This document shows, in pieces, positions 1 through 64,000 of a stretch of DNA of 64,000 bases. The stretch is from a virus. Below the pieces are notes generated by a model. It did no database searches. It was not told the DNA's origin and saw nothing but the letters and a program-made list of their open reading frames with translations. The stretch spans positions 98,012 through 162,011 of the IMG/VR virus record IMGVR_UViG_3300008267_000003, one strand, 5' to 3'. Position numbers and translations under genes: made by a program. Every line of letters begins with the position of its first letter. Position 1 is the first letter of the stretch.

Positions 1-2
1 TC

Positions 3-233
3 AGAGTCATAGCAAGTGCCTGGAACGAGTATGAGCAGGTAGCAGAACAAGAAAAGATTCTTTTGAAAAAATATCCAAAGAATATTTGGGTAGAAGAGTA
101 TGTTGGTGTAACAGATAAAACTTATAAATTTTCAGGTGTAACAGAGTGTGTTAGTTTAACATACAATCAGGTTGTAGAAGCAAGAAAATATATGTATAAT
201 TTGAGAGAGGAGTGGGGTAATGATAAGCACTAG
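3..233 (+). CDS. 3' end of a gene truncated by the window edge (possibly GIY-YIG/T5orf172-like C-terminus)
   Basis: Frame 3 is open from the edge: RVIASAWNEY...KFSGVTECV...WGNDKH-TAG; overlaps the next start. Confidence 0.55.
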   Translation, partial: RVIASAWNEYEQVAEQEKILLKKYPKNIWVEEYVGVTDKTYKFSGVTECVSLTYNQVVEARKYMYNLREEWGNDKH

Positions 234-642
234 TATATGGGTAACATTTCAGAAAGAGGGTATCCACAAGTACCCAGCTGCAACATCAGACCCTAAACTT
301 GCTGAAGTATCGTTTCTAGGATATCCACACCGACATATGTTCCATTTCAAAGTGGAGCTAGAGGTGTTTCACGATGACCGTGATGTTGAATTTATTTTGT
401 TGAAGCGTGAGTTAGAAGGCCTATATAATACAGGCACGCTTCAACTTAATAATATGTCCTGTGAGATGATTGCTAGAGAACTTCTTACCTATATGCATGA
501 GAACTACCGTGGTCGCAACTGTACAATTAGTGTCAGTGAAGATAACGAGAATGGTTGTACACTTGTTTATAAAAAAGACGCGACACTAGAACCTGGTAAG
601 TCTATAGATTTCACTAAAGCTCAACTTGCTGACTGGAAATAA
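220..642 (+). CDS. dpdL: QueD-paralog T-fold protein, DpdL-like (7-carboxy-7-deazaguanine decarboxylase-like)
   Basis: LGYPHRHMF fits the LxxxHRHxF signature, not the QueD CxxxHGH; T-fold SCE and VSED-ENG motifs; adjacent to a DpdA-like gene. Confidence 0.7.
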   Translation: MISTSIWVTFQKEGIHKYPAATSDPKLAEVSFLGYPHRHMFHFKVELEVFHDDRDVEFILLKRELEGLYNTGTLQLNNMSCEMIARELLTYMHENYRGRNCTISVSEDNENGCTLVYKKDATLEPGKSIDFTKAQLADWK

Positions 643-644
643 TT

Positions 645-1496
645 ATGGCTACATTTTGTCATATTGCACCGATCCCCCATCTTGAAATTGTTAAGGGAGC
701 ATCAACACACTTACTACTTGCTCATCTAGTTGAGCAGAGTCCTGAATACGTTGACTTCTACCTTCAAGAACAAAAGAACGGTAGTACGTTGATTCTTGAC
801 AACTCTGCTTTTGAAATGTACAAGCAGAATAGACCAATGTATGATATTAACAACCTAATTAACATGGCCAGAAAGGTCAATGCTAACTATGTCGTGATGT
901 CGGACTATCCCAATGACTATGGATCAAAAACAATTAAGGCTGCAGAACAACTAGCCCCACAACTACGAGCGGAAGGCTTTGGTACCTTCTTCTGTCCCCA
1001 ATCAAAGATAGGAGATAGAGATGACTTGTTCAATGCTTTTGAGTGGGCAGCTGATTCTGATCACGTTGATTACATTGGCGTATCCATACTTGCAATTCCA
1101 AACGCATATGCAGTCGAGAAAGGTAATAAACTACAACGGTTTGTAAGTCGTTTCATGTTTATGCAAGAGCTATACGATTGTGGTATCTTATCTAAGATCA
1201 AAGCTAATGGTAAAAAGATCCACATGCTTGGTATGCTTGATGGTCCTGGTGAGATTAGATTGATGAGTCAGTTCAGTGAGTATATCAATACATGGGATAG
1301 CAGTGCTGCTATTTGGCTTGGTCTTCATGCTGGTAGAACATTTGACGACTCTCCTACCGGTCTACTACATGGTAAGTACGAGGAAGAGGTTGACTTCAAC
1401 TACCGCAACGACAAAAGCGTGTTGACTGCAATCATCAATAAGAGTATAATTGACAACTATGTTCAGATATACCTAATGGAGAGTGAAGATGCCTAA
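645..1496 (+). CDS. dpdA: DpdA/TGT-like 7-deazaguanine transglycosylase
   Basis: TGT-fold motifs LILDNSAF, IHMLG and TWDSS; follows the QueD paralog. Confidence 0.65.
   Translation: MATFCHIAPIPHLEIVKGASTHLLLAHLVEQSPEYVDFYLQEQKNGSTLILDNSAFEMYKQNRPMYDINNLINMARKVNANYVVMSDYPNDYGSKTIKAAEQLAPQLRAEGFGTFFCPQSKIGDRDDLFNAFEWAADSDHVDYIGVSILAIPNAYAVEKGNKLQRFVSRFMFMQELYDCGILSKIKANGKKIHMLGMLDGPGEIRLMSQFSEYINTWDSSAAIWLGLHAGRTFDDSPTGLLHGKYEEEVDFNYRNDKSVLTAIINKSIIDNYVQIYLMESEDA
1422..1450 (+). promoter_or_regulatory. sigma70-type promoter inside the 3' end of dpdA
   Basis: TTGACT-17 nt-TATAAT, 33 nt upstream of ORF 1483. Confidence 0.7.
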
Positions 1497-1872
1497 TTAT
1501 CAATATAATGAAGATGTTTACCTTGCGGACATTAAGAAATATCTTGATTCTACGTATGGTCAGCATTATGTGGCTAAAGATATACAAGTGGTGGATGTGT
1601 GGGAGTCTCTTGGTTCGCTTGAATCAACAGCACGTGATACTGCTATCAAATACCTGTGTCGGTATGGTAAGAAGGATGGTAAGAATAGGAAAGATCTATT
1701 AAAAGCCATTCACTATATTATTTTAATGATGTATGCTGGTGAAGAAGAACAACAAGCTGAAAAGCTTCAGAAAGTTTTTCAGCAAAGGCCACTTGGGCCA
1801 CTTGATCCACAACAAGACATTCGTGATGCTTATGAAAGGGTAGATTATCATGATTCATATTCTGGGAAGTAA
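1483..1872 (+). CDS. DUF3310-like nucleotide-modification-associated protein
   Basis: HY...AIKYLCRYGKKDGKNRKDLLKAIHY pattern. Confidence 0.65.
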   Translation: MKMPNYQYNEDVYLADIKKYLDSTYGQHYVAKDIQVVDVWESLGSLESTARDTAIKYLCRYGKKDGKNRKDLLKAIHYIILMMYAGEEEQQAEKLQKVFQQRPLGPLDPQQDIRDAYERVDYHDSYSGK

Positions 1873-2356
1873 TAGCAATTCAACCCTCACTGAGGTGCAA
1901 GAAGGAGACTCTCAACCAAATGCAATTGACCTTCGTTTGGATAGAGTGTTTGCTATGAATAATGCTGAGTTTGTTATTGATAACGAATCAAAGAAGCATC
2001 GTGGTACATACGAATGGTTACCAGATGCTGATGGTTGGTATCACTTGAACGAGGGTACGTATGAGATAGTAATGGAGAACATCATCCATATTGGTCCTGA
2101 TGAGGCTGGTTGGGTTATTACCCGATCAACTTTAAATCGTAATGGTGTATTCATTACATCTGGACTCTATGATTCTGGATACCATGGTGTGATGGCTGGT
2201 GCATTGCACGTGCGTGGTGGTCCAGTAAAGATTAAGAAAGGAACACGTGTAGCACAGTTCCTACTTTTTAAAGCAGAAGCATTATCCGAGTACAACGGCT
2301 CATATGGTTTGAAAAGTGAGCATGATAAAAAATATACACAAGGAGTTTTACAATGA
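1850..2356 (+). CDS. dCTP deaminase / trimeric dUTPase family
   Basis: QPNAIDLRL, RSTLNRNG, GLYDSGYHG, RVAQ motifs. Confidence 0.85.
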   Translation: MIHILGSNSNSTLTEVQEGDSQPNAIDLRLDRVFAMNNAEFVIDNESKKHRGTYEWLPDADGWYHLNEGTYEIVMENIIHIGPDEAGWVITRSTLNRNGVFITSGLYDSGYHGVMAGALHVRGGPVKIKKGTRVAQFLLFKAEALSEYNGSYGLKSEHDKKYTQGVLQ

Positions 2357-3318
2357 GTGAAGGTTTCAAATTACAAATAAGCATTGAGGAGCTACAGAAA
2401 CGTAAGTTGTTTCTTGCTGTTCCAATGTACGGTGGTCAGTGCGCTGGTATGTTCACACGATCAGTAGCAGACCTGTCGGCTGTGTGTACTAAACACGGTA
2501 TTCCTCTACAGCTCTTCTTCCTTTTTAACGAGTCTCTTGTTACACGTGCACGTAACTACTGTGTAGATGAGTTTATGCGTTCTGGTGCAACCCACCTGAT
2601 GTTTATCGATAGTGATATTGGATTTAATCCACAGGATGTTATCGCTATGCTGGCTATGCAGTCGGATGAAAGTCCATATGATGTTATTGGTGGTCCTTAT
2701 CCTAAGAAATGTATTTCATGGGAGAAGATTAAGCAAGCGGTTGATAAGGGTATGGCAGACGAGAATCCAAATCAACTTGAGAAGTATGTTGGTGACTATG
2801 TGTTTAATCCTAAAACAACACAGCGCGAGATTCCTCTCAACCAACCAGTTGAAGTTCTCGAGATTGGTACTGGTTTCATGATGGTTCGTCGTAAGACATT
2901 TGAAGACTATCAGAAAGCATATCCACACCTCTACTACAAACCAGATCATGTGCGTACAGAGCATTTTGATGGTACTCGTGAAATCATGGCTTACTTTGAT
3001 TGCGTTATTGACCGTGGATACGGTTACGAGAATCTTCACCAGTTGTTGCGTGATGTTGCTGAAGGTAAAGAAGGCCTCCAGGATATCGCTAAACGTATGG
3101 TAGATGGAGAACAGCATTCATCTAAACGTTATCTGTCAGAAGACTATATGTTCTGTTACAATGTACAGCGTATGGGTGGCAAAGTATTCTTCTGTCCATG
3201 GATGCAATTGCAACACGTTGGTAGCTATGTGTTTGGTGGTTCGTTAGCTGACCTCGCATCGATTGGTGCATCTGCAACTGCTGATACAAGTAAACTCAAA
3301 CACAAATCCAAGAAGTAA
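2353..3318 (+). CDS. GT-A fold glycosyltransferase-like protein
   Basis: LAVPMYGG, ESLVTRARN, HLMFIDSDI (DxD), GTGFMM, YLSEDYMFC. Confidence 0.75.
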   Translation: MSEGFKLQISIEELQKRKLFLAVPMYGGQCAGMFTRSVADLSAVCTKHGIPLQLFFLFNESLVTRARNYCVDEFMRSGATHLMFIDSDIGFNPQDVIAMLAMQSDESPYDVIGGPYPKKCISWEKIKQAVDKGMADENPNQLEKYVGDYVFNPKTTQREIPLNQPVEVLEIGTGFMMVRRKTFEDYQKAYPHLYYKPDHVRTEHFDGTREIMAYFDCVIDRGYGYENLHQLLRDVAEGKEGLQDIAKRMVDGEQHSSKRYLSEDYMFCYNVQRMGGKVFFCPWMQLQHVGSYVFGGSLADLASIGASATADTSKLKHKSKK

Positions 3319-3334
3319 CTAAGGATATTACATT

Positions 3335-4012
3335 ATGAAACTAAGTGCAAGAACAATTCAGGTTTTGAAGAGCTTTGCTCAGATTAATCCTTCTTTGATC
3401 TTTACACCTGGTAATGAAATCAAGACAGTATCACCACAGAAAACTATCCTAGCTAAAGCTACTATTGCTGAAACAATTCCTCAGCAGTTTGCTATCTACG
3501 ACCTGGTTAAGTTTCTTGGTGTACTGTCGTTGTTCAACGATCCAGATCTTGAGATCAATAACAAATTCATTACTATCAAAGGTGGAAGCTCCAATCTAAA
3601 TTTTGTTTACTGCTCACCAGATATGGTAGTTCAGCCTCCTAAAAAGATGATCGAGCTACCAAACGATTGTGTTGAGAAAACAATAACACCAGCAACTCTT
3701 CAGTCGGTAATGAAAGCAGTTGGTGTACTTCAACTACCAGATGTTGCCTTTGTAGGCAAAGATGGTAAACTCACCATGGAAGCTTTGGATACCAAACCAA
3801 ACAATCCTAATCAAGATAATATCAGTAACAATTTCTCTATAGACATAGGAGAAACTGTTAAAACTTTTAAGATGATCATCAAAGCTGAAAACCTAAAGAT
3901 CATGAATGAAGAGTATACGCTGAAAATATCTCCTCAAGGCCTTTGCCATTTCAAAGGTTCTGATGTAGAGTATTGGATTGCTTGTGAGGAACATTCAACT
4001 TACCTGGGATAA
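3335..4012 (+). CDS. gp45: Sliding clamp (T4 gp45)
   Basis: MKLSxxT..LKSFAQINPS, FAIYDL..FL, YWIA C-terminus; synteny 45-44-62-regA. Confidence 0.93.
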   Translation: MKLSARTIQVLKSFAQINPSLIFTPGNEIKTVSPQKTILAKATIAETIPQQFAIYDLVKFLGVLSLFNDPDLEINNKFITIKGGSSNLNFVYCSPDMVVQPPKKMIELPNDCVEKTITPATLQSVMKAVGVLQLPDVAFVGKDGKLTMEALDTKPNNPNQDNISNNFSIDIGETVKTFKMIIKAENLKIMNEEYTLKISPQGLCHFKGSDVEYWIACEEHSTYLG

Positions 4013-4015
4013 TTA

Positions 4016-4957
4016 ATGATTCGTGATGACTTTCTTTGGGTTGAGAAATACAGACCTAAAACTATTGATAATGCTATTCTCCCTGACTCTCTAAAAAAGA
4101 CATTTCAACAATTTGTTGATCAGGGAGAAATTCCAAACCTATTGTTGGCAGGTCGAGCTGGTGTTGGTAAGACAACAGTAGCTCGAGCTATGATTGAGCA
4201 GCTTGAGTGTGATTACCTGATCATCAACGGATCGATGAATGGTAACATTGATACCCTACGAAATGAGATTAAAGAGTTTGCTTCAGCGATCTCTTTTTCT
4301 GGTGGTCGTAAGTATGTTATTCTTGACGAAGCTGATTATCTCAATCCTAATAGTACACAACCAGCTCTTCGCAACTTCATGGAAGAGTTTTCAAGAAACT
4401 GTGGATTTATTCTCACAGCCAACTTTAGTAACCGTATCATTGAACCTCTCCATAGCAGATGCTCGGTAATTGACTTTAAGATCGAAAGAGATCACAAGCC
4501 GCTAATGGCAAAGGATATGTTCAAGCGTGCTTGCACTATCCTAGATACAGAAGGTGTTTCCTACGATTCAAAAGCAGTGGTTGAGGTTGTTAAGAAGTTC
4601 TTTCCTGATATGCGTCGTATCCTCAACGAGCTTCAGAGATACTCTGCTACCGGTAAGATTGATAGCGGTATCCTTGTTAACTTCTCTGAGGAGAATCTAA
4701 AGACTCTCATGGACCTTCTCAAACAGAAGAACTTTACAGAGGTCCGTAAATGGGTTGGTGAGAATAACGACATAGACACTACAACGTTCTTTAGACGCTT
4801 GTACGACTCCGCTTCACAGTATATGAAGCCTGGATCTATTCCGATGCTCGTCATGACTATTGCCGACTACCAGTATAAGGCTGCGTTTGTTGCTGATCAT
4901 GAGATAAATATCCTTGCTTGTCTAACAGAACTAATGGCAGAGGGAGAATTTAAATGA
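4016..4957 (+). CDS. gp44: Clamp loader large subunit (T4 gp44)
   Basis: LWVEKYRP, Walker A GRAGVGKT, DEAD, SRC. Confidence 0.96.
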   Translation: MIRDDFLWVEKYRPKTIDNAILPDSLKKTFQQFVDQGEIPNLLLAGRAGVGKTTVARAMIEQLECDYLIINGSMNGNIDTLRNEIKEFASAISFSGGRKYVILDEADYLNPNSTQPALRNFMEEFSRNCGFILTANFSNRIIEPLHSRCSVIDFKIERDHKPLMAKDMFKRACTILDTEGVSYDSKAVVEVVKKFFPDMRRILNELQRYSATGKIDSGILVNFSEENLKTLMDLLKQKNFTEVRKWVGENNDIDTTTFFRRLYDSASQYMKPGSIPMLVMTIADYQYKAAFVADHEINILACLTELMAEGEFK

Positions 4958-5133
4958 CATTACTAAGCGAATACGAACAAGGTCCAATCAACTCTAGAGT
5001 ATTCAGATTAAACGATGGTAACTATCAGGTACTCGTGTTCAATGCATTAAGTGGTAAAGAAGTAGCCGAATTCTTTAAGAACTATGAACAGGCTACAAAC
5101 TTTGCGGAATCCAGAATGCTACTTAATGAGTAA
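4954..5133 (+). CDS. Small hypothetical protein (59 aa), not in the ORF track
   Basis: ATGA overlap with the gp44 stop, GGAG SD; MTLLSEYEQG...MLLNE. Confidence 0.7.
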   Translation: MTLLSEYEQGPINSRVFRLNDGNYQVLVFNALSGKEVAEFFKNYEQATNFAESRMLLNE

Positions 5134-5413
5134 AATTATAGTTGGAATTATTCAGTGGATACGTAATGACTATACTTCTTATCATTTCCGCTTTATTGCC
5201 GAGCTTGTTGCTTGGGGGATTAGTATTGGGTGTAGCATTACTATGGCACTTACCGTACCAACTCCTCCCCTCTTGGTTCTTTACCCTGTGTGGATTCTTG
5301 GCTGCACTATCTATGCTTGGGCTTCTTGGACTCGCAGGAGTTTTGGTATGCTGGCTAACTACATACTCTTAGTCACTATTGATACAATTGGTCTTATAAG
5401 AATGTTAACATGA
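5126..5413 (+). CDS. Small membrane protein
   Basis: Hydrophobic ORF, start reassigned to MSKII. Confidence 0.65.
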   Translation: MSKIIVGIIQWIRNDYTSYHFRFIAELVAWGISIGCSITMALTVPTPPLLVLYPVWILGCTIYAWASWTRRSFGMLANYILLVTIDTIGLIRMLT

Positions 5414-5787
5414 ATGTTTTTGAATTTGTAAATGCAATCAATTCCACCAAGCAAGACCTTCTAAGCGATCCAGCTTTGGAGAGACATTACTCCCCATACA
5501 TGGTGAATAAGGCTCTTTCATACTTCCCGGATACGATGTTGTATGCCAATGAAATGAACCGTAATTCCCACATAGACTCTAAGCTTCAGTTTCATTTTTT
5601 TCTAAATAGTATAAGACCTGCAAAGCGATTTGCAAAGTGGGTGAAGAAACAAAATGATAATGACCTTACTGCTGTCATGGAATATTATGGTTATAGTCCT
5701 GAAAAAGCCAAAAGTGCATTATCCATCCTTTCTTCAGATCAAATGATCACTATAAAACAAAAATTAGAAAAAGGTGGACAATTATGA
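5410..5787 (+). CDS. gp62: Clamp loader small subunit (T4 gp62)
   Basis: YSPYMVNKALSYFPDT..YANEMN, KRFAKW, YYGYS.EKA; synteny. Confidence 0.92.
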   Translation: MNVFEFVNAINSTKQDLLSDPALERHYSPYMVNKALSYFPDTMLYANEMNRNSHIDSKLQFHFFLNSIRPAKRFAKWVKKQNDNDLTAVMEYYGYSPEKAKSALSILSSDQMITIKQKLEKGGQL

Positions 5788-6179
5788 ACATTATTGACAA
5801 TCTTGTCGAGGTTGCGTTATCTTCTGAGGAAGACTTCTTAAAAATTAAAGAAACCCTGACACGTATTGGTGTTGCATCAAGAAAAGACAAGAAGCTATTT
5901 CAGTCTTGTCATATTCTGCATAAGCAAGGAAGATATTACATTGTGCATTTCAAAGAGCTATTTGCACTAGATGGTAAACCCTCCAATTTCTCAGATGATG
6001 ATAAGGCCAGACGTAACACAATTATTAACCTCATTGCAGAGTGGGGTCTAGTTAAGTTAGTCAATCCTCAGAAATCAAGCAGTCCAGTGGCTCCATTCTC
6101 ACAGGTAAAGGTCATCACTCACAAGGAAAAGGGTGAGTGGGAACTTGTTGCCAAATACAATATAGGTAAGAAAAAGTAA
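5784..6179 (+). CDS. regA: Translational repressor RegA
   Basis: DFLKIKETLTRIGVAS, QSCHILHKQGRYYIVHFKELF. Confidence 0.96.
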   Translation: MNIIDNLVEVALSSEEDFLKIKETLTRIGVASRKDKKLFQSCHILHKQGRYYIVHFKELFALDGKPSNFSDDDKARRNTIINLIAEWGLVKLVNPQKSSSPVAPFSQVKVITHKEKGEWELVAKYNIGKKK

Positions 6180-6797
6180 TTGGAATCATCTAAAAAATGG
6201 GATTATAGATTCCTGGAGTTAGCGGAATCTGTATCCAAGTGGTCTAAGGATCCCTCAACAAAGGTAGGTAGTGTTATAGTTGACTCAAAGCGTAGAGTCA
6301 TTGGTATGGGTTATAATGGATTCCCACGTGGTGTTGATGATAGTGAAGAACGGTACAATGACCGGGAAACTAAGCTACTTTTTGTCTGTCATGCAGAGCG
6401 AAATGCGCTAGACAATGCCCCGGGCAGTGTTGAGGGAGCAACACTATACGCTACTATGTTCCCCTGCAACGAATGTTGTAAAAGTATTATCCAGAAAGGT
6501 ATTACTAAAGTAGTAACATTTGTACCTAGCAGGGCAAAATATCTGTTGTACAAATATGATAACTCATATACAATGTTAAGTGAGTCTGGTGTGAAGGTTT
6601 ACCAGTATGATTATGGACTTTATGAGGGGTGGAAAAATGGAAGTAATGGATCGAACAAAGCTACAGAAACTCCTGGAATCAAACGTGTGCAAAGTGTCGT
6701 TCACGAAACAGGACGGCACAGTACGGGATATGGTTTGTACACTGAAGGACTCGATTATCGTTCCACACGAAAAGAAGACAGATCGAGTGAAGACTGA
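6180..6797 (+). CDS. cd: dCMP deaminase (TTG start; C-terminal extension overlaps the next gene)
   Basis: SKDPSTKVG, GYNGFPRG, HAERNA, PCNECC. Confidence 0.9.
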   Translation: MESSKKWDYRFLELAESVSKWSKDPSTKVGSVIVDSKRRVIGMGYNGFPRGVDDSEERYNDRETKLLFVCHAERNALDNAPGSVEGATLYATMFPCNECCKSIIQKGITKVVTFVPSRAKYLLYKYDNSYTMLSESGVKVYQYDYGLYEGWKNGSNGSNKATETPGIKRVQSVVHETGRHSTGYGLYTEGLDYRSTRKEDRSSED

Positions 6798-6888
6798 AAA
6801 TAACAACGTAATGGCGGTTTGGGATGCTGAAAAAAACGCTTGGCGTTCTTTCAAGATCGATAGTATAATATCATTCCAACCTTTGTGA
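6637..6888 (+). CDS. SH3-like/WYL_2-type small protein
   Basis: VSFTKQDGTVRDMVCTL...VWDAEKNAWRSFK; GAGG SD. Confidence 0.7.
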   Translation: MEVMDRTKLQKLLESNVCKVSFTKQDGTVRDMVCTLKDSIIVPHEKKTDRVKTENNNVMAVWDAEKNAWRSFKIDSIISFQPL

Positions 6889-6895
6889 GGATATC

Positions 6896-7117
6896 ATGTA
6901 CCAACGTAAAGCTAATATGAAACCTGCAGCTTTGCAGGATGGTTGTAACGTATCTCTGCGCTCTCTCATTGCGTTTATTGAAGACTGTGAGAAGACCCTC
7001 AAAGCTAAGGGTCAAGAAGATGAGGCGTTCCGTTTCGAGTGTATTGCTGAGTATCTGAGAAAAGATTTTAGCCCTTCTAAGGGTTTAACCTTCAAGTCAG
7101 GGGTGCTTGGATTATAA
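6896..7117 (+). CDS. Hypothetical protein
   Basis: GAGG SD, intact ORF. Confidence 0.7.
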   Translation: MYQRKANMKPAALQDGCNVSLRSLIAFIEDCEKTLKAKGQEDEAFRFECIAEYLRKDFSPSKGLTFKSGVLGL

Positions 7118-7120
7118 ATA
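7113..7120 (+). promoter_or_regulatory. T4-type late promoter
   Basis: Exact TATAAATA at a gene end, upstream of phoH. Confidence 0.7.
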
Positions 7121-7176
7121 CTAAAAACATCACAGGATTATTGCATGCACTATAAACAAGTATTGCAGTAGTAAGG

Positions 7177-7210
7177 AAAGGCACACTAGCTTAGGCTGTG
7201 TGCCTTTTTT
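7177..7210 (+). terminator. Intrinsic terminator upstream of phoH
   Basis: AAAGGCACAC/GTGTGCCTTT stem followed by a U-tract. Confidence 0.75.
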
Positions 7211-7241
7211 GTTTTCTAAACTCTAACAAGAAGGACAGCGC

Positions 7242-7985
7242 ATGAAACACAAAGCAAGAACTGCTGAAGCCTCCATCCACCAATTTCCAGATCAAACGAA
7301 AAGGAAACTCAAACTAAAAATCGATGACTTAAACGTCTTTGATGCTCTCACCAAAAACCAATCTAAATTCTTTGAACTATACAAACAAGGAGCACAAGCA
7401 ATTATGCTGCATGGTGCAGCTGGTACTGGTAAAACGTTTATTGCGCTTTACAAAGCACTGGAAGAGGTTATGGATAGAAGTAACCCATACCAGAAAGTAG
7501 TGTTGGTCAGATCTGTAGTTCCTTCCCGAGAAATTGGTCACCTACCAGGAGATGAAAAAGAAAAGACAGATGTTTATGTAGCACCTTATAGAGCCATTTG
7601 CCAGGATCTTTTTGATACTGAGCAAGCATATGAAAGGTTGGTGGAGCAGAAGAATATTGAGTTTATGATTACTTCGTTTGTTAGAGGCATCACTATTGAT
7701 AACGCTGTCATCATAGTTGACGAATGTCAGAACATGAATTTCCAAGAGCTCAGTTCTATTATTACTAGAGTAGGAGAAAACACAAAGATTATATTCTGTG
7801 GTGATTTCAAACAAACCGATCTATGCAAGAAGCATGATCAATCAGGCCTCAAGGATTTCGTAGAGGTAGTTAACAAAATGCCATCATTCAGAAATGTTGA
7901 ATTTGGTATTGAAGATATTGTTCGCAGTTCTCTTGTAAAGGAGTTTATTGTAGCAAATTTACATATTCAATCTATAAAAAGTTGA
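7242..7985 (+). CDS. phoH: PhoH-family ATPase
   Basis: GAAGTGKT, IGHLPG, RGIT, IVDECQN, GDFKQTD, IVRS. Confidence 0.95.
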   Translation: MKHKARTAEASIHQFPDQTKRKLKLKIDDLNVFDALTKNQSKFFELYKQGAQAIMLHGAAGTGKTFIALYKALEEVMDRSNPYQKVVLVRSVVPSREIGHLPGDEKEKTDVYVAPYRAICQDLFDTEQAYERLVEQKNIEFMITSFVRGITIDNAVIIVDECQNMNFQELSSIITRVGENTKIIFCGDFKQTDLCKKHDQSGLKDFVEVVNKMPSFRNVEFGIEDIVRSSLVKEFIVANLHIQSIKS

Positions 7986-8012
7986 CTTTCTATAGGAGAT
8001 AAGGTATAAATA
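7982..8012 (+). promoter_or_regulatory. Dual sigma70/late promoter of hsp20
   Basis: TTGACT-17-TATAAA, where the -10 is also TATAAATA (8005-8012). Confidence 0.7.
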
Positions 8013-8075
8013 GGGATGCGTTGCCTTCGGGGACGCATTCTTAATTTAACCTTGCTTAATAGGAGGTCTTCAATG
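8013..8075 (+). promoter_or_regulatory. ROSE-like RNA thermometer in the hsp20 5' UTR
   Basis: ACCUUGCU (8049-8056) pairs with AGGAGGU (8061-8067) with a bulged G; an upstream UUCG hairpin. Confidence 0.7.
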
Positions 8076-8588
8076 ACTAATCTAGTAGACGCACTCGCTA
8101 ACACTTTTGCTTTCGGCCCTGGCTTCAAATACGGAACAAAAGACATGGACAAATTCTTTGTTGGTTTTGATGAGCAATTCAACAAAATGGCAAAGCTACA
8201 TGATGAAGTAACAAAAAACATTCCCAACTACCCTCCATACAATATCAAGAAAGTAAGCGATAGTAAGTATACTATTGAGCTTGCAGTTGCTGGTTTTGCC
8301 AAGCAAGATATTGAACTTGAGTTTGTCGATAACAAATTAATTATTACTGGCAAAGCATCAGATGATAGTGAAAATGAGCACTTCCTGTTCAAAGGAATTG
8401 CTAATAGAGCATTCACTCGTACATTTGTTCTTGACGACCAAGTCGAGATTCAAAACGCTGAGATGTTGAATGGAATGTTAAAGATTTTCCTTGAGCGTAT
8501 TATTCCAGAGCATAAAAAGCCCAAGAAAATTGAAATCAATGAGAAACCTTCAAATGGGAACAAAGAGTTCTTGACGGAGGAAAAATGA
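8073..8588 (+). CDS. hsp20: Small heat-shock protein (Hsp20/IbpA)
   Basis: NYPPYNI, IELAVAGF, KGIANRAFTRTF, NGMLKIFLER; start reassigned after AGGAGG. Confidence 0.95.
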   Translation: MTNLVDALANTFAFGPGFKYGTKDMDKFFVGFDEQFNKMAKLHDEVTKNIPNYPPYNIKKVSDSKYTIELAVAGFAKQDIELEFVDNKLIITGKASDDSENEHFLFKGIANRAFTRTFVLDDQVEIQNAEMLNGMLKIFLERIIPEHKKPKKIEINEKPSNGNKEFLTEEK

Positions 8589-8761
8589 GCGAATTTATTC
8601 AGAACATTCTCGAAGTGACGAGGAAGTTTCTGTTTAATGAACCAAGCTCAGCACAATTTTCCAAAACAGAACTTCAGTACTTGAATCAATCTGTTGACCA
8701 CTGTGACCTTGAGCACAGAATGAAACAGCTTGAAAGAAAGCACACCCACCTTCGTTATTAA
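8585..8761 (+). CDS. Small protein, DUF3563-like (58 aa), not in the ORF track
   Basis: ATGA overlap, GGAGG SD; motif YLNQSVDHCDLEHRMKQLE. Confidence 0.6.
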   Translation: MSEFIQNILEVTRKFLFNEPSSAQFSKTELQYLNQSVDHCDLEHRMKQLERKHTHLRY

Positions 8762-8764
8762 CAT

Positions 8765-8790
8765 AAGGGGACGCAATGTCCCCTTTCTTT
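8765..8790 (+). terminator. Intrinsic terminator
   Basis: AAGGGGAC-GCAAT-GTCCCCTT followed by a U-rich tail. Confidence 0.75.
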
Positions 8791-8800
8791 AAGGAAATAT

Positions 8801-9109
8801 ATGAGCGTACGAGTAATAAGACTTGTCAATGGTGAAGAACTAATTGGTGAGCTTGAACTGGTTAAAAAAAATAATCATCACAACGATTACAAACTCTCTA
8901 AAGTAGGTGTTGTATCATTAGTACCAACACAAACAGGAGTGGGTATTTCTTTATATCCCTTTGCACCATACTCAGATGATGATGACTTTATTTTTCGACA
9001 TGAGCATGTTGTAACATCATTTGGTCCTTCAGTAGATCTTCTAAACAATTATAATAAAATGTTTGGATCTGGTATCCAGATTGCTTCTACAGGATCGTTG
9101 ATAAAATAA
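8801..9109 (+). CDS. Conserved T4-like small beta-rich (Sm-like) protein
   Basis: IRLVNGEELIGE N-terminus, NYNKMFGSGI C-terminus; precedes gp43. Confidence 0.7.
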   Translation: MSVRVIRLVNGEELIGELELVKKNNHHNDYKLSKVGVVSLVPTQTGVGISLYPFAPYSDDDDFIFRHEHVVTSFGPSVDLLNNYNKMFGSGIQIASTGSLIK

Positions 9110-9126
9110 TTACCCATCTGTATAAT
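9098..9126 (+). promoter_or_regulatory. sigma70-type promoter of the DNA polymerase
   Basis: TTGATA-17-TATAAT. Confidence 0.75.
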
Positions 9127-9146
9127 AATGGTTTTAGTGAGGGTAC

Positions 9147-11675
9147 ATGCGCTTCTATACAAACGTAAATGTTGTTGGTGATTCTGTCTTTGTGAGAGGA
9201 TATGATGGGGATAAGCGCTTTGAGCTCAAGGCACCTTATCACCCATACATCTTTGTTAACTCAAACAAGAAAACCAATTACAAAACACTCAATGGTAAAT
9301 CTGTTGAGCGGATTGAATTTGAAAGTATCAAGAACTCACGTGACTTCATTGATAATTACTCAAACGTGAGTGGGTTCGAGATACACGGCTCAAATCTCTT
9401 CACCTACCAAGCAATCTACGATCTTTACAAGGGTGAGGTAGTTTATGATGTAGATCGTATCAATGTTGTTTCACTTGATATTGAGACATCAACCCTCAAC
9501 GGTTTCCCTAACCACGAGCTTGCCGATAAAGAGGTAATTACACTATCTCTTAGGAAAAAAGGAAAGGTAATTGTACTAGGTACAAGACCCTATACTCCTA
9601 AATCAAATGACATTGTATATTGGCAATGCCGTAATGAGATTGATTTGCTTCAGAAGTTTCTTCAGATATGGAACTCTGATAAATGGAAGCCAGATGTTGT
9701 TACTGGATGGAATGTAGAGTACTTCGATATTCCATATCTCTACAGACGCATATCTAACATGCTTGGTAAGAAAGAAGCAGATAAATTATCTCCATGGAAG
9801 ATTGTTCGTGAACGTCAGGTTGGTGGAGAAGGATCGTCGAAGGTATATGATCTGATAGGTATTTCAGTTCTCGACTATCTTGCTCTGTATAAGAAGTTTT
9901 CTTACACTCCTCAAGAATCATATAAACTGGATCATATTGCTGAGTACGAGCTTGGTGAAAAGAAACTTGACTACTCAGAATATGAGACGATGCATGAGTT
10001 CTATGTAAACAACTTTGAGAAGTTTGTAGACTATAACATACATGACGTTGTCCTTGTTGATAAACTTGAAGAGAAGTTAAAGTTTATTGAGCAGGTATTT
10101 GCTATCTCATATGACGCCAAGGTCAATTACAACGATACATTTACCACTGTCCGTATATGGGATGTTATTATTACAAACTATCTAATGGACAGGGGTATTG
10201 TTGTTCCTCACATTGAACGCGAAGAGCTTGATCAACGTGCTTCTGATGATAAAAGACTTGGTCCGATTGTTGGTGCGTATGTAAAAGACCCACAGGTTGG
10301 TATGCATGAATGGGTTTGTTCATTTGACCTTAACAGTCTATACCCTCACTTGATTATGCAGTACAACATTAGTCCGGATACATTCATAGACATGGAGGAT
10401 GGTATCTCCATTGAGCGTATGCTTGATAAGGCTATTGGATCTAATCTTGAATCTAAGCTCAGAGAAAAGAACTATACAATTACACCCAAGGGTGCTCTAT
10501 TTACAAAAGATAGAGTTGGCTTCTTAGCTGAGCTGATGGAGACCATGTATAATGATCGTTCTGCTTGGAAGAAGCGAATGATTGAAGCAAAGAAGAAGTA
10601 TGAGCAGACACCTACTCGTGAGCTTGAAAATGAGATCGCAAGATGTAACAACATGCAGATGGCAAAGAAGATTCAGCTGAACTCTGCCTATGGTGCTCTT
10701 GGTAATGTTTTCTTCAGATGGTATCAACGTGATCTAGCAGAAGCAATCACAACATCTGGTCAGTTGTCTATTCGTTGGATGGAAAAGAATATCAATCAAT
10801 ATCTTAACAAGCTGTTTAAAACAGATAACGAAGACTATGTGATTGCTTGTGATACTGACTCTATGTACATCCGTCTTCAGCGACTAGTGGATCAAGTATT
10901 TGATAAAGATGCTGATGTGAATAAGGTTGTAAAGTTCCTTGATGATGTTTGTGAAAAGAAACTACAACCGTTCATTGACAACACCTTCAATGACCTTGGT
11001 GAGTACATGATGGTCATGAAACAGAAGATGGTGATGAAGCGAGAGGCTATTGCTAACAAGGGTATATGGACTGGAAAGAAACACTACATCCTCAATGTGT
11101 TTAACAATGAGGGTGTTTCATATACTCAACCAAAGTTAAAGATGCAAGGTATTGAAGCGGTTCGATCTTCTACTCCTTCTGTTTGCAGAAGGAACTTTAA
11201 GAATGCTCTTGATGTGATTATGAATCATGATGAGAAAGCCATTCATAAGTTTGTTAGTGACTTTAAACATGAGTATATGCTTTTACCTTTTGAAGATATT
11301 GCTTTCCCACGTTCAGTTAAGGACCTTAACAAGTACAAAGACAGCGCATCGATCTATAGGAAATCAACTCCTATTCACGTCAAGGGATCGTTGATATACA
11401 ATAGCCTTCTTAAAGAAAAGAAACTTGAAACTAAATATCAAACCATTAAAGATGGTGATAAGATCAAGTTCATATATCTAAAAGCACCGAACCCAGCAAG
11501 AGACACTGTTATATCTTGCCCAAGCACTTTACCAAAAGAGTTTAGTATAGAACCTTACATTGATTATGATCTTCAGTTTGAGAAATCATTCCTCGATCCA
11601 ATCAAAGGTATATTAGATGCTATTGGATGGCATATAACAGAACGTAGAGCAACCCTAGAACAATTCTTCGAATAG
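9147..11675 (+). CDS. gp43: Family B DNA polymerase (T4 gp43)
   Basis: Exo I DIET, FDLNSLYP, KIQLNSAYG, DTDS; no intein or intron seen. Confidence 0.98.
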   Translation: MRFYTNVNVVGDSVFVRGYDGDKRFELKAPYHPYIFVNSNKKTNYKTLNGKSVERIEFESIKNSRDFIDNYSNVSGFEIHGSNLFTYQAIYDLYKGEVVYDVDRINVVSLDIETSTLNGFPNHELADKEVITLSLRKKGKVIVLGTRPYTPKSNDIVYWQCRNEIDLLQKFLQIWNSDKWKPDVVTGWNVEYFDIPYLYRRISNMLGKKEADKLSPWKIVRERQVGGEGSSKVYDLIGISVLDYLALYKKFSYTPQESYKLDHIAEYELGEKKLDYSEYETMHEFYVNNFEKFVDYNIHDVVLVDKLEEKLKFIEQVFAISYDAKVNYNDTFTTVRIWDVIITNYLMDRGIVVPHIEREELDQRASDDKRLGPIVGAYVKDPQVGMHEWVCSFDLNSLYPHLIMQYNISPDTFIDMEDGISIERMLDKAIGSNLESKLREKNYTITPKGALFTKDRVGFLAELMETMYNDRSAWKKRMIEAKKKYEQTPTRELENEIARCNNMQMAKKIQLNSAYGALGNVFFRWYQRDLAEAITTSGQLSIRWMEKNINQYLNKLFKTDNEDYVIACDTDSMYIRLQRLVDQVFDKDADVNKVVKFLDDVCEKKLQPFIDNTFNDLGEYMMVMKQKMVMKREAIANKGIWTGKKHYILNVFNNEGVSYTQPKLKMQGIEAVRSSTPSVCRRNFKNALDVIMNHDEKAIHKFVSDFKHEYMLLPFEDIAFPRSVKDLNKYKDSASIYRKSTPIHVKGSLIYNSLLKEKKLETKYQTIKDGDKIKFIYLKAPNPARDTVISCPSTLPKEFSIEPYIDYDLQFEKSFLDPIKGILDAIGWHITERRATLEQFFE

Positions 11676-11682
11676 GAAAACA

Positions 11683-11985
11683 ATGGCTAAGATTACTATA
11701 GACTTAGACGACGCGTACACTGACTTTGGATTTTCAGCTGTAAGTGAAGATGAACTCAAATCAATGGAGCGTCAGCTTCAACAGCAAGTCCAACAAAAAG
11801 AACAAGAGTTATCGTTGACTTCCAAAGAATATAAAGATAAACTGGAAACTCTTTATAAACTAATTATGCCACTGCTACTCAATCTTGCTAAAGATGATGA
11901 TAAAGAATACATCTACTGGCCAGAAAGAACCAAGAAAATGAAAGCATTCATTGATAAGGTGGATAAACTAGTAAACAATGATTAA
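11683..11985 (+). CDS. Hypothetical protein
   Basis: DFGFSAV, IMPLLLNL, YIYWP; AGGA SD. Confidence 0.75.
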   Translation: MAKITIDLDDAYTDFGFSAVSEDELKSMERQLQQQVQQKEQELSLTSKEYKDKLETLYKLIMPLLLNLAKDDDKEYIYWPERTKKMKAFIDKVDKLVNND

Positions 11986-12880
11986 CTATCTTGCTTTAGT
12001 TGTTGCTGTAGGTCTCTCTTCTGTAGCAGCTTACTTTTCTATACTTGGACTCACTGCAATCTTTGCAGCTTCATATTGGCCTGTTATTATTATGGGATCA
12101 ATGCTCGAGGCTGCTAAGGTTGTTGCTGCTTCATGGGCATTTCGTAATTGGAATGTAGCTCCTGCGTTCATCAGATACTATCTCGTAGCGGCTGTTGCTA
12201 TTCTAATGATGATCACATCAATGGGTACGTTTGGGTATCTTTCCAAAGCTCATATTGAACAAACCTCATCTGTTGGTGATATTGCGGCTCAGGTTGCAGT
12301 GTATGATGAAAGGATCAAGAATCTAAATGAAAACATCGAGGCTAACCGTAAACTTCTTAAACAGTTTGACGAGGCAGTTGACCAGGTCATGTCACGCTCG
12401 ACGGATTCTAAGGGGGCGGAACGCTCGCTCCAAATTAGAAAATCACAACAGAAAGAGCGTAGCCGCCTCATGGAAGAAATTTCTACTCTACAAAAAGAGG
12501 TTGGGAGGCTTAGTGCTGAGAGATCCCCACTGGTTTCGCAAGTCAAAAAAGTCGAGAAAGAGGTCGGTCCAATCAAGTACATCGCAGAACTTTTTATTGA
12601 TAGGGCTGATGATTCGTTTTTGGAGAAGACGGTCCGCTGGGTTATTATAATGATTGTGACTGTATTTGATCCTCTGGCTGTGCTGTTGCTTATTGCAGCC
12701 AATATGGGTATAATACGACAAGGTAGGATTAGTAAGATGAACAACACACGGGCTGCAAATATAGAAGTGAATAGAGATCTTGCTGCTGAGAGAAGGTTCA
12801 AAAAGCTACAAGAGCTAACTGGCAAGGCAAGCCGCAGTAAAGTTACTATTGACAAAAACAAGATAAGGAAGATGACATGA
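11978..12880 (+). CDS. Membrane protein with a coiled coil
   Basis: Three N-terminal hydrophobic segments, a coiled coil, EVGPIKYIA and a C-terminal TM. Confidence 0.8.
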   Translation: MINYLALVVAVGLSSVAAYFSILGLTAIFAASYWPVIIMGSMLEAAKVVAASWAFRNWNVAPAFIRYYLVAAVAILMMITSMGTFGYLSKAHIEQTSSVGDIAAQVAVYDERIKNLNENIEANRKLLKQFDEAVDQVMSRSTDSKGAERSLQIRKSQQKERSRLMEEISTLQKEVGRLSAERSPLVSQVKKVEKEVGPIKYIAELFIDRADDSFLEKTVRWVIIMIVTVFDPLAVLLLIAANMGIIRQGRISKMNNTRAANIEVNRDLAAERRFKKLQELTGKASRSKVTIDKNKIRKMT

Positions 12881-13932
12881 GTTTTTTAAAGAGTTTGATT
12901 AAGGAGATTGGTGATGAGGACACTTATTTGGCCAGTGACGGCGGTGGTAGTGCTGAGTATTCTGGTTGTATTGATACTGGCAGCTATATTCTCAACGCTC
13001 TTCTCTCTGGCAGCATCTATGGCGGCGTACCTGATAATAAAATTACTGCATTTGCAGGAGAGTCCGCTACTGGTAAAACTTTCTTCGTACTTGGTATCGT
13101 TAGAGCCTTCCTTGACAAGAACCCAAACGCAGCAGTCGTCTACTACGATACAGAAGCAGCCGTCACCAAAGCAATGATGGAATCTCGTGGCATTGATACA
13201 ACACGTGTTATCATTGCTGAGCCAGATACAATTCAAAAATTTAAAACTCATGCTTTAAAGTTGATTGAGGCCTATGAGAAGCAGCCAGAAGATACACGTC
13301 CTAAGATGATGTTCGTGTTAGATAGTCTAGGATTGTTGTCAACATCAAAAGAGATGGAAGATTCTCTTGATGGTAAAGATGTAAGGGACATGACAAAGTC
13401 GCAAGTTATCAAAGCTGCTTTTAGAGTACTGACATTGAAGTTGGCAAAGGTCAAAGTACCTATGCTTGTTACTAACCACGTGTATGAGGTGATTGGATCG
13501 TATGTACCAACAAAAGAACTCGGAGGCGGAACAGGTCTCAAGTATGCTGCCAGCACTATTGCAATGCTCTCTAAAAAGAAAGAGAAGGATGGCGATGGAG
13601 ACATCATTGGTAACCAAATCAAAATCAAAACATACAAGTCGAGACTCTCAAAAGAGAACCAAGACGCAACTGTGCTACTTACTTACGACAAGGGCCTAGA
13701 TAGATACTTTGGTTTACTAGACCTTGCTGAAGAAGCTGGTGTAATTAAAAAAGTATCAACACGGTATGAGTTGCCAGATGGGCGTAAAGTATTTGGTAAA
13801 GAGATTAACAATAATCCAGAACAATACTTTACAGAAGAGATTTTGCAACAGCTAGAGAACTACGCAAAAGGAAAGTATAGTTATGGATCCCAAGTCGGAA
13901 CATTACAAGATAACCTTCAAGAATCAGAGTGA
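12877..13932 (+). CDS. uvsX: RecA-like recombinase UvsX
   Basis: IDTGSY, GESATGKT, LDSLG, GGGTGLKYAAS. Confidence 0.96.
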   Translation: MSFLKSLIKEIGDEDTYLASDGGGSAEYSGCIDTGSYILNALLSGSIYGGVPDNKITAFAGESATGKTFFVLGIVRAFLDKNPNAAVVYYDTEAAVTKAMMESRGIDTTRVIIAEPDTIQKFKTHALKLIEAYEKQPEDTRPKMMFVLDSLGLLSTSKEMEDSLDGKDVRDMTKSQVIKAAFRVLTLKLAKVKVPMLVTNHVYEVIGSYVPTKELGGGTGLKYAASTIAMLSKKKEKDGDGDIIGNQIKIKTYKSRLSKENQDATVLLTYDKGLDRYFGLLDLAEEAGVIKKVSTRYELPDGRKVFGKEINNNPEQYFTEEILQQLENYAKGKYSYGSQVGTLQDNLQESE

Positions 13933-14065
13933 CCAGATAGGCTTCAAGTTCTTTTTTAATGACAGAGACATACTGGACTTTCTTAAGACGAGACCTAATG
14001 GTGCACTAATACTCAAATTGGAGCAATATGATAGAGAAACTGATACTTTCCAACTTATTAAGTAA
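13883..14065 (+). CDS. Small hypothetical protein overlapping uvsX and gp41
   Basis: Fills the uvsX-helicase gap (the position of T4 gene 40); no motif recognised. Confidence 0.5.
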   Translation: MDPKSEHYKITFKNQSDQIGFKFFFNDRDILDFLKTRPNGALILKLEQYDRETDTFQLIK

Positions 14066-15419
14066 TGAGGAGTATGGCCGAAAGGCCATTCCTTTTTTAA
14101 AGTCGGAGTACTTTCAAGAAAGAACTATACGAGCGCTATACGATAGTATCGATACGTTTGTAAAGCAGTATAACAAGTTTCCTAGTAAAGAAGCACTTGT
14201 TATTGAATTAGATAATGACAAATCAATAGCGAGTATCTTCAGTGATGTTGAATCGCTAGTAACTGATCTTGAAGATACTCCTTCAACCAATCTCGAGTGG
14301 CTCTTAGACCAGACAGAGAAGTTCTGTCAGGATAAAGCAATTTATAATGCTATCATGAAGTCCATTCAGATCATCGATACGGACAAAGATAATCATAGCA
14401 AGGGTGCTATACCTCAAATTCTATCTGACGCTCTTGCTGTATCTTTTGACTCCAACGTGGGTCATGATTTTTTAGAAGACTTTGAGTCTCGATATGACTT
14501 TTATCACAAGAAAGAAAAACGTGTTCCATTCGATCTGGATTACTTTAACAAGATTACTAAGGGAGGACTCCCAACTAAGACCCTTAATGTGGTACTTGCT
14601 GGTACTGGTGTTGGTAAGTCTCTCTTCATGTGTCATTGTGCTGCAGCTAACCTCTTTAAAGGACATAATGTTCTTTATATAACAATGGAAATGGCTGAGG
14701 AGCGTATTGCTGAACGTATTGATGCAAATATGCTTAATGTTACTGTCGATGAACTGGCACTGCTTCCTAAAGATTCTTATCAGAAGAAGATTGATCGTGT
14801 TCGTGAGAAGACTAACGGTAAGTTAATAATTAAAGAATATCCTACAGCATCTGCTGGTGCCGGTCACATGAGACATTTGTTGAATGAGTTGAAACTTAAA
14901 CGAAACTTCAAACCAGATATCATATACATTGATTATCTTAATATTTGTATTTCTTCGAGATTGAAATATGGTGCAAATGTCAACTCTTATACATACATCA
15001 AGGCTATTGCAGAAGAGCTGAGAGGTCTTGCTGTTGAGTTTGATGTCCCGATCGTTACAGCTACACAGACTACTAGAAGCGGATTTACTAGTAGTGATCT
15101 GGGCCTTGAAGATACCAGTGAATCATTTGGCCTTCCAGCCACAGCTGACTTTATGATTGCATTGATAAGTTCAGAAGAGTTGCAGGACCTCAACCAATTC
15201 ATGGTTAAGCAGCTTAAGAACCGCTTTAATGATCCAGGGACTCATAGAAGATTTGTTATAGGCGTTGACAGGTCTAAGATGAGACTGTATGATGTAGAAC
15301 AGACAGCACAAGAAGATGTGCTTGATGATGATACACCAGTATTCGATAAATCAGATTCCGGAATGAGAATCAAATCAGAAAAAGGTAAGTTTAAAGATGC
15401 TTTTAAATCGTTTAGTTAG
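14028..15419 (+). CDS. gp41: Replicative DnaB-like helicase (T4 gp41)
   Basis: AGTGVGKS, ITMEMAEE, IDYLN, ATQTTR, SESFGLPATAD, KNRFND. Confidence 0.97.
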   Translation: MIEKLILSNLLSNEEYGRKAIPFLKSEYFQERTIRALYDSIDTFVKQYNKFPSKEALVIELDNDKSIASIFSDVESLVTDLEDTPSTNLEWLLDQTEKFCQDKAIYNAIMKSIQIIDTDKDNHSKGAIPQILSDALAVSFDSNVGHDFLEDFESRYDFYHKKEKRVPFDLDYFNKITKGGLPTKTLNVVLAGTGVGKSLFMCHCAAANLFKGHNVLYITMEMAEERIAERIDANMLNVTVDELALLPKDSYQKKIDRVREKTNGKLIIKEYPTASAGAGHMRHLLNELKLKRNFKPDIIYIDYLNICISSRLKYGANVNSYTYIKAIAEELRGLAVEFDVPIVTATQTTRSGFTSSDLGLEDTSESFGLPATADFMIALISSEELQDLNQFMVKQLKNRFNDPGTHRRFVIGVDRSKMRLYDVEQTAQEDVLDDDTPVFDKSDSGMRIKSEKGKFKDAFKSFS

Positions 15420-15585
15420 CATATTCTGGTTTCTGATTATGTTCACAATAGTATTCTCCATATCAACTTTCTTTCTAACAGTTAACCATGTCATTAGTTA
15501 TGTTAGCAGGTTGTTTGATTTACCTATGGTTGTAATCTATACGATGATAGAAAGACAAAATGAGGCTGAGGACGAGAAAGTTTAA
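15397..15585 (+). CDS. Small membrane protein
   Basis: N-terminal hydrophobic stretch, overlaps both neighbours. Confidence 0.5.
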   Translation: MLLNRLVSIFWFLIMFTIVFSISTFFLTVNHVISYVSRLFDLPMVVIYTMIERQNEAEDEKV

Positions 15586-16036
15586 TAATCGAAAGCTATC
15601 CAGTATACTTCGAACAGCAACTAAATTTTATATTCAACACCTACTTCCAAACTATAAACACAGTCTTTTCAAAATTGACATAATTGGTGTAAAAAATTTA
15701 GAAGCGGATGGTACATTCGAGAAAATATCAACGAACAGATATACTATAGAGCTGAGGACTGATTTAGATATACAAATAATGCTACTAACGCTTGCTCATG
15801 AATTGGTTCACCTTAAACAATATGCAACCAATGAATTGAGAAGCCGGGTGGTTGCTGGCCAGCTTGTTGATATATGGAAAGGCAAGCGGTACAGGAATCT
15901 CAAATACGATGACCAACCGTGGGAGATAGAAGCGTTACAAAAAGAACAAGATTTGTTCGAAGATTTCATATCCGAGTGTTATGCGTCTGGAAAATTGATA
16001 AATAAGCTAGTGAAACTGCGCGGTTTCACCCGTTGA
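15560..16036 (+). CDS. Zn metallopeptidase-like protein
   Basis: TLAHELVHLKQY (HExxH) and PWEIEA. Confidence 0.75.
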   Translation: MRLRTRKFNNRKLSSILRTATKFYIQHLLPNYKHSLFKIDIIGVKNLEADGTFEKISTNRYTIELRTDLDIQIMLLTLAHELVHLKQYATNELRSRVVAGQLVDIWKGKRYRNLKYDDQPWEIEALQKEQDLFEDFISECYASGKLINKLVKLRGFTR

Positions 16037-16061
16037 CCTAATTCCCACTTTCCATTATAGT
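16033..16061 (+). promoter_or_regulatory. sigma70-type early promoter
   Basis: TTGACC-17-TATAGT with the GTTGACCTAATT element. Confidence 0.7.
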
Positions 16062-16089
16062 AATAATACATTACTAACTCGGAGCTTCT

Positions 16090-16593
16090 ATGTCTAAGAC
16101 TTTTGTTGCTATTTTAGCAATGTATTTTATTTTTGTGATTAGCAATGACCCAGCAGAGAAACGTGCAGTAATCCAGCCCGCGCAGACGTTATCTCCTGAT
16201 ATGATGAATCTACTATCAACAGCTAAGAAGTATACTAACTATCAGGGAACTCTTAGTCTACCGCACGTCAGCGAGGTTTCTCAGAAAAAGCTAGAGGAGA
16301 TGTACTGCAATAACCGTCCTCGCTGTCCAGTATCTGCTCTTTACTTCCAAGGTCAGATATTCTACAGTGACCGTCTAGATATGCAGGACTTGTTATCACG
16401 TTCTATCCTCCTCCATGAGTTCGTACACCACGTACAGAATGAAAGACACGGTGATACATACGATTGTGATATGTGGAAAGCAAAAGAGTTAGAAGCATAC
16501 AAAATACAAGCTCAGTTTCTTAGGAAACATGGATATAATGACCAAATCATTCGCGATGTTGTAAAGACATTGAGATGCCCTATTAAAGGATAA
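16090..16593 (+). CDS. Secreted or membrane-anchored HExxH protein
   Basis: Signal-like N-terminus, LLHEFVHHVQ, ELEAY. Confidence 0.65.
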   Translation: MSKTFVAILAMYFIFVISNDPAEKRAVIQPAQTLSPDMMNLLSTAKKYTNYQGTLSLPHVSEVSQKKLEEMYCNNRPRCPVSALYFQGQIFYSDRLDMQDLLSRSILLHEFVHHVQNERHGDTYDCDMWKAKELEAYKIQAQFLRKHGYNDQIIRDVVKTLRCPIKG

Positions 16594-16595
16594 GC

Positions 16596-17165
16596 ATGAC
16601 AAATAAAGTGAGTGAAACCACTGCAGCTACAGCGCAAGATGATGTTGATTTGCTATTATATAAATCTGGATCGTTTTATCTTTCCGGTGACATCGATGAA
16701 CATTCTGTTTCAGATTGCATAAAGTGGATACTGGCTGAAAATATGGCCAACCGTCATACGCATCTGAACTTGTACATAAACAGTCTTGGTGGTGACCTAT
16801 ACCAGGCTTTTGGTCTTATTGACCTGATAAAAGCTAGTAGAATTCCTGTACACACAATAGGCGTAGGTAGTTTGATGAGTGCTGCATTTCTTATCTTTAT
16901 TTCTGGTTCAAAAGGCAATCGAATTATGACTAAAAATACTAGCGTCATGTCTCACCAGTTCTCAACCTATTATGAGGGTAAAGAACACGACGTTAAAGCT
17001 TCAGAAAAAGAAACTAGATATATTAAGCAGCGTATGTTAGATGTTATTAAACAAAGCTGTACAATGGACGAGAGAATGATAAAGCGAAAGCTACTTCCAC
17101 CATCCGATGTCTGGCTATCTGCAGATGAATGCGTGGAGTTAGGTGTAGCAGATGCAATCTTCTAG
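16596..17165 (+). CDS. clpP: ClpP-like protease
   Basis: LYINSLGG, SLMSAA (Ser), MSHQ (His), DVWLSADECVELGVAD. Confidence 0.9.
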   Translation: MTNKVSETTAATAQDDVDLLLYKSGSFYLSGDIDEHSVSDCIKWILAENMANRHTHLNLYINSLGGDLYQAFGLIDLIKASRIPVHTIGVGSLMSAAFLIFISGSKGNRIMTKNTSVMSHQFSTYYEGKEHDVKASEKETRYIKQRMLDVIKQSCTMDERMIKRKLLPPSDVWLSADECVELGVADAIF

Positions 17166-17173
17166 TAAAATTG

Positions 17174-17195
17174 ACCCACTTCGGTGGGTTTTTTT
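17174..17195 (+). terminator. Intrinsic terminator (UUCG loop)
   Basis: ACCCAC-TTCG-GTGGGT followed by a T run. Confidence 0.9.
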
Positions 17196-17199
17196 ATGA

Positions 17200-17207
17200 T
17201 ATAAATA
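17200..17207 (+). promoter_or_regulatory. T4-type late promoter
   Basis: TATAAATA just after the terminator, 25 nt before ORF 17232. Confidence 0.85.
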
Positions 17208-17231
17208 GAAGATAATGTTACGGAGTATGCA

Positions 17232-18242
17232 ATGAAATCATTTTTTCAATTCATTTTAGAATCAGTTTTAGTTGAGAAAGCACCTACACCATCAACAGGT
17301 GCTCTCGAAGCAGCTAATAAAACAAACACAGCATTCGGAGATGCTTATGAGACAGCAACTGTCCTTCTTCTTCATAATAATACAGCTGCCCAGCATAATA
17401 AAGATAAAAACTACCTAGCTTCCATTGAGCATGTGAAACAAAAACATGAAAAAGCTATGGCCAGTCTGCCTTCTAATAAAGCAGGTGATGCGCTCACGTT
17501 TGCAAGACGATCAGTGCATGCATATCTTGGAACACTATCGCATCAGGGCATTACTCAAGATCATATACATGAGGTTCATCATACAAGCCAAGGTATCAGT
17601 TCACATTTAGGTAAAACAGTCGATAGAGCAAGTAATCCTCACGATCTGTTAATAAAGGGTTCTAAAGATGGTAAATCTTTCATGCACGGTGCATCTCTCA
17701 AAGCTAAATCAGGTACTGCATCAAACAATTCAGTAGCTGCTTTTGAAAGAGCAAGTAATGCAGGTGATTCAAAACTTGGAGTAAAGACTAATATTTCTAA
17801 GCATTGGGAAGAAGGTAAGAAGAATGCTGGGTTGGTTGGTAAGACTGCTAAAGCGATAAAAGAACTACGCCATGATCCAGAAGTCAAAGAAGCTAATAGA
17901 AAAACTCAAAATGCATCAGCTGGTACACATGCAGAGGATTTTAACAACGCTAGTCACGAGGCTAAGCAGAAACACATGCTACACTTCTTAAAAGCAAATC
18001 CAATCCTTCCATACCATTATGTTGTTGGTAATAAGGGTACATCAACACCTATCAAAACACATCCAGCTGTTCAAGCTATCCACAATTCCAAATCATTAAC
18101 TGCCACTACAAAGAACAATGTAGTTCATTTCCACAATGAAAAAGGTGAACACATTGCTTCTGCTGAGCATAGAACAACTCATGGACCTTTTGTGAGTCCA
18201 CAAGTTAATTTTAAATTTGGAACAATGAAAGCTGCAAAATAA
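17232..18242 (+). CDS. His-rich predicted internal virion protein, PD-(D/E)xK nuclease-like
   Basis: CTS-like MKSFFQFILE; GDAYE...PHDLLI...GASLK pattern. Confidence 0.5.
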   Translation: MKSFFQFILESVLVEKAPTPSTGALEAANKTNTAFGDAYETATVLLLHNNTAAQHNKDKNYLASIEHVKQKHEKAMASLPSNKAGDALTFARRSVHAYLGTLSHQGITQDHIHEVHHTSQGISSHLGKTVDRASNPHDLLIKGSKDGKSFMHGASLKAKSGTASNNSVAAFERASNAGDSKLGVKTNISKHWEEGKKNAGLVGKTAKAIKELRHDPEVKEANRKTQNASAGTHAEDFNNASHEAKQKHMLHFLKANPILPYHYVVGNKGTSTPIKTHPAVQAIHNSKSLTATTKNNVVHFHNEKGEHIASAEHRTTHGPFVSPQVNFKFGTMKAAK

Positions 18243-19408
18243 TGCGTCATATATTCTATCTACTGAAAGAATCAGCAGCCAACGAAGAGAAGTTAAAGCA
18301 TCTTGAGCATGCAGAAGACCATCCTATCAACGCTGGTGTTGATGGATACAAACATGCTGTCAACACTCTTACCGCTGTACATAAAACACTCACAGGTCAA
18401 AAGGGTGGTGCTGATCTAATGACCAAATATGATGGCAGTCCGAGTATTGTATTTGGACATCATCCACAGACTGGTAAGTTCTTTGTTGCATCCAAATCTG
18501 CGTTCAACAAAGATCCAAAGATTAACTATACTGACGAAGACATTGAAACTAATCATGGTCATGCTCCTGGTCTAGTATCTAAACTAAAGACCGCACTAGC
18601 CCATCTTCCAAAAGTTAGCCCTCAGAAAGGCGTCTTTCAAGGAGATGTGATGCATACATCTGAGGATGTGGAAGAGAAGGGTGGTAAGGTTCACTTTAAA
18701 CCAAATCTAATTAAGTACTCTACACCAGCCGACTCAGCAGAAGGTAAGAAGATTAAGAACTCCAAGATTGGTGTTTATGTCCATACAGGATATGAGGGTG
18801 GTGATGTTGAGTCCATGAAAGCAAACTATACTCCAAATCTTTCTGGTTTTGCTAACCACGACAGTGTCCATATGATGAAATGGGGATATGACACAAAGAA
18901 TTCAGACTATAATGAAGATGCTCAGAAGCAATTTAAAAGACATTTAGAAGATGCAACGGATGTTGGTAAGAAACTAAAACCTAAAGATTATGCAGCTATT
19001 GAACCTCACACCGAACATATAAAAACTTACATCAACAAGACAGTAAGAGATGATTCAACCCCTACTGCAGAAGGTTTGTATGATCATGTCAGAGACCAGC
19101 ATGAAAAGGGTATTGAAAAGGTCAAAACTCAAAAAGCAAAAGATCAAAAGACTCAAGCAATGAATACGCAGCTAGGTCATATAAGAGCTAACACTGAGGC
19201 TATCAGCAATGTGTTTGCAATGCATCATCACCTACAGAAAGCAAAGGATGTATTAGTCAATGCTATGTCTCATGGCCAAGACTTCGAACATCATATTGGT
19301 GATACAAAAACAAAACCAGAAGGATTTGTTGCTGTTGTAAATAATAGACCAACTAAGCTGGTTGATAGAAACGAGTTTAGTAAACAGAATTTCTTAGCGA
19401 GACAATAA
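18242..19408 (+). CDS. His-rich RNA-ligase-like nucleotidyltransferase (DUF6267-like), predicted internal protein
   Basis: CTS-like MRHIFYLLKE; motif I KYDGS, FQGDV, motif IV EGFV, motif V TKLV. Confidence 0.6.
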   Translation: MRHIFYLLKESAANEEKLKHLEHAEDHPINAGVDGYKHAVNTLTAVHKTLTGQKGGADLMTKYDGSPSIVFGHHPQTGKFFVASKSAFNKDPKINYTDEDIETNHGHAPGLVSKLKTALAHLPKVSPQKGVFQGDVMHTSEDVEEKGGKVHFKPNLIKYSTPADSAEGKKIKNSKIGVYVHTGYEGGDVESMKANYTPNLSGFANHDSVHMMKWGYDTKNSDYNEDAQKQFKRHLEDATDVGKKLKPKDYAAIEPHTEHIKTYINKTVRDDSTPTAEGLYDHVRDQHEKGIEKVKTQKAKDQKTQAMNTQLGHIRANTEAISNVFAMHHHLQKAKDVLVNAMSHGQDFEHHIGDTKTKPEGFVAVVNNRPTKLVDRNEFSKQNFLARQ

Positions 19409-20013
19409 TGAAAAGATTCTCTCAATTCATAGCTGAGGCAGTGCAGAAGAAAGCATTGCATGTTTTTGATATTGATGATACTCTTATGCATACAACGGCA
19501 AAGATCCACGTTAAGGACCCTCAAGGTAAGGTAGTAAAGACTCTTACAAATCAAGAGTTTAACGATCATAAGCTACCTGCAGGACACAGCTACGACTTTG
19601 GTGAATTCAGAAACGCTGAGAAGTTTAATAAAGAGTCTAAGCCAATGCCGCACATGATCAACCATGTGAAGAAGCTGACATCTGATCCAAGCAATCATGT
19701 TATATTTAATACAGCACGTGCTAACTTTGATGATAAGAATACTTTCTTGCATACCTTCAAGAAGCATGGTATTAATATGAACAAGATTCATGTTATCAGA
19801 GCAGGTAACCTCAATAAAGAGGGTGCCCCTGCTGAGAAGAAAGCTGTAGTCATTCACGGCTACATAAAGAAGCACAAGTACAATGATGTCCATATGTACG
19901 ACGATAGCAAGACTAATCTAAAGTCTTTTGTTGGATTAAAACAGGCTCATCCAAACACAACATTCCATGCTCATCACGTTGAGGGTGAGAATGTAACAAC
20001 GAAGGTAGTATAA
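19408..20013 (+). CDS. His-rich HAD-family phosphatase, predicted internal protein
   Basis: CTS-like MKRFSQFIAE; FDIDDT, NTAR, K, YDDS. Confidence 0.75.
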   Translation: MKRFSQFIAEAVQKKALHVFDIDDTLMHTTAKIHVKDPQGKVVKTLTNQEFNDHKLPAGHSYDFGEFRNAEKFNKESKPMPHMINHVKKLTSDPSNHVIFNTARANFDDKNTFLHTFKKHGINMNKIHVIRAGNLNKEGAPAEKKAVVIHGYIKKHKYNDVHMYDDSKTNLKSFVGLKQAHPNTTFHAHHVEGENVTTKVV

Positions 20014-20621
20014 TGAAAAGATTTACCAATTTCCTCCTAGAAGGAAAAGATAAGACTGCGGTTCTACTATTTGGTAGAATGAATCCCATTACTAGTGGTC
20101 ATGAGGAGAACGTAGAAGCTGCCCATGATCTGGCAAACTCTCATGATGGCCACCTTCATGTTGTTGCTAGTGGTTCACATGATGAGAAAAAGAATCCTCT
20201 TTCACCAGAACAAAAGCAAAAACATTTGCAGCGTGCATTCGGACACTTAGACAGTACAACAATTACTACAGCATCTAAATCAAAACCAACAATCATGCAT
20301 CATGCATCTGATATTGCTAAGACAGGTGTTAAGCATCTAGTGATTGCTGGTGGTAGTGACAGGGCAGAGGAGTATAAAACGTTGCTCAATAAGTATAATG
20401 GAGTCAAAGGAAAAGCTCATGGTGAGTATCACTTTGATTCAATTACAGTAAAGAATACCGGTGAACGTAAGGCTGGTGTTAGTGGTACTGATATGAGAAA
20501 TCATGCTTCAGGTGGTAACTACGGTAAGTTCAAAGCTGGACTTCCAAGTAAAATCAAGAAGAATGAGAAGTACTCAAGAGATATGTACAATGATGTAAGA
20601 TCGGGAATGAATATTAAATGA
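20013..20621 (+). CDS. HxGH (cytidylyltransferase-like) nucleotidyltransferase, predicted internal protein
   Basis: CTS-like MKRFTNFLLE; FGRMNPITSGH, KNPL, GSDR, SGTDMR. Confidence 0.8.
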   Translation: MKRFTNFLLEGKDKTAVLLFGRMNPITSGHEENVEAAHDLANSHDGHLHVVASGSHDEKKNPLSPEQKQKHLQRAFGHLDSTTITTASKSKPTIMHHASDIAKTGVKHLVIAGGSDRAEEYKTLLNKYNGVKGKAHGEYHFDSITVKNTGERKAGVSGTDMRNHASGGNYGKFKAGLPSKIKKNEKYSRDMYNDVRSGMNIK

Positions 20622-23600
20622 CTACAAAGATCACTGCTGATAACATTGAGCAAACTACACTTGCCACACTTTCAGGTGGTCCAGCAATTGCTAATATTCA
20701 GATTGCAAATTCATCATACGGTCTATTAGATGATACTGCTGTGAATACAGCTGGTGGCTATGTGGTAATTAATGGAACTAAGTTTTCGAATGGATGTTCT
20801 GTCCTTATAGGTAACACTGTAGCTACAACTGTTACGTTTGTATCAGCTACTCAGGTTAGAGCTCAGGTACCTGCAAAGGTTGGAGCTTCATATGTGGTGT
20901 ATGTGACTAATCCGGATGGTGGTACTGCTATTGCAGTAAACGGTCTTACATATAGTAACACTCCTGTTTGGGCTACAAATAGTACATTGACCCCGGGTGC
21001 TGTTGATGAGGCTATTAGTATTAATTTATCTGCCCCTTCAGATTCCAACGTTGTTTATTCTGTTGCTGCAGGTAGCTCGCTTCCATCTGGTGTGTCATTA
21101 GCTTCAAATGGATTGTTGAGCGGCACTATCACTGGTATATCAGAAGAAACCACTTATAACTTTACCGTGGATGCGATCGACGTTGAACTACAGGATACGT
21201 CTAGATCATTTAGCATAACTATTATAGCTGGTGATCAATACTACAAAAACACAACATTACATTTGAATGGTGAAACAGCATCTAATACATGGATCATAGA
21301 TGCTAGTACTAATAAGTTTCCAATCACCGTTGCTGGTGATACTAAGCCCGTAGGATTTAGTCCATATGAAACTATTTGGAGTAATTATTTTGATGGTGCC
21401 GGGGATGACTTAACGATCCCTACGAACTCGGCTTTCACTTACGGTACTGGAGATTTTACCATAGAAATGTGGGTGTATATAACAGCCAATCCAGGCGATT
21501 ACGCTTATTTTTATGCCCAAGGGCCTAACACAACTGCGTCTATGTGTTTATATATTCAAAGTGGGAAATTCAATGTTTGGAACGGATCCAACATTATTGT
21601 TGGATCAACATCATATTCACTGAACAGGTGGTATCACGTTGCGTTAAGTAGATCGGGAACATCTTTAAAATTGTTTTTGAATGGTGTTGAAGATGGATCT
21701 GCAACAAATAGTAGTAATATAACAACCGGGTCTACATATGGTTCAACCATCGGTCGTTGGGTAGAAATTGTAGATAATCGTTATTTCACTGGATACATCT
21801 CAAATGCTCGTGTCGTTAAAGGCACTGCACTCTACACAGCAAACTTCACTCCACCAACCTCACCATTAACCGCAATCACAAACACCAGTTTATTAACCTG
21901 TCAAAGTAATAGATTAAGAGATGCTAGCACAAATAATTTTACAATTACAAGAAACGGTGATGTATCAGTAAGTAATTTTGGTCCTTTTGTCGAAACTGAT
22001 TTAATTACTGGTAGTGCATTTTTTGATGGCACAGGGGATTATTTAAATGCAGGTACTACTCAACTTTGGACTCCTGCTAATAGTTTTACTGTAGAAAGCT
22101 GGTTTTATATTACTTCTTTTGGTGGTAACACTAGAGGGCTTTTTGCTAAAGATGCTGGTACCTCAGGTTCCTCTAGAGGCATATCGATTTACGTAAACAC
22201 AAATGGATCGGTAACTGTATTTTATTCATCATCTGGATCAGACGAATTATCTGCAACTTCTGTTTCTTCTGGTTTAGTAACAGTTAATCAATGGTATCAT
22301 TTTGCTTTTGTCAAAAACGGAAGTAGTTGCACTCTTTATTTAAATGGATCTTCAGTATTATCCTTCACTTCAGCAACTATTGCGTGTCCCGTATCTCCAT
22401 CAAATTTAATCGGTGCGTTTACAAATGGATCAACTGCTTTAAATATGCTAGGGTATATGAGTGATTTTAGATTGGTTTCAAACACAGCAGTCTACACTTC
22501 AAACTTTACACCACCAACCACACCATTAACTGCAATTGCAAACACAAGTTTACTCACACTACAATCTCGTATTGGCGAAAACAATAATCGTTTTGTTGAT
22601 ACTTCTGGATTGAATAATATTATCACTAGAAACGGTAATACAACACAAGGTACATTTAGTCCATATCAAAGAGGTGGTTGGAGTGGTTATTTTACGGGAT
22701 CATCAACAAGTTACATATCGACACCATCGACAACATTATTAAATCAAGGACAAACATACACTGTACAGTGTTGGATATATCCAACATCATTTACAACATC
22801 AACTAGCGCTGTTCGTAGAATGTATCTGTTTGTTAAGGGTGTTATTTACGCAGGTTTATCAATACATAGTGACGGAACATTAGGTTGGTATGGTTGGCCT
22901 ACTCCTGGTGGAATGATAGCTACTTCAGCGGCAGGAACAATCACAACTAATTCTTGGCAGCATGTTGCACTCGTTGTTAATCCCGGCAACTATATTAAGT
23001 TATTTAAAAATGGTGTAGAAGTAGGAACAGCGAGTTATACTGCTGCAGGCGCAGATGGATCAGCGATAATAATAGGGCATGGTGATACAGGTCAAGGTAC
23101 CGATGGATTCATTGGATATATTAGTAATTTTAAGATAACCCAATCAGCATTAACCGGTGGTCAATTGGATTATTCCACCACACCAACAATTTCCTCACCA
23201 ACAGGATCCTCGTTATTAACATTGCAAACGAATCAATTCAATGATACAAGCAACTATAATTTATCTATAACACCAGCCGCAGCTGCATCAGTACAACCAT
23301 TTAGTCCATTCAAAACGCATACGATAACAGCTAATACTCTTAGTGTTTTTTTTAATGGTACTGGAGACTTTTTAAGTGTTCCTGTAAATACTGCTTTTCA
23401 ATTTGGAACTGGAGATTTTACAATTGAATGCTGGTGGTATCCGACAAGTTTAGCAACATTCCAACCTTTGATTTATCATACTGATGACAGCGGCGTTGCT
23501 GGAACAGGAGAGTATGTATTAGTTTATAATACAACTTTAGGAATGAGGTTTTATATAAACGGTGGAACAACAACAATAACACAAGGAAATACTACAGGAT

Positions 23601-25147
23601 GGTCTACAAATTTGTGGTACCATGTAGCAGCAGTTAGAAACGGAAATACGTTAACGATTTATAGAAACGGAATTTCTATTGCAAGCGGTAGTGTTTCGGG
23701 AATTACTATTGGTGCAAGTGTACTAACTTACATAGCCGGAGAACCATTTGATCCAGGATATATGACAGGGTATATTTCGAATGTTCGTATCGTTAAAGGA
23801 ACCGCAGTCTACACTTCAAACTTTACACCACCAACCTCACCATTAACCGCAATTGCAAACACCAGTTTATTAACCTGTCAGTCGAGCAGTATAATTGACA
23901 ATAGCACAAATAATTTTGCAATTACAAGAAATGGTAATGCTAGAGTTACTACTGTGAATCCATTAGGATTTACCGTAACTAATTTATCAGGATCATCGGC
24001 GGATTATTCCATCATTGACGAAGGTGGTAGTATGTACTTTGATGGCACTGGTGATTATTTGGCAACTGCGGATAAAGTTGATTTAAGACCAGGAACTTCC
24101 AACTTTACTTTAGAAGGTTGGATTTATCGTGATGTTGCTGGTGCAGCACACACCATATATGCAAAAGGTGGAGCGTCAACAGGTATTTTATTACAAGTCA
24201 CATCTACAAATGTATTGAGGTTTACTCATACAACAACTAATATAGATTCTACTATAACTATACCAGCAAAATCTTGGACTCATGTAGCAGTGGTACGTAG
24301 TGGCACTTCAACAAATCAAACTAAACTCTATATTAATGGTGTATTTGCAGCACAAGGAACAGTAAGTACTGATTTCACACAAACAGAAGAAGCTAGAGTT
24401 GGAACAAACAGAGCTGCTGGTGAAAACTTTAATGGTTATATTTCCGCATTGAGATTCTTAAAAGGTGTTGATCATTACACTTCTGGATTTGTACCACCAG
24501 CTGCACCACTAACACCCATTGTAGGAAGTACTTTATTGTTGAATGGTACTAATGGTGGTGTTTTTGATTACACTAGAAAAAATAATTTAGAAACAGTTGG
24601 TGATATTAAGATCAGAAACAATATTGTTAAGTATGGTAACACATCAATGTATTTTGATGGTACTGGAGATTATTTAAAAGCATCAACATCCGACATGGGT
24701 AATTTTGGCACAGGAAATTTTACAATTGAGATGTGGGTGTACTTTAACACTGTTTCAGGAACACAAAATTTAATTGATTTTAGAACAGCAACAAATGATG
24801 TTGCTTTAACAATCGCCTTAGCGAGTAGTGCTATAATATTATATGTAACCGGGTCTACAAGAATAACAACATCAACTTTGTCTGCTACAACTTGGTATCA
24901 TATCGCGTGTGTTCGCAGTTCTGGTGTTACAAAAATTTATATCAATGGAACTCAATCTGGATCTAATTATACCGATACCAATTCTTATGTAGGAAAGGCA
25001 AATAGGCCTTTGATCGGCGAATTGGCTGATGGAACTACACCATTACAACCATTAAATGCTTATGTTGACGATCTTCGTATCACCAAAGGTGTTGCAAGAT
25101 ACACCGCAAACTTCACAGCACCTACATCAGCTTTACTGACCAGATGA
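20618..25147 (+). CDS. Large virion fibre/adhesin: IPT/Ig-like N-terminus plus about six LamG/ConA-like repeats
   Basis: Repeated FDGTGDYL...FTIEMW...WYHVA...YISNxR...YTxNFTPP units; T/S/G/N-rich. Confidence 0.85.
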   Translation: MTTKITADNIEQTTLATLSGGPAIANIQIANSSYGLLDDTAVNTAGGYVVINGTKFSNGCSVLIGNTVATTVTFVSATQVRAQVPAKVGASYVVYVTNPDGGTAIAVNGLTYSNTPVWATNSTLTPGAVDEAISINLSAPSDSNVVYSVAAGSSLPSGVSLASNGLLSGTITGISEETTYNFTVDAIDVELQDTSRSFSITIIAGDQYYKNTTLHLNGETASNTWIIDASTNKFPITVAGDTKPVGFSPYETIWSNYFDGAGDDLTIPTNSAFTYGTGDFTIEMWVYITANPGDYAYFYAQGPNTTASMCLYIQSGKFNVWNGSNIIVGSTSYSLNRWYHVALSRSGTSLKLFLNGVEDGSATNSSNITTGSTYGSTIGRWVEIVDNRYFTGYISNARVVKGTALYTANFTPPTSPLTAITNTSLLTCQSNRLRDASTNNFTITRNGDVSVSNFGPFVETDLITGSAFFDGTGDYLNAGTTQLWTPANSFTVESWFYITSFGGNTRGLFAKDAGTSGSSRGISIYVNTNGSVTVFYSSSGSDELSATSVSSGLVTVNQWYHFAFVKNGSSCTLYLNGSSVLSFTSATIACPVSPSNLIGAFTNGSTALNMLGYMSDFRLVSNTAVYTSNFTPPTTPLTAIANTSLLTLQSRIGENNNRFVDTSGLNNIITRNGNTTQGTFSPYQRGGWSGYFTGSSTSYISTPSTTLLNQGQTYTVQCWIYPTSFTTSTSAVRRMYLFVKGVIYAGLSIHSDGTLGWYGWPTPGGMIATSAAGTITTNSWQHVALVVNPGNYIKLFKNGVEVGTASYTAAGADGSAIIIGHGDTGQGTDGFIGYISNFKITQSALTGGQLDYSTTPTISSPTGSSLLTLQTNQFNDTSNYNLSITPAAAASVQPFSPFKTHTITANTLSVFFNGTGDFLSVPVNTAFQFGTGDFTIECWWYPTSLATFQPLIYHTDDSGVAGTGEYVLVYNTTLGMRFYINGGTTTITQGNTTGWSTNLWYHVAAVRNGNTLTIYRNGISIASGSVSGITIGASVLTYIAGEPFDPGYMTGYISNVRIVKGTAVYTSNFTPPTSPLTAIANTSLLTCQSSSIIDNSTNNFAITRNGNARVTTVNPLGFTVTNLSGSSADYSIIDEGGSMYFDGTGDYLATADKVDLRPGTSNFTLEGWIYRDVAGAAHTIYAKGGASTGILLQVTSTNVLRFTHTTTNIDSTITIPAKSWTHVAVVRSGTSTNQTKLYINGVFAAQGTVSTDFTQTEEARVGTNRAAGENFNGYISALRFLKGVDHYTSGFVPPAAPLTPIVGSTLLLNGTNGGVFDYTRKNNLETVGDIKIRNNIVKYGNTSMYFDGTGDYLKASTSDMGNFGTGNFTIEMWVYFNTVSGTQNLIDFRTATNDVALTIALASSAIILYVTGSTRITTSTLSATTWYHIACVRSSGVTKIYINGTQSGSNYTDTNSYVGKANRPLIGELADGTTPLQPLNAYVDDLRITKGVARYTANFTAPTSALLTR

Positions 25148-25500
25148 CAACTAAAATAACAGCAGCTAATATTTCCGAAGCAGCACTAACCACTATTAGT
25201 GGTGGTCCTAAAGTAACATCCATCTCATCCACTAACTCACTTTACGGTGCTTTAGAATCTAACACAGTTAATGCTACTGCAGGTGGATACATTAAAGTCT
25301 TAGGTTCAGGATTTGCTAATGTTACACAGATATATATTGACGTAGATAACCCAACTCTTGCAACATCTGTTTCGTTTATTAGTAACACAGAAGTGAGAGC
25401 TGTTGTACCAGCCAAAACAGCTGGTTCATATCTCGTATACGTTGTAAGAACAACAGATGGCGCAGTAGCCACTGTCATTAACGGAATAACATATGCGTAA
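25144..25500 (+). CDS. Stand-alone IPT/TIG-like paralog of the fibre N-terminus
   Basis: MTTKITAANI...GGP...VRAVVPAK...YLVYV aligns by eye with the first ~112 aa of ORF 20618. Confidence 0.8.
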   Translation: MTTKITAANISEAALTTISGGPKVTSISSTNSLYGALESNTVNATAGGYIKVLGSGFANVTQIYIDVDNPTLATSVSFISNTEVRAVVPAKTAGSYLVYVVRTTDGAVATVINGITYA

Positions 25501-25531
25501 AAACGTAAGAAAAAATAACTAAAGGACTAAC

Positions 25532-26173
25532 GTGAATACATTATTTGACGATATTGCAAAATTTAGAGATGAAGAGGTTGATGGTATTGGAGGGTGGTGG
25601 TGGCCCGTTGCTGATGATGGAGCGTGGGATGGTCCAAGTAAAGATTGGCAAGGGTTGAAGAATGCATTTCAATATGTGAAACAAAAAGGGGTTGTAGTTC
25701 AGGCAGGAGGTAATTGTGGTCTTTATCCAAGGCTACTATCCGAACATTTTGACTATGTTTACACATTCGAACCAGATCTCTATAACTTCCACTTTCTAGC
25801 TCGTAACTGCCAAAAAGAAAACATTATTAAAATTAATGCTGCTCTTGGTGAAATGAACAAATTAGTAGGTACATCTAGATCCGGATATACAAGTAACAAC
25901 TGCGGTGGATTGACTGTCACAAACAACAATACTTTTATTCCAACATTCTCCATTGATCAACTAGCACTTAGTCGCTGTGATATGATTCAGCTCGATTGTG
26001 AGGGTTATGAACCAAACGTGATTGTTGGTGCAATGGAAACAATTCTACAGTTTAAACCAGTTATAACATTGGAAACCTGCACAATAGAGATTGAACAATT
26101 ACTAACTCCTCTTGGTTATAAAAGAATGGAAGGACGATTTGGTCATGTTGATCAATGTCTCGTAGCTTCATGA
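25532..26173 (+). CDS. FkbM-family SAM methyltransferase
   Basis: VQAGGNCG, YTFEPD, QLDCEGYE. Confidence 0.85.
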   Translation: MNTLFDDIAKFRDEEVDGIGGWWWPVADDGAWDGPSKDWQGLKNAFQYVKQKGVVVQAGGNCGLYPRLLSEHFDYVYTFEPDLYNFHFLARNCQKENIIKINAALGEMNKLVGTSRSGYTSNNCGGLTVTNNNTFIPTFSIDQLALSRCDMIQLDCEGYEPNVIVGAMETILQFKPVITLETCTIEIEQLLTPLGYKRMEGRFGHVDQCLVAS

Positions 26174-26175
26174 AT

Positions 26176-26183
26176 TATAAATA
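26176..26183 (+). promoter_or_regulatory. T4-type late promoter
   Basis: Intergenic TATAAATA. Confidence 0.8.
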
Positions 26184-26228
26184 AAGTATAATCCCGGCAG
26201 TAAGGCCTAGGTAAACCTGCGGAAAACT

Positions 26229-28142
26229 ATGAAAAAAGATAAAGATAATCAAAATACGGCTATCAGCCGTGCCAAAAAAGGACAAGCAATTCTAACTGGT
26301 AATCCAGCAGATATTGTTGTTGTCAGCCCCGAAGAAAAGCCTAAAAAGCTCCAATCAGAAGATCATTTACTTGAAAAAGTAGTTAGCCTTGTTCAACGTC
26401 GTAAGAGAGCAATCTCTATGAGACGTCGTGAACCTAAGATGGAGCGTAGACGTCAAATCTTAAAAACTAGACTAGCATCTAAAGAAAAGTTAATGCAGCG
26501 TGCCATGAGAATGGCTAAGCAGCTTTTGCGTAGAAAGATGGCTGGTAAACGTGGCTCTCAGTATCAATACCTTGGTCCTACAGAAAGACTTAATATTGAT
26601 AAAATGATTGAGCCAAGAGCCCAGGCAATTAAAAAGATTGCAATGAGACTGCTTCCAAGAGTTCAATCTGGTGAAAGAAGAAGACTTAGTGCAGTTCACG
26701 CTGGCAAATCTACTAAAGGTGTTTATAACACATCAACCAGTATTGTATCTCACTACGAACCAAGTATTAAATCCAATTTGATTGGTGAGAAGATCTCCAA
26801 AGAAGATTTGAATCAATTGTTCAGTCTTTACGAAGCTGGTTTTATGAGAAATCTTGGTTCTGTAATAACTTCTCCTATTAGAGCAGCTGGTATTGTAGGT
26901 AAGATTGGTTTAGGAGCAGCGGCAATCAGCAGTGCAATGTCTACACCTAGAGGGGCTGTAGGTACACTGGCTGCAGGAACTGCTGCTGCAAGTAAGAAGA
27001 TGTCTGAGTTTGGAAAAATAGACAAAGACAAAGAAAAAGATACTGGTAAGTCATGGTCTCTGTTCAAAACTCCTCAAGAGAAAATGGAGTTGGAAAGACT
27101 CAAGCAATCTAAAGAAGCCACAACACAGTCAAAGATAACTACTCAGCAAAAGAAACTTGATTTAGCATCACAGAAGGATGAATTAGAGAAGAAAAAGAAA
27201 CTTAACCTTGTAGCTCATAAAGAATGGGACTATGAAGGATATCTTACTGAAAAAGCTCTGCACAGCATATTTCAAAAGTCTCTAGATAGTGATATACCTT
27301 TTGAGTCTCTTAAAGAAGTATTCAACAGGGGAATACAAGAGTGTAGCTGTCAAGGTATGAAAGAGAAGCAACAGGTTGCAATGCAGCGTGTTAACTCGTT
27401 TATCTCTCAGGGTAAGTCTTATTATGAAGAGGATAAGGATATTGCTGAGAGACAAGGTCTATGGGCTAATATTCACGCTAAGCGTAAACGTATCGAATCT
27501 GGGTCTGGTGAAAGAATGAGAAAGCCAGGATCCAAAGGTGCTCCAACAAAACAAAACTTTGTTGATGCTGCAGAGGAAACTGTAAAGAAGACACCACATG
27601 AAAAGTTTAAAGCTGGTTTAAAGAAAGCTGGATACGATCCTGACGCAGGTGCAAAAAGGTTATTAGATCTTATTGCAAAGCAAAAGAAAGAGCGTGAAGA
27701 GCGTGAAGCAAAGTATAAAGAGATGTCTGAAGAAGATCAGCTCAATGAGTATGGAGATACTGCTAAGGGTCAGAAAATGCTGACCAAGGTTCAGAAACGA
27801 GCAGTAGATAGAGTAGTATCTAAAAAAGCAGATACAGATCCTAAGTATGCTAAAAAGAATAGCGATACTGCTAAACGTGCTTGGGAGAGATTTACTAATA
27901 TTGATGAGAGCTTTGTCGTGGACCGTGCAGCTGGTTACAGTACGACGTACACAGCGGCGGATTTAGGTATTAAAATGCAAGGTGGTTTTGAACTACATCC
28001 TTCAGTAACGGAAGAAGGTGGGGCAGGTGATGAGGGTACTAACAAGCTAGTTAATAAATATAAAAAAGATACTCCAGGTGAGCAGCTTGAAGCTATGATT
28101 AGAATGATGAGATCAAAAAGAAAGGCTAGCACACCATGCTAA
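26229..28142 (+). CDS. Large basic modular protein, predicted internal head (poly)protein
   Basis: K/R-rich modules separated by hydrophobic-x-E sites; late promoter. Confidence 0.6.
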   Translation: MKKDKDNQNTAISRAKKGQAILTGNPADIVVVSPEEKPKKLQSEDHLLEKVVSLVQRRKRAISMRRREPKMERRRQILKTRLASKEKLMQRAMRMAKQLLRRKMAGKRGSQYQYLGPTERLNIDKMIEPRAQAIKKIAMRLLPRVQSGERRRLSAVHAGKSTKGVYNTSTSIVSHYEPSIKSNLIGEKISKEDLNQLFSLYEAGFMRNLGSVITSPIRAAGIVGKIGLGAAAISSAMSTPRGAVGTLAAGTAAASKKMSEFGKIDKDKEKDTGKSWSLFKTPQEKMELERLKQSKEATTQSKITTQQKKLDLASQKDELEKKKKLNLVAHKEWDYEGYLTEKALHSIFQKSLDSDIPFESLKEVFNRGIQECSCQGMKEKQQVAMQRVNSFISQGKSYYEEDKDIAERQGLWANIHAKRKRIESGSGERMRKPGSKGAPTKQNFVDAAEETVKKTPHEKFKAGLKKAGYDPDAGAKRLLDLIAKQKKEREEREAKYKEMSEEDQLNEYGDTAKGQKMLTKVQKRAVDRVVSKKADTDPKYAKKNSDTAKRAWERFTNIDESFVVDRAAGYSTTYTAADLGIKMQGGFELHPSVTEEGGAGDEGTNKLVNKYKKDTPGEQLEAMIRMMRSKRKASTPC

Positions 28143-28402
28143 GTTTCTTAGAATACATAGCTGAAGCAGAATATCAAGGTCGTGATGTACCTCTTAACAA
28201 GCCTATGGCTGGAGACGTAAAGAAGTCAAAAGTGTTTGTCAAGAATGAGTCAGGTAACGTTGTAAAAGTAAACTTTGGTGACAAGAATATGACTATTAAA
28301 AAGAATATTCCTGCTCGCCGTAGAAGCTTTAGAGCAAGACACAACTGCGACAATCCTGGTCCTAAAACAAAAGCAAGATATTGGTCATGTAAGGCATGGT
28401 AA
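28136..28402 (+). CDS. Small basic protein (DUF6321-like) with CTS-like N-terminus
   Basis: MLSFLEYIAE; VNFGD, RRRSFRARHNC, ARYWSCKAW. Confidence 0.7.
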   Translation: MLSFLEYIAEAEYQGRDVPLNKPMAGDVKKSKVFVKNESGNVVKVNFGDKNMTIKKNIPARRRSFRARHNCDNPGPKTKARYWSCKAW

Positions 28403-28403
28403 T

Positions 28404-28850
28404 ATGAAAGAACAACTAAACGAAAAAATGAAGGTGGTATTAGCAGATAGTTTTGCTTTCTACCTCAAAGCACACCAGTTTCACTGGAATGTTGAAGGAC
28501 CTAATTTTCCACAGTATCATGAGTTTCTTGGTAACTTGTACGAAGAAGTGCATGCTGCTATTGATACAATCGCAGAAGAGATAAGATCACTTGGTGTATA
28601 CGCTCCAGGTTCATTTAGTAGATATTCTGAGTTATCCTCAATTAAAGATAATAGAGGTCTTCCATCAGCAGGTGAGATGATGAATGAATTGTTAGCTGAT
28701 AACCAGATTGTTTTAAATACTCTAGATGAAGCTTATAGATTAGCTGAAGAGTATGATGAAATTGGTCTATCTAACTTCTTGCAGGATAGATATGATGCAC
28801 ATAAAAAGCATGCGTGGATGCTTTCATCCATTCTAAAGAGAGACAGATGA
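28404..28850 (+). CDS. dps: Dps / ferritin-like DNA-protection protein
   Basis: YLKAHQFHWNVEGPNF..YHEFL..LYEE...IDTIAE, KKHAWML. Confidence 0.93.
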   Translation: MKEQLNEKMKVVLADSFAFYLKAHQFHWNVEGPNFPQYHEFLGNLYEEVHAAIDTIAEEIRSLGVYAPGSFSRYSELSSIKDNRGLPSAGEMMNELLADNQIVLNTLDEAYRLAEEYDEIGLSNFLQDRYDAHKKHAWMLSSILKRDR

Positions 28851-29422
28851 AATACGTTACATTAGAAAATAGAATTAGATCGGTTATTCGTGAGTCTAGA
28901 AAAAGACTTTACGAAGCTAAAAAGCCACCTATTGAAAAAGATCAGGCAGATCAGATTGCTGCTGGTACATACGTAACAAAACACTTTGAGATGTGTCCTG
29001 GGTCACAGAAACTATTCACATCTTTACCCAAAGGTGTTGACCCAATGAAAGCAGAGAGATTAGCTATTCTACATGATCAGCTATTTGCTCTTGAAAAGCA
29101 CGCTAAAGCTCAGGAAAGAACTACTCAGTCTGATGTTGATGAGGCTGGTAAATTAGCAGATAGAATTAGAACATTAGCTGACGAAATGGGTATTGCAGAC
29201 AGAGTTGGGTATATCAAAGATCATTTAGACCTCTTTAATAAATATTTACAGCCAGATAGTAATATTGTTGATAAACTTACCCCAGAGCATATGAAGAGAT
29301 TGTTTACTCCTCCTATTACCAGCACTCCTGAACCTAAGGATAATGATATTGATAACTCAAAGTTTGTTTTATCAAGAAATATTAAAGCTCAAAGAAAACT
29401 AAAAATCATAGACGCAGACTAA
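28847..29422 (+). CDS. Hypothetical late protein
   Basis: Start reassigned to MKYVTLE (ATGA overlap with the dps stop). Confidence 0.7.
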   Translation: MKYVTLENRIRSVIRESRKRLYEAKKPPIEKDQADQIAAGTYVTKHFEMCPGSQKLFTSLPKGVDPMKAERLAILHDQLFALEKHAKAQERTTQSDVDEAGKLADRIRTLADEMGIADRVGYIKDHLDLFNKYLQPDSNIVDKLTPEHMKRLFTPPITSTPEPKDNDIDNSKFVLSRNIKAQRKLKIIDAD

Positions 29423-29423
29423 A

Positions 29424-32186
29424 ATGAAAAAAATCTACGAAGACATCAACAGGATCCTTAGTGAGAAGAAGTTTACTTCATCTTCTCGGTCACAACCAAT
29501 TATAGATGTTAAATTTAAGGAGGTAAGGGATTTTGTACCAGATTTGAAGACACCTATCAATCGTAGAGGTGGTCCTCCAGACGGTCTTCCAAAAAGGTTA
29601 GCTGGAAGTCTTGGTAGAGGAGCTAATATTCTAGCTCTAGCTGATTTATTAAGCACTCACGGTGAATTGAATACAGGTGAAGATGACGAGCTTAAGAAGA
29701 GACGCGCGTCTGATCCAAAATATCAGGAAGCTGAGCGTCAGCTGAATAAACCTAGACCTGTAAATTTTAGAGATGATAAAGGAATTCAGTATGATACTCA
29801 GGGTAACCCATTCAGAGATCCTAACAAGGAAGCAATGGCTACCCACTCAGCAATAACTAAGAAAGACGTTGTTCCGCAGGCATCATCTATAAGCACAACT
29901 AGACGAGCAACGTCAAAGAGAGTTGCTTCCGACAATACAGCTAGTAGTAATCAAACAACTGCTAACACTTACTGGACTAACCCAAATCAACCTGCTAAAT
30001 CTGAACCAGCTAAGCCAGAACCAGCTAAGCCAGAACCAGCTAAGCCAGAACCAGCTAAGCCAGAACCAGCTAAGCCAGAACCAGCTAAGCCAGCATGGAC
30101 AGAGCCAGCTTATCCAGAACCTAAAGCAAACTCAGCTAAACCTGAGCCACCTAAAGCAGAACCTAAAGCAGATGTATCAAGTGTAGCTAAAGAATATATC
30201 AAGGCGAATGCATCTAGCAAGCCAGAGCCTGCTTCTACTGAAGAAAAACCAGAAGAAAAATCTAAAAGAGTAAAGATTATTAAACCTAGTACTACTTCTG
30301 AAAGCTCCATGCTTAGTAGAATCAGAAATGCTTTAAGTGAGAAGCATCAGGTGGATGAGGTTGTTGGTGTTGGTACCAAAGCTGTCAAATACGGTCCGTC
30401 TGCTATTAGATTTGGCTACAAATTTTTCAGAGATGTTTTTAAAGATAATAAATCAGAGGTTACTGTTACAAAACCTCCTCCAGCTCCTAAACCTGAATCC
30501 AAACCTCAACCACAACTTCCTCCTCCAGCTTCTGCAGCTAAGGTAGAAAGACAAGTACCTACGTCAAAAGATGTAGTAAAGACCGAGCCAAAGCAATCCA
30601 GTGTAAATGTTTCCAAAGACGCTAAAACTGAAAGACAAGTTAATGTTTCCAAGGACGCTAAAACAGAAAGACAGGCTACTGTTTCCAAGGAAGTTAGATC
30701 AGATAAAACTGGAAAAGGAAAAGTAGGTCAGAAAAATGCTACTCAGGATATTGTTGTTAGACAAGCAGAACCAGTAAAAACAGATAATGTACCTGCTGTA
30801 AAAACAGACAATGTTCCTGCCGTAAAAACAGATGTAAAACCTTCTGTAAAAACAGATAATGTACCTGCTGTAAAAACAGACAATGTTCCTGCCGTAAAAA
30901 CACAAACAGGAACTGCTGTAGTAACTACAACTACAACTAAAAATCAAGTAGAAACTAAACCAGAAACTCAGTCAAAATTAAAAAGAGTTGGGCCACCACC
31001 ACCTCCACCTCCAGTAGATCAACAAACAACCGAACCGGAACCACCTAAGAAAAATACATTTAAGCATGGTCCTGAGCCTTTAATCTTTAAAAATGAACCT
31101 CCTAGGGAAGATCCAAAACCTCAACCTAATAACGTAGTGCCTCCGGAGCCTCCAGCACCTCCGCCTCCACCTCCACCACCGCCTCCTAAAAAAGGACCTT
31201 CGTTAGTGGATCCAGTGCCTCAGCCTAATGTTGTAGTGCCACCAACACCAGCTCCAAGGAAGAGTGTTCAGGATTGTCCAACTGGTGATTGTGATCCAAA
31301 CCTGGACGTCAAAGCGATGTATGCTAAACTAGCATCATCTACCTCAAGAGGCTACAAAGAATCCAAACCTAAATTTTCAATGGAAGACACCCAAATGAAC
31401 ATCAACAAGAAATTTAATGTATCAGATAATCTATATCAGTCCGTAATGGAAGTGATGACAAAAGCTAAAAAACCTGGATCAGTTCCTGGTAATCAGGCCG
31501 AGAGAGATCTTGCTGCTAAGCATGGTGACCCAGATAGAATCACTCACGGTGACATTCTTGTTGCACGTGGTGTTGTAAAGAGTAACAAACCACCTATGAA
31601 GGAAGAAATAAGTGTTTCTAAGGACACTCCAGGCAACGGCTACGAGCATCAGTGCGCAATCCATGTTAAGCAAGTCAGCGAGGGATCGATGGATAAAATG
31701 TCATTGAGTCAGTTGAAAGCTAAGCACGAGCATCACTACACAAGTGATAGTCAGAATTATCCTGGAGCAGAAAATGATGTAGATGATGATCCTGATCGTA
31801 TGGAAAAACATAATAAAGCTTCTAAGGCCATTGAATCCCATGTAGCCAAGAAGTTTGGTAAAGCATCAAGTCGTTCAATGGTGGCTGATAGCAAACGCAA
31901 AGTCAAACAAATATACAAGTCAATGTACAATGAAGGGGTATCAAAGAACATGGACACTCCAGGCAACGGCTACGAGCATCAGTGCGCAATCCATGTTAAG
32001 AGTGAGTCGTTTGGAGAAGGCCGTACAGTAACTACTCAACATGCTGATCCAGATGCATACGGTAACATTGCATGGTATGATGTTATGTTTGAGCATGGTA
32101 TTGAAAAAGGTGTTCCAACTTCTGAGCTTGAGATTCTTGTTTCTGAGTCGCATATGCATTCAAAGCGTAAAAAAAAGGGAATGTAA
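29424..32186 (+). CDS. Large Pro/Lys-rich repetitive modular protein, predicted internal head protein
   Basis: PEPAK and VKTDNVPA repeats, poly-Pro, duplicated DTPGNGYEHQCAIHVK. Confidence 0.7.
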   Translation: MKKIYEDINRILSEKKFTSSSRSQPIIDVKFKEVRDFVPDLKTPINRRGGPPDGLPKRLAGSLGRGANILALADLLSTHGELNTGEDDELKKRRASDPKYQEAERQLNKPRPVNFRDDKGIQYDTQGNPFRDPNKEAMATHSAITKKDVVPQASSISTTRRATSKRVASDNTASSNQTTANTYWTNPNQPAKSEPAKPEPAKPEPAKPEPAKPEPAKPEPAKPAWTEPAYPEPKANSAKPEPPKAEPKADVSSVAKEYIKANASSKPEPASTEEKPEEKSKRVKIIKPSTTSESSMLSRIRNALSEKHQVDEVVGVGTKAVKYGPSAIRFGYKFFRDVFKDNKSEVTVTKPPPAPKPESKPQPQLPPPASAAKVERQVPTSKDVVKTEPKQSSVNVSKDAKTERQVNVSKDAKTERQATVSKEVRSDKTGKGKVGQKNATQDIVVRQAEPVKTDNVPAVKTDNVPAVKTDVKPSVKTDNVPAVKTDNVPAVKTQTGTAVVTTTTTKNQVETKPETQSKLKRVGPPPPPPPVDQQTTEPEPPKKNTFKHGPEPLIFKNEPPREDPKPQPNNVVPPEPPAPPPPPPPPPPKKGPSLVDPVPQPNVVVPPTPAPRKSVQDCPTGDCDPNLDVKAMYAKLASSTSRGYKESKPKFSMEDTQMNINKKFNVSDNLYQSVMEVMTKAKKPGSVPGNQAERDLAAKHGDPDRITHGDILVARGVVKSNKPPMKEEISVSKDTPGNGYEHQCAIHVKQVSEGSMDKMSLSQLKAKHEHHYTSDSQNYPGAENDVDDDPDRMEKHNKASKAIESHVAKKFGKASSRSMVADSKRKVKQIYKSMYNEGVSKNMDTPGNGYEHQCAIHVKSESFGEGRTVTTQHADPDAYGNIAWYDVMFEHGIEKGVPTSELEILVSESHMHSKRKKKGM
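30003..30092 (+). repeat. Six exact tandem copies of GAACCAGCTAAGCCA (EPAKP)
   Basis: Read directly from the sequence. Confidence 0.95.
30774..30902 (+). repeat. 24-nt tandem repeat (VKTDNVPA-like) x5, in A-B-C-A-B order
   Basis: Read directly; units begin GTAAAAACAGA. Confidence 0.9.
31622..32000 (+). repeat. Exact 49-bp direct repeat (31622-31670 and 31952-32000), 330 bp apart
   Basis: GGACACTCCAGGCAACGGCTACGAGCATCAGTGCGCAATCCATGTTAAG occurs twice. Confidence 0.97.
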
Positions 32187-33077
32187 ATGAAGACTCTAAA
32201 GCAGATTATTGAGGGTGTTGTTGTTACGTCTGATTTTAAATTGGACAGAAAAGGTCGCAAGTATAAAGCTCATCGTATGTCGATGGGTGATGATATGAAG
32301 GAAGATTCAAATCCTTATACGAAAGTATACGAAGAGGATACCTTTACTAAAACCCTTCCTCGTATGGGCAACAAAGCCTTGGATACAGCCAAAGGTTTAA
32401 TTAGTCCTTATGAAAAAGCTATGTCTGATATGTCCCCTGGATCTGATTACTACAAGAAAAACATAGAAAATAATCCAGAAGCAAAAGCAAAAGTTGATGA
32501 TTTCATGAAGTCAGCTCCCAAAGCTAGTGAGCTTGATTCCAGCATCGATAAAACAAAACAAAAATTCAACAAAGCTCTCACAAACAAAGGCACGGTGGGT
32601 GATTCTGTTGAAGAGGATACTTCAATAATGAACGCAGAAAGATCAAAAGTTCTAGCAAGATTTATCAAAAGTGCTACTCCAAAAAATGGACAAGTTGTAT
32701 ATAATGTTGATACGAGTGGAGAAGTTTCTGAAGCACGAGGACGTCCTGCTGGTGCTGCTACTCTTGCTAAACGTGCAGCTGCAGCTTCTAAGCCACGTGA
32801 GGATGATGAGGAAGGTGAACATTACGAAGCAGATAGTGGAGTAGAAGCAGATCAGCATATCCATGTTCAGTTAAAGAAAGCTGCTGACTCTGATCAGAAA
32901 CCATTTGAAGTATCCTTCAAGAATGGTAAGAAACATACTGTATCTCAGAAGGTTGCTAAGGATATTCTCAGTGCTACAGAAAGACTAAAACCAGAACACA
33001 GAAAGAACGTTCATGATGAGATTCATCATTCTTATGATAATCTAATGTCGGTTCATAGATTGGTAGCTCGTAAATAA
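32187..33077 (+). CDS. Hypothetical predicted internal protein
   Basis: CTS-like MKTLKQIIE; internal VSE|ARGRP; His-rich C-terminal module. Confidence 0.65.
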   Translation: MKTLKQIIEGVVVTSDFKLDRKGRKYKAHRMSMGDDMKEDSNPYTKVYEEDTFTKTLPRMGNKALDTAKGLISPYEKAMSDMSPGSDYYKKNIENNPEAKAKVDDFMKSAPKASELDSSIDKTKQKFNKALTNKGTVGDSVEEDTSIMNAERSKVLARFIKSATPKNGQVVYNVDTSGEVSEARGRPAGAATLAKRAAAASKPREDDEEGEHYEADSGVEADQHIHVQLKKAADSDQKPFEVSFKNGKKHTVSQKVAKDILSATERLKPEHRKNVHDEIHHSYDNLMSVHRLVARK

Positions 33078-33448
33078 TGCCTCTCATAGCTTCTAATGTG
33101 GTAATTGTACCTCCTCCAATCAAGCCTGAACCAAAAGAACAGTCAATTGTTGTTGGTGGTAGTGATTGGAGAGATCAACTCAGTAAACAAATTGAGCAAA
33201 GAGTTGTGGAATTACCACCTAAAGAAGCAGTAGTAACTACTCAACGTCAAATTATTGTTGGTGGTGGCAACTGGAGAGATCAGCTTAATAAGCAGATTGA
33301 ACAAAATGAGCCATTAGAAGTAATTGCTGTTGCGGTTGAACCACCAGACGTACCAAAACCTAAGAAGAGCAGAAAGAAGTCAGAAAAGTTGATAGAGTAC
33401 AAAGAATCTTCTTTTATGAGTGATATGCTGTCAATTAACAAAGAATAA
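33077..33448 (+). CDS. Hypothetical protein with an internal duplication
   Basis: IVVGGSDWRDQLSKQIEQ / IIVGGGNWRDQLNKQIEQ. Confidence 0.7.
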   Translation: MPLIASNVVIVPPPIKPEPKEQSIVVGGSDWRDQLSKQIEQRVVELPPKEAVVTTQRQIIVGGGNWRDQLNKQIEQNEPLEVIAVAVEPPDVPKPKKSRKKSEKLIEYKESSFMSDMLSINKE

Positions 33449-33481
33449 ATACAAGTAGTTCGATTTTTTAAGGAGTAAAAA

Positions 33482-34342
33482 ATGCCATTATGGGGAAATC
33501 AAGACGCAGCAAGTAACTCAGTTATTTCTGCTCCTGCTCAATTTAAACAAGCACCAAACACTGCAAACAGAGATGCTTTGTACGGTAATACTACACAAGA
33601 TGGAGTAGTTGCTGGCCAGACAGTTGGTATGTATGCTGCTGATACTACAGAGATGAGTGTTGGTTCTGGTCCAGTTGTTGATGCTGTTATCACTTTTGCT
33701 GGTTCTGGATACAGAGCAAACACAACTGTAGCATTTAGTGCTAATAACACCGGAGCTGATGCTGCTGCCAATGCTCAATCAAATGCTTCTGGTAGAATCA
33801 CTGCTGTTAATCTAACAAACAATGGTTCTGGATATTCTACATCACCAATCATTACAATTGCTGCACCAGCTGCTCAGACATTTGCTGGTAACACAACATC
33901 TGTTACTGTTGGTAACACAACAAATACTGGCTGGATCACACTTGGATCCAATAGAGTATTCTTTGTTAACAACGACATTGTAACTTACCTTGTTGCTGCA
34001 AGTAACACTGCTATTGGTGGTCTTACAAACAACACCACATATGCGGTGCAAACAATTAACTCAACAGCTATTCAGTTGCTGGTCAGTGTTGGTGGTGCTT
34101 CTGTTAACCTCTCTTCTGCTGAAACTACTACAGCTCAGGCTGGCCATTCGCTTACTGGTGAAACAGCAACTGGTGCAGTTACTGTTGGTGGTGCAAAAAA
34201 TAGAGGTATTTCTCACGCTGGATGGGTAGTTAGAACTGAAGGTACTGGTGGTCGTGCTGGTCGTGTACAGTATGAGACATTGGTCGCTATGAGTTCTATT
34301 ACTGGTGACGGTTCGGATGACAATCCTCTACCTGACGCATAA
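33482..34342 (+). CDS. Virion structural protein (fibre- or decoration-like)
   Basis: MPLWG start, T/A/G/N-rich, HAGWV...GRAGRVQYETLVAM; AATAAATA and AAGGAG upstream. Confidence 0.7.
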   Translation: MPLWGNQDAASNSVISAPAQFKQAPNTANRDALYGNTTQDGVVAGQTVGMYAADTTEMSVGSGPVVDAVITFAGSGYRANTTVAFSANNTGADAAANAQSNASGRITAVNLTNNGSGYSTSPIITIAAPAAQTFAGNTTSVTVGNTTNTGWITLGSNRVFFVNNDIVTYLVAASNTAIGGLTNNTTYAVQTINSTAIQLLVSVGGASVNLSSAETTTAQAGHSLTGETATGAVTVGGAKNRGISHAGWVVRTEGTGGRAGRVQYETLVAMSSITGDGSDDNPLPDA

Positions 34343-34626
34343 TGACTGATCGTGCTAAAAAGATATCGGAGCTGACCGCGCTGGCAGCTCCGGCTGGTGA
34401 AGACCTGATGGTGATTGTAGATGATCCATCAGGTACTCCTATTACCAAGTATGTCACAGTTTCAAACCTACTAGGTAATTCATCAGCTAACGTTGTGGTG
34501 TATCATGCTACTCCTGCCAACAGTACAATTACTGTTAAGAAGGGGACAATATTGATTGATAATAACTATATCTATGTTGCAACAGCAAACAATACACTTA
34601 AAAGGGTTTCATTGACTTCTTTCTAA
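34342..34626 (+). CDS. Small structural protein
   Basis: KKISELTAL, DNNYIYVATANNT fibre-like motifs. Confidence 0.65.
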   Translation: MTDRAKKISELTALAAPAGEDLMVIVDDPSGTPITKYVTVSNLLGNSSANVVVYHATPANSTITVKKGTILIDNNYIYVATANNTLKRVSLTSF

Positions 34627-34627
34627 T

Positions 34628-35032
34628 ATGCCAATTGATGATTTGAATGAAGCAAATGCTTTAATATATGCTGCAAAACATTATGACAATCCTCATTTTT
34701 TTGATACTATAGAATTCTATGAAGATCTAAGTAGGTTTAAATATTTAAAGAAATTGTTTGGACGATATAATGATACAGGTGAAATTAATGATAGGCTGGT
34801 CTTAAATCATCTCACAGTAATTTATAATGTTTTTGGTGTTGAAGCAGCTACTAGATTGTTGTTCCTCAAGATGGAAAATTATAGTTCTTATTTGAAACCA
34901 TTCTTACTGTTTTTGAACTTTTGTCCAGATGTCATATATAATGTCAATGGTAGAAACATACGAACATCAGACATTGTAATGGATCCTAAAATAGTAGAAA
35001 TGTTAAGACAAATAAATGATCAAACAAGATAA
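34628..35032 (+). CDS. Conserved T4-like hypothetical protein
   Basis: YAAKHYDNP, EFYEDL.RFKYLKKL, RLVLNH. Confidence 0.75.
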   Translation: MPIDDLNEANALIYAAKHYDNPHFFDTIEFYEDLSRFKYLKKLFGRYNDTGEINDRLVLNHLTVIYNVFGVEAATRLLFLKMENYSSYLKPFLLFLNFCPDVIYNVNGRNIRTSDIVMDPKIVEMLRQINDQTR

Positions 35033-35558
35033 AAAGCCTAAGCTTCCATCACAAATCAAAGATGTTCCTTCTTTGACGAAGAATCCTCTTGTCGATGTTT
35101 TTCTCACATACCAATTCATTAAACGTATTGTAGTTCCATTCGAGCAATGGGATGCCTACAAACTTGGTATCATAGATAAAAACGGTAAGGTTCTCAAGAA
35201 AAAGAACACACTTAAAACAAAACAAGAAAAGGCTGCGTGGGGATATTTTGATATTTTAACAGCCAATCTAAAGAAGATGTTGGCTAAAGTTCCTGCAGCT
35301 AACAACGTCGTTGGATCATCAGTTGCATCATACCTTCTGATTAAAGAGAGTAACAGTGAAGCTTTGTTAAATGAAGTATATTTTGAAGTAAGATTCAAAG
35401 AAGTATATGAAGAATTTTCTAATATGAATACTGGTGATACCAATATGCCTGCAAACCATGCTAGCTCAGATATTGCGACGTATGACCCTATACTGCTAAA
35501 AAAAGTATCCAAAGCAAAATCTATGTTGAAGAGAAAGGTTCCAAATGTGGGTTCTTAA
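35016..35558 (+). CDS. Conserved T4-like hypothetical (structural region) protein
   Basis: YQFIKRIVVPFEQWDAYKLGIIDKNGKVL. Confidence 0.7.
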   Translation: MIKQDKKPKLPSQIKDVPSLTKNPLVDVFLTYQFIKRIVVPFEQWDAYKLGIIDKNGKVLKKKNTLKTKQEKAAWGYFDILTANLKKMLAKVPAANNVVGSSVASYLLIKESNSEALLNEVYFEVRFKEVYEEFSNMNTGDTNMPANHASSDIATYDPILLKKVSKAKSMLKRKVPNVGS

Positions 35559-36051
35559 CTTCCTACCTGACTGGATATTTCACGCTCTGCTTGTTGTAGG
35601 TATTTTAGGATACATTGCAACATTCCTCATTAGATTCTTACCTGGATTTGTATACGTATACAAGCTACCCATCCAACTTATTTCCACTGGTGTTATTGCT
35701 CTTAGCGTTTATATGTTAGGTGCTATTGCTGAAAGAGCTGCGTGGGAAGCCAGAGTAAAAGAAATGGAAGAAAAGGTCAGAATTGCAGAACAAAAAGCTC
35801 AGCAAGTAAATGAAGAAATACAAATCAAGGTAGTCGAAAAAACTAAAGTGATCAAAGAAAAAGGTCAGCTTAGAATAGAGTATGTTAATAAGCTGGTGAA
35901 AGGTGACACTGTAGAGATAGTAAAAGACATGAGTGAAGAAGAGAAGCAAAAGTTTCTTGCGAAACAAAAAGAGCTTCAAGATGCTTTAAAGAATTGTCCT
36001 GTTCCCAAGATTCTTGTAGAAGAACATAATAGAGTGGTGGATCAAAAATGA
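35545..36051 (+). CDS. i-spanin (Rz-like)
   Basis: N-terminal TMs plus a coiled coil, followed by a lipoprotein. Confidence 0.7.
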   Translation: MWVLNFLPDWIFHALLVVGILGYIATFLIRFLPGFVYVYKLPIQLISTGVIALSVYMLGAIAERAAWEARVKEMEEKVRIAEQKAQQVNEEIQIKVVEKTKVIKEKGQLRIEYVNKLVKGDTVEIVKDMSEEEKQKFLAKQKELQDALKNCPVPKILVEEHNRVVDQK

Positions 36052-36314
36052 GAGCATTCATAATTATTGGTACTTTACTACTTACTGGATGTTCAACCAC
36101 TGTTCCTGTTACTGCAAAGTTTCCTGCTGCTCCAGCAGTTTTAATGGAGAAATGTCCCCAACTGAAAAAGCTTCAAGGTGATCAAGTCTCTATAGTAGAT
36201 CTGCATACCACGGTAGTGGAAAATTATACATTCTTTTATGAGTGCTCAGTTAAAGTTGAGGCGTGGCAAGAGTGGTATTCTTCTCAGAAGAAGATATTTG
36301 AGGATGTCAAGTAA
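36048..36314 (+). CDS. o-spanin (Rz1-like lipoprotein)
   Basis: Lipobox LTGC, Pro-rich FPAAP..LMEKCPQL. Confidence 0.75.
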   Translation: MRAFIIIGTLLLTGCSTTVPVTAKFPAAPAVLMEKCPQLKKLQGDQVSIVDLHTTVVENYTFFYECSVKVEAWQEWYSSQKKIFEDVK

Positions 36315-37030
36315 TGCCTAATTATTTTCTAACAGATGATATACATCTAAATGTTTCAAGAGGTTTAGTAAAAGATGCTGAGGTTGTAAACGTCTTTGGA
36401 TATAATTCGAACGTTGCAACAGATTTTATTCCTCTATGGGAAAACAACGTAGAATATACCTACCCAACATCTAACCTAGTAATGTCAGCGGTGAGCTCGA
36501 ACACAACTGATATTGGGGTAGTATATTTAATTCAGGGTTTGGATTCTAATTTTGATAAACTACAGACAACATTTACAGTGAACGGGACTTCTCCTGTTGT
36601 AATTGACAACCCTTTTTTTAGAATTAACAACGTTGTATCAATAAGTGGTAGTGAGGTAGGGAATATCACAATAGCTAACTCTGGAACTACTTACGCAAAG
36701 GTCCTAGCTGGTACTGGGAAAAATCAAGCTTCAATTTTCACAGTACCAAGAGGGTATGAATTTTTCTTATATCGAATAGATGCTTTCAGCGCTACAGCTT
36801 TATCGAATAAATACTGTATTTTCCGGAATGTGGTGAGAAGTTCATTAGCCAACACAGTCCTAAGAGTTGCCGAAACTACTTTTATAAACAATATGAATAT
36901 AATGAGACGATTTCCGTTCAAATATAGTGAAAAAGTAGATATTCAGTTTCAAGCAAAAAGTAGTAGTCAAACTAATGAGGTAGGTATTTTTTCTGAGGGT
37001 GTATTAGTAAAAAAGCCAATAGGACCATAA
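36314..37030 (+). CDS. Hypothetical beta-rich virion-like protein
   Basis: NVFGYN, IQGLDSNF, FFRINN, YTVP-like motif. Confidence 0.65.
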   Translation: MPNYFLTDDIHLNVSRGLVKDAEVVNVFGYNSNVATDFIPLWENNVEYTYPTSNLVMSAVSSNTTDIGVVYLIQGLDSNFDKLQTTFTVNGTSPVVIDNPFFRINNVVSISGSEVGNITIANSGTTYAKVLAGTGKNQASIFTVPRGYEFFLYRIDAFSATALSNKYCIFRNVVRSSLANTVLRVAETTFINNMNIMRRFPFKYSEKVDIQFQAKSSSQTNEVGIFSEGVLVKKPIGP

Positions 37031-37040
37031 TAAATATTTT

Positions 37041-37137
37041 GGATACACACCTTAGGACCGTTAATCTTTAAGAGTGTATAAGGAGGCCCCTGCCTACTAC
37101 ATCTGCATTACAATTGCAGAGGACATAAGTGGGGCAA
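37041..37137 (+). ncRNA. Candidate structured RNA leader upstream of the endolysin
   Basis: Two multi-stem hairpins in a 137-nt non-coding gap after AATAAATA. Confidence 0.45.
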
Positions 37138-37167
37138 CACCAACCATTATAATAAAGAAGGTGACAT

Positions 37168-37794
37168 ATGAACTTAACACTACAACAACTAAAGCAGTTG
37201 CTTCCTAAAAATCCGTACGTTGAACATTGGCATCATGCTCTTGAGCAGCTGCTACCTGATTATGATATTAACACGCCAAAGCGCATTGCTGCATTTGTTG
37301 CACAGTGCGCACATGAGTCTGGTGGGTTCACAGCTATTAAAGAGAACCTAAACTACAAGGCTCCTACTCTAAGAAAGCTATTTTCTAAATACTTTCCTAA
37401 CGATGAACTTGCAGCAGTCTACGCATCCAAACCTAATAAGCAGGAAGCTATTGCAAATAGAATCTACGCAAGTCGTATGGGTAACGGAGATGAAGCTAGT
37501 GGAGATGGGTATCGCTACTGCGGTCGTGGATTAATCCAGCTGACTGGTAAGAGCAACTATCAAAACTTTGCTGATAGTCTGGAAATGAGAGTTGAAGATG
37601 TGCCTGAATATCTTGCTACATTTGAGGGCGCTGCACAGAGTGCTTGCTGGTTCTGGGAAGCAAACAACCTTAATAGATTTGCAGATGCTGGTGACATTAA
37701 AGGATTAACAAAAGCAATCAATGGTGGTTACATAGGATTGGAAGATCGCATCAAGCACTATGAGCATGCGCTTCATGTACTAGGAGCTCACTAA
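37168..37794 (+). CDS. GH19 (chitinase-like) endolysin
   Basis: AAFVAQCAHESGGF, ENLNY, YCGRGLIQLTGKSNY, TKAINGGYIGLEDR. Confidence 0.93.
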   Translation: MNLTLQQLKQLLPKNPYVEHWHHALEQLLPDYDINTPKRIAAFVAQCAHESGGFTAIKENLNYKAPTLRKLFSKYFPNDELAAVYASKPNKQEAIANRIYASRMGNGDEASGDGYRYCGRGLIQLTGKSNYQNFADSLEMRVEDVPEYLATFEGAAQSACWFWEANNLNRFADAGDIKGLTKAINGGYIGLEDRIKHYEHALHVLGAH

Positions 37795-38024
37795 TGAAAT
37801 ATCTACCCCTACTAATGCTTGTAGCGTTGATGGGATGTGAAGAGCGCTACAGATATCCATGTCAAGATCCAGGAAACTGGCAAGAGGACTTCTGTAAGAA
37901 GCCTATTTGCAGTGCAAACGGCACTTGCCCAGAAGATCTTACCCCATATGAAAAAGAAAAGGTTGGAGGCACAACTGGAAATCCAAATCTACAGCCTGCA
38001 CCCAGCAAAGGAGATTGTAAATGA
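37794..38024 (+). CDS. Small Cys-rich lipoprotein
   Basis: Lipobox LMGC; RYPCQDP..C..P.C...GTCP. Confidence 0.75.
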   Translation: MKYLPLLMLVALMGCEERYRYPCQDPGNWQEDFCKKPICSANGTCPEDLTPYEKEKVGGTTGNPNLQPAPSKGDCK

Positions 38025-38473
38025 TTAACGAATTATGGTCAGGAGAAAGATACTCTACAGAAGAACTTAACGCACGTTTAAAATTCTTCATTGGTATCGT
38101 TTTAGGTTTAACACTATTTGGTATTGTGTTTGTTGTATTGTATAGTCTTATTTTTGTTACTCAACCAATGAACGGTATGAGTCCTGTGGATAACAAGTTC
38201 TTTGAGCTTATCATTCCAATCGCGACATTCTTAACTGGTACACTATCTGGTATTATGTTGGCAGGTGACGATAAGGATCTGAGAGCAAAGGCATTAGAGG
38301 CTGCTAACAAGCCACCTCCACCTTCAGCTCCACCTCCAGCACCAAGACCATCTCCAATGGCATCATCAAGCATGGGAATGGATGCTCCACCTAGTATGGC
38401 ACCAGCTGGTGGTGTAACAATGGGATTTGGTGGTAAGCCAGCTCCTCCTCCTGCGTTTGAACCAGAATTATGA
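38021..38473 (+). CDS. 2-TM membrane protein with a Pro-rich tail (holin-like)
   Basis: Two hydrophobic helices, in the lysis module. Confidence 0.65.
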   Translation: MINELWSGERYSTEELNARLKFFIGIVLGLTLFGIVFVVLYSLIFVTQPMNGMSPVDNKFFELIIPIATFLTGTLSGIMLAGDDKDLRAKALEAANKPPPPSAPPPAPRPSPMASSSMGMDAPPSMAPAGGVTMGFGGKPAPPPAFEPEL

Positions 38474-38694
38474 ACTTCTTAGTCAAGATGCTTTCCGGAG
38501 AAGGAGAGGATAATCCAAGTAGCAAGAGAACTATTACCTTCCTTGCTTTTCTGCTAATTGCAGCTGGATATGTAGCAGAGGTGTTCTTCGAAAAAAGAGT
38601 AAATCCTGAAACCTTCAACGCAGTAATGTATATTGTACTTGGAGGTCTGGGATTTACCACAGCTGAAAAATTTACTAACAAGGAAAAGAAATGA
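38470..38694 (+). CDS. Small 2-TM protein (holin-like)
   Basis: NPSSKR, two TMs, basic C-terminus. Confidence 0.65.
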   Translation: MNFLVKMLSGEGEDNPSSKRTITFLAFLLIAAGYVAEVFFEKRVNPETFNAVMYIVLGGLGFTTAEKFTNKEKK

Positions 38695-38894
38695 AAAAAG
38701 AGATTCTACTTGGATCAATGATCCTATTCCTTCTTTTTGCTCCACTATCTAAAGCAGCATTTGCTGGTGGTGAGATGAAAGAAGTTTGCCATAAAGAAGT
38801 TAAAAAAGGCAAAGAAGTCGACGTCTGTAAAAAGATCAAAGTGCACAAGAAGTTAGAAGGCACAGCGATCCCAGAAAAAGCACCTAAGAAATAA
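38691..38894 (+). CDS. Small secreted Lys-rich protein
   Basis: Signal peptide and two Cys. Confidence 0.6.
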   Translation: MKKEILLGSMILFLLFAPLSKAAFAGGEMKEVCHKEVKKGKEVDVCKKIKVHKKLEGTAIPEKAPKK

Positions 38895-38895
38895 G

Positions 38896-39147
38896 ATGTC
38901 AATGGAACTTTTTGACACCCAATCAAGGATAGCCATCTTGGAGCACGAAGTTAAGAACATTTCTGAACTTATGAAAGAGCTTCGTAAGGAACAGAAAGAA
39001 CAACATGAAGCTATGATGAGTCGTATTGATTCTATTGATAAGAGGATTGACATTCTCGAAAGATGGCGTTATATGGTGATTGGTGGTGCAATTGTTGTTG
39101 GATACCTCATTGCTCAGTTAGTTCAGCTTGCAAAAGTTATGAGTTGA
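38896..39147 (+). CDS. Coiled-coil protein with a C-terminal TM
   Basis: RIAILE...LERWRYMVIGGAIVVG. Confidence 0.7.
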   Translation: MSMELFDTQSRIAILEHEVKNISELMKELRKEQKEQHEAMMSRIDSIDKRIDILERWRYMVIGGAIVVGYLIAQLVQLAKVMS

Positions 39148-39172
39148 TTTACAAACAGGTTGCATATATAAT
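39144..39172 (+). promoter_or_regulatory. sigma70-type promoter of primase
   Basis: TTGATT-17-TATAAT. Confidence 0.7.
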
Positions 39173-39195
39173 CCTCTTGTTACTACGAGGAACTT

Positions 39196-40233
39196 ATGCA
39201 ACCTATTGATTACAAATATATTGGTCTTATATCATCACGCCTGCCACTGTTCAAGAAAAGAGCAGATGGTACGTATAACTTCAGATGCGTACTCTGTGGC
39301 GACTCCCAAACAAACAAGAGAAAAGCTCGTGGTTTCATCCTAACAAAGGATAATCAAACCACGTATTATTGTCATAACTGTCATGCATCTCTGAGTCTTG
39401 CTAATTTCATAAAGCATATTGATACTCAGTTATTTGATGAATACCAAAAAGAAAGATTAGCTGAAAAATATTCAGCTACTCAAGTTGGAATAACCGCAAA
39501 AGACCGTGACATCACCAAGGTGGTTTTTCCTAAATACCTGCGCGAGGCTGCTTTCAAGAAGCTCTCCAAAATATCCTCTCTCCGCTATGATCATCCTGCG
39601 AAAAAGTATGTAGACGAGCGAAAGATTCCAACAAAGCATCATCACAAGCTCTTTCTGTCTTTAAAGTTTAAGGAATGGGTTAATACAATTGTTCCTGATA
39701 AATTTAACGAAGAGTCCTTGCAAAACGATGGTCCAAGGTTGATCATACCTTTCATTGATATGGATGGTTCTTTGATAGGATTTACAGGTCGTGCATTTGG
39801 TAATTCAAAGGTGAGATACATAACAATACATGTTGATGCTAACAAACCTCTAATATTTGGATTGGATGCTATTAAGAAAACTGAGAAGATTTACGTAACA
39901 GAAGGTCCTTTAGACTCGTTATTCTTACCCAATGCGCTTGCAATGGGGTCATCCAACAATTTGAATGGATTGAAGCAGTTTATTGATGATCCTTCTAAAT
40001 TTGTTCTTGTAATGGATAACGAACCAAAGAACAAAGATATCTGCAAGATAGTTGAAAAAGCAATAGAACTTGGGTACAATGTATGTATTTGGCCGCAGCA
40101 TATAGTAGAGAAGGATGTAAATGAGATGGTACTTAATGGAACCAAACCTGAAGACGTTAAATTGACTATTGAATGTAACACGGTATCTGGTCTAGAAGCA
40201 AAACTTAAATTAGCACATTGGAAGAAATGTTAG
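39196..40233 (+). CDS. gp61: DNA primase (T4 gp61)
   Basis: Zn finger CVLCGDS...CHNC, TOPRIM EGPLDSLF, DNEP, KDVNEM. Confidence 0.95.
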   Translation: MQPIDYKYIGLISSRLPLFKKRADGTYNFRCVLCGDSQTNKRKARGFILTKDNQTTYYCHNCHASLSLANFIKHIDTQLFDEYQKERLAEKYSATQVGITAKDRDITKVVFPKYLREAAFKKLSKISSLRYDHPAKKYVDERKIPTKHHHKLFLSLKFKEWVNTIVPDKFNEESLQNDGPRLIIPFIDMDGSLIGFTGRAFGNSKVRYITIHVDANKPLIFGLDAIKKTEKIYVTEGPLDSLFLPNALAMGSSNNLNGLKQFIDDPSKFVLVMDNEPKNKDICKIVEKAIELGYNVCIWPQHIVEKDVNEMVLNGTKPEDVKLTIECNTVSGLEAKLKLAHWKKC

Positions 40234-40436
40234 AAATAGAAAAGAAAGCAAAACAATATCTCAGGTCCATGGATAGAATGATTATGGGTTGTGATACAGA
40301 AGAAGAGATAAGAATGCTTGCATGTGCAATGATGACGTCAGCAATAATAATACTCGAGCAGCAAATTGGCGTTAGAGGTACGAAGAAAATGCTTGAACAG
40401 ACTATGGAGAAACGACATGGAGCAGATACTAAATGA
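40227..40436 (+). CDS. Hypothetical protein
   Basis: Intact ORF overlapping both neighbours. Confidence 0.6.
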   Translation: MLEIEKKAKQYLRSMDRMIMGCDTEEEIRMLACAMMTSAIIILEQQIGVRGTKKMLEQTMEKRHGADTK

Positions 40437-40731
40437 GTATGAAGAACTTGATCCAGACAAGCGCAAACACCAAGAGCGTATTGGCCAGAAACAAAATCAC
40501 ATAAAAAAGCAGTACACAATAGCAAAGCGTAACGGTGGTAATCAGAGGTATCTGAAACAACCACATAGGCTTGCTAAACACAACGCCATGGATTGTGGTG
40601 TTCCTAACTGCCCTCTATGTGGTAATCGTAGAAGAGTGTGGGAAGAGAAGACAATCCAAGAACTTAAATTTGAACAGACTGAGAAATGGAATGATGATGA
40701 ACGTGAAGCTGATAAGCTACTCGGAACCTAG
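40417..40731 (+). CDS. Hypothetical basic protein with a Cys cluster
   Basis: GGAG SD; HNAMDCGVPNCPLCGNRR. Confidence 0.7.
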   Translation: MEQILNEYEELDPDKRKHQERIGQKQNHIKKQYTIAKRNGGNQRYLKQPHRLAKHNAMDCGVPNCPLCGNRRRVWEEKTIQELKFEQTEKWNDDEREADKLLGT

Positions 40732-41362
40732 TGGCTTAATGCCTGCAGACATAGATGATATACAAGACCTTATTGCATACTGTGCCAGAGTCTCTAACCC
40801 GTCCAACCAGACGAATACGGAGACTTCAGAAAAGCTCATCCAGTACCTCGCAAAACACCAACACTGGAGCCCATTTGAAATGGTATCAGCATGTATTGAG
40901 ATCGAAACAACCAGAGACATTGCAAGACAAATCCTTAGACACCGAAGCTTTAGCTTCCAAGAGTTCAGCCAGCGGTACGCAGATCCGACCAAAGAACTGG
41001 ATTTCGTATTACGAGACGCAAGAATGCAGGACACCAGTAATAGACAAAACAGCATAGAAACAGATAACACTGCTCTACAGACCATGTGGGAAGAGCAACA
41101 GCGTTTTATTATTGCTTCTGCAAAGAGTGCTTATGATTGGGCAATTGTTAACGGGATTGCTAAGGAACAAGCAAGAGCAGTGCTACCGGAAGGACTGACA
41201 GTATCACGTTTGTACATGAATGGAACAATTAGATCGTGGATTCATTACATTGAGCTACGTAGTGCTAACGGCACACAAAAGGAACATATGGAGATAGCAA
41301 AGCAGTGTGCAGTAGAGCTGGCCAAGATATTTCCAATGATAAGAGAATACGTTCAACAATAA
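40697..41362 (+). CDS. thyX: Flavin-dependent thymidylate synthase
   Basis: AYCARVSNP, HWSPFE, QILRHRSFSFQEFSQRY, EQARAVLP. Confidence 0.97.
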   Translation: MNVKLISYSEPSGLMPADIDDIQDLIAYCARVSNPSNQTNTETSEKLIQYLAKHQHWSPFEMVSACIEIETTRDIARQILRHRSFSFQEFSQRYADPTKELDFVLRDARMQDTSNRQNSIETDNTALQTMWEEQQRFIIASAKSAYDWAIVNGIAKEQARAVLPEGLTVSRLYMNGTIRSWIHYIELRSANGTQKEHMEIAKQCAVELAKIFPMIREYVQQ

Positions 41363-41379
41363 TAACAAAGAGGTAACAA

Positions 41380-43167
41380 TTGAAATACACAATAACAATC
41401 GATAAAACCAGAGACGCTTTATTCGATGATCATGGCATGAAAAGACTCAAAGAATCGTACATGCTAGATAGTGAGGAATCTCCACAAGAACGTTTTGCAT
41501 TTGTCTCGTCAGCATTTGCTTCAAATCAAGAACACGCACAGAGGTTATATGACTATTCATCCAAACACTGGTTGTCTTACTCCACTCCAATCCTTTCGTT
41601 TGGAAGAACACAAAAAGGATTACCTATATCTTGCTTTCTTAATTACATGCATGATAGCTCCGCTGGTCTCGTTGATAACCTCTCAGAAACAAACTGGTTA
41701 TCAATGCTTGGAGGTGGTGTAGGTGTCGGCTTTGGCATCCGTTCCGCTGATGATAAGTCTACTGGGGTTATGCCTCATTTGCGTATATACGACGCTTCGT
41801 CTCTTGCATACAGACAGGGACGGACTCGCAGAGGCTCTTACGCTGCCTATTTGGATATCGATCACCCTGATATTGCTTTATTCCTGGACATGCGAAAGCC
41901 GACAGGGGATCCTAACATGCGGGCTTTGAACCTGCATCATGGACTCAACATTACAGATAAGTTTATGCAGTTGGTTGAAGCTTGTATGCTTGACCCGGAC
42001 TGTGATGATAGTTGGGAATTAAAAGATCCACATGATGGAGAAGTTCGTGAAGTAGTATCAGCAAAAGCACTATGGCAACAAATCCTTGAACTAAGAATGC
42101 AAACTGGTGAACCTTACCTTCACTTTGTAGATACAAGTAACAAACATCTACCAAAGCACTTGAAGGATAAAGGTCTTAAAGTAAGACAGTCTAACCTGTG
42201 TTCTGAGATTGTTCTTCCTACTGATAAAGACAGAACAGCTGTGTGCTGTTTATCGTCTGTTAATTTGGAGTATTATGATGATTGGAAAGGTAATGATCTT
42301 TTTCTTCGGGACATCGCTGAGATGTTGGATAACGTACTTCAGTACTTTATTGACAATGCTCCTAGCGCTATTTCTCGAGCGATATACTCTGCCAGCCAGG
42401 AGCGCAGCATTGGTGTGGGGGCTCTTGGTTATCATGCTTATCTGCAGAAGAATAACATACCATGGGAATCGTCGATGGCTGTTGGCAGAAACAAACAGAT
42501 CTTCAAGCACATCAGGAGTAAACTAGATGCAGCTAATTTGGAACTAGGTAGGGAAAGAGGAGAAGCTCCTGATGCTGTTGGTACTGGTATGCGTTTTAGC
42601 CACCTTATGGCTATTGCCCCTAATGCCAGCTCCTCTATTATCATGGGGAATACTTCTCCTAGTATTGAACCATATCGCGCTAATGCCTATAGACAAGACA
42701 CCCTCTCAGGATCTTCTCTTAACAGAAACAGATTCCTTGACACAATCATTAAAAAGGAAGCAGAGAACCACCCAGACGGATGGTACGATGAAACGTGGTC
42801 AAGTATTATTGCAACTGATGGATCCGTCCAGCACCTTGAATGGATGGATGAGTGGACAAAAGACGTTTACAAAACAAGTATGGAAATTGACCAGCGATGG
42901 CTCGTACAGCATGCAGCAGATCGTCAAGAGTATATTGATCAAGCACAATCCTTAAACCTCTTCTTCAGACCAGATGTAAACATTAAGTACTTACACGCAG
43001 TTCATTTCCAAGCATGGAAACAAGGGCTTAAGAGTCTTTACTATTGCAGAAGCGAAAAGATTGGTAAGGCTGACAAGGTATCTAAGCGTATTGAACGTCA
43101 GGTGATTGAAGAGATTGATATCAAGGCATTAGCATCGGAGGAAGTCTGTCTGGCTTGCGAAGGATGA
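41380..43167 (+). CDS. nrdA: Class Ia ribonucleotide reductase alpha (short, no ATP cone; TTG start)
   Basis: PISCFL, QSNLCSEI, AIAPNASSS, SLYYCRS, C-terminal CLACEG. Confidence 0.96.
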   Translation: MKYTITIDKTRDALFDDHGMKRLKESYMLDSEESPQERFAFVSSAFASNQEHAQRLYDYSSKHWLSYSTPILSFGRTQKGLPISCFLNYMHDSSAGLVDNLSETNWLSMLGGGVGVGFGIRSADDKSTGVMPHLRIYDASSLAYRQGRTRRGSYAAYLDIDHPDIALFLDMRKPTGDPNMRALNLHHGLNITDKFMQLVEACMLDPDCDDSWELKDPHDGEVREVVSAKALWQQILELRMQTGEPYLHFVDTSNKHLPKHLKDKGLKVRQSNLCSEIVLPTDKDRTAVCCLSSVNLEYYDDWKGNDLFLRDIAEMLDNVLQYFIDNAPSAISRAIYSASQERSIGVGALGYHAYLQKNNIPWESSMAVGRNKQIFKHIRSKLDAANLELGRERGEAPDAVGTGMRFSHLMAIAPNASSSIIMGNTSPSIEPYRANAYRQDTLSGSSLNRNRFLDTIIKKEAENHPDGWYDETWSSIIATDGSVQHLEWMDEWTKDVYKTSMEIDQRWLVQHAADRQEYIDQAQSLNLFFRPDVNIKYLHAVHFQAWKQGLKSLYYCRSEKIGKADKVSKRIERQVIEEIDIKALASEEVCLACEG

Positions 43168-43168
43168 T

Positions 43169-43804
43169 ATGAAAACTATAGCGTTGTTTGTTCATCAACC
43201 TAAATGCTCAGTGCAATCAGGGAATGGAATAATCAGGGCTCTCTCTCCATATTATAGATTCAAGATATTTACTAAACATGAGATCGAATCCGACTTCTTT
43301 GATAACGTTGATATGGTGTGCCTACCTGGTGGTATCGGTGATTCAGATTCCTTTGATAGTTTATTTAAAGCCAATGGATCCTATATCAAGTCATTCGTAC
43401 AACGTGGTGGCAGGTATCTTGGAATCTGTATGGGGGCTTATTGGGCTGATCATAACTATTTTGGGTTCTTGGAAAATACAGAAGCTCAGCAATACATAAG
43501 ACAGCCCAACACCTGTACTAGACGACCTCATGCTAAAGCAATGAAGATCAACTGGAAGGGTGAGAATCAAAGGATGTTCTTTTATGACGGTCCTACGTTT
43601 GTTGGTACAGGGTTTAATACTGTTGCTACATATCCAAATGGTAACCCAATGGCAATATATCAAGGACGTCTAGGACTTATAGGATGCCATCCTGAGAGTG
43701 AAGAGCACTGGTATAAATATTACTCCTGGATGAGAGGTTTATATCATGATGGCGAGCACCACAAGCTGCTACTTAATTTTGTTAGAGAGTTGATGGAGAA
43801 GTGA
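43169..43804 (+). CDS. BPL_N / class I glutamine-amidotransferase-like protein
   Basis: LPGG, YLGICMGAY, GCHPE. Confidence 0.8.
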   Translation: MKTIALFVHQPKCSVQSGNGIIRALSPYYRFKIFTKHEIESDFFDNVDMVCLPGGIGDSDSFDSLFKANGSYIKSFVQRGGRYLGICMGAYWADHNYFGFLENTEAQQYIRQPNTCTRRPHAKAMKINWKGENQRMFFYDGPTFVGTGFNTVATYPNGNPMAIYQGRLGLIGCHPESEEHWYKYYSWMRGLYHDGEHHKLLLNFVRELMEK

Positions 43805-43805
43805 T

Positions 43806-43970
43806 ATGATAGGTGAAATGATAGTGTGGGGTTTTTTCAGTGCTATGGGCTGGATGATGGCAAATTGGACAGTGGATAAAGTATTCCCTGACAAGCCACC
43901 AGCTGTTGAGCAAAAAGTAGAGGAGAAAAAGGATGGCAGAGATTCTAAGCTTCCCAGACAAGAAAAGTGA
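43806..43970 (+). CDS. Small membrane protein (not in the track)
   Basis: MIGEMIVWGFFSAMGWMMANW...; GGAG upstream. Confidence 0.55.
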   Translation: MIGEMIVWGFFSAMGWMMANWTVDKVFPDKPPAVEQKVEEKKDGRDSKLPRQEK

Positions 43971-44118
43971 GAGAGAAATTGCTAAGCTTCATGATGATGT
44001 TTTAATTGAAGAGCACAGAGTGAAACTAATGACTCTTTATGCTCAGATGGAGCACGTTCTAAAAGAGATTAACTATCATAAGGAAGTTATAAAATTACTA
44101 GAAAAGGGTAATAAGTAA
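43933..44118 (+). CDS. Hypothetical protein
   Basis: GAGGAG SD; MAEILSFP. Confidence 0.65.
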   Translation: MAEILSFPDKKSEREIAKLHDDVLIEEHRVKLMTLYAQMEHVLKEINYHKEVIKLLEKGNK

Positions 44119-44288
44119 TGTGGTGGTTAGCTATAATTATTACATCTGTAGACCCATACACTCAACCAAAAGGGAGTCTCAATGTTCCTTTTACCACCGA
44201 GCAAAAATGCAAAGAAGCAAAACAACAAATAACAAGTTCTTTCTCTGTCGAGGGATATAGACTAACAGCTAGCTGCACAGTGAGATGA
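44118..44288 (+). CDS. Small hypothetical protein (not in the track)
   Basis: TAATG coupling; MWWLAIII...C...C. Confidence 0.55.
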   Translation: MWWLAIIITSVDPYTQPKGSLNVPFTTEQKCKEAKQQITSSFSVEGYRLTASCTVR

Positions 44289-44572
44289 AAGACTTATTAA
44301 AATTTCTACCACAGATCTTGAGCTACATGCCCGAGATCATAAAGTATATAAAGTATATTCCAATACTAATGGTGTTAGGTGTTGTTGGGTATGTTGGATA
44401 CTATTTTGCTACGACATACAAAGACCCGTTTAAATGTTACAACAATGAGATATACGAAAGAATGTCTATAGACTCAAATGTGTATAAGTTCAAAGGTGGA
44501 TATTGCGTTAATCTAGACGCTAAGGAGATTCAAAATAGTAACGATAACCAGCCAAGCGGCAAAGAAGATTAA
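44285..44572 (+). CDS. Membrane protein
   Basis: One TM segment; ATGA overlap. Confidence 0.65.
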   Translation: MKDLLKFLPQILSYMPEIIKYIKYIPILMVLGVVGYVGYYFATTYKDPFKCYNNEIYERMSIDSNVYKFKGGYCVNLDAKEIQNSNDNQPSGKED

Positions 44573-44858
44573 ATCTATTATTGATCAAGAAGACCCTTTA
44601 CTTAAACTTAGAATATTTGTTCAGGGTGGAGGATGTTCTGGCTTTCAGTATGGATTTTCGTTAGAGGAGAACCCACTAACAGAAGACGATATGGTGTTCA
44701 CTAAAGACGATATAGAAGTTGTAGTAGATGCGATGAGCATGCAGTACCTGAATGAAGCTGTGATTGACTACGAGGAAACATTAATGGGTTCGGAATTCAA
44801 AATCAAAAACCCTAACGTAACTGCTACATGCGGTTGCGGATCCTCTTTCACGGTATAA
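44535..44858 (+). CDS. erpA: ErpA/IscA (HesB) Fe-S cluster carrier, apparent ATA start; missed by the ORF track
   Basis: LRIFVQGGGCSGFQYGF, VVDAMSMQYL, NPNVTATCGCGSSF; AAGGAG SD 7 nt before ATA. Confidence 0.9.
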   Translation: MVTITSQAAKKIKSIIDQEDPLLKLRIFVQGGGCSGFQYGFSLEENPLTEDDMVFTKDDIEVVVDAMSMQYLNEAVIDYEETLMGSEFKIKNPNVTATCGCGSSFTV

Positions 44859-45089
44859 ATGGAACCAGAAAAAAAAGAACAAGACGAACAAGAAGACCTA
44901 TCAAGCAAGCTAAACAAGTTTAAACCCAAGAAGAAGATGACAGTGTCTATGGATCTTTTAGACGGGGCAAACAATTATGATGACAAACTTGTTGTTGTCA
45001 AAGCAGTTACAGAAAAAGAAATGAAGAGAGTTGTTCTACTAATGAAGAAGATGTTGAAGGATGGAGTTGACAGTAAAAACAAACTATGA
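44859..45089 (+). CDS. Hypothetical protein
   Basis: Intact ORF between neighbours. Confidence 0.6.
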   Translation: MEPEKKEQDEQEDLSSKLNKFKPKKKMTVSMDLLDGANNYDDKLVVVKAVTEKEMKRVVLLMKKMLKDGVDSKNKL

Positions 45090-45607
45090 ATAGAAGACCA
45101 CTATATTATATTTCTAGAAACAAAGAAGAAGAACTGATTGACAAATTAATTACCTTGGTAGATAATAGGAACTTCAATCCTGATCATACTGCAGTTATAC
45201 AGGCGTCAGTAGATTTTGCAGGGACTGCAGCCATGCATCTTTCTCACGCATGGTCTGTTAAAGGTGAGGTACTTCCAATCATTCCAATTGAGGTAACTTA
45301 TCCGGGTGAGAGCTACGAGTATGTAATCTCAAAGTTCAGATATGATATGGATTGGCACCTCAAACACAAAGGGTATAAGAACTTTGTGGTGGTGGAAGCT
45401 GGTATCATCAGAGGTGGTAATTGGAAGTGGATATTGGAGGAGTTTGAAATTCTTGGGTACTACCGAAAGGATGTAACCCTTGTGACATTGTGTGAAAACA
45501 TCCACAGCGTAGTTAAGTCCGACTATGTTGGTGAGTACTACGATGACAACGAAAAGGATTTGACTTTTTACTTTGAGAAGTTTAACAAGAACTGGCCTAT
45601 AAACTGA
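45086..45607 (+). CDS. Phosphoribosyltransferase-like protein
   Basis: FVVVEAGIIRGGN resembles a PRPP-binding loop. Confidence 0.45.
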   Translation: MNRRPLYYISRNKEEELIDKLITLVDNRNFNPDHTAVIQASVDFAGTAAMHLSHAWSVKGEVLPIIPIEVTYPGESYEYVISKFRYDMDWHLKHKGYKNFVVVEAGIIRGGNWKWILEEFEILGYYRKDVTLVTLCENIHSVVKSDYVGEYYDDNEKDLTFYFEKFNKNWPIN

Positions 45608-45608
45608 T

Positions 45609-45788
45609 ATGTATACACTAATAAACTTTATCTCTTTTGTCATTTTAACATTTATCTCTATTCGTATGGGAGATCCAGTAGGTATTGTTCTTTGCCTGAT
45701 TGGTTTTACTATAATGCTTGTACCATGTGAAGAAATGGATCTACATTATGATAATCACAATAATAAATATAAACTAGGAGAAACATGA
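45609..45788 (+). CDS. Small 2-TM protein (not in the track)
   Basis: Hydrophobic 59-aa ORF filling the gap. Confidence 0.45.
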   Translation: MYTLINFISFVILTFISIRMGDPVGIVLCLIGFTIMLVPCEEMDLHYDNHNNKYKLGET

Positions 45789-46216
45789 AAAAGATCTTAT
45801 TGCTTTTAGCTTTTTTACCGCTAATCAGCTTTGCTAAAGATAAAAATGGTGTATTGTATGATGTTGTAATCACCAGAGTCAAGGATGGAGATACCGTTGC
45901 ATTTCAAGCAACATGGCTTCCTGATCCACTACCCAAAGAACTTGCAGTAAGAGTTTACGGTGTTGATACTCCTGAAAAAGGATTTCGTGCTAAGTGTCCA
46001 CAAGAAGAAGCAAGAGGACAGGCTGCTACCAACTTCACAAAGAACGCAGTAGCCAAATCTATCAAACGTCAAGTGCTTTTAATGGATTGGGATAAATTTG
46101 GTGGACGTGTACTTGGTGATGTCATTCTTGATGGTGTTAGCCTGAGACAGATGTTAATTCAGAATGGTTTTGCAAGAGAGTACTATGGTGAAACTAAACA
46201 AAGTTGGTGCAATTAA
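45785..46216 (+). CDS. Secreted thermonuclease (SNase-like)
   Basis: Signal peptide, RVKDGDT, VRVYGVDTPE, DKFGGRVLG. Confidence 0.9.
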   Translation: MKKILLLLAFLPLISFAKDKNGVLYDVVITRVKDGDTVAFQATWLPDPLPKELAVRVYGVDTPEKGFRAKCPQEEARGQAATNFTKNAVAKSIKRQVLLMDWDKFGGRVLGDVILDGVSLRQMLIQNGFAREYYGETKQSWCN

Positions 46217-47205
46217 TGGCTAAACAGAAATCAAAACTAGTAGACGAAAGAAACTCTTTCAAGCCGTTTTTCTATCCTTGGGCGTATGACGCTTGGTTGA
46301 AGCATGAACAAAGTCATTGGATGCATACAGAGGTTCCAATGATTGAGGATGTTAAAGATTGGAAGAATAAGTTAAACGATCAAGAGAAGCATTTCCTAAC
46401 AAACATCTTCAGATTCTTTACACAGGGTGATGTAGATGTTGCTGGTGGGTATGTTAAAAATTATCTACCATACTTCCCACAACCTGAAGTAAGAATGATG
46501 TTGCTTGGGTTTGCAGCAAGAGAAGCACTACACATTGCAGCCTATAGCCACCTGATTGAGACTCTGGGAATGCCTGAGTCAACTTATAACGAGTTTCTCG
46601 AATATGAGGAGATGAGAGCCAAACATGATTACCTTCTTGATATTAGCTCACAGAATGGTGATGCTGCTTCTACTGCTACTCACATTGCAGTATTCTCTGC
46701 TTTCACCGAAGGAATGCAACTATTCAGTTCCTTTATCATGCTACTTAACTTCCCACGCCACGGTAAGATGAAAGGTATGGGCCAGATTGTTACCTGGTCG
46801 ATTGTAGATGAAACACAACATGCTGAGTCAATGATTAGGTTGTTTAGAACCTATGTTGAAGAGAACAAAGAGATATGGAATGATGATCTGAAAGGTAGAA
46901 TCTATACTATAGCAGAACGAATGGTTGAACTTGAAGATAAGTTTATTGATCTATCATTCTCACAGGGTACTATGGAGGGGTTAGATGCAGAAGATGTTAA
47001 GCGCTATATTCGCTATATTGCTGACCGCAGGCTTATTTCTCTTGGTCTTAAAGGGATTTTCAAAGTAAAGAAGAATCCTTTACCTTGGGTAGAAGAAATG
47101 ATCAATGCTCCTACGCATACTAACTTCTTTGAGAATCGTGCAACAGACTATGCTAAGGGTGCTCTTAGCGGTGATTGGGGTGATGTTTGGGCTAGGGCTG
47201 CGTAA
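46216..47205 (+). CDS. nrdB: Ribonucleotide reductase beta
   Basis: FFTQGDVDV, REALH, EGMQLFSSF, DETQH, NFFENRATDY. Confidence 0.97.
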   Translation: MAKQKSKLVDERNSFKPFFYPWAYDAWLKHEQSHWMHTEVPMIEDVKDWKNKLNDQEKHFLTNIFRFFTQGDVDVAGGYVKNYLPYFPQPEVRMMLLGFAAREALHIAAYSHLIETLGMPESTYNEFLEYEEMRAKHDYLLDISSQNGDAASTATHIAVFSAFTEGMQLFSSFIMLLNFPRHGKMKGMGQIVTWSIVDETQHAESMIRLFRTYVEENKEIWNDDLKGRIYTIAERMVELEDKFIDLSFSQGTMEGLDAEDVKRYIRYIADRRLISLGLKGIFKVKKNPLPWVEEMINAPTHTNFFENRATDYAKGALSGDWGDVWARAA

Positions 47206-47225
47206 TTAACTCAATTATGACCGTT

Positions 47226-47280
47226 TGAAGTCTAAATGAAGTACGCTTGAAGTCCATTTGATGAAATTTTGATTAAAAAA
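47226..47280. repeat. 11-bp periodic TGAAG/TGAT array (Pho-box-like CTTCA on the - strand)
   Basis: TGA at 47226, 47237, 47248, 47259 and 47270. Confidence 0.55.
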
Positions 47281-47344
47281 GTGGGGTTTTGAAAAGTCGT
47301 GTAATATATACGGTCGTTGTTCAACAACGATACGAAAGGACACA

Positions 47345-47443
47345 ATGAAGACTTTTCTAACCCCGCTTTTTGCATTATTAATTTCAACAACTGCGCTAGC
47401 AGCCGACATCACGGTAGCTTTTAATTCAACTCGGTCACAATAA
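47345..47443 (+). pseudogene. 32-aa signal-peptide remnant, PstS-like N-terminus
   Basis: AAGGA SD; MKTFLTPLFALLISTTALA-ADIT, then early stop. Confidence 0.45.
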
Positions 47444-47516
47444 TAAGGTGACACTGGATCCGTAACCAGTAACTTTCAAAACATATATACTTACTCCCGT
47501 TCAAGGAGTAGGTATT

Positions 47517-47975
47517 ATGTACAACCTTACAAAATCAATAATCCTCAGCTTAGCTCTATTAGCAACAAGCGCTTTTAGTTATGAGCTTGGAGTGATCAAT
47601 AATTCCGATGGATCACGAGGTATCACACATAACCCGGATGAATGGGTGTATGCTGAGTCAGGTAGTTCCTACAAAGTTTACATTGAAAAAAGTATGATAG
47701 GCCACAAAGGCGATGAAGTTGATTTTCATTCGGTAACAGAATTCAATACATTTGAGGAATACAAAGGTCTCCCGTACAAAATAAAACGTATATATACATA
47801 CGGTGTAATGAGCTGTAAAAGATCAATGTTAATGATCTTTGTTGATATGTATACTGATCTTGACAATACAATAAGATTTTCAAGTGCATATCAGAACGGC
47901 TCTTACATAGTCGATATGAATGAAACAGAACTAAGAAAACAAATAAAATACATGGTTTGTGGAGATACTATATGA
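47517..47975 (+). CDS. Secreted hypothetical protein
   Basis: Signal peptide; SD buried in an 11-bp hairpin. Confidence 0.7.
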   Translation: MYNLTKSIILSLALLATSAFSYELGVINNSDGSRGITHNPDEWVYAESGSSYKVYIEKSMIGHKGDEVDFHSVTEFNTFEEYKGLPYKIKRIYTYGVMSCKRSMLMIFVDMYTDLDNTIRFSSAYQNGSYIVDMNETELRKQIKYMVCGDTI

Positions 47976-48142
47976 TCGGTGACGATAAAGAAATTCAGAT
48001 GTGTAGAACATGCGATGCAGAGTTTGTGGTTGATGGATACAATATAGACGAGTCTTTATCCTTTTGTCCATACTGTGGCTCTATGATGGGTGAAGATCCC
48101 ATGGAAGAAGAATTCTTTGATGATGAAAATATAGACAGATGA
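47972..48142 (+). CDS. Small zinc-ribbon protein
   Basis: CRTC...CPYC, acidic tail. Confidence 0.7.
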   Translation: MIGDDKEIQMCRTCDAEFVVDGYNIDESLSFCPYCGSMMGEDPMEEEFFDDENIDR

Positions 48143-48549
48143 CCTGGCTATATAATAATGAAGAGTTTAGTGAACTTCCTGAAAACTATTATGGTTTTGT
48201 GTACTTAATAACAAACAACTCCTCTGGTAAAAAATACTTTGGTAAGAAGCTCTTCTATTCTCAGAAACAAAGACAAGTCAAGGGAAAGAAGAAAAAGTAC
48301 AAGGTTGAATCTGATTGGAAATTGTATTATGGTTCCAATGAAGAACTAGCTAATGATGTCAGTCAGAACGGTGTAGAAGCATTCACAAAAGTCATATTGA
48401 AGCTCTGTAGGACGAAGGGTGAGTGCTCCTATTTTGAAGCTAAATATCAATTTGAAAACGATGTTCTCTTACATCCAGAACTGTATTATAATTCTTGGGT
48501 ACAGTGTAAAATACATCGTAAACATTTAAAATTGTCAGACGCAGGGTAG
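48139..48549 (+). CDS. GIY-YIG-like endonuclease domain protein
   Basis: GFVYLITN...KKYFGKK, YYGS, YFEAK. Confidence 0.75.
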   Translation: MTWLYNNEEFSELPENYYGFVYLITNNSSGKKYFGKKLFYSQKQRQVKGKKKKYKVESDWKLYYGSNEELANDVSQNGVEAFTKVILKLCRTKGECSYFEAKYQFENDVLLHPELYYNSWVQCKIHRKHLKLSDAG

Positions 48550-48614
48550 CGCAGCGGTAGAGCGCGGGACTCATAATCCCGAGGTCGGAGGTTCGATTCC
48601 TTCCCCTGCAACCA
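48540..48614 (+). tRNA. tRNA with CAU anticodon (Met/fMet/Ile2 identity ambiguous), CCA encoded
   Basis: Cloverleaf: CGCAGGG/CCCTGCA acceptor, CGGGA-CTCATAA-TCCCG, GGAGG-TTCGATT-CCTTC, ACCA. Confidence 0.92.
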
Positions 48615-48620
48615 AACACT

Positions 48621-49475
48621 ATGGAAAATCCAATTGCTCAAGCCAGCGCACGTCATGGCAACTTTCTCTTCTTTCGTAACGATGATCCAATTGGAGCATG
48701 CCTTCACCACTATGGTGAATGGGCTCAGCAAGAGTTAGATCTATTTGACATGATTCTAACAGAGCACTCCTCTGTAGCCGACATAGGAGCAAACATCGGT
48801 ACTCACTCCGTGTTCTTTTCTAAAAAAGCTAATAAGGGTAAGCTCATCTGCTTTGAACCTCAAATTTATATCTTTGAGCTGCTTTGTGCGAATCTACTTT
48901 TCAATGGTTGCTACAATGTTATTCCTGTCAATGCTGCCTTATCAAATAAAGCATCTCGACAGCGCATGGTCAACTTCAATCCTTTTGTTGAAAATAAAAT
49001 AAACTATGGTGAGTTTAAAATTAACAACCATGATGACAAAGGGATTGTAACAGCTGTTCAAACTCTTGACAGTTATATTGACACATACAGGTTTGATTTA
49101 ATTAAGATGGATGTTGAAGGTCATGAAGTGGAAGCACTTGATGGTGCTAAGAAGATAATCAAAAAGCACAAACCAGCAATGTATATTGAATACAATAGTG
49201 ACTTAGGTAATGAGGAATTACTTCAGGTACTTGAGAAAAGTGGTTACAATTGCTACTGGCATGTTTATACCAAACACAACCCTAAGAACTTTAATAACAA
49301 AACTCAAGATGTATGGTGTGAAGAGAGCTTAATTATAGACAAGAACACATATCATAAGAAGTATGAAGGCAATCTACTTTGTGTTCATCGTGATAGTCCC
49401 CAACCTTCAGGTCTACCGTTGTTGCAAGATCAAAGAAACCTTCTTCAATTTCTGACCCATGTTGGAGCATTTTAA
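48621..49475 (+). CDS. FkbM-family methyltransferase
   Basis: DIGANIGTHS, FEPQ, IKMDVEGHE. Confidence 0.88.
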   Translation: MENPIAQASARHGNFLFFRNDDPIGACLHHYGEWAQQELDLFDMILTEHSSVADIGANIGTHSVFFSKKANKGKLICFEPQIYIFELLCANLLFNGCYNVIPVNAALSNKASRQRMVNFNPFVENKINYGEFKINNHDDKGIVTAVQTLDSYIDTYRFDLIKMDVEGHEVEALDGAKKIIKKHKPAMYIEYNSDLGNEELLQVLEKSGYNCYWHVYTKHNPKNFNNKTQDVWCEESLIIDKNTYHKKYEGNLLCVHRDSPQPSGLPLLQDQRNLLQFLTHVGAF

Positions 49476-50239
49476 TCTTCACAATTGACCCATTTTAAGT
49501 TACTGTAGTGACTATAAGGCCAAGTACCTTTTGGTATCAAGCAAGTACCCAGTTCTGGTTTTTCTGTCTTTCTTATCTCAACAACTGACCATACTAAAAT
49601 AATAAAATATAAAACAGCGACGAATACAATACTCCATCTAGTTATTTTACTTTTTATTCTTTTGTTTCTTGCAGCTCTTTTCTCAGCTTTTATTTTATCT
49701 TCAGCTCTTTTTCTTGAAATGGCAATTGCTTGCTCTTTTTTAATACGCTCCATCATTGTTTCTGTTCTTGTGTACAGATCACCTAATTCTGGAGGACACT
49801 GGTATACCATTATTTCACGTAGTTCATCCTTCATTGCTTGGAGGCGACTTATCATTAGAACTCTTTGTAGAGCTCGTTTGCCTATGCTAACATTACCTGT
49901 GTATACATCGAAAGCATGTTTCTCTTCCTCTTCGAAGATAGCCATACATGTTGCATAGTTTTCAAAATACGTACCTAATTCTTCACCAATTTGAGTAAAT
50001 ATGTCATCGGGTTGTTTTTTACTCAACTCGATAATACGGTTCTTCTCCTCAATATACTGATTCTTTTCAGCTACTGATGGAGGCTTGTCTTTATGTCTTT
50101 CTGTGAATTGCTCTTCTAGATCATTAAGTATACCTTTAACATCACCTGCTGCGGATTGTATTTCTTTATAGAGAGCACACCCTTTTTTAACGGCAGCTAC
50201 TGCTCCGTTTGCTAATGCAAAAAGCGTTAGTGGATCCAT
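49472..50239 (-). CDS. Helical protein with a C-terminal TM
   Basis: MDPLTLFALANGAVAAVKKG...; long intact minus-strand ORF. Confidence 0.8.
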   Translation of the reverse strand: MDPLTLFALANGAVAAVKKGCALYKEIQSAAGDVKGILNDLEEQFTERHKDKPPSVAEKNQYIEEKNRIIELSKKQPDDIFTQIGEELGTYFENYATCMAIFEEEEKHAFDVYTGNVSIGKRALQRVLMISRLQAMKDELREIMVYQCPPELGDLYTRTETMMERIKKEQAIAISRKRAEDKIKAEKRAARNKRIKSKITRWSIVFVAVLYFIILVWSVVEIRKTEKPELGTCLIPKGTWPYSHYSNLKWVNCED

Positions 50240-50271
50240 TTAATTCTGAGAATAACAACATTAAAACTAAA

Positions 50272-50499
50272 TTACTTGAAACGAGTGACCAATTTCATAT
50301 TTTCTGCTAGGTTTTTGACATACTCATCAGCATCATTTAACACGGGAGTCCAAAATCCATAAGTTAAATCATTCAGTGCTTTGGTATAATGAAGAAAGCC
50401 GTTACGCTTTAAATTGATAAATTCACAAACAAATTGTTGATTTTTTTCTATAACTTCCGTTATAGTGATGGGTGTGTACTGCGGTAACAAGTGGAACAT
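50272..50499 (-). CDS. Small hypothetical protein
   Basis: Start reassigned to MFHLLPQ after an AAGGA SD; GATAAATA late-like site at 50519-50526 (-). Confidence 0.6.
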   Translation of the reverse strand: MFHLLPQYTPITITEVIEKNQQFVCEFINLKRNGFLHYTKALNDLTYGFWTPVLNDADEYVKNLAENMKLVTRFK

Positions 50500-50541
50500 T
50501 TTGTCCTTTTTTTTCAAGTATTTATCTATTATAGCGCGCAA

Positions 50542-51291
50542 ATGAAAACAGTTTTTATATTTGATGTTGATGGAACTCTGACGCCTAGCCGAGAACCTAT
50601 GGACTCTCAGTTTCGCAAGTGGTTCAAATCATGGGTTAAACGAGGTGGCAAGGAAGTTTACTTTGCGACTGGTAGTGACTACCCCAAGACCCAGGAACAA
50701 CTTGGTAACGACGTTCTGGACCTGGCTAATGCTGTGTTCTCATGTGCCGGAAATGCTATATACTCGAAGGGTGATCTCAAGTATCAAAGCAAGTGGACTT
50801 TGAAAGAGCCTCAGATCCAGTGGTTGAATGAACAACTGCAGAAGAGTTTGTTTACTGGTAAGACTGGAAGACATATTGAAAACCGCATTGGACTAGTCAA
50901 TTTTAGTATTGTTGGAAGAGCTGCAGATAAAGAGCAGCGTGCCAAGTATGTTGAATATGACCGAAAGACCGGTGAACGTGCCAGTATTGCTAAAGAGTTT
51001 AATAAGAGATTCAGTCATATTGCAATTGCTCAGGTAGCTGGTGAAACTGGTATTGACATAATGGAACCTGGAAAAGATAAAGGGCAGATTGCTCAATACT
51101 TCAATGAACCAAACCTCCATGTTTACTTTTTTGGTGATCAGATGGACTTTGGAGGTAATGACTGGCCACTTGGTACATCATTAAAAGAGTTGTATACACC
51201 ATATATAATCAAACGAAGTGAAGCAACAACCGTGAAAGTGAAGAGTTGGAAAGACACTTGGAATTATCTACAAAAAATGGAGAATAAATAA
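50542..51291 (+). CDS. HAD-IIB phosphomannomutase-like enzyme
   Basis: FDVDGTLTPSR, TGSD, NFSIVGR, FFGD...GGND. Confidence 0.85.
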   Translation: MKTVFIFDVDGTLTPSREPMDSQFRKWFKSWVKRGGKEVYFATGSDYPKTQEQLGNDVLDLANAVFSCAGNAIYSKGDLKYQSKWTLKEPQIQWLNEQLQKSLFTGKTGRHIENRIGLVNFSIVGRAADKEQRAKYVEYDRKTGERASIAKEFNKRFSHIAIAQVAGETGIDIMEPGKDKGQIAQYFNEPNLHVYFFGDQMDFGGNDWPLGTSLKELYTPYIIKRSEATTVKVKSWKDTWNYLQKMENK

Positions 51292-51461
51292 TGAAGGCCA
51301 CAAGTACTTTTAACATGAGTAAAGAAACTAAACGAGTACTAGCTACTCTTGATGGTCAGAACAAAGCTGACTATAAAAACCTCATGATTAAAGCTCAGCT
51401 AGCTTACGAGCAGGCTAAGAGAGAAACTTTTAAACAATCAAGAAGTTCAGGTGAAGAATAA
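51291..51461 (+). CDS. Small hypothetical protein (not in the track)
   Basis: TAATG coupling at both ends, GGAG SD. Confidence 0.7.
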   Translation: MKATSTFNMSKETKRVLATLDGQNKADYKNLMIKAQLAYEQAKRETFKQSRSSGEE

Positions 51462-52408
51462 TGGAAGTTAATGAATTGTCAAAGAATGCAAAGGGTGGTA
51501 CCGAGTTGATGCTCGATTCTTTGCACAAAAACCTACCCGAAGATCTCCTCCAATACTTTCAAATCATACCTTCTCGTGTCAGAGAGGTAGATGACTCTAA
51601 GATTAAAATTTACTGGTTGCATGACCTACCAGGTGATCCAGAATCTGAGCACCTGAAGAATGGTGGATGGAATAAATTTGATAAACTTGTATTTGTTTCT
51701 AACTGGCAGATGCAAGCCTATCAGAAACATTACGGTCTACCATGGTACAAGTGTGTAGTACTACACAACGCTATTGAACCAATTCCATTTGTTGAAAAGC
51801 CAAAAGATAAAATCAAACTTATCTATCATACCACCCCTCATCGTGGTTTGAATATTCTCGTATCGATGTTTGATGCGCTTGTACAGAAGTACCCTAACAA
51901 AGATATTGAACTAGATGTATACTCTAGCTTTAAGATATATGGTTGGGAGCAGCGTGATGAGCCATACAAAGAGGTATTTAATTTCTGTAGGAACCATCCA
52001 AAGATTAACTATCATGGATCTGTTCCTAACCACGAGATAAGAGAAGCACTACAACAAGCTCACATATACGCATATCCAAACATCTGGCAAGAGACTTCCT
52101 GTATATCGTTGATGGAGGCAATGTCAGCTGGTTTGGTCTGTATCCATCCTAACTATGCTGCATTGTATGAGACAGCTGCTAACTGGACTCAGATGTACCA
52201 GTGGCAGGACAATCAACGTGATCACGCTAAAACCTTGTTAGACTTGACTTCTGCAACAATAGAGATGTATAATGATGATTCTGTACAGAACATGATTAAA
52301 GCTCAGAAGTACTATGCAGATATGTTTTACAGTTGGGAAGGTAGGAAGGCTCAGTGGTTCAATCTTCTAACAGCTTTACTTAAAGAGCATCGAAGAATAG
52401 ATTATTAA
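51461..52408 (+). CDS. GT-B (GT4-like) glycosyltransferase
   Basis: GGTE, PHRGL, ETSCISLMEAMSAG. Confidence 0.88.
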   Translation: MEVNELSKNAKGGTELMLDSLHKNLPEDLLQYFQIIPSRVREVDDSKIKIYWLHDLPGDPESEHLKNGGWNKFDKLVFVSNWQMQAYQKHYGLPWYKCVVLHNAIEPIPFVEKPKDKIKLIYHTTPHRGLNILVSMFDALVQKYPNKDIELDVYSSFKIYGWEQRDEPYKEVFNFCRNHPKINYHGSVPNHEIREALQQAHIYAYPNIWQETSCISLMEAMSAGLVCIHPNYAALYETAANWTQMYQWQDNQRDHAKTLLDLTSATIEMYNDDSVQNMIKAQKYYADMFYSWEGRKAQWFNLLTALLKEHRRIDY

Positions 52409-52409
52409 A

Positions 52410-53261
52410 ATGATTATTGTTGACTTCAACCAAATCTGTATCTCTAACTTGATGATGCAGATTGGTAATCACACTAACCTTGTCTTTGAGGAGGGCCTTG
52501 TTCGTCACATGGTCCTCAACTCACTACGTTTATACAACCAGAAGTTTGGGAAGATATACGGACACATGGTCATAGCATGTGATGATAAGAATTACTGGCG
52601 TAAACAAATATTCCCTTACTACAAGGCTGGTCGTAAGAAGACTAGAGATGAAAGTGATATTGACTGGCCAGTTGTATTTGATACACTGAACAGGATTAGA
52701 GACGAGATCAAACAGCATCTTCCCTTCACTGTTGTTCAGGTAGACAATTGTGAAGCGGATGACATTATTGCAACTATATGTCTTAACACTAAAGAAGATG
52801 TATTGATTCTATCTGCAGATAAAGACTTTATTCAGCTACACAGTGAAAGAGTTATTCAGTTTGATCCTATTCGTAAACGCAACGTTCAAGTAGAGGATCC
52901 TAAACAGTATTTGAAAGAGTTGGTTATCAAAGGAGATAGTGGAGATGGGATTCCTAATGCTTTGTCTAGTGGTGATAGTTTTGTGGAAGGTATCCGTCAA
53001 AAAGCGATAGCAAAGAAGAAGCTAGCTGAATGGCTAGACATGAGTTGGGATCAACTATATAATGATGTACCCGAACTAAAAGTTGGTTTGGAAAGAAATA
53101 AGAAGTTGATTTGCCTGACAGAAATACCTGATCACATATCTTCAAGGATATGGCAAGAGTTTCAGACTCAGTTCGAAACTCCTAAGAAGGTAAATATAGT
53201 TGGATATCTTCAACAATTTAAACTTAAAACACTGATGGAACACGCTGGGGATTTTACATGA
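52410..53261 (+). CDS. rnh: T4-type RNase H (5'-3' exonuclease)
   Basis: YWRKQIFPYYKAGR, EADDII, SADKDFIQL, GDSGDGIPN. Confidence 0.94.
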   Translation: MIIVDFNQICISNLMMQIGNHTNLVFEEGLVRHMVLNSLRLYNQKFGKIYGHMVIACDDKNYWRKQIFPYYKAGRKKTRDESDIDWPVVFDTLNRIRDEIKQHLPFTVVQVDNCEADDIIATICLNTKEDVLILSADKDFIQLHSERVIQFDPIRKRNVQVEDPKQYLKELVIKGDSGDGIPNALSSGDSFVEGIRQKAIAKKKLAEWLDMSWDQLYNDVPELKVGLERNKKLICLTEIPDHISSRIWQEFQTQFETPKKVNIVGYLQQFKLKTLMEHAGDFT

Positions 53262-53674
53262 AATTAGGATTGGCTGAAATACTTAAGAAAGCTTCTGAGT
53301 TTGACAAGAAGCAAGAGCGAATAGACTATCTCTACAGGAATGATTCACATGCACTTAGAGCTATTCTAAAATATGCATATGATCCCAAAGTTAAATTCCT
53401 ATTGCCTGAAGGATCTCCACCATACAAACCTAATGATCTTCCAGATCTTCAAAGTGTTTTGTATAGTGAGCTCAGAAAGCTCTACCTCTTTATTGAGGGT
53501 GGTAACGACAACTTGAAACCAGTTAGGAGAGAGTATCTGTTTGTTCAGCTTCTTGAGAATCTTGACAAGCAAGATGCAGAACTTATCATATCTGTTAAAG
53601 ATAAAAAGATTCCATACAAAGGAATAACTAAGAAGTTTGTTGAAGAATTGTATCCAGGACTATTAGAGGGCTAA
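53258..53674 (+). CDS. Conserved T4-like hypothetical protein
   Basis: LPEGSPPYKPND, RREYLFVQLLENL. Confidence 0.75.
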   Translation: MKLGLAEILKKASEFDKKQERIDYLYRNDSHALRAILKYAYDPKVKFLLPEGSPPYKPNDLPDLQSVLYSELRKLYLFIEGGNDNLKPVRREYLFVQLLENLDKQDAELIISVKDKKIPYKGITKKFVEELYPGLLEG

Positions 53675-53675
53675 G

Positions 53676-53867
53676 ATGGGTAAGACGAACAAGCAGTATC
53701 GTTCACTAGATGAAAAACAACATCACGTATCAAAAGCAATAAAAAAAGAAGTTTCAGAAAAATCAGTCAAGTTCATTGATAAAGCGTTAAAAAATAAACG
53801 CTATGAACAATTTTATGACGACTTGGATTACGAAAGAGAAAAGGAGTATTGGGATGAGCAAAGGTAA
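53676..53867 (+). CDS. Hypothetical protein
   Basis: GAGG SD, intact ORF. Confidence 0.65.
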   Translation: MGKTNKQYRSLDEKQHHVSKAIKKEVSEKSVKFIDKALKNKRYEQFYDDLDYEREKEYWDEQR

Positions 53868-54063
53868 TTGGTTTTGGCATAATCGCTTCATGAGTTGGTT
53901 TGAAGGTAAACTTCTGACATTCACCAATTGGTTTTGGAGGAAACGTCACGAAGCTCCGCAGCAACTATCTCCACCTCAAGAAAAAGCTTCAAGTAAACCT
54001 AGAGCTAGAAAGACTCCAGCCAAGAAGGTTGCTAATAAGACCAACTGGAATGTAAAAGAATAG
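53854..54063 (+). CDS. Hypothetical Trp-rich basic protein
   Basis: AGGAG SD before MSKGNW. Confidence 0.6.
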   Translation: MSKGNWFWHNRFMSWFEGKLLTFTNWFWRKRHEAPQQLSPPQEKASSKPRARKTPAKKVANKTNWNVKE

Positions 54064-54064
54064 T

Positions 54065-54358
54065 ATGCCCATTTACACTTTTAAAGATAGGGATACAGAT
54101 GATATTGTCGAGTTTACTTTACGCATTTCTGATTACGATAACTTTCTCGCCTCTAATCCTAATCTTGAGCGTTATATTGACAATGTTCCTGGACTTGTTA
54201 GCGGGGTCGGAGGAATAAAGACTGACTCTGGATTTAAAGAAGTTCTCTCAAAGATATCAGATGCTCACCCAAACAGCCAATTGGCTGATCGCCACAAAAC
54301 CAAATCAATTAAAGAATCTCAGACAGACAGAGTATTCAATAAACATTTCGGCAAATAA
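54065..54358 (+). CDS. FmdB-like small protein
   Basis: MPIYTFKD..., GFKEVLSKI. Confidence 0.65.
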   Translation: MPIYTFKDRDTDDIVEFTLRISDYDNFLASNPNLERYIDNVPGLVSGVGGIKTDSGFKEVLSKISDAHPNSQLADRHKTKSIKESQTDRVFNKHFGK

Positions 54359-54360
54359 TC

Positions 54361-55017
54361 TTGCGCACAAAGCATTTCACACATAAGCCATTTCCTAAAA
54401 TAGAGATACCTCGAAAGGAAATAGATGGAAAACGCTATTATGTTACTCCAGGCGGTGACCACTATCGTTCTGTTACTACTGTTCTTTCTGCTCTAAGTAA
54501 AGAAGGTATTGATAAGTGGAGAGATAAAATAGGTCATGAGGAAGCCAACCGAATCTCTAACAAGGCATCAACAAGAGGTACTAAACTTCACAACATGATG
54601 GAAGATTATGTTGGTAATGTTGAAGACTTTGCGTTGAACAAAATGCCTTCGACCACTTCGTTATTTCTTGATTTACAGCCATATGTTGACAATAATGTTG
54701 AAGAGGTGTATGGTATTGAATATCCACTGTATTCAGATCGGTTGAAAGCTGCAGGAACTTCTGATCTTATATGCATGTATAATGGTAAGCCTACCATTCT
54801 TGACTATAAGACAGCTAACAAACCGAAGCAGGAAAAGTGGATTAAGAACTATTTTATACAGTCAACAGCATACTCGATGATGGTAAAAGAGAGATATGAC
54901 TTTGATATTGAGCAGATTGTGATTATGATTGCTGTGGATAACGATAATCCACAGATCTTTGTGAAAGATCCAAATGAGTTTGTCAAAGAAACTATCCATA
55001 TTTTTGATACCTATTAG
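54361..55017 (+). CDS. PD-(D/E)xK exonuclease (TTG start)
   Basis: SVTTVL, RGTKLH, AGTSDLI, ILDYKT, YFIQSTAY. Confidence 0.88.
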   Translation: MRTKHFTHKPFPKIEIPRKEIDGKRYYVTPGGDHYRSVTTVLSALSKEGIDKWRDKIGHEEANRISNKASTRGTKLHNMMEDYVGNVEDFALNKMPSTTSLFLDLQPYVDNNVEEVYGIEYPLYSDRLKAAGTSDLICMYNGKPTILDYKTANKPKQEKWIKNYFIQSTAYSMMVKERYDFDIEQIVIMIAVDNDNPQIFVKDPNEFVKETIHIFDTY

Positions 55018-55333
55018 TATTATAGGATGCTCCTCTGTTCCCAAAGAGGAGCATGGTTCTATTTTAATGGAAGATGTTATAGTTGAACGAACCACAATGC
55101 GATCAACAACACAAAACCCTAGACCCAAACCTGGAAGCGCTTTAATCAATGGTGATAACATTAGTGTGGGCACCCTTATTGTCAATTCTCCAAACGCAAG
55201 AGTTGATAACTCTCCCAGGTCTTGTAACTGTAGAACCAGTAATAGTTACGAAAAAGACAACGACTCAGATCGTGATGCTAAGCTGTTTGGATCCTATCTT
55301 TTCCTCACTCTCCTGGCAGTCGTAACAAGATAA
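54974..55333 (+). CDS. Putative lipoprotein
   Basis: IIGC lipobox-like motif. Confidence 0.55.
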   Translation: MSLSKKLSIFLIPISIIGCSSVPKEEHGSILMEDVIVERTTMRSTTQNPRPKPGSALINGDNISVGTLIVNSPNARVDNSPRSCNCRTSNSYEKDNDSDRDAKLFGSYLFLTLLAVVTR

Positions 55334-55426
55334 TTACTATTTTATTAACTGTTGACTTTATTATTTAATGTGTTGATGATCGACTTTGTAGTTTGACGTT
55401 ATTATCATTTTATTATGGAGATTCAT

Positions 55427-55948
55427 ATGACAGCAGTTATCAATGCAAAGCAAGTTCTCAAGACCTACGGCATCAAAGGAGAATCCGTTGTCCGAGCTAT
55501 TCAACAAGTTGGTGAAGATATTGGCCTCTCATCAGACCCTCTCGCCTATGCAAACTCTCTTATTTCAGATCTTGGGGGTACTGATCAGTATGATCTTGCT
55601 TCAGCTCGTATTATCGCTAAAGCTCTGGTAGAGCAGGCAATGAACCAGGAAGAGTATGACCGTCCTGAAGCTGTTACTATTGCAGATCAGAAGCTGGAAA
55701 AGATCCGTAAGGATATGCCTTATGTGTTTGCAGAGTCTGAAGCTGCTGAAGATAGTATGTCTTCAACCACTTCTCGTAAGGTCAAGATCAAGTCGGTCAA
55801 GACTAACGACAAGAAGCCTAAGGCTAAAGCCATCTTTGATGCAAACAAAGATAAGACCAACGGTGAGATCGCTCAGATGATTGCAGCTGAGCTTGAGATC
55901 ACATATGCTAACGCATACTACTATGTTTCACGCGTGTTCAAGCGCTAA
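55427..55948 (+). CDS. Hypothetical protein with a C-terminal HTH-like segment
   Basis: GGAG SD, upstream TTGACT promoter, own terminator. Confidence 0.75.
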   Translation: MTAVINAKQVLKTYGIKGESVVRAIQQVGEDIGLSSDPLAYANSLISDLGGTDQYDLASARIIAKALVEQAMNQEEYDRPEAVTIADQKLEKIRKDMPYVFAESEAAEDSMSSTTSRKVKIKSVKTNDKKPKAKAIFDANKDKTNGEIAQMIAAELEITYANAYYYVSRVFKR

Positions 55949-55967
55949 GAGTTAATGCAGTACTTTC

Positions 55968-55993
55968 ACCCTGACTTCGGTCAGGGTTTTTTT
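55968..55993 (+). terminator. Intrinsic terminator (UUCG loop)
   Basis: ACCCTGAC-TTCG-GTCAGGGT followed by a T run. Confidence 0.92.
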
Positions 55994-56014
55994 GTTTCTA
56001 CTATGTGAGGACTT

Positions 56015-56209
56015 ATGTCATTCTTTACACTCTCAGACCGTAACGGTCACTCAATTACATTTAATTCAGAACAGGTCACCCATGTTGCAGATGGTGTTGA
56101 AGAAGGAGCTGGTGTCGCAGTCTATCTTGTTGGTGGTGGATGTGAGATAGTTTCTGAGAACTATCTTGAGGTTGTTGGGATGTTGAAAGGTCTTCACAAT
56201 GGATACTAA
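56015..56209 (+). CDS. Small hypothetical protein
   Basis: GAGG SD. Confidence 0.7.
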   Translation: MSFFTLSDRNGHSITFNSEQVTHVADGVEEGAGVAVYLVGGGCEIVSENYLEVVGMLKGLHNGY

Positions 56210-56429
56210 CGACGAACTGTCTCGTGTCCTAAATAGGATCAAGAAACTTCAAGAGTGGGAAGTTGTTGTTAAAGTACCAGAAGACTTTCAATTCTACGGT
56301 GTAGTACCGTACGACATTAACATCACAAACGGAATTGCTTTTGTTAAAGTGATTGCTGCTACTCTTGAAGAAGCTACGATGAAAGCAAAGAACTATTTCA
56401 ATGGGCCGCAAGAAGAAGATCCGACCTGA
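56199..56429 (+). CDS. Small hypothetical protein
   Basis: Intact overlapping ORF. Confidence 0.65.
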   Translation: MDTNDELSRVLNRIKKLQEWEVVVKVPEDFQFYGVVPYDINITNGIAFVKVIAATLEEATMKAKNYFNGPQEEDPT

Positions 56430-56751
56430 GAAGGAATGTCCAAGATGCGGTACACTTCACATCAAACGAGGAGTGTACTGCAGCTACAGCTGCGCCAACG
56501 TTCGTGAGCATTCTGAAGAGGATAAGCTCAACAAGTCCGTAGCAGTTGCAGCTTACCACAAGACAGAAGAAGCTGAGGAGCATAAATGGAAACTCTCTCA
56601 CATCGCTCGTGCTGCCAGACAATACCAAACAGATTCAACTGTCATCATGCCTACCATAGAAGATATGGAGCCACCACTTCCCCCGCAAGATTATGAAGAA
56701 CATTACCGCGGCAGAGTCTCCGGCAGAGATATTTGGTTTGATGCTGACTAA
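56401..56751 (+). CDS. Zn-finger protein
   Basis: CPRCG...YCSYSCAN. Confidence 0.7.
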   Translation: MGRKKKIRPEKECPRCGTLHIKRGVYCSYSCANVREHSEEDKLNKSVAVAAYHKTEEAEEHKWKLSHIARAARQYQTDSTVIMPTIEDMEPPLPPQDYEEHYRGRVSGRDIWFDAD

Positions 56752-56780
56752 CTCCTTGATTATCCACAAGATCTTTTCTG

Positions 56781-56809
56781 TTGACTTATTTTCACCAGAA
56801 GTCCATAAT
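56781..56809 (+). promoter_or_regulatory. sigma70-type early promoter
   Basis: TTGACT-17-CATAAT. Confidence 0.75.
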
Positions 56810-56839
56810 CTCTATATTAAATAATTAGTTGGAGGTTAC

Positions 56840-57010
56840 ATGATTGATAACATTAATGCAGAGCTGCAGTTGATTGCGCAGGAAGCGTATGATGCTGTGG
56901 TTGACGTTATGTTCGAAGATTACATCGACGAGATATTAGCTAACGAAGAGTTGTTGATGTATGCTACTAACTCGTACGATTGTGATTGCATTTATTATGG
57001 GAAGCAATAA
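56840..57010 (+). CDS. Very acidic 56-aa protein (not in the track)
   Basis: GGAGG SD; 13 D/E versus 1 K. Confidence 0.7.
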   Translation: MIDNINAELQLIAQEAYDAVVDVMFEDYIDEILANEELLMYATNSYDCDCIYYGKQ

Positions 57011-57192
57011 TGCGTAAGAACTCTGGTTACAAATTCTGTATTCACTTTACTCGTAAGTTGTATGGTGGTAAAGTATTGTATCATGATTATGTTCGGTACT
57101 GTGATAGAGAGTCGACAGAGAAGACCGTTGCCTTTTATTTGACTTGTAAGGATATCAAGAATGTTCGTGTAGAATATTCTGGAAATAAATAA
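57010..57192 (+). CDS. Small hypothetical protein
   Basis: TAATG coupling. Confidence 0.6.
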   Translation: MRKNSGYKFCIHFTRKLYGGKVLYHDYVRYCDRESTEKTVAFYLTCKDIKNVRVEYSGNK

Positions 57193-57300
57193 TGAAAACC
57201 GTATTGATAGTGATCGGAGTGATCATTCTGGCTATACTAATGCTTGCTGCTTTCATGGCAGCTGATGCACACATGAACACAGATGAATATGAGGGTAAAG

Positions 57301-57693
57301 ATGAGTAGTTCACAAATTGTATGTAACCGAATCATAACTCCAGATGGTACTGTTCTGCAGTCTCATCATCGACACGACTATAAAGTGTATGTGGATAAGA
57401 ATGGAAGAGAGTACATGGTTGATGGAGGTAATGAATACCTAAGACGCACTGTACATTATGAAGCTCCTTACACTGAGTTCTCTCTGACAGTTGACGATCC
57501 GTACGAGGACGTGCGGCAAGGATTCACGTGGGGCACTCGTGGCAAGGATGGTAAGCAACCACTTACCTGGGTTCCGCTCTGCGACCTTGCGACTGACCAC
57601 ATCATTGCTATTTTAGAAACACAAGAACTTGCTAATTATGTAACAGAATTATTTGAAAAAGAATTGGAATATCGCATAGAGTGCGATGTTTGA
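57301..57693 (+). CDS. Conserved phage hypothetical protein
   Basis: TPDGTVLQSHHRHDY, VDGGNEYLRR, WGTRGKDG. Confidence 0.75.
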   Translation: MSSSQIVCNRIITPDGTVLQSHHRHDYKVYVDKNGREYMVDGGNEYLRRTVHYEAPYTEFSLTVDDPYEDVRQGFTWGTRGKDGKQPLTWVPLCDLATDHIIAILETQELANYVTELFEKELEYRIECDV

Positions 57694-57697
57694 GGTG

Positions 57698-57726
57698 TTG
57701 ACTTAATTTCGTTTGAAATGCATACT
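57698..57726 (+). promoter_or_regulatory. sigma70-type early promoter
   Basis: TTGACT-17-CATACT. Confidence 0.75.
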
Positions 57727-57754
57727 ATCCTTACTGAATTGATGAGGAGGTTAT

Positions 57755-58108
57755 ATGTACACATTTGATGAGAATTCGATTTCCGATCTGCACAAAGATG
57801 CATACGGTTTTCGTCCGGACCAATCGTTCTGGAGTTTCTTTGCTGCTGCTAATCCTGATCAGAAGCAAGCTCTGTGGGATGGTCTGCTTGTAGATCTCAA
57901 GCGTTCTGTTGAAGAAGAACGTGTGATGCAGGAAGAGGCTGTTGTTAAGTTTGAAAATCGTGTTGAGAATCTGATGCACGATGGTACTACTCGTAAGCGT
58001 GTTATTGAGTGGTTGATGGATGCAGATGAATCTCTTGGTGATGTTGAGTACTTTGAGTTCCTCAACAATCTGCCTTATGGTTACCTCAAGTCGAAGGAGT
58101 ATGTATGA
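57755..58108 (+). CDS. Conserved phage early protein
   Basis: GAGGAGG SD; SDLHKDAYGFRP. Confidence 0.8.
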   Translation: MYTFDENSISDLHKDAYGFRPDQSFWSFFAAANPDQKQALWDGLLVDLKRSVEEERVMQEEAVVKFENRVENLMHDGTTRKRVIEWLMDADESLGDVEYFEFLNNLPYGYLKSKEYV

Positions 58109-58760
58109 AACCAGTAAGCTCTTATGTGACTGCTGATGGTATCACGGTCAATGTATATCCTGAGAAGAAAATCAAACGCAATCCATATATGTCGTTTGGT
58201 GGTTCGTATGCTTTGCTTGGTGCTCTTGCTAAGCGTGGTATACCAGAAGACTCTATGTTTGCAATGCCTACACGTCGGAGGATTAAATAATGATTAAGGA
58301 TTTTATACCAGCAACTCAGATCGTTCGAGCTGTGCTTCGTAAGCATGGTGTTGGATCGCACGACGTCTACACCAACAATTATGAGAAGTGTAAGACTGTT
58401 AAGACATATGTGAACCGAATTGCTTCACCTCAGGTTGCGTGTGATCAGATTAGTGGTGCGCTAAAGGAAGCTGGGTACAGTAACTTCACGTTTAAGTTTA
58501 ATAATCGAAAAGTTTTTGGCTTCTATCGAACAGCGTTCATAGTTCGTTTGCCTAAGGAGTAATGTGAAATGGAAGGCATAAAAATTGATTGGGAGACTGC
58601 TGATCGTATTACTTGTGAGAACTTGATTGATCACAGGGACATGCTGACAAAAGAGTTGGACCTGTATGGTCAAGGCAACTGGTTACATCCAGAAGATGTT
58701 GTCTTGTGTAGAGAACGTGTGGATGCTATGAATGTGTTAATTAGGTATTTTGGAAGATAA
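58105..58760 (+). other. Three coupled small hypothetical ORFs (58105-58290, 58290-58562, 58569-58760)
   Basis: SD sites and stop-start coupling. Confidence 0.65.
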
Positions 58761-59362
58761 TGAAGCCGTATTACCGAACGTCTATTGATGCCTCTAATGC
58801 TCTAAGATCTGATTTTGATCAGGAGGCATTTCTACGTAGCACAGACAGGGCTCATGATCCAGTTAGTATTTGGGCATTCAGGGACTCTGAAATATATGAT
58901 GTGTTCAACAGAGAATGGATACATCGTGTAGAAGAAGCTGTGGGAATGGAAGTTTCTTTTGCTCTTCTTTTTTACCGAGTGCCATTCCTCGAGTTTGAGG
59001 AAGTTCATATTGATCAGGACCCTGATCGCGATAACATTCGTTCAGTGTACTCTCTTAATTTTGTTAACGATGATCTCGATGACAGTTCCATGCTGTGGTA
59101 CGACATTCCTATTGAAACTGGGGATTGCAAGTACACTCCTGCAATGACTCCTTACGTCAGCTGGGCAACTGAAGACGTCCGTCATCTTGAGTACGACAGA
59201 TATACGCTGGGCAAGCAGGTTACTCTTGTGAATGTTGGCCAACCTCATAATGTTATAACTGGCAACAGATACAGATGGTGTTACTGTCTACGATTCAAAG
59301 ATGATAAAATCTTTAGTTGGGATCAGGCAGTTGACTATTTTTCTCATATCATTGTAGAATAG
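58760..59362 (+). CDS. Cupin / 2OG-Fe(II) oxygenase-like protein
   Basis: HID...SLNF...VNVGQPHNV...R..CLRF. Confidence 0.55.
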   Translation: MKPYYRTSIDASNALRSDFDQEAFLRSTDRAHDPVSIWAFRDSEIYDVFNREWIHRVEEAVGMEVSFALLFYRVPFLEFEEVHIDQDPDRDNIRSVYSLNFVNDDLDDSSMLWYDIPIETGDCKYTPAMTPYVSWATEDVRHLEYDRYTLGKQVTLVNVGQPHNVITGNRYRWCYCLRFKDDKIFSWDQAVDYFSHIIVE

Positions 59363-59365
59363 AAT

Positions 59366-60412
59366 ATGAAATATCTATACAAGAAGACGAAGGTCATATA
59401 TGATGCTCATCAAAAGGAGTATCAAGTATACTACAAGAACTGGTTCGTGTGGAAATACGACAGCTGTTATAAGTTTGATGATACTCAGTCAAAGTACCCA
59501 GTACATTACAGTACTAAGGAAAGTGCTGAGCAAAAAGCAATTACGCGTGCTCAGACTATGTTAAGTACGGTCGAGGTGTGGAGTGGATCTACTTATTGGG
59601 GTACGGAATGAACAGGAAGAGACAGATACAGAGGAGATGGTATGACCATTGTGCCAACGATCCGATATATTGACAACACGAGAGCCTACGATATTGTTGA
59701 GCTAGTTGTGCTTGACAATGGTGAGTCGTGTGATGGAGAGGTGATTGAAGGACCTTTCTTTACGTTTGGTGAAGTACGTCGTCGTTTTTACAGGTTAACA
59801 GGAAACTAGGAGAGCATTGTGTTCAATTTTGTTATTGGAACTGTATTTGGTATAATAGTTAGCACTGTTGGTTTTGCTTCACTTGCTAAGGTAATGGATC
59901 CTCCAAGTTATTACTACAATCCTGTTGCGAGGATGGAGTCACTCGCTCAATGTGAGGATATGGCTTCGTCTATTCGAAAGAATGAGACTGGTAAACCAAC
60001 AAAGATAATGTGTGTTCGAACTGTAACTTAAAATTATTTTAAATTATGACATTAAAAGAGCTGATTGCTGAACTTGACAACGCTTATGATATTAAGAGAA
60101 GTGTCTATGAGTCGTTGGAAGTATCTGACACAGTAGGATTTCAATTGATATCTGGTCTGCTGGAAGTTCAATTGCAGGAGTTTCAAGATATCATTATCAA
60201 GTTGAAAGTTATTGAACGAGATCTCAAGAAGGAGTCTGCAAGTGAGTAGTGTTAGTGAAGAAGACAGGTTGTTGGTGATTGAGAATCTGATTAAGAAGTA
60301 CGGAGATAAGATTCCGAATCCTGATCACTATCCAAGGATCTTTAAGACACTCGTTAAGCATGAGTTGTTCTACATTGCCCGGGAAAGAGAAGGTAGCTCG
60401 GGAGCTCAATAA
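59366..60412 (+). other. Run of small hypothetical ORFs (59366-59611, 59819-60031, 60046-60249, ~60242-60412 and shorter ones)
   Basis: Tightly packed + strand ORFs, several with SD sites. Confidence 0.55.
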
Positions 60413-60440
60413 TACAATTTTAGTAACATAATATTTACAG

Positions 60441-60465
60441 AGCCCGCATTTTATGCGGGCTTTTT
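60441..60465 (+). terminator. Intrinsic terminator
   Basis: AGCCCGCAT-TTT-ATGCGGGCT followed by a T run. Confidence 0.88.
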
Positions 60466-60468
60466 GCG

Positions 60469-60497
60469 TTGACTTAATTTTGTTTGAGGTGCATAAT
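60469..60497 (+). promoter_or_regulatory. sigma70-type early promoter
   Basis: TTGACT-17-CATAAT directly after the terminator. Confidence 0.8.
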
Positions 60498-60524
60498 GGG
60501 GACATATAAACAAGTGAGGAAATT

Positions 60525-60689
60525 ATGAAAAGAACAGAAGATTTGTGGTTTGATGTGTCTGAGGTTTTGATGCTGGACAAGTTCTCGTACGGTGAGATTG
60601 CCAATATGTTTGGCCTGTCGGTTGAGGAAGTGGCTGGAATTGATGGTGAGCTGCGTATCTTTGAAGCTGAATACAATGGAGGGTTTTAA
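60525..60689 (+). CDS. Small acidic HTH-like protein (not in the track)
   Basis: GAGG SD; SYGEIANMFGLSVEEV. Confidence 0.65.
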   Translation: MKRTEDLWFDVSEVLMLDKFSYGEIANMFGLSVEEVAGIDGELRIFEAEYNGGF

Positions 60690-60690
60690 T

Positions 60691-62854
60691 ATGAGAGTAG
60701 CGAATGATTTTGGTAATGTCCGTATCGTGTATGATGGTAGTCCGTTCGATGTTTCGTATGACATTAAGGTTGAGTGGTTGGTAGAGGGTGAGTGGGTAAT
60801 GTTCCAGGGTTTTAACAGTCTCTCTGATGATTATGCAATCACGAATGCGAGAGAGGCTGCAAATCGTGCAATCAGGAAGTTAGCTGAAGGAGTAGTATAA
60901 TGAATCCGGCAATCAATTTCATGAATCTGCAGATTGGTCGTTTGTTTCACTGGAATGGTGAGGATTATCAGAAGGTATCTACTCTCACGGCTCGTAAGTT
61001 ATCGACTGGCCGTTCTGTTCACATGAAGAAGTATGAGCCAGTTCACATCATTGCAAACTAAGGAGGCAGTATGACATTAGCAGAGCAGAATTACATTGAG
61101 CAGCAGTTGTTTCAATTGGCTCCGTTACCGTTGACGGAAGAGAACTTTCCGTATGGATTTGACTTGCAGATTCAGACGTTAGGCAGGAAGACCAACTTTC
61201 TTCGAATCAATGCAGAGCAGATGAAGAAGATCGAAATGATACTACGAGGTGCAGAATGATGAACAGGGATGAATTTGCTGACATGATGAATGAGTCGTAT
61301 CCTCCGTACAAAATCCTGGGTGTTGAGTTTGGAGCAGGGACTGTACTGCGTGAATGTGATCCTGTGTATTTTGATGTGTTGTACAGTGATTATTGTCAAT
61401 TGATGGAAGTGGAGGAAGTGTGATGGAAAATTATATTGACGCAATTAAAGAACTAGCGTATCTTCCTAAGGAGACGGCATCAGAGTACATGATCGAGTTG
61501 ATCGGTATGTACAAGGATGAGTATGAGGTGTCGTTTGATGAAGCGTATTCTGATTTGACTGGTGTGTATATTGATGCGGTATTGAGGAAGATTTAATTAA
61601 TGGAAGAAGAACGTGGATGTGAGTATGAAGATCGTGTGGCAAATACTCCTCAGGAGATGTTAGAGTTCTTGGCAGACAGGCTTGAATATGCGGGTGTTGC
61701 TGAAGTGGTGGCCAGATCATATGCAAAGGATATTCGGCTAATACTAAAGGAATATTATGGAGTTGAAGAATGAGTGAATATGATATGAGTATTCATACTA
61801 ACCCTGATGCAATGGCCTGGACTAAGTTCTTCAGGGAATTGAATCCAGATTGTAATGTATCAGATGAAACGATGTTAGGCTGGTTTGCTAATGCAATGAT
61901 GGCAATGCACGATCATCTGGTATTGAAGGGTAATCCAATTAATGGTGATCATGCTGATTATATGTTAAAGGGAAAACAATGACTGATGACAAACTAGACA
62001 GTCTGCGTGAGATGGTAAAGGTCCAGGGATACAATGGCAATTGGAACTGTGATCCTTATATGCACGGAATGTATAATGGAATGGAGTTCATGCTATCAGT
62101 AGTGGAAGATCGGGAACCAATATACAGAACTAGACCAGACGTATGGTTATGTGATCTCCCGAAAGATAAAGTGATTGGTAATCCTGTAGGAGCTGAATAA
62201 TGAACGAACGAATTCGAGAACTTTCTGAACAGGCTGAAAAATATGCTGATGATAACTTTAGAGGTGAACCTACGTGGTCTGAAGCATTTGAGTCAAAGTT
62301 CGCCGAGTTGATTATACAGGAATGTGTTGGAGTGGTAGAAGGCGGCAGGTTCTTACATGACCAGGCTCCTACTGCTTTATTTGCTAAAGAATGTAGTAGT
62401 GCAATTAAACGACATTTTGGAGTTGAATGATGACAGATCAAGAATTAGTTAATGTATTATACGAAGCTAGCCAATCACCGGATGTAAAGTATAACGTTCC
62501 ACTTAGAATGCTTCTCACCATGGCTGCTGAACGTATTACTGAACAATCTAGTAGTATGAAAGAGAACCAATGACTACCATGACAAAAGAAGAAGTAAGAG
62601 AGTTCCACATATCAGTCCTTGAATCCGTATTTGCAGAAGAGTACTTCACAAGTAAGATGAAGGATACCTTGTTCAACTATGACTTGGATCTTGATGCAGC
62701 ATATAAGATAGAGAGTGTGGAATTGATCTATTCATTCTGGAATGACTTTTGGAATAGACTCCCAGATGATTCATCCATCCACAGAACTCCATTCTACATG
62801 GTATGCGATCTAGCAGAAGGTGATTATTTGATAGGATTGGAAATAGACCGATGA
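60691..62854 (+). other. Array of small early hypothetical ORFs (60691-60900, 60900-61061, 61071-61259, 61256-61423, 61423-61596, 61770-61982, 61979-62200, 62200-62430, 62570-62854 and others)
   Basis: Strong GGAG/GAGG SDs, ATGA/TAATG coupling. Confidence 0.65.
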
Positions 62855-63117
62855 CCAAAGTATACTTGCTGATGGAACATAAAAGTGATGGATCCTGTGA
62901 GATAGTAGATATATATCAAGATAAACAATATGCATTGTTCTGGGCAAGAACAATAAGAGAAAGAGACGGCTTATTTTACTTTGTGACAGAGAGACCACTT
63001 ATTGGAGTACCTGACTAATTTCCTTAGCAAGAAGGATAGAGATATAAAATATCGTAGAATAGTAGTTAGAGGATATATTATATCGTGAAGTCGCACCTAT
63101 AGGATATACAGGAAAAT

Positions 63118-63474
63118 ATGATATTAGTTCGAGAAACAACTGATTGGACGACTCCGAATCACACGTATCTGCTGGATGATTCCCGCCAGTATATGCATGG
63201 TTACATCAAGCTGGGTGCTGCAGACATGCAGATGTTCAAACAGCCTATACGCTTCTCTACACGCGGCAGAACGTTCCACTTTATTCGCAGCTGTAACGGA
63301 GAAACCCAGGATGATGCGAAGCACATAGTCTCTGTCCAGGTGGAGGGCAGCAAGGGGAACCAGTATACTGTGATCCTGCAGGACTCTGAGGCTAGCTGTG
63401 ATTGCCCGGGGTACAAGTTCCGGGCAGAGTGTAAGCATATCCCCCTGGCAAGAGAGAGATTACTTTATTTGTAA
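63118..63474 (+). CDS. SWIM zinc-finger protein
   Basis: GSKGNQYTV...CDCPGY...CKH. Confidence 0.8.
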   Translation: MILVRETTDWTTPNHTYLLDDSRQYMHGYIKLGAADMQMFKQPIRFSTRGRTFHFIRSCNGETQDDAKHIVSVQVEGSKGNQYTVILQDSEASCDCPGYKFRAECKHIPLARERLLYL

Positions 63475-63504
63475 CACCCACTGTTTCTGCGGGTTTTGAT
63501 CCTG

Positions 63505-63533
63505 TTGACCTAATTCCGTTTAATGTTGATTAT
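63505..63533 (+). promoter_or_regulatory. sigma70-type early promoter
   Basis: GTTGACCTAATT element, -10 GATTAT at 17 nt. Confidence 0.55.
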
Positions 63534-63561
63534 AGACTACATGAACAAACGAATGGAGAAA

Positions 63562-63831
63562 ATGATGACAGAAGACGAAAAGCGCATGTTTGGCATGTCC
63601 CGCGCAGACATCACTGAAGATTACATGGAGTCGCTGACCGCGCGGCTCTCCGGCCTGGAGATGGTCGTGGCAGGCATCCTGAGCGACAGCCAGGAGCTGC
63701 TAAGTATGGGTCGCACGGAAGACGTCCGCAAGCAGTTGAATGTTGCGAAGTTCATCCTGTTCGAGATGCTGGATCGTCGCGAGAGCGAAGAGACTGTCCT
63801 GGTGAGTTCTGATGGTAAGGAGATTGTATAA
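63562..63831 (+). CDS. Hypothetical protein
   Basis: GGAG SD before MMTEDEK. Confidence 0.7.
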   Translation: MMTEDEKRMFGMSRADITEDYMESLTARLSGLEMVVAGILSDSQELLSMGRTEDVRKQLNVAKFILFEMLDRRESEETVLVSSDGKEIV

Positions 63832-64000
63832 TGAGTAAATTCAGCAACCTGATCTCTGAGACAGAGTATCTGAAGACTGCACGCGGCTACGACTTCCTGG
63901 AAGCGCTGACATTCATCCTCAACTACGAGGAAGAGTATCCATCTGAGATCCGTCGTGAGCTGAAGGAGTTCATGCGTGACGGTGCCCGTATGTTCGCAAC
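63831..64000 (+). CDS. Hypothetical protein running off the window edge
   Basis: AAGGAG SD, TAATG coupling, MSKFSNLISETEY... Confidence 0.65.
   Translation, partial: MSKFSNLISETEYLKTARGYDFLEALTFILNYEEEYPSEIRRELKEFMRDGARMFA

Follow-up and report, generated by a model that had tools for sequence, protein, structure and literature searches.

In an uncultured T4-like phage from lake water, belonging to an aquatic Kyanoviridae-like lineage, we find a late operon of four translationally coupled genes (p1-p4) whose products probably form a cassette of capsid-targeted cargo, modular around a pair consisting of a DUF6267 protein and a HIGH-superfamily nucleotidyltransferase. From sequences and predicted structures, we infer that this cargo is loaded into the head, cleaved at E10, injected and active, with the pair acting as a heterodimer. 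Because four late enzymes each bear a T4-type tag, they are probably carried in the virion and delivered together with the DNA.

Operon layout, leaders and composition

The operon occupies positions 17173-20621 of the window (the 64,000-nucleotide stretch of the 162-kb genome that was analysed; the features listed with coordinates lie on the plus strand). An intrinsic terminator (17173..17197; stem at 17173-17190, 7-bp, with a TTCG loop, then a T-run) closes the upstream ClpP-like gene unit, and is followed by a T4-type late promoter, TATAAATA, at 17200..17207, 24 nt ahead of the p1 start, and by a GGAG ribosome site at 17222-17225. The genes p1 (17232..18242, 336 aa), p2 (18242..19408, 388 aa), p3 (19408..20013, 201 aa) and p4 (20013..20621, 202 aa) are joined by 1-nt TAATG overlaps. 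The terminator, promoter and coupled genes described in the first-pass annotation are all confirmed. Because p4 is itself coupled, through a 4-nt overlap, to the gene for a LamG-repeat virion or baseplate-type structural protein (20618..25147, 1509 aa), the transcription unit continues into structural genes. The promoter sequence has 13 copies in the genome, 8 of them within the non-coding 6%, and it stands 24-45 nt before the start codons of the genes for the tail sheath and the gp22 scaffold, of the p1-p4 operon and of the two remaining units that contain leader-bearing ORFs. On the basis of these signals, the operon is predicted to be transcribed late, like the head genes. A second copy in the window (26176..26183) lies 45 nt ahead of an ORF at 26229-28142, after which comes a fifth leader-tagged ORF (28136..28402, 88 aa, MLSFLEYIAE; phrog_7595) whose product, small and basic (mature pI 10.4), is of the T4 internal-protein (IP) type.

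The four N-termini read as originally claimed, each ending in E10: MKSFFQFILE (17232-17261), MRHIFYLLKE (18242-18271), MKRFSQFIAE (19408-19437) and MKRFTNFLLE (20013-20042). Against a scoring matrix trained on 42 DUF6267 leaders, all taken from other contigs, they score 14.0-18.0; the fifth ORF (28136-28402) scores 16.9, one small ORF outside the window 10.1, and the next-best of the 236 ORFs in the genome 3.8, with none of 43,834 internal 10-mers reaching 10. The same matrix assigns 14.2 to ipII and ipIII of T4 (MKTYQEFIAE, NC_000866.4) and -6 or lower to neighbouring T4 genes. It has been shown experimentally that residues 4 and 7 of the T4 capsid-targeting sequence serve in targeting, and residues 8 and 10 in processing (PMC9026906); the p1-p4 leaders agree with it at all of these positions, including the (I/L)-x-E site at 8-10. 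The genome also encodes a gp21-type prohead protease (Peptidase_S77, PF03420, 122 bits; phrog_207), the gp22 scaffold (phrog_237) and the gp23 major head protein (phrog_138), and in the predicted models of p1 and p2 the leader forms a low-confidence N-terminal helix outside the fold. The matrix match, the agreement at residues 4, 7, 8 and 10, the gp21 and gp22 genes and the late promoter together uphold the proposal that these leaders are of the T4 capsid-targeting type.

The proteins are also alike in composition. In His content (6.9-9.0% versus a mean of 2.2%) they take the top four places among 102 ORFs; Cys, which has a frequency of 0.92% in the genome, is absent from their 1,087 mature residues, and their mature pI is basic, at 8.3-9.7. 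This His-rich and Cys-poor signature is common to all four families in relatives, where neighbouring ORFs average 2.4% His and 1.0% Cys, and T4 IPII and IPIII are likewise free of Cys. The resemblance to T4 IPI, IPII and IPIII extends to a ten-residue leader in which positions 4 and 7 are aromatic or hydrophobic, 8 is I or L and 10 is E, to the need for a gp21-type protease and gp22 core, to late expression of basic, Cys-free cargo, and to the placement of one conserved leader on unrelated and rapidly exchanged bodies. The T4 capsid-targeting sequence and the variable IP loci of T-even phages have reportedly been described (Repoila et al. 1994; Mullaney and Black 1996). The T4 IPs are small inhibitors of GmrSD-type restriction that are not enzymes (PMC12373910), whereas the cargo of the source phage consists of strongly His-rich enzymes of 200-390 aa with four different folds.

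Folds of the four enzymes

The first-pass annotation had guessed a PD-(D/E)xK nuclease, a ligase-type nucleotidyltransferase, a HAD phosphatase and an HxGH nucleotidyltransferase; all four guesses proved correct, the first two by search with modelled structures and the others by family alignments, and each motif that it quoted falls in an invariant alignment column.

The model of p1 (pLDDT 89.9) matches HinP1I (2fkc_A; Z 10.6, 213 aligned residues, rmsd 3.7) and MspI (Z 8.4) in a structure search in which the next match reaches only 4.5; the whole fold, about 210 residues, is held in common. E40, D138 and S155-L-K157 are invariant in an alignment of 31 sequences, giving p1 a D-X16-S-x-K motif together with a Glu, also invariant, in its N-terminal helix, to which we take the D-X18-QxK and D-X17-NxK motifs and helix Glu of HinP1I and MspI to be parallel. 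Judged from its modelled fold, p1 thus resembles the HinP1I/MspI nucleases and has its catalytic residues intact. Unlike these enzymes in their restriction context, p1 is leader-tagged and has no cognate DNA methyltransferase: a search for one found, as the nearest methyltransferase, an FkbM type. Nor does the phage avoid the target sites, the observed/expected ratios being 1.06 for GCGC and 1.25 for CCGG.

The only Pfam match of p2 is PF19782 (DUF6267; E 1e-98), and neither sequence nor profile comparison matched it to a solved structure. Its model (pLDDT 89.2), which has a helical insert at residues 225-342, is nonetheless closest to NgrRnl (6vt1; Z 10.9, 181 aligned, rmsd 3.4), followed by REL1 (9.1), T4 Rnl2 (8.7) and T4 Rnl1 (8.2), and the best 50 structure matches are ligases throughout. 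Invariant among 36 aligned sequences are K62-x-D64-G65, D135, E360-G-x-V363, K372 and R376; by their order, D135, E360-G-x-V363 and K372 would correspond to ligase motifs III, IV and V. We therefore regard p2, as modelled, as having the covalent nucleotidyltransferase fold of RNA ligases with an invariant KxDG, and as a candidate ligase. The fold and the KxDG motif I lysine are common to p2, NgrRnl (Rnl5, Naegleria), REL1 (T. brucei) and T4 Rnl2. Unlike these nick-sealing RNA ligases, p2 has no ligase Pfam match and neither an OB nor an Rnl2-type C-terminal domain; instead, some 120 residues forming a helical bundle are inserted ahead of motif IV, and p2 has a dedicated HIGH-transferase partner. 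The curated ligase families PF01068, PF01653 and PF09414 have no match in the complete genome.

The HAD motifs of p3 are complete (D21-x-D23-x-T25, T102, K145, D165-D166) and invariant in 10 sequences, and by these motifs p3 appears to be an intact HAD phosphatase. It matches phrog_415 (E 4e-9), a PHROG named polynucleotide kinase, and, weakly, HAD models of Pfam and NCBIfam, those of Pfam below their cut-offs; the Pfam family of PNK 3'-phosphatases gave no match, and the p3 profile found no relative among solved structures.

The motifs of p4, T27-S-G-H30 and S157-G-T-D-M-R162, which are of the (H/T)xGH and ISxTxxR types, with H30 and R162 invariant in the family alignment, mark it as a predicted HIGH-motif nucleotidyltransferase. 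It falls in phrog_3041 (E 7e-44), scores 19.5 bits on PF01467, just under the cut-off of 21, and is a member of T4-GC190, a 'cytidylyltransferase' family of cyanophages, the p4 family profile matching S-SM1 gp190 at 8e-58 and S-CREM2 gp154 at 2e-42. The best solved match is TmcAL-like MJ0951 (E 5e-4), through two generic motifs only, with PPAT and NadR also weak.

The DUF6267/transferase pair and its exchangeable neighbours

Among the 38 DUF6267 loci with enough flanking sequence, 37 have a p4-family transferase within 2.5 kb, and the two are fused in the order ligase-transferase in 7 ORFs and transferase-ligase in 1; these fusions could be polyproteins and not functional couplings. A leader is present on at least one partner, or on the fusion, in 61 of 65 distinct DUF6267/transferase loci. 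A model of the DUF6267/transferase complex scored 0.65, and the best of three controls 0.00, with 100% of contacts agreeing in three runs and a partner pLDDT of at least 88; 58 of 80 solved complexes and 2 of 110 mismatched pairs score that high, counts that hold only roughly because the analyst's own alignments were used. Residues at the predicted interface show no higher conservation than those elsewhere in the two proteins (0.48 vs 0.63 and 0.48 vs 0.55). The modelling supports the binding of DUF6267 and the transferase to each other, and most likely the two work as a heterodimer.

The remainder of the cassette is inconstant. Members of the p1 family, which also carry the leader, are always the immediate upstream neighbours of DUF6267, and the slot that they occupy is hypervariable, containing 25 different BLAST clusters. 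The closest relatives have unrelated leader-tagged proteins in place of the nuclease: when the p1 family was compared by hhalign with the same-slot protein of an 85%-identical relative, only the 13 leader residues aligned. No more than 2.5 kb separates a HAD gene from DUF6267 in 8 of the 38 loci, and in 1 of 28 loci collected by way of the nuclease family. Across 80 DUF6267 loci, leader-bearing ORFs other than DUF6267 form 12 BLAST clusters besides the transferase and HAD phosphatase. The cassette is modular, swappable cargo, in which the DUF6267/transferase pair alone is the constant core and the HAD phosphatase an occasional extra. The expectation that the four genes would be conserved as one set was thus not borne out by synteny.

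This variability bears directly on the proposal, made in the first-pass annotation, that the four enzymes constitute a single packaged pathway resembling T4 Rnl1/Pnkp tRNA repair and directed against anticodon-nuclease or NADase defences, with end healing by the phosphatase, sealing by the ligase and regeneration of NAD or another nucleotide by the HIGH enzyme. As in T4, an enzyme of RNA-ligase fold is encoded together with a HAD phosphatase; RNA ligases are the nearest folds of p2, p3 matches the polynucleotide kinase PHROG, p4 has faint NadR/NadD-type matches, and a single promoter and translational coupling serve all four genes. However, searches of Pfam, PHROG and NCBIfam detected no P-loop kinase in any of p1-p4, the phosphatase is optional and lacks both the PNK 3'-phosphatase signature and a solved relative, and the nuclease, in its ever-changing slot, would have no role in such a pathway. 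Moreover, in contrast to the T4 enzymes, those of the source phage are late and predicted to be packaged, and the ligase has a HIGH transferase as its partner. The suggestion that this transferase regenerates NAD is likewise not supported: p4 is far under every NMNAT cut-off (17.8 vs 341 bits for TIGR01526, the NadR NMNAT model, and 15.7 vs 112 for TIGR00482), its best solved match being TmcAL-like. We consider a packaged repair pathway of this kind to be improbable.

Virion evidence from relatives, and proposed delivery and function of the cargo

Members of the p4 family have been detected in virions of cultured phages. S-SM1 gp190 (T4-GC190), whose leader is MKKFSAFLNE, is listed with 25 peptide counts from purified virions in Table S8 of PMC3037559, and S-CREM2 gp154 (leader MKNFSSFLTE, matrix score 17.2) was represented by 3 peptides in CsCl-purified virions, although the authors caution that abundant soluble proteins can co-purify with virions (PMC10665884). 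Thus p4 and the cyanophage T4-GC190 proteins form one family with similar leaders, adjoining DUF6267 (T4-GC71) in both settings. Unlike that of the source phage, DUF6267 itself is untagged in cyanophages of the S-SM1 and S-CREM2 type and has a normal composition (9 Cys in S-SM1); the S-SM1 protein bears no structural mark in the gene table and is absent from those rows of Table S8 considered here (PMC3037559). Because DUF6267 is untagged in cultured cyanophages and, in the tables considered here, not marked as a virion protein, its function does not require packaging. Leader-tagged orthologues do occur in a cultured relative, the OM43 phage Melnitz (gp15, gp16 and gp18). We found no paper describing DUF6267, nor any that links the T4-GC190 transferase to a capsid-targeting leader, and to that extent the claim that the system had no earlier description holds, but T4-GC190 had already been reported in the virions of S-SM1 and S-CREM2.

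The reading that we favour is that of cargo injected with the genome. [quoted passage not shown] Because it enters with the genome, such an enzyme would be able to act ahead of any phage gene expression. The slot upstream of DUF6267 would change fast, and here would hold a monomeric restriction-type nuclease. Our best guess is that the cassette cuts, trims and seals the ends of nucleic acids as infection starts.

The same targeting evidence would be expected if the cargo were loaded but worked within the prohead or finished head, nicking, trimming and sealing DNA while it is packaged or afterwards, or maintaining the genome of the free virion, instead of being injected. Nucleases, ligases and phosphatases are DNA-end enzymes, the complete genome has no further gene recognisable as a DNA or RNA ligase, and a Cys-free, basic, His-rich make-up would suit a long stay beside DNA outside the cell. 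However, a sealed head has no ATP supply for a ligase or nucleotidyltransferase, the turnover of the nuclease slot is arms-race-like, and T4 delivers proteins loaded by the capsid-targeting sequence, foreign enzymes included, into the host (PMC9026906), such that action confined to the head seems unlikely.

Least plausible is that the leader is a translation-initiation or stability element, or an anchor to a membrane or assembly site, on enzymes that act late in the cytoplasm: the operon does lie among replication and recombination genes, after UvsX and gp41, and untagged orthologues exist, some p4-family members beginning at the catalytic core, but the match to the T4 sequence is position-specific down to the cleavage residues, tagged p4 orthologues are present in virions, and the leader is absent from the late structural genes for sheath, gp22 and gp23 and is therefore not a general late-gene element.

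Delivery of enzymes from phage heads has precedents. The T4 Alt ADP-ribosyltransferase is carried in the head after trimming by gp21 and, once injected, acts before phage gene expression (PMC9026906); p1-p4 resemble it as predicted packaged and injected enzymes, whereas Alt has another fold and chemistry and is a single enzyme outside any cassette. The same principle is seen in polyvalent proteins and in effectors fused to MuF or portal proteins (Iyer et al. 2017, 2022), enzymes that travel in the heads of myoviruses and are injected; these enter fused to structural domains, whereas each of the p1-p4 enzymes has its own predicted cleavable T4-type tag.

Leaders and setting of a probable late operon

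The products of genes p1 to p4 would be cargo proteins that are synthesised late in infection, brought into the head by a T4-type capsid-targeting leader of about ten residues, relieved of that leader by a cut after E10, and ejected in mature form together with the DNA, a course of events that we judge from the sequence to be probable. In T4, an E10D change prevents the corresponding cut and leaves loading intact. The window covers positions 98,012-162,011 of the virus record (162,011 bp, with direct terminal repeats, and rated complete by CheckV), which protein similarities assign to T4-like, Kyanoviridae-type myoviruses from aquatic habitats. The closest tblastn matches of p2 (family DUF6267) are in cyanophage P-RSM6 (34% identity) and in the OM43 phage Melnitz (32%). 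Melnitz EXVC044M is a cultured relative in which gp15, gp16 (DUF6267) and gp18 (the counterpart of p4) bear leaders and are thus 'tagged'.

Genes for UvsX (12877-13932) and the gp41 helicase (14028-15419) lie upstream of the operon, followed by two small HExxH-motif proteins and a ClpP-family protease (16596-17165; PF00574, 1.9e-31). The ClpP unit ends in a terminator (17173-17190; 7-bp stem, TTCG loop, then a T-run), directly after which come the late promoter motif TATAAATA (17200-17207), a GGAG (17222-17225) and the first ATG, that of p1, at 17232. The ORFs p1 (17232-18242), p2 (18242-19408), p3 (19408-20013) and p4 (20013-20621) are joined by TAATG with 1-nt overlaps and begin with MKSFFQFILE, MRHIFYLLKE, MKRFSQFIAE and MKRFTNFLLE, respectively; every element that the first-pass annotation listed here, from terminator and promoter to four coupled genes with E10 leaders, is thus present in the sequence. 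The p4 ORF shares 4 nt with the next gene, which encodes a LamG-repeat virion protein of 1509 aa, so the operon continues into structural genes.

Three putative proteases, the two HExxH proteins (one with a weak DUF6782-like match, the other DUF6647) and the ClpP protein, adjoin the operon on its upstream side (15560-17165, before the terminator), and the trio is kept in the closest relatives; in the gene table of Sullivan et al., a T4-GC70 'WLM protease domain' gene carries a YES flag. Downstream of the operon is an FkbM-type methyltransferase gene (25532-26173; PF05050, not a DNA methyltransferase family), which in the closest relatives directly follows the gene corresponding to p4.

The leader singles out p1-p4 and two small ORFs. 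A position matrix was derived from the leaders, 42 of them distinct, that homologues of p2 (DUF6267) carry on other contigs. Applied to all ORFs of the genome, it gave p1-p4 scores of 14.0-18.0, an 88-aa basic ORF (28136-28402, MLSFLEYIAE) 16.9, and an 82-aa ORF (MKRFADYINE) on the opposite strand near the genome start 10.1; the next highest of the 236 tiled ORFs was UvsX at 3.8, and none of 43,834 internal 10-mers reached 10. In the T4 record ipII and ipIII both start MKTYQEFIAE, which scores 14.2, and the neighbouring T4 genes score -6 or less. Conserved are the aromatic residues at positions 4 and 7, the I or L at position 8 and E10, exactly the positions that amber-suppression work on T4 IPIII assigned to targeting (4 and 7) and processing (8 and 10; PMC9026906). 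In the models of p1 and p2, the leader is an N-terminal helix of low confidence outside the fold.

Thirteen copies of TATAAATA occur in the genome, eight of them within the 6% that is non-coding, and the motif is spaced 30 nt from the sheath gene, 28 nt from gp22, 24 nt from p1 and 45 nt from ORF 26229-28142, which comes directly before the 88-aa leader ORF. By its placement this is evidently the late promoter of the phage, and since it precedes each unit containing a leader ORF, all six such ORFs would lie downstream of a late promoter. The genome also encodes a Peptidase_S77 gp21 protease (122 bits), whose gene is adjoined by gp22-type scaffold and gp23 genes, and an L-T-E site occurs at residue 56 of its major head protein, close to the point at which gp23 is trimmed in T4.

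Two ORFs outside the window deserve mention. The 82-aa ORF (genome 1666-1914, minus strand), which a separate copy of TATAAATA precedes by 32 nt, brings the candidate internal proteins to six and is distant from the other five. Between the portal and gp21 genes, a 377-aa ORF (genome 72112-73245; L090 6113-7246) starts MAKSLKNILE, in which I-L-E occupies residues 8-10. It contains 5% His and no Cys, lacks a PHROG match and may be a further protein of the head interior whose leader is a variant.

The four proteins also share a composition. Their His contents (6.9-9.0%) are the top four among 102 plus-strand ORFs of at least 150 aa (mean 2.2%, sd 1.7), their 1,087 mature residues include no Cys against a genome frequency of 0.92%, and their mature pI values are 8.3-9.7. 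In relatives the four families have 5-10% His and about 0-0.3% Cys, compared with 2.4% and 1.0% in neighbouring ORFs, and T4 IPII and IPIII are likewise free of Cys. That a single composition is found on four unrelated folds suggests a common environment, for which the DNA-packed head, with its long periods outside the cell, is a reasonable candidate.

Predicted folds of the encoded proteins

The folds proposed from motifs in the first-pass annotation, PD-(D/E)xK for p1, ligase-type for p2, HAD for p3 and HIGH for p4, agree with the structural models of p1 and p2 and with the conserved residues of all four. Although p1 has no match in Pfam or PHROG, its AlphaFold model (pLDDT 89.9; 31 homologues) resembles HinP1I (Z 10.6 over 213 residues, rmsd 3.7) and MspI (Z 8.4), with the next match at 4.5. 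Its invariant residues (E40, D138 and S155-L-K157) presumably mirror the helix-Glu and D-X18-QxK arrangement of these monomeric enzymes. Enzymes of this type cut one strand at a time (PMC7026639). We looked in the phage genome for avoidance of a possible p1 target site, and none of the 4-mer palindromes proved depleted (observed/expected 1.06 for GCGC and 1.25 for CCGG), CATG being only mildly so (0.76). Only the palindrome ACATGT is strongly depleted genome-wide (7 observed, 31 expected), and this and the CATG depletion may be the trace of restriction by a host system that recognises such a site.

The p2 protein belongs to DUF6267 (E 1e-98), and its model (pLDDT 89.2) is closest to nick-sealing RNA ligases (NgrRnl, Z 10.9; REL1, 9.1; T4 Rnl2, 8.7), with T4 Rnl1 at 8.2; the best 50 structural matches are all ligases. 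Neither its single sequence nor its profile matched a solved structure. Invariant in 36 sequences are K62-x-D64-G65, D135, E360-G-x-V363, K372 and R376. The p2 model has no OB domain, and some 120 residues inserted ahead of motif IV form a helical bundle. The ligase models PF01068, PF01653 and PF09414 have no match in the genome, and no other DNA or RNA ligase is recognisable in this complete genome; therefore, DUF6267 is the sole ligase-fold protein of the phage.

All four HAD motifs of p3 are present and invariant; its profile found nothing useful among solved structures, and its single tblastn match in GenBank phages is to an uncultured jumbo phage; p1 has no tblastn match in GenBank phages. 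Both HIGH-superfamily motifs, T-x-G-H and S-G-T-x-x-R, are present in the p4 protein (hereafter the transferase), for which phrog_3041 is a match (7e-44); in the ESM Atlas only viral CTP_transf_like clusters, without structure, were found. As an NMNAT, PPAT or cytidylyltransferase equivalog it scores far below all such models. PADLOC gave no match for any of p1-p4.

A conserved pair among exchangeable candidate cargo

The first-pass annotation saw in the four genes one repair pathway modelled on Rnl1 and Pnkp, and this fared poorly: no kinase is present anywhere in the cassette, as a result of which the analogy fails as a statement of membership and is weak even as a working model. Gene neighbourhoods (80 viral contigs sampled via DUF6267 and 53 via p1) bore out only part of the expected co-occurrence. 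Of the 38 DUF6267 loci that have sufficient flanking sequence, 37 contain the transferase within 2.5 kb and only 8 an HAD gene, and the p1 family occurs in just 1 of the first 80 DUF6267 loci. Viewed from p1, the gene is directly upstream of DUF6267 in almost all loci, with the ligase within 2.5 kb in 24 and the transferase in 21 of the 28 that have enough flank.

The position directly upstream of DUF6267 is variable. Over 99 loci it is occupied by 25 BLAST clusters, and in relatives whose DUF6267 is 85-89% identical it is filled by an unrelated phrog_13937 protein, which hhalign aligns with the p1 family over 13 columns, the leader only. These occupants could not be joined into one nuclease superfamily: hhalign links a single further cluster (c4, 97.9%) to the p1 family, gives S-RIM2 gp173 a probability of 13% over the D...SLK stretch and finds no match for the remaining clusters, so that the motif-level resemblances noticed on inspection of Melnitz gp15 and S-SM1 gp188 are tentative. 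The leader is carried by the p1 family. In the 80 DUF6267 loci, its bearers besides DUF6267 are the transferase, the HAD phosphatase and proteins of 12 other BLAST clusters; several transferase orthologues start at the catalytic core and have no leader. The same pattern, a conserved single tag on exchangeable bodies, is known from the IP loci of T-even phages (PMC12373910, PMC9026906), and the turnover of the nuclease slot resembles that of an arms-race locus.

The ligase and transferase are most likely a conserved functional unit. Eight ORFs are fusions of the two, in both orders, and a search of the fusion linkers for internal leader-like sites, made to test the idea of a polyprotein, found none above 1.3. 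A tag is present on one or both partners, or on the fusion, at 61 of 65 distinct loci. Uncultured lineages have it on the ligase, and the cultured cyanophages S-RIM2, P-SSM3, P-RSM6 and S-SM1 have it on the transferase, their DUF6267 being untagged. A controlled complex prediction for mature p2 and p4 scored 0.65 (best of three controls, 0.00), a value that 58 of 80 solved complexes attained, as did only 2 of 110 mismatched pairs, counts that are only an approximate calibration for alignments of our own making. Contacts agreed 100% over three runs and partner pLDDT was at least 88, with p4 residues 167-176, just past S-G-T-D-M-R, placed against p2 residues 50-52 and 218-225. Because the model is supportive but the predicted interface is no more conserved than the rest of either protein, we regard a heterodimer as likely, its binding being supported rather than shown.

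Virion proteomes and the proposed role

The transferase family is the cyanophage core gene T4-GC190, and DUF6267 is T4-GC71. In Sullivan et al. (PMC3037559), T4-GC71 is immediately upstream of T4-GC190 in 16 of 16 genomes compared, and the S-SM1 GC190 protein, which begins MKKFSAFLNE, has 25 peptide counts in purified virions, where the products of flanking genes GC1453, GC1454 and GC1455 were also found. The S-SM1 GC71 protein, which has no leader and 9 Cys, bears no structural mark in that gene table and does not appear in the Table S8 rows covered. In S-CREM2, the 'cytidylyltransferase' gp154 was present in CsCl-purified virions, and the authors, who cautioned about co-purification, noted that such proteins recur in cyanophage virion proteomes (PMC10665884); gp154 matches the p4 profile (2e-42) and starts MKNFSSFLTE (leader score 17.2). 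Tag status therefore matches the published proteomes in both phages. Our literature search found no mention of DUF6267 and no link of the capsid-targeting sequence to cyanophage proteins, and to that extent the first-pass remark that no such packaged pathway had been described holds; it does not extend to the transferase, whose presence in S-SM1 and S-CREM2 virions was already published.

In T4, the capsid-targeting sequence loads small anti-restriction inhibitors and, when engineered, foreign proteins (PMC12373910, PMC9026906). Here the same tag apparently serves to load whole enzymes, a use that appears to extend through a group of phages very abundant in lakes and oceans and to include a ligase-fold family without a literature (DUF6267) that adjoins a cyanophage core gene. 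On a bolder reading, which is less likely than not, DUF6267 and its HIGH-motif partner could form a pre-assembled heterodimer that seals or modifies nucleic-acid ends, carried in the heads of aquatic T4-like phages and injected with an interchangeable restriction-type nuclease; the chemistry of the pair may be RNA sealing, DNA sealing or nucleotide transfer to another target. Such a unit would make cut-and-repair chemistry available on arrival, on host or phage nucleic acid and ahead of phage transcription, as an enzymatic counterpart to the inhibitor-type internal proteins of T4. Loading by the tag would explain the recurring 'cytidylyltransferase' of cyanophage virions. The leader also provides a simple rule by which injected proteins of uncultured T4-like phages can be predicted from sequence, and the two-enzyme unit, which may act in the first seconds of infection, is open to test.

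Some relatives (L048, L050, L051, L082 and L083) have a second tagged transferase paralogue upstream of DUF6267, which may be catalytically dead because its S-G-T-x-x-R segment is lost; a small Dps/ferritin-like gene often lies between the two. In L047 (3430-7197), a 1255-aa ORF combines a transferase domain, about 650 very basic low-complexity residues, a phrog_7595-like module and DUF6267, and looks like a head-cargo polyprotein; its 88-aa module shares the motif ...RRKSFRARHNCDNPGP... with the window ORF 28136-28402.
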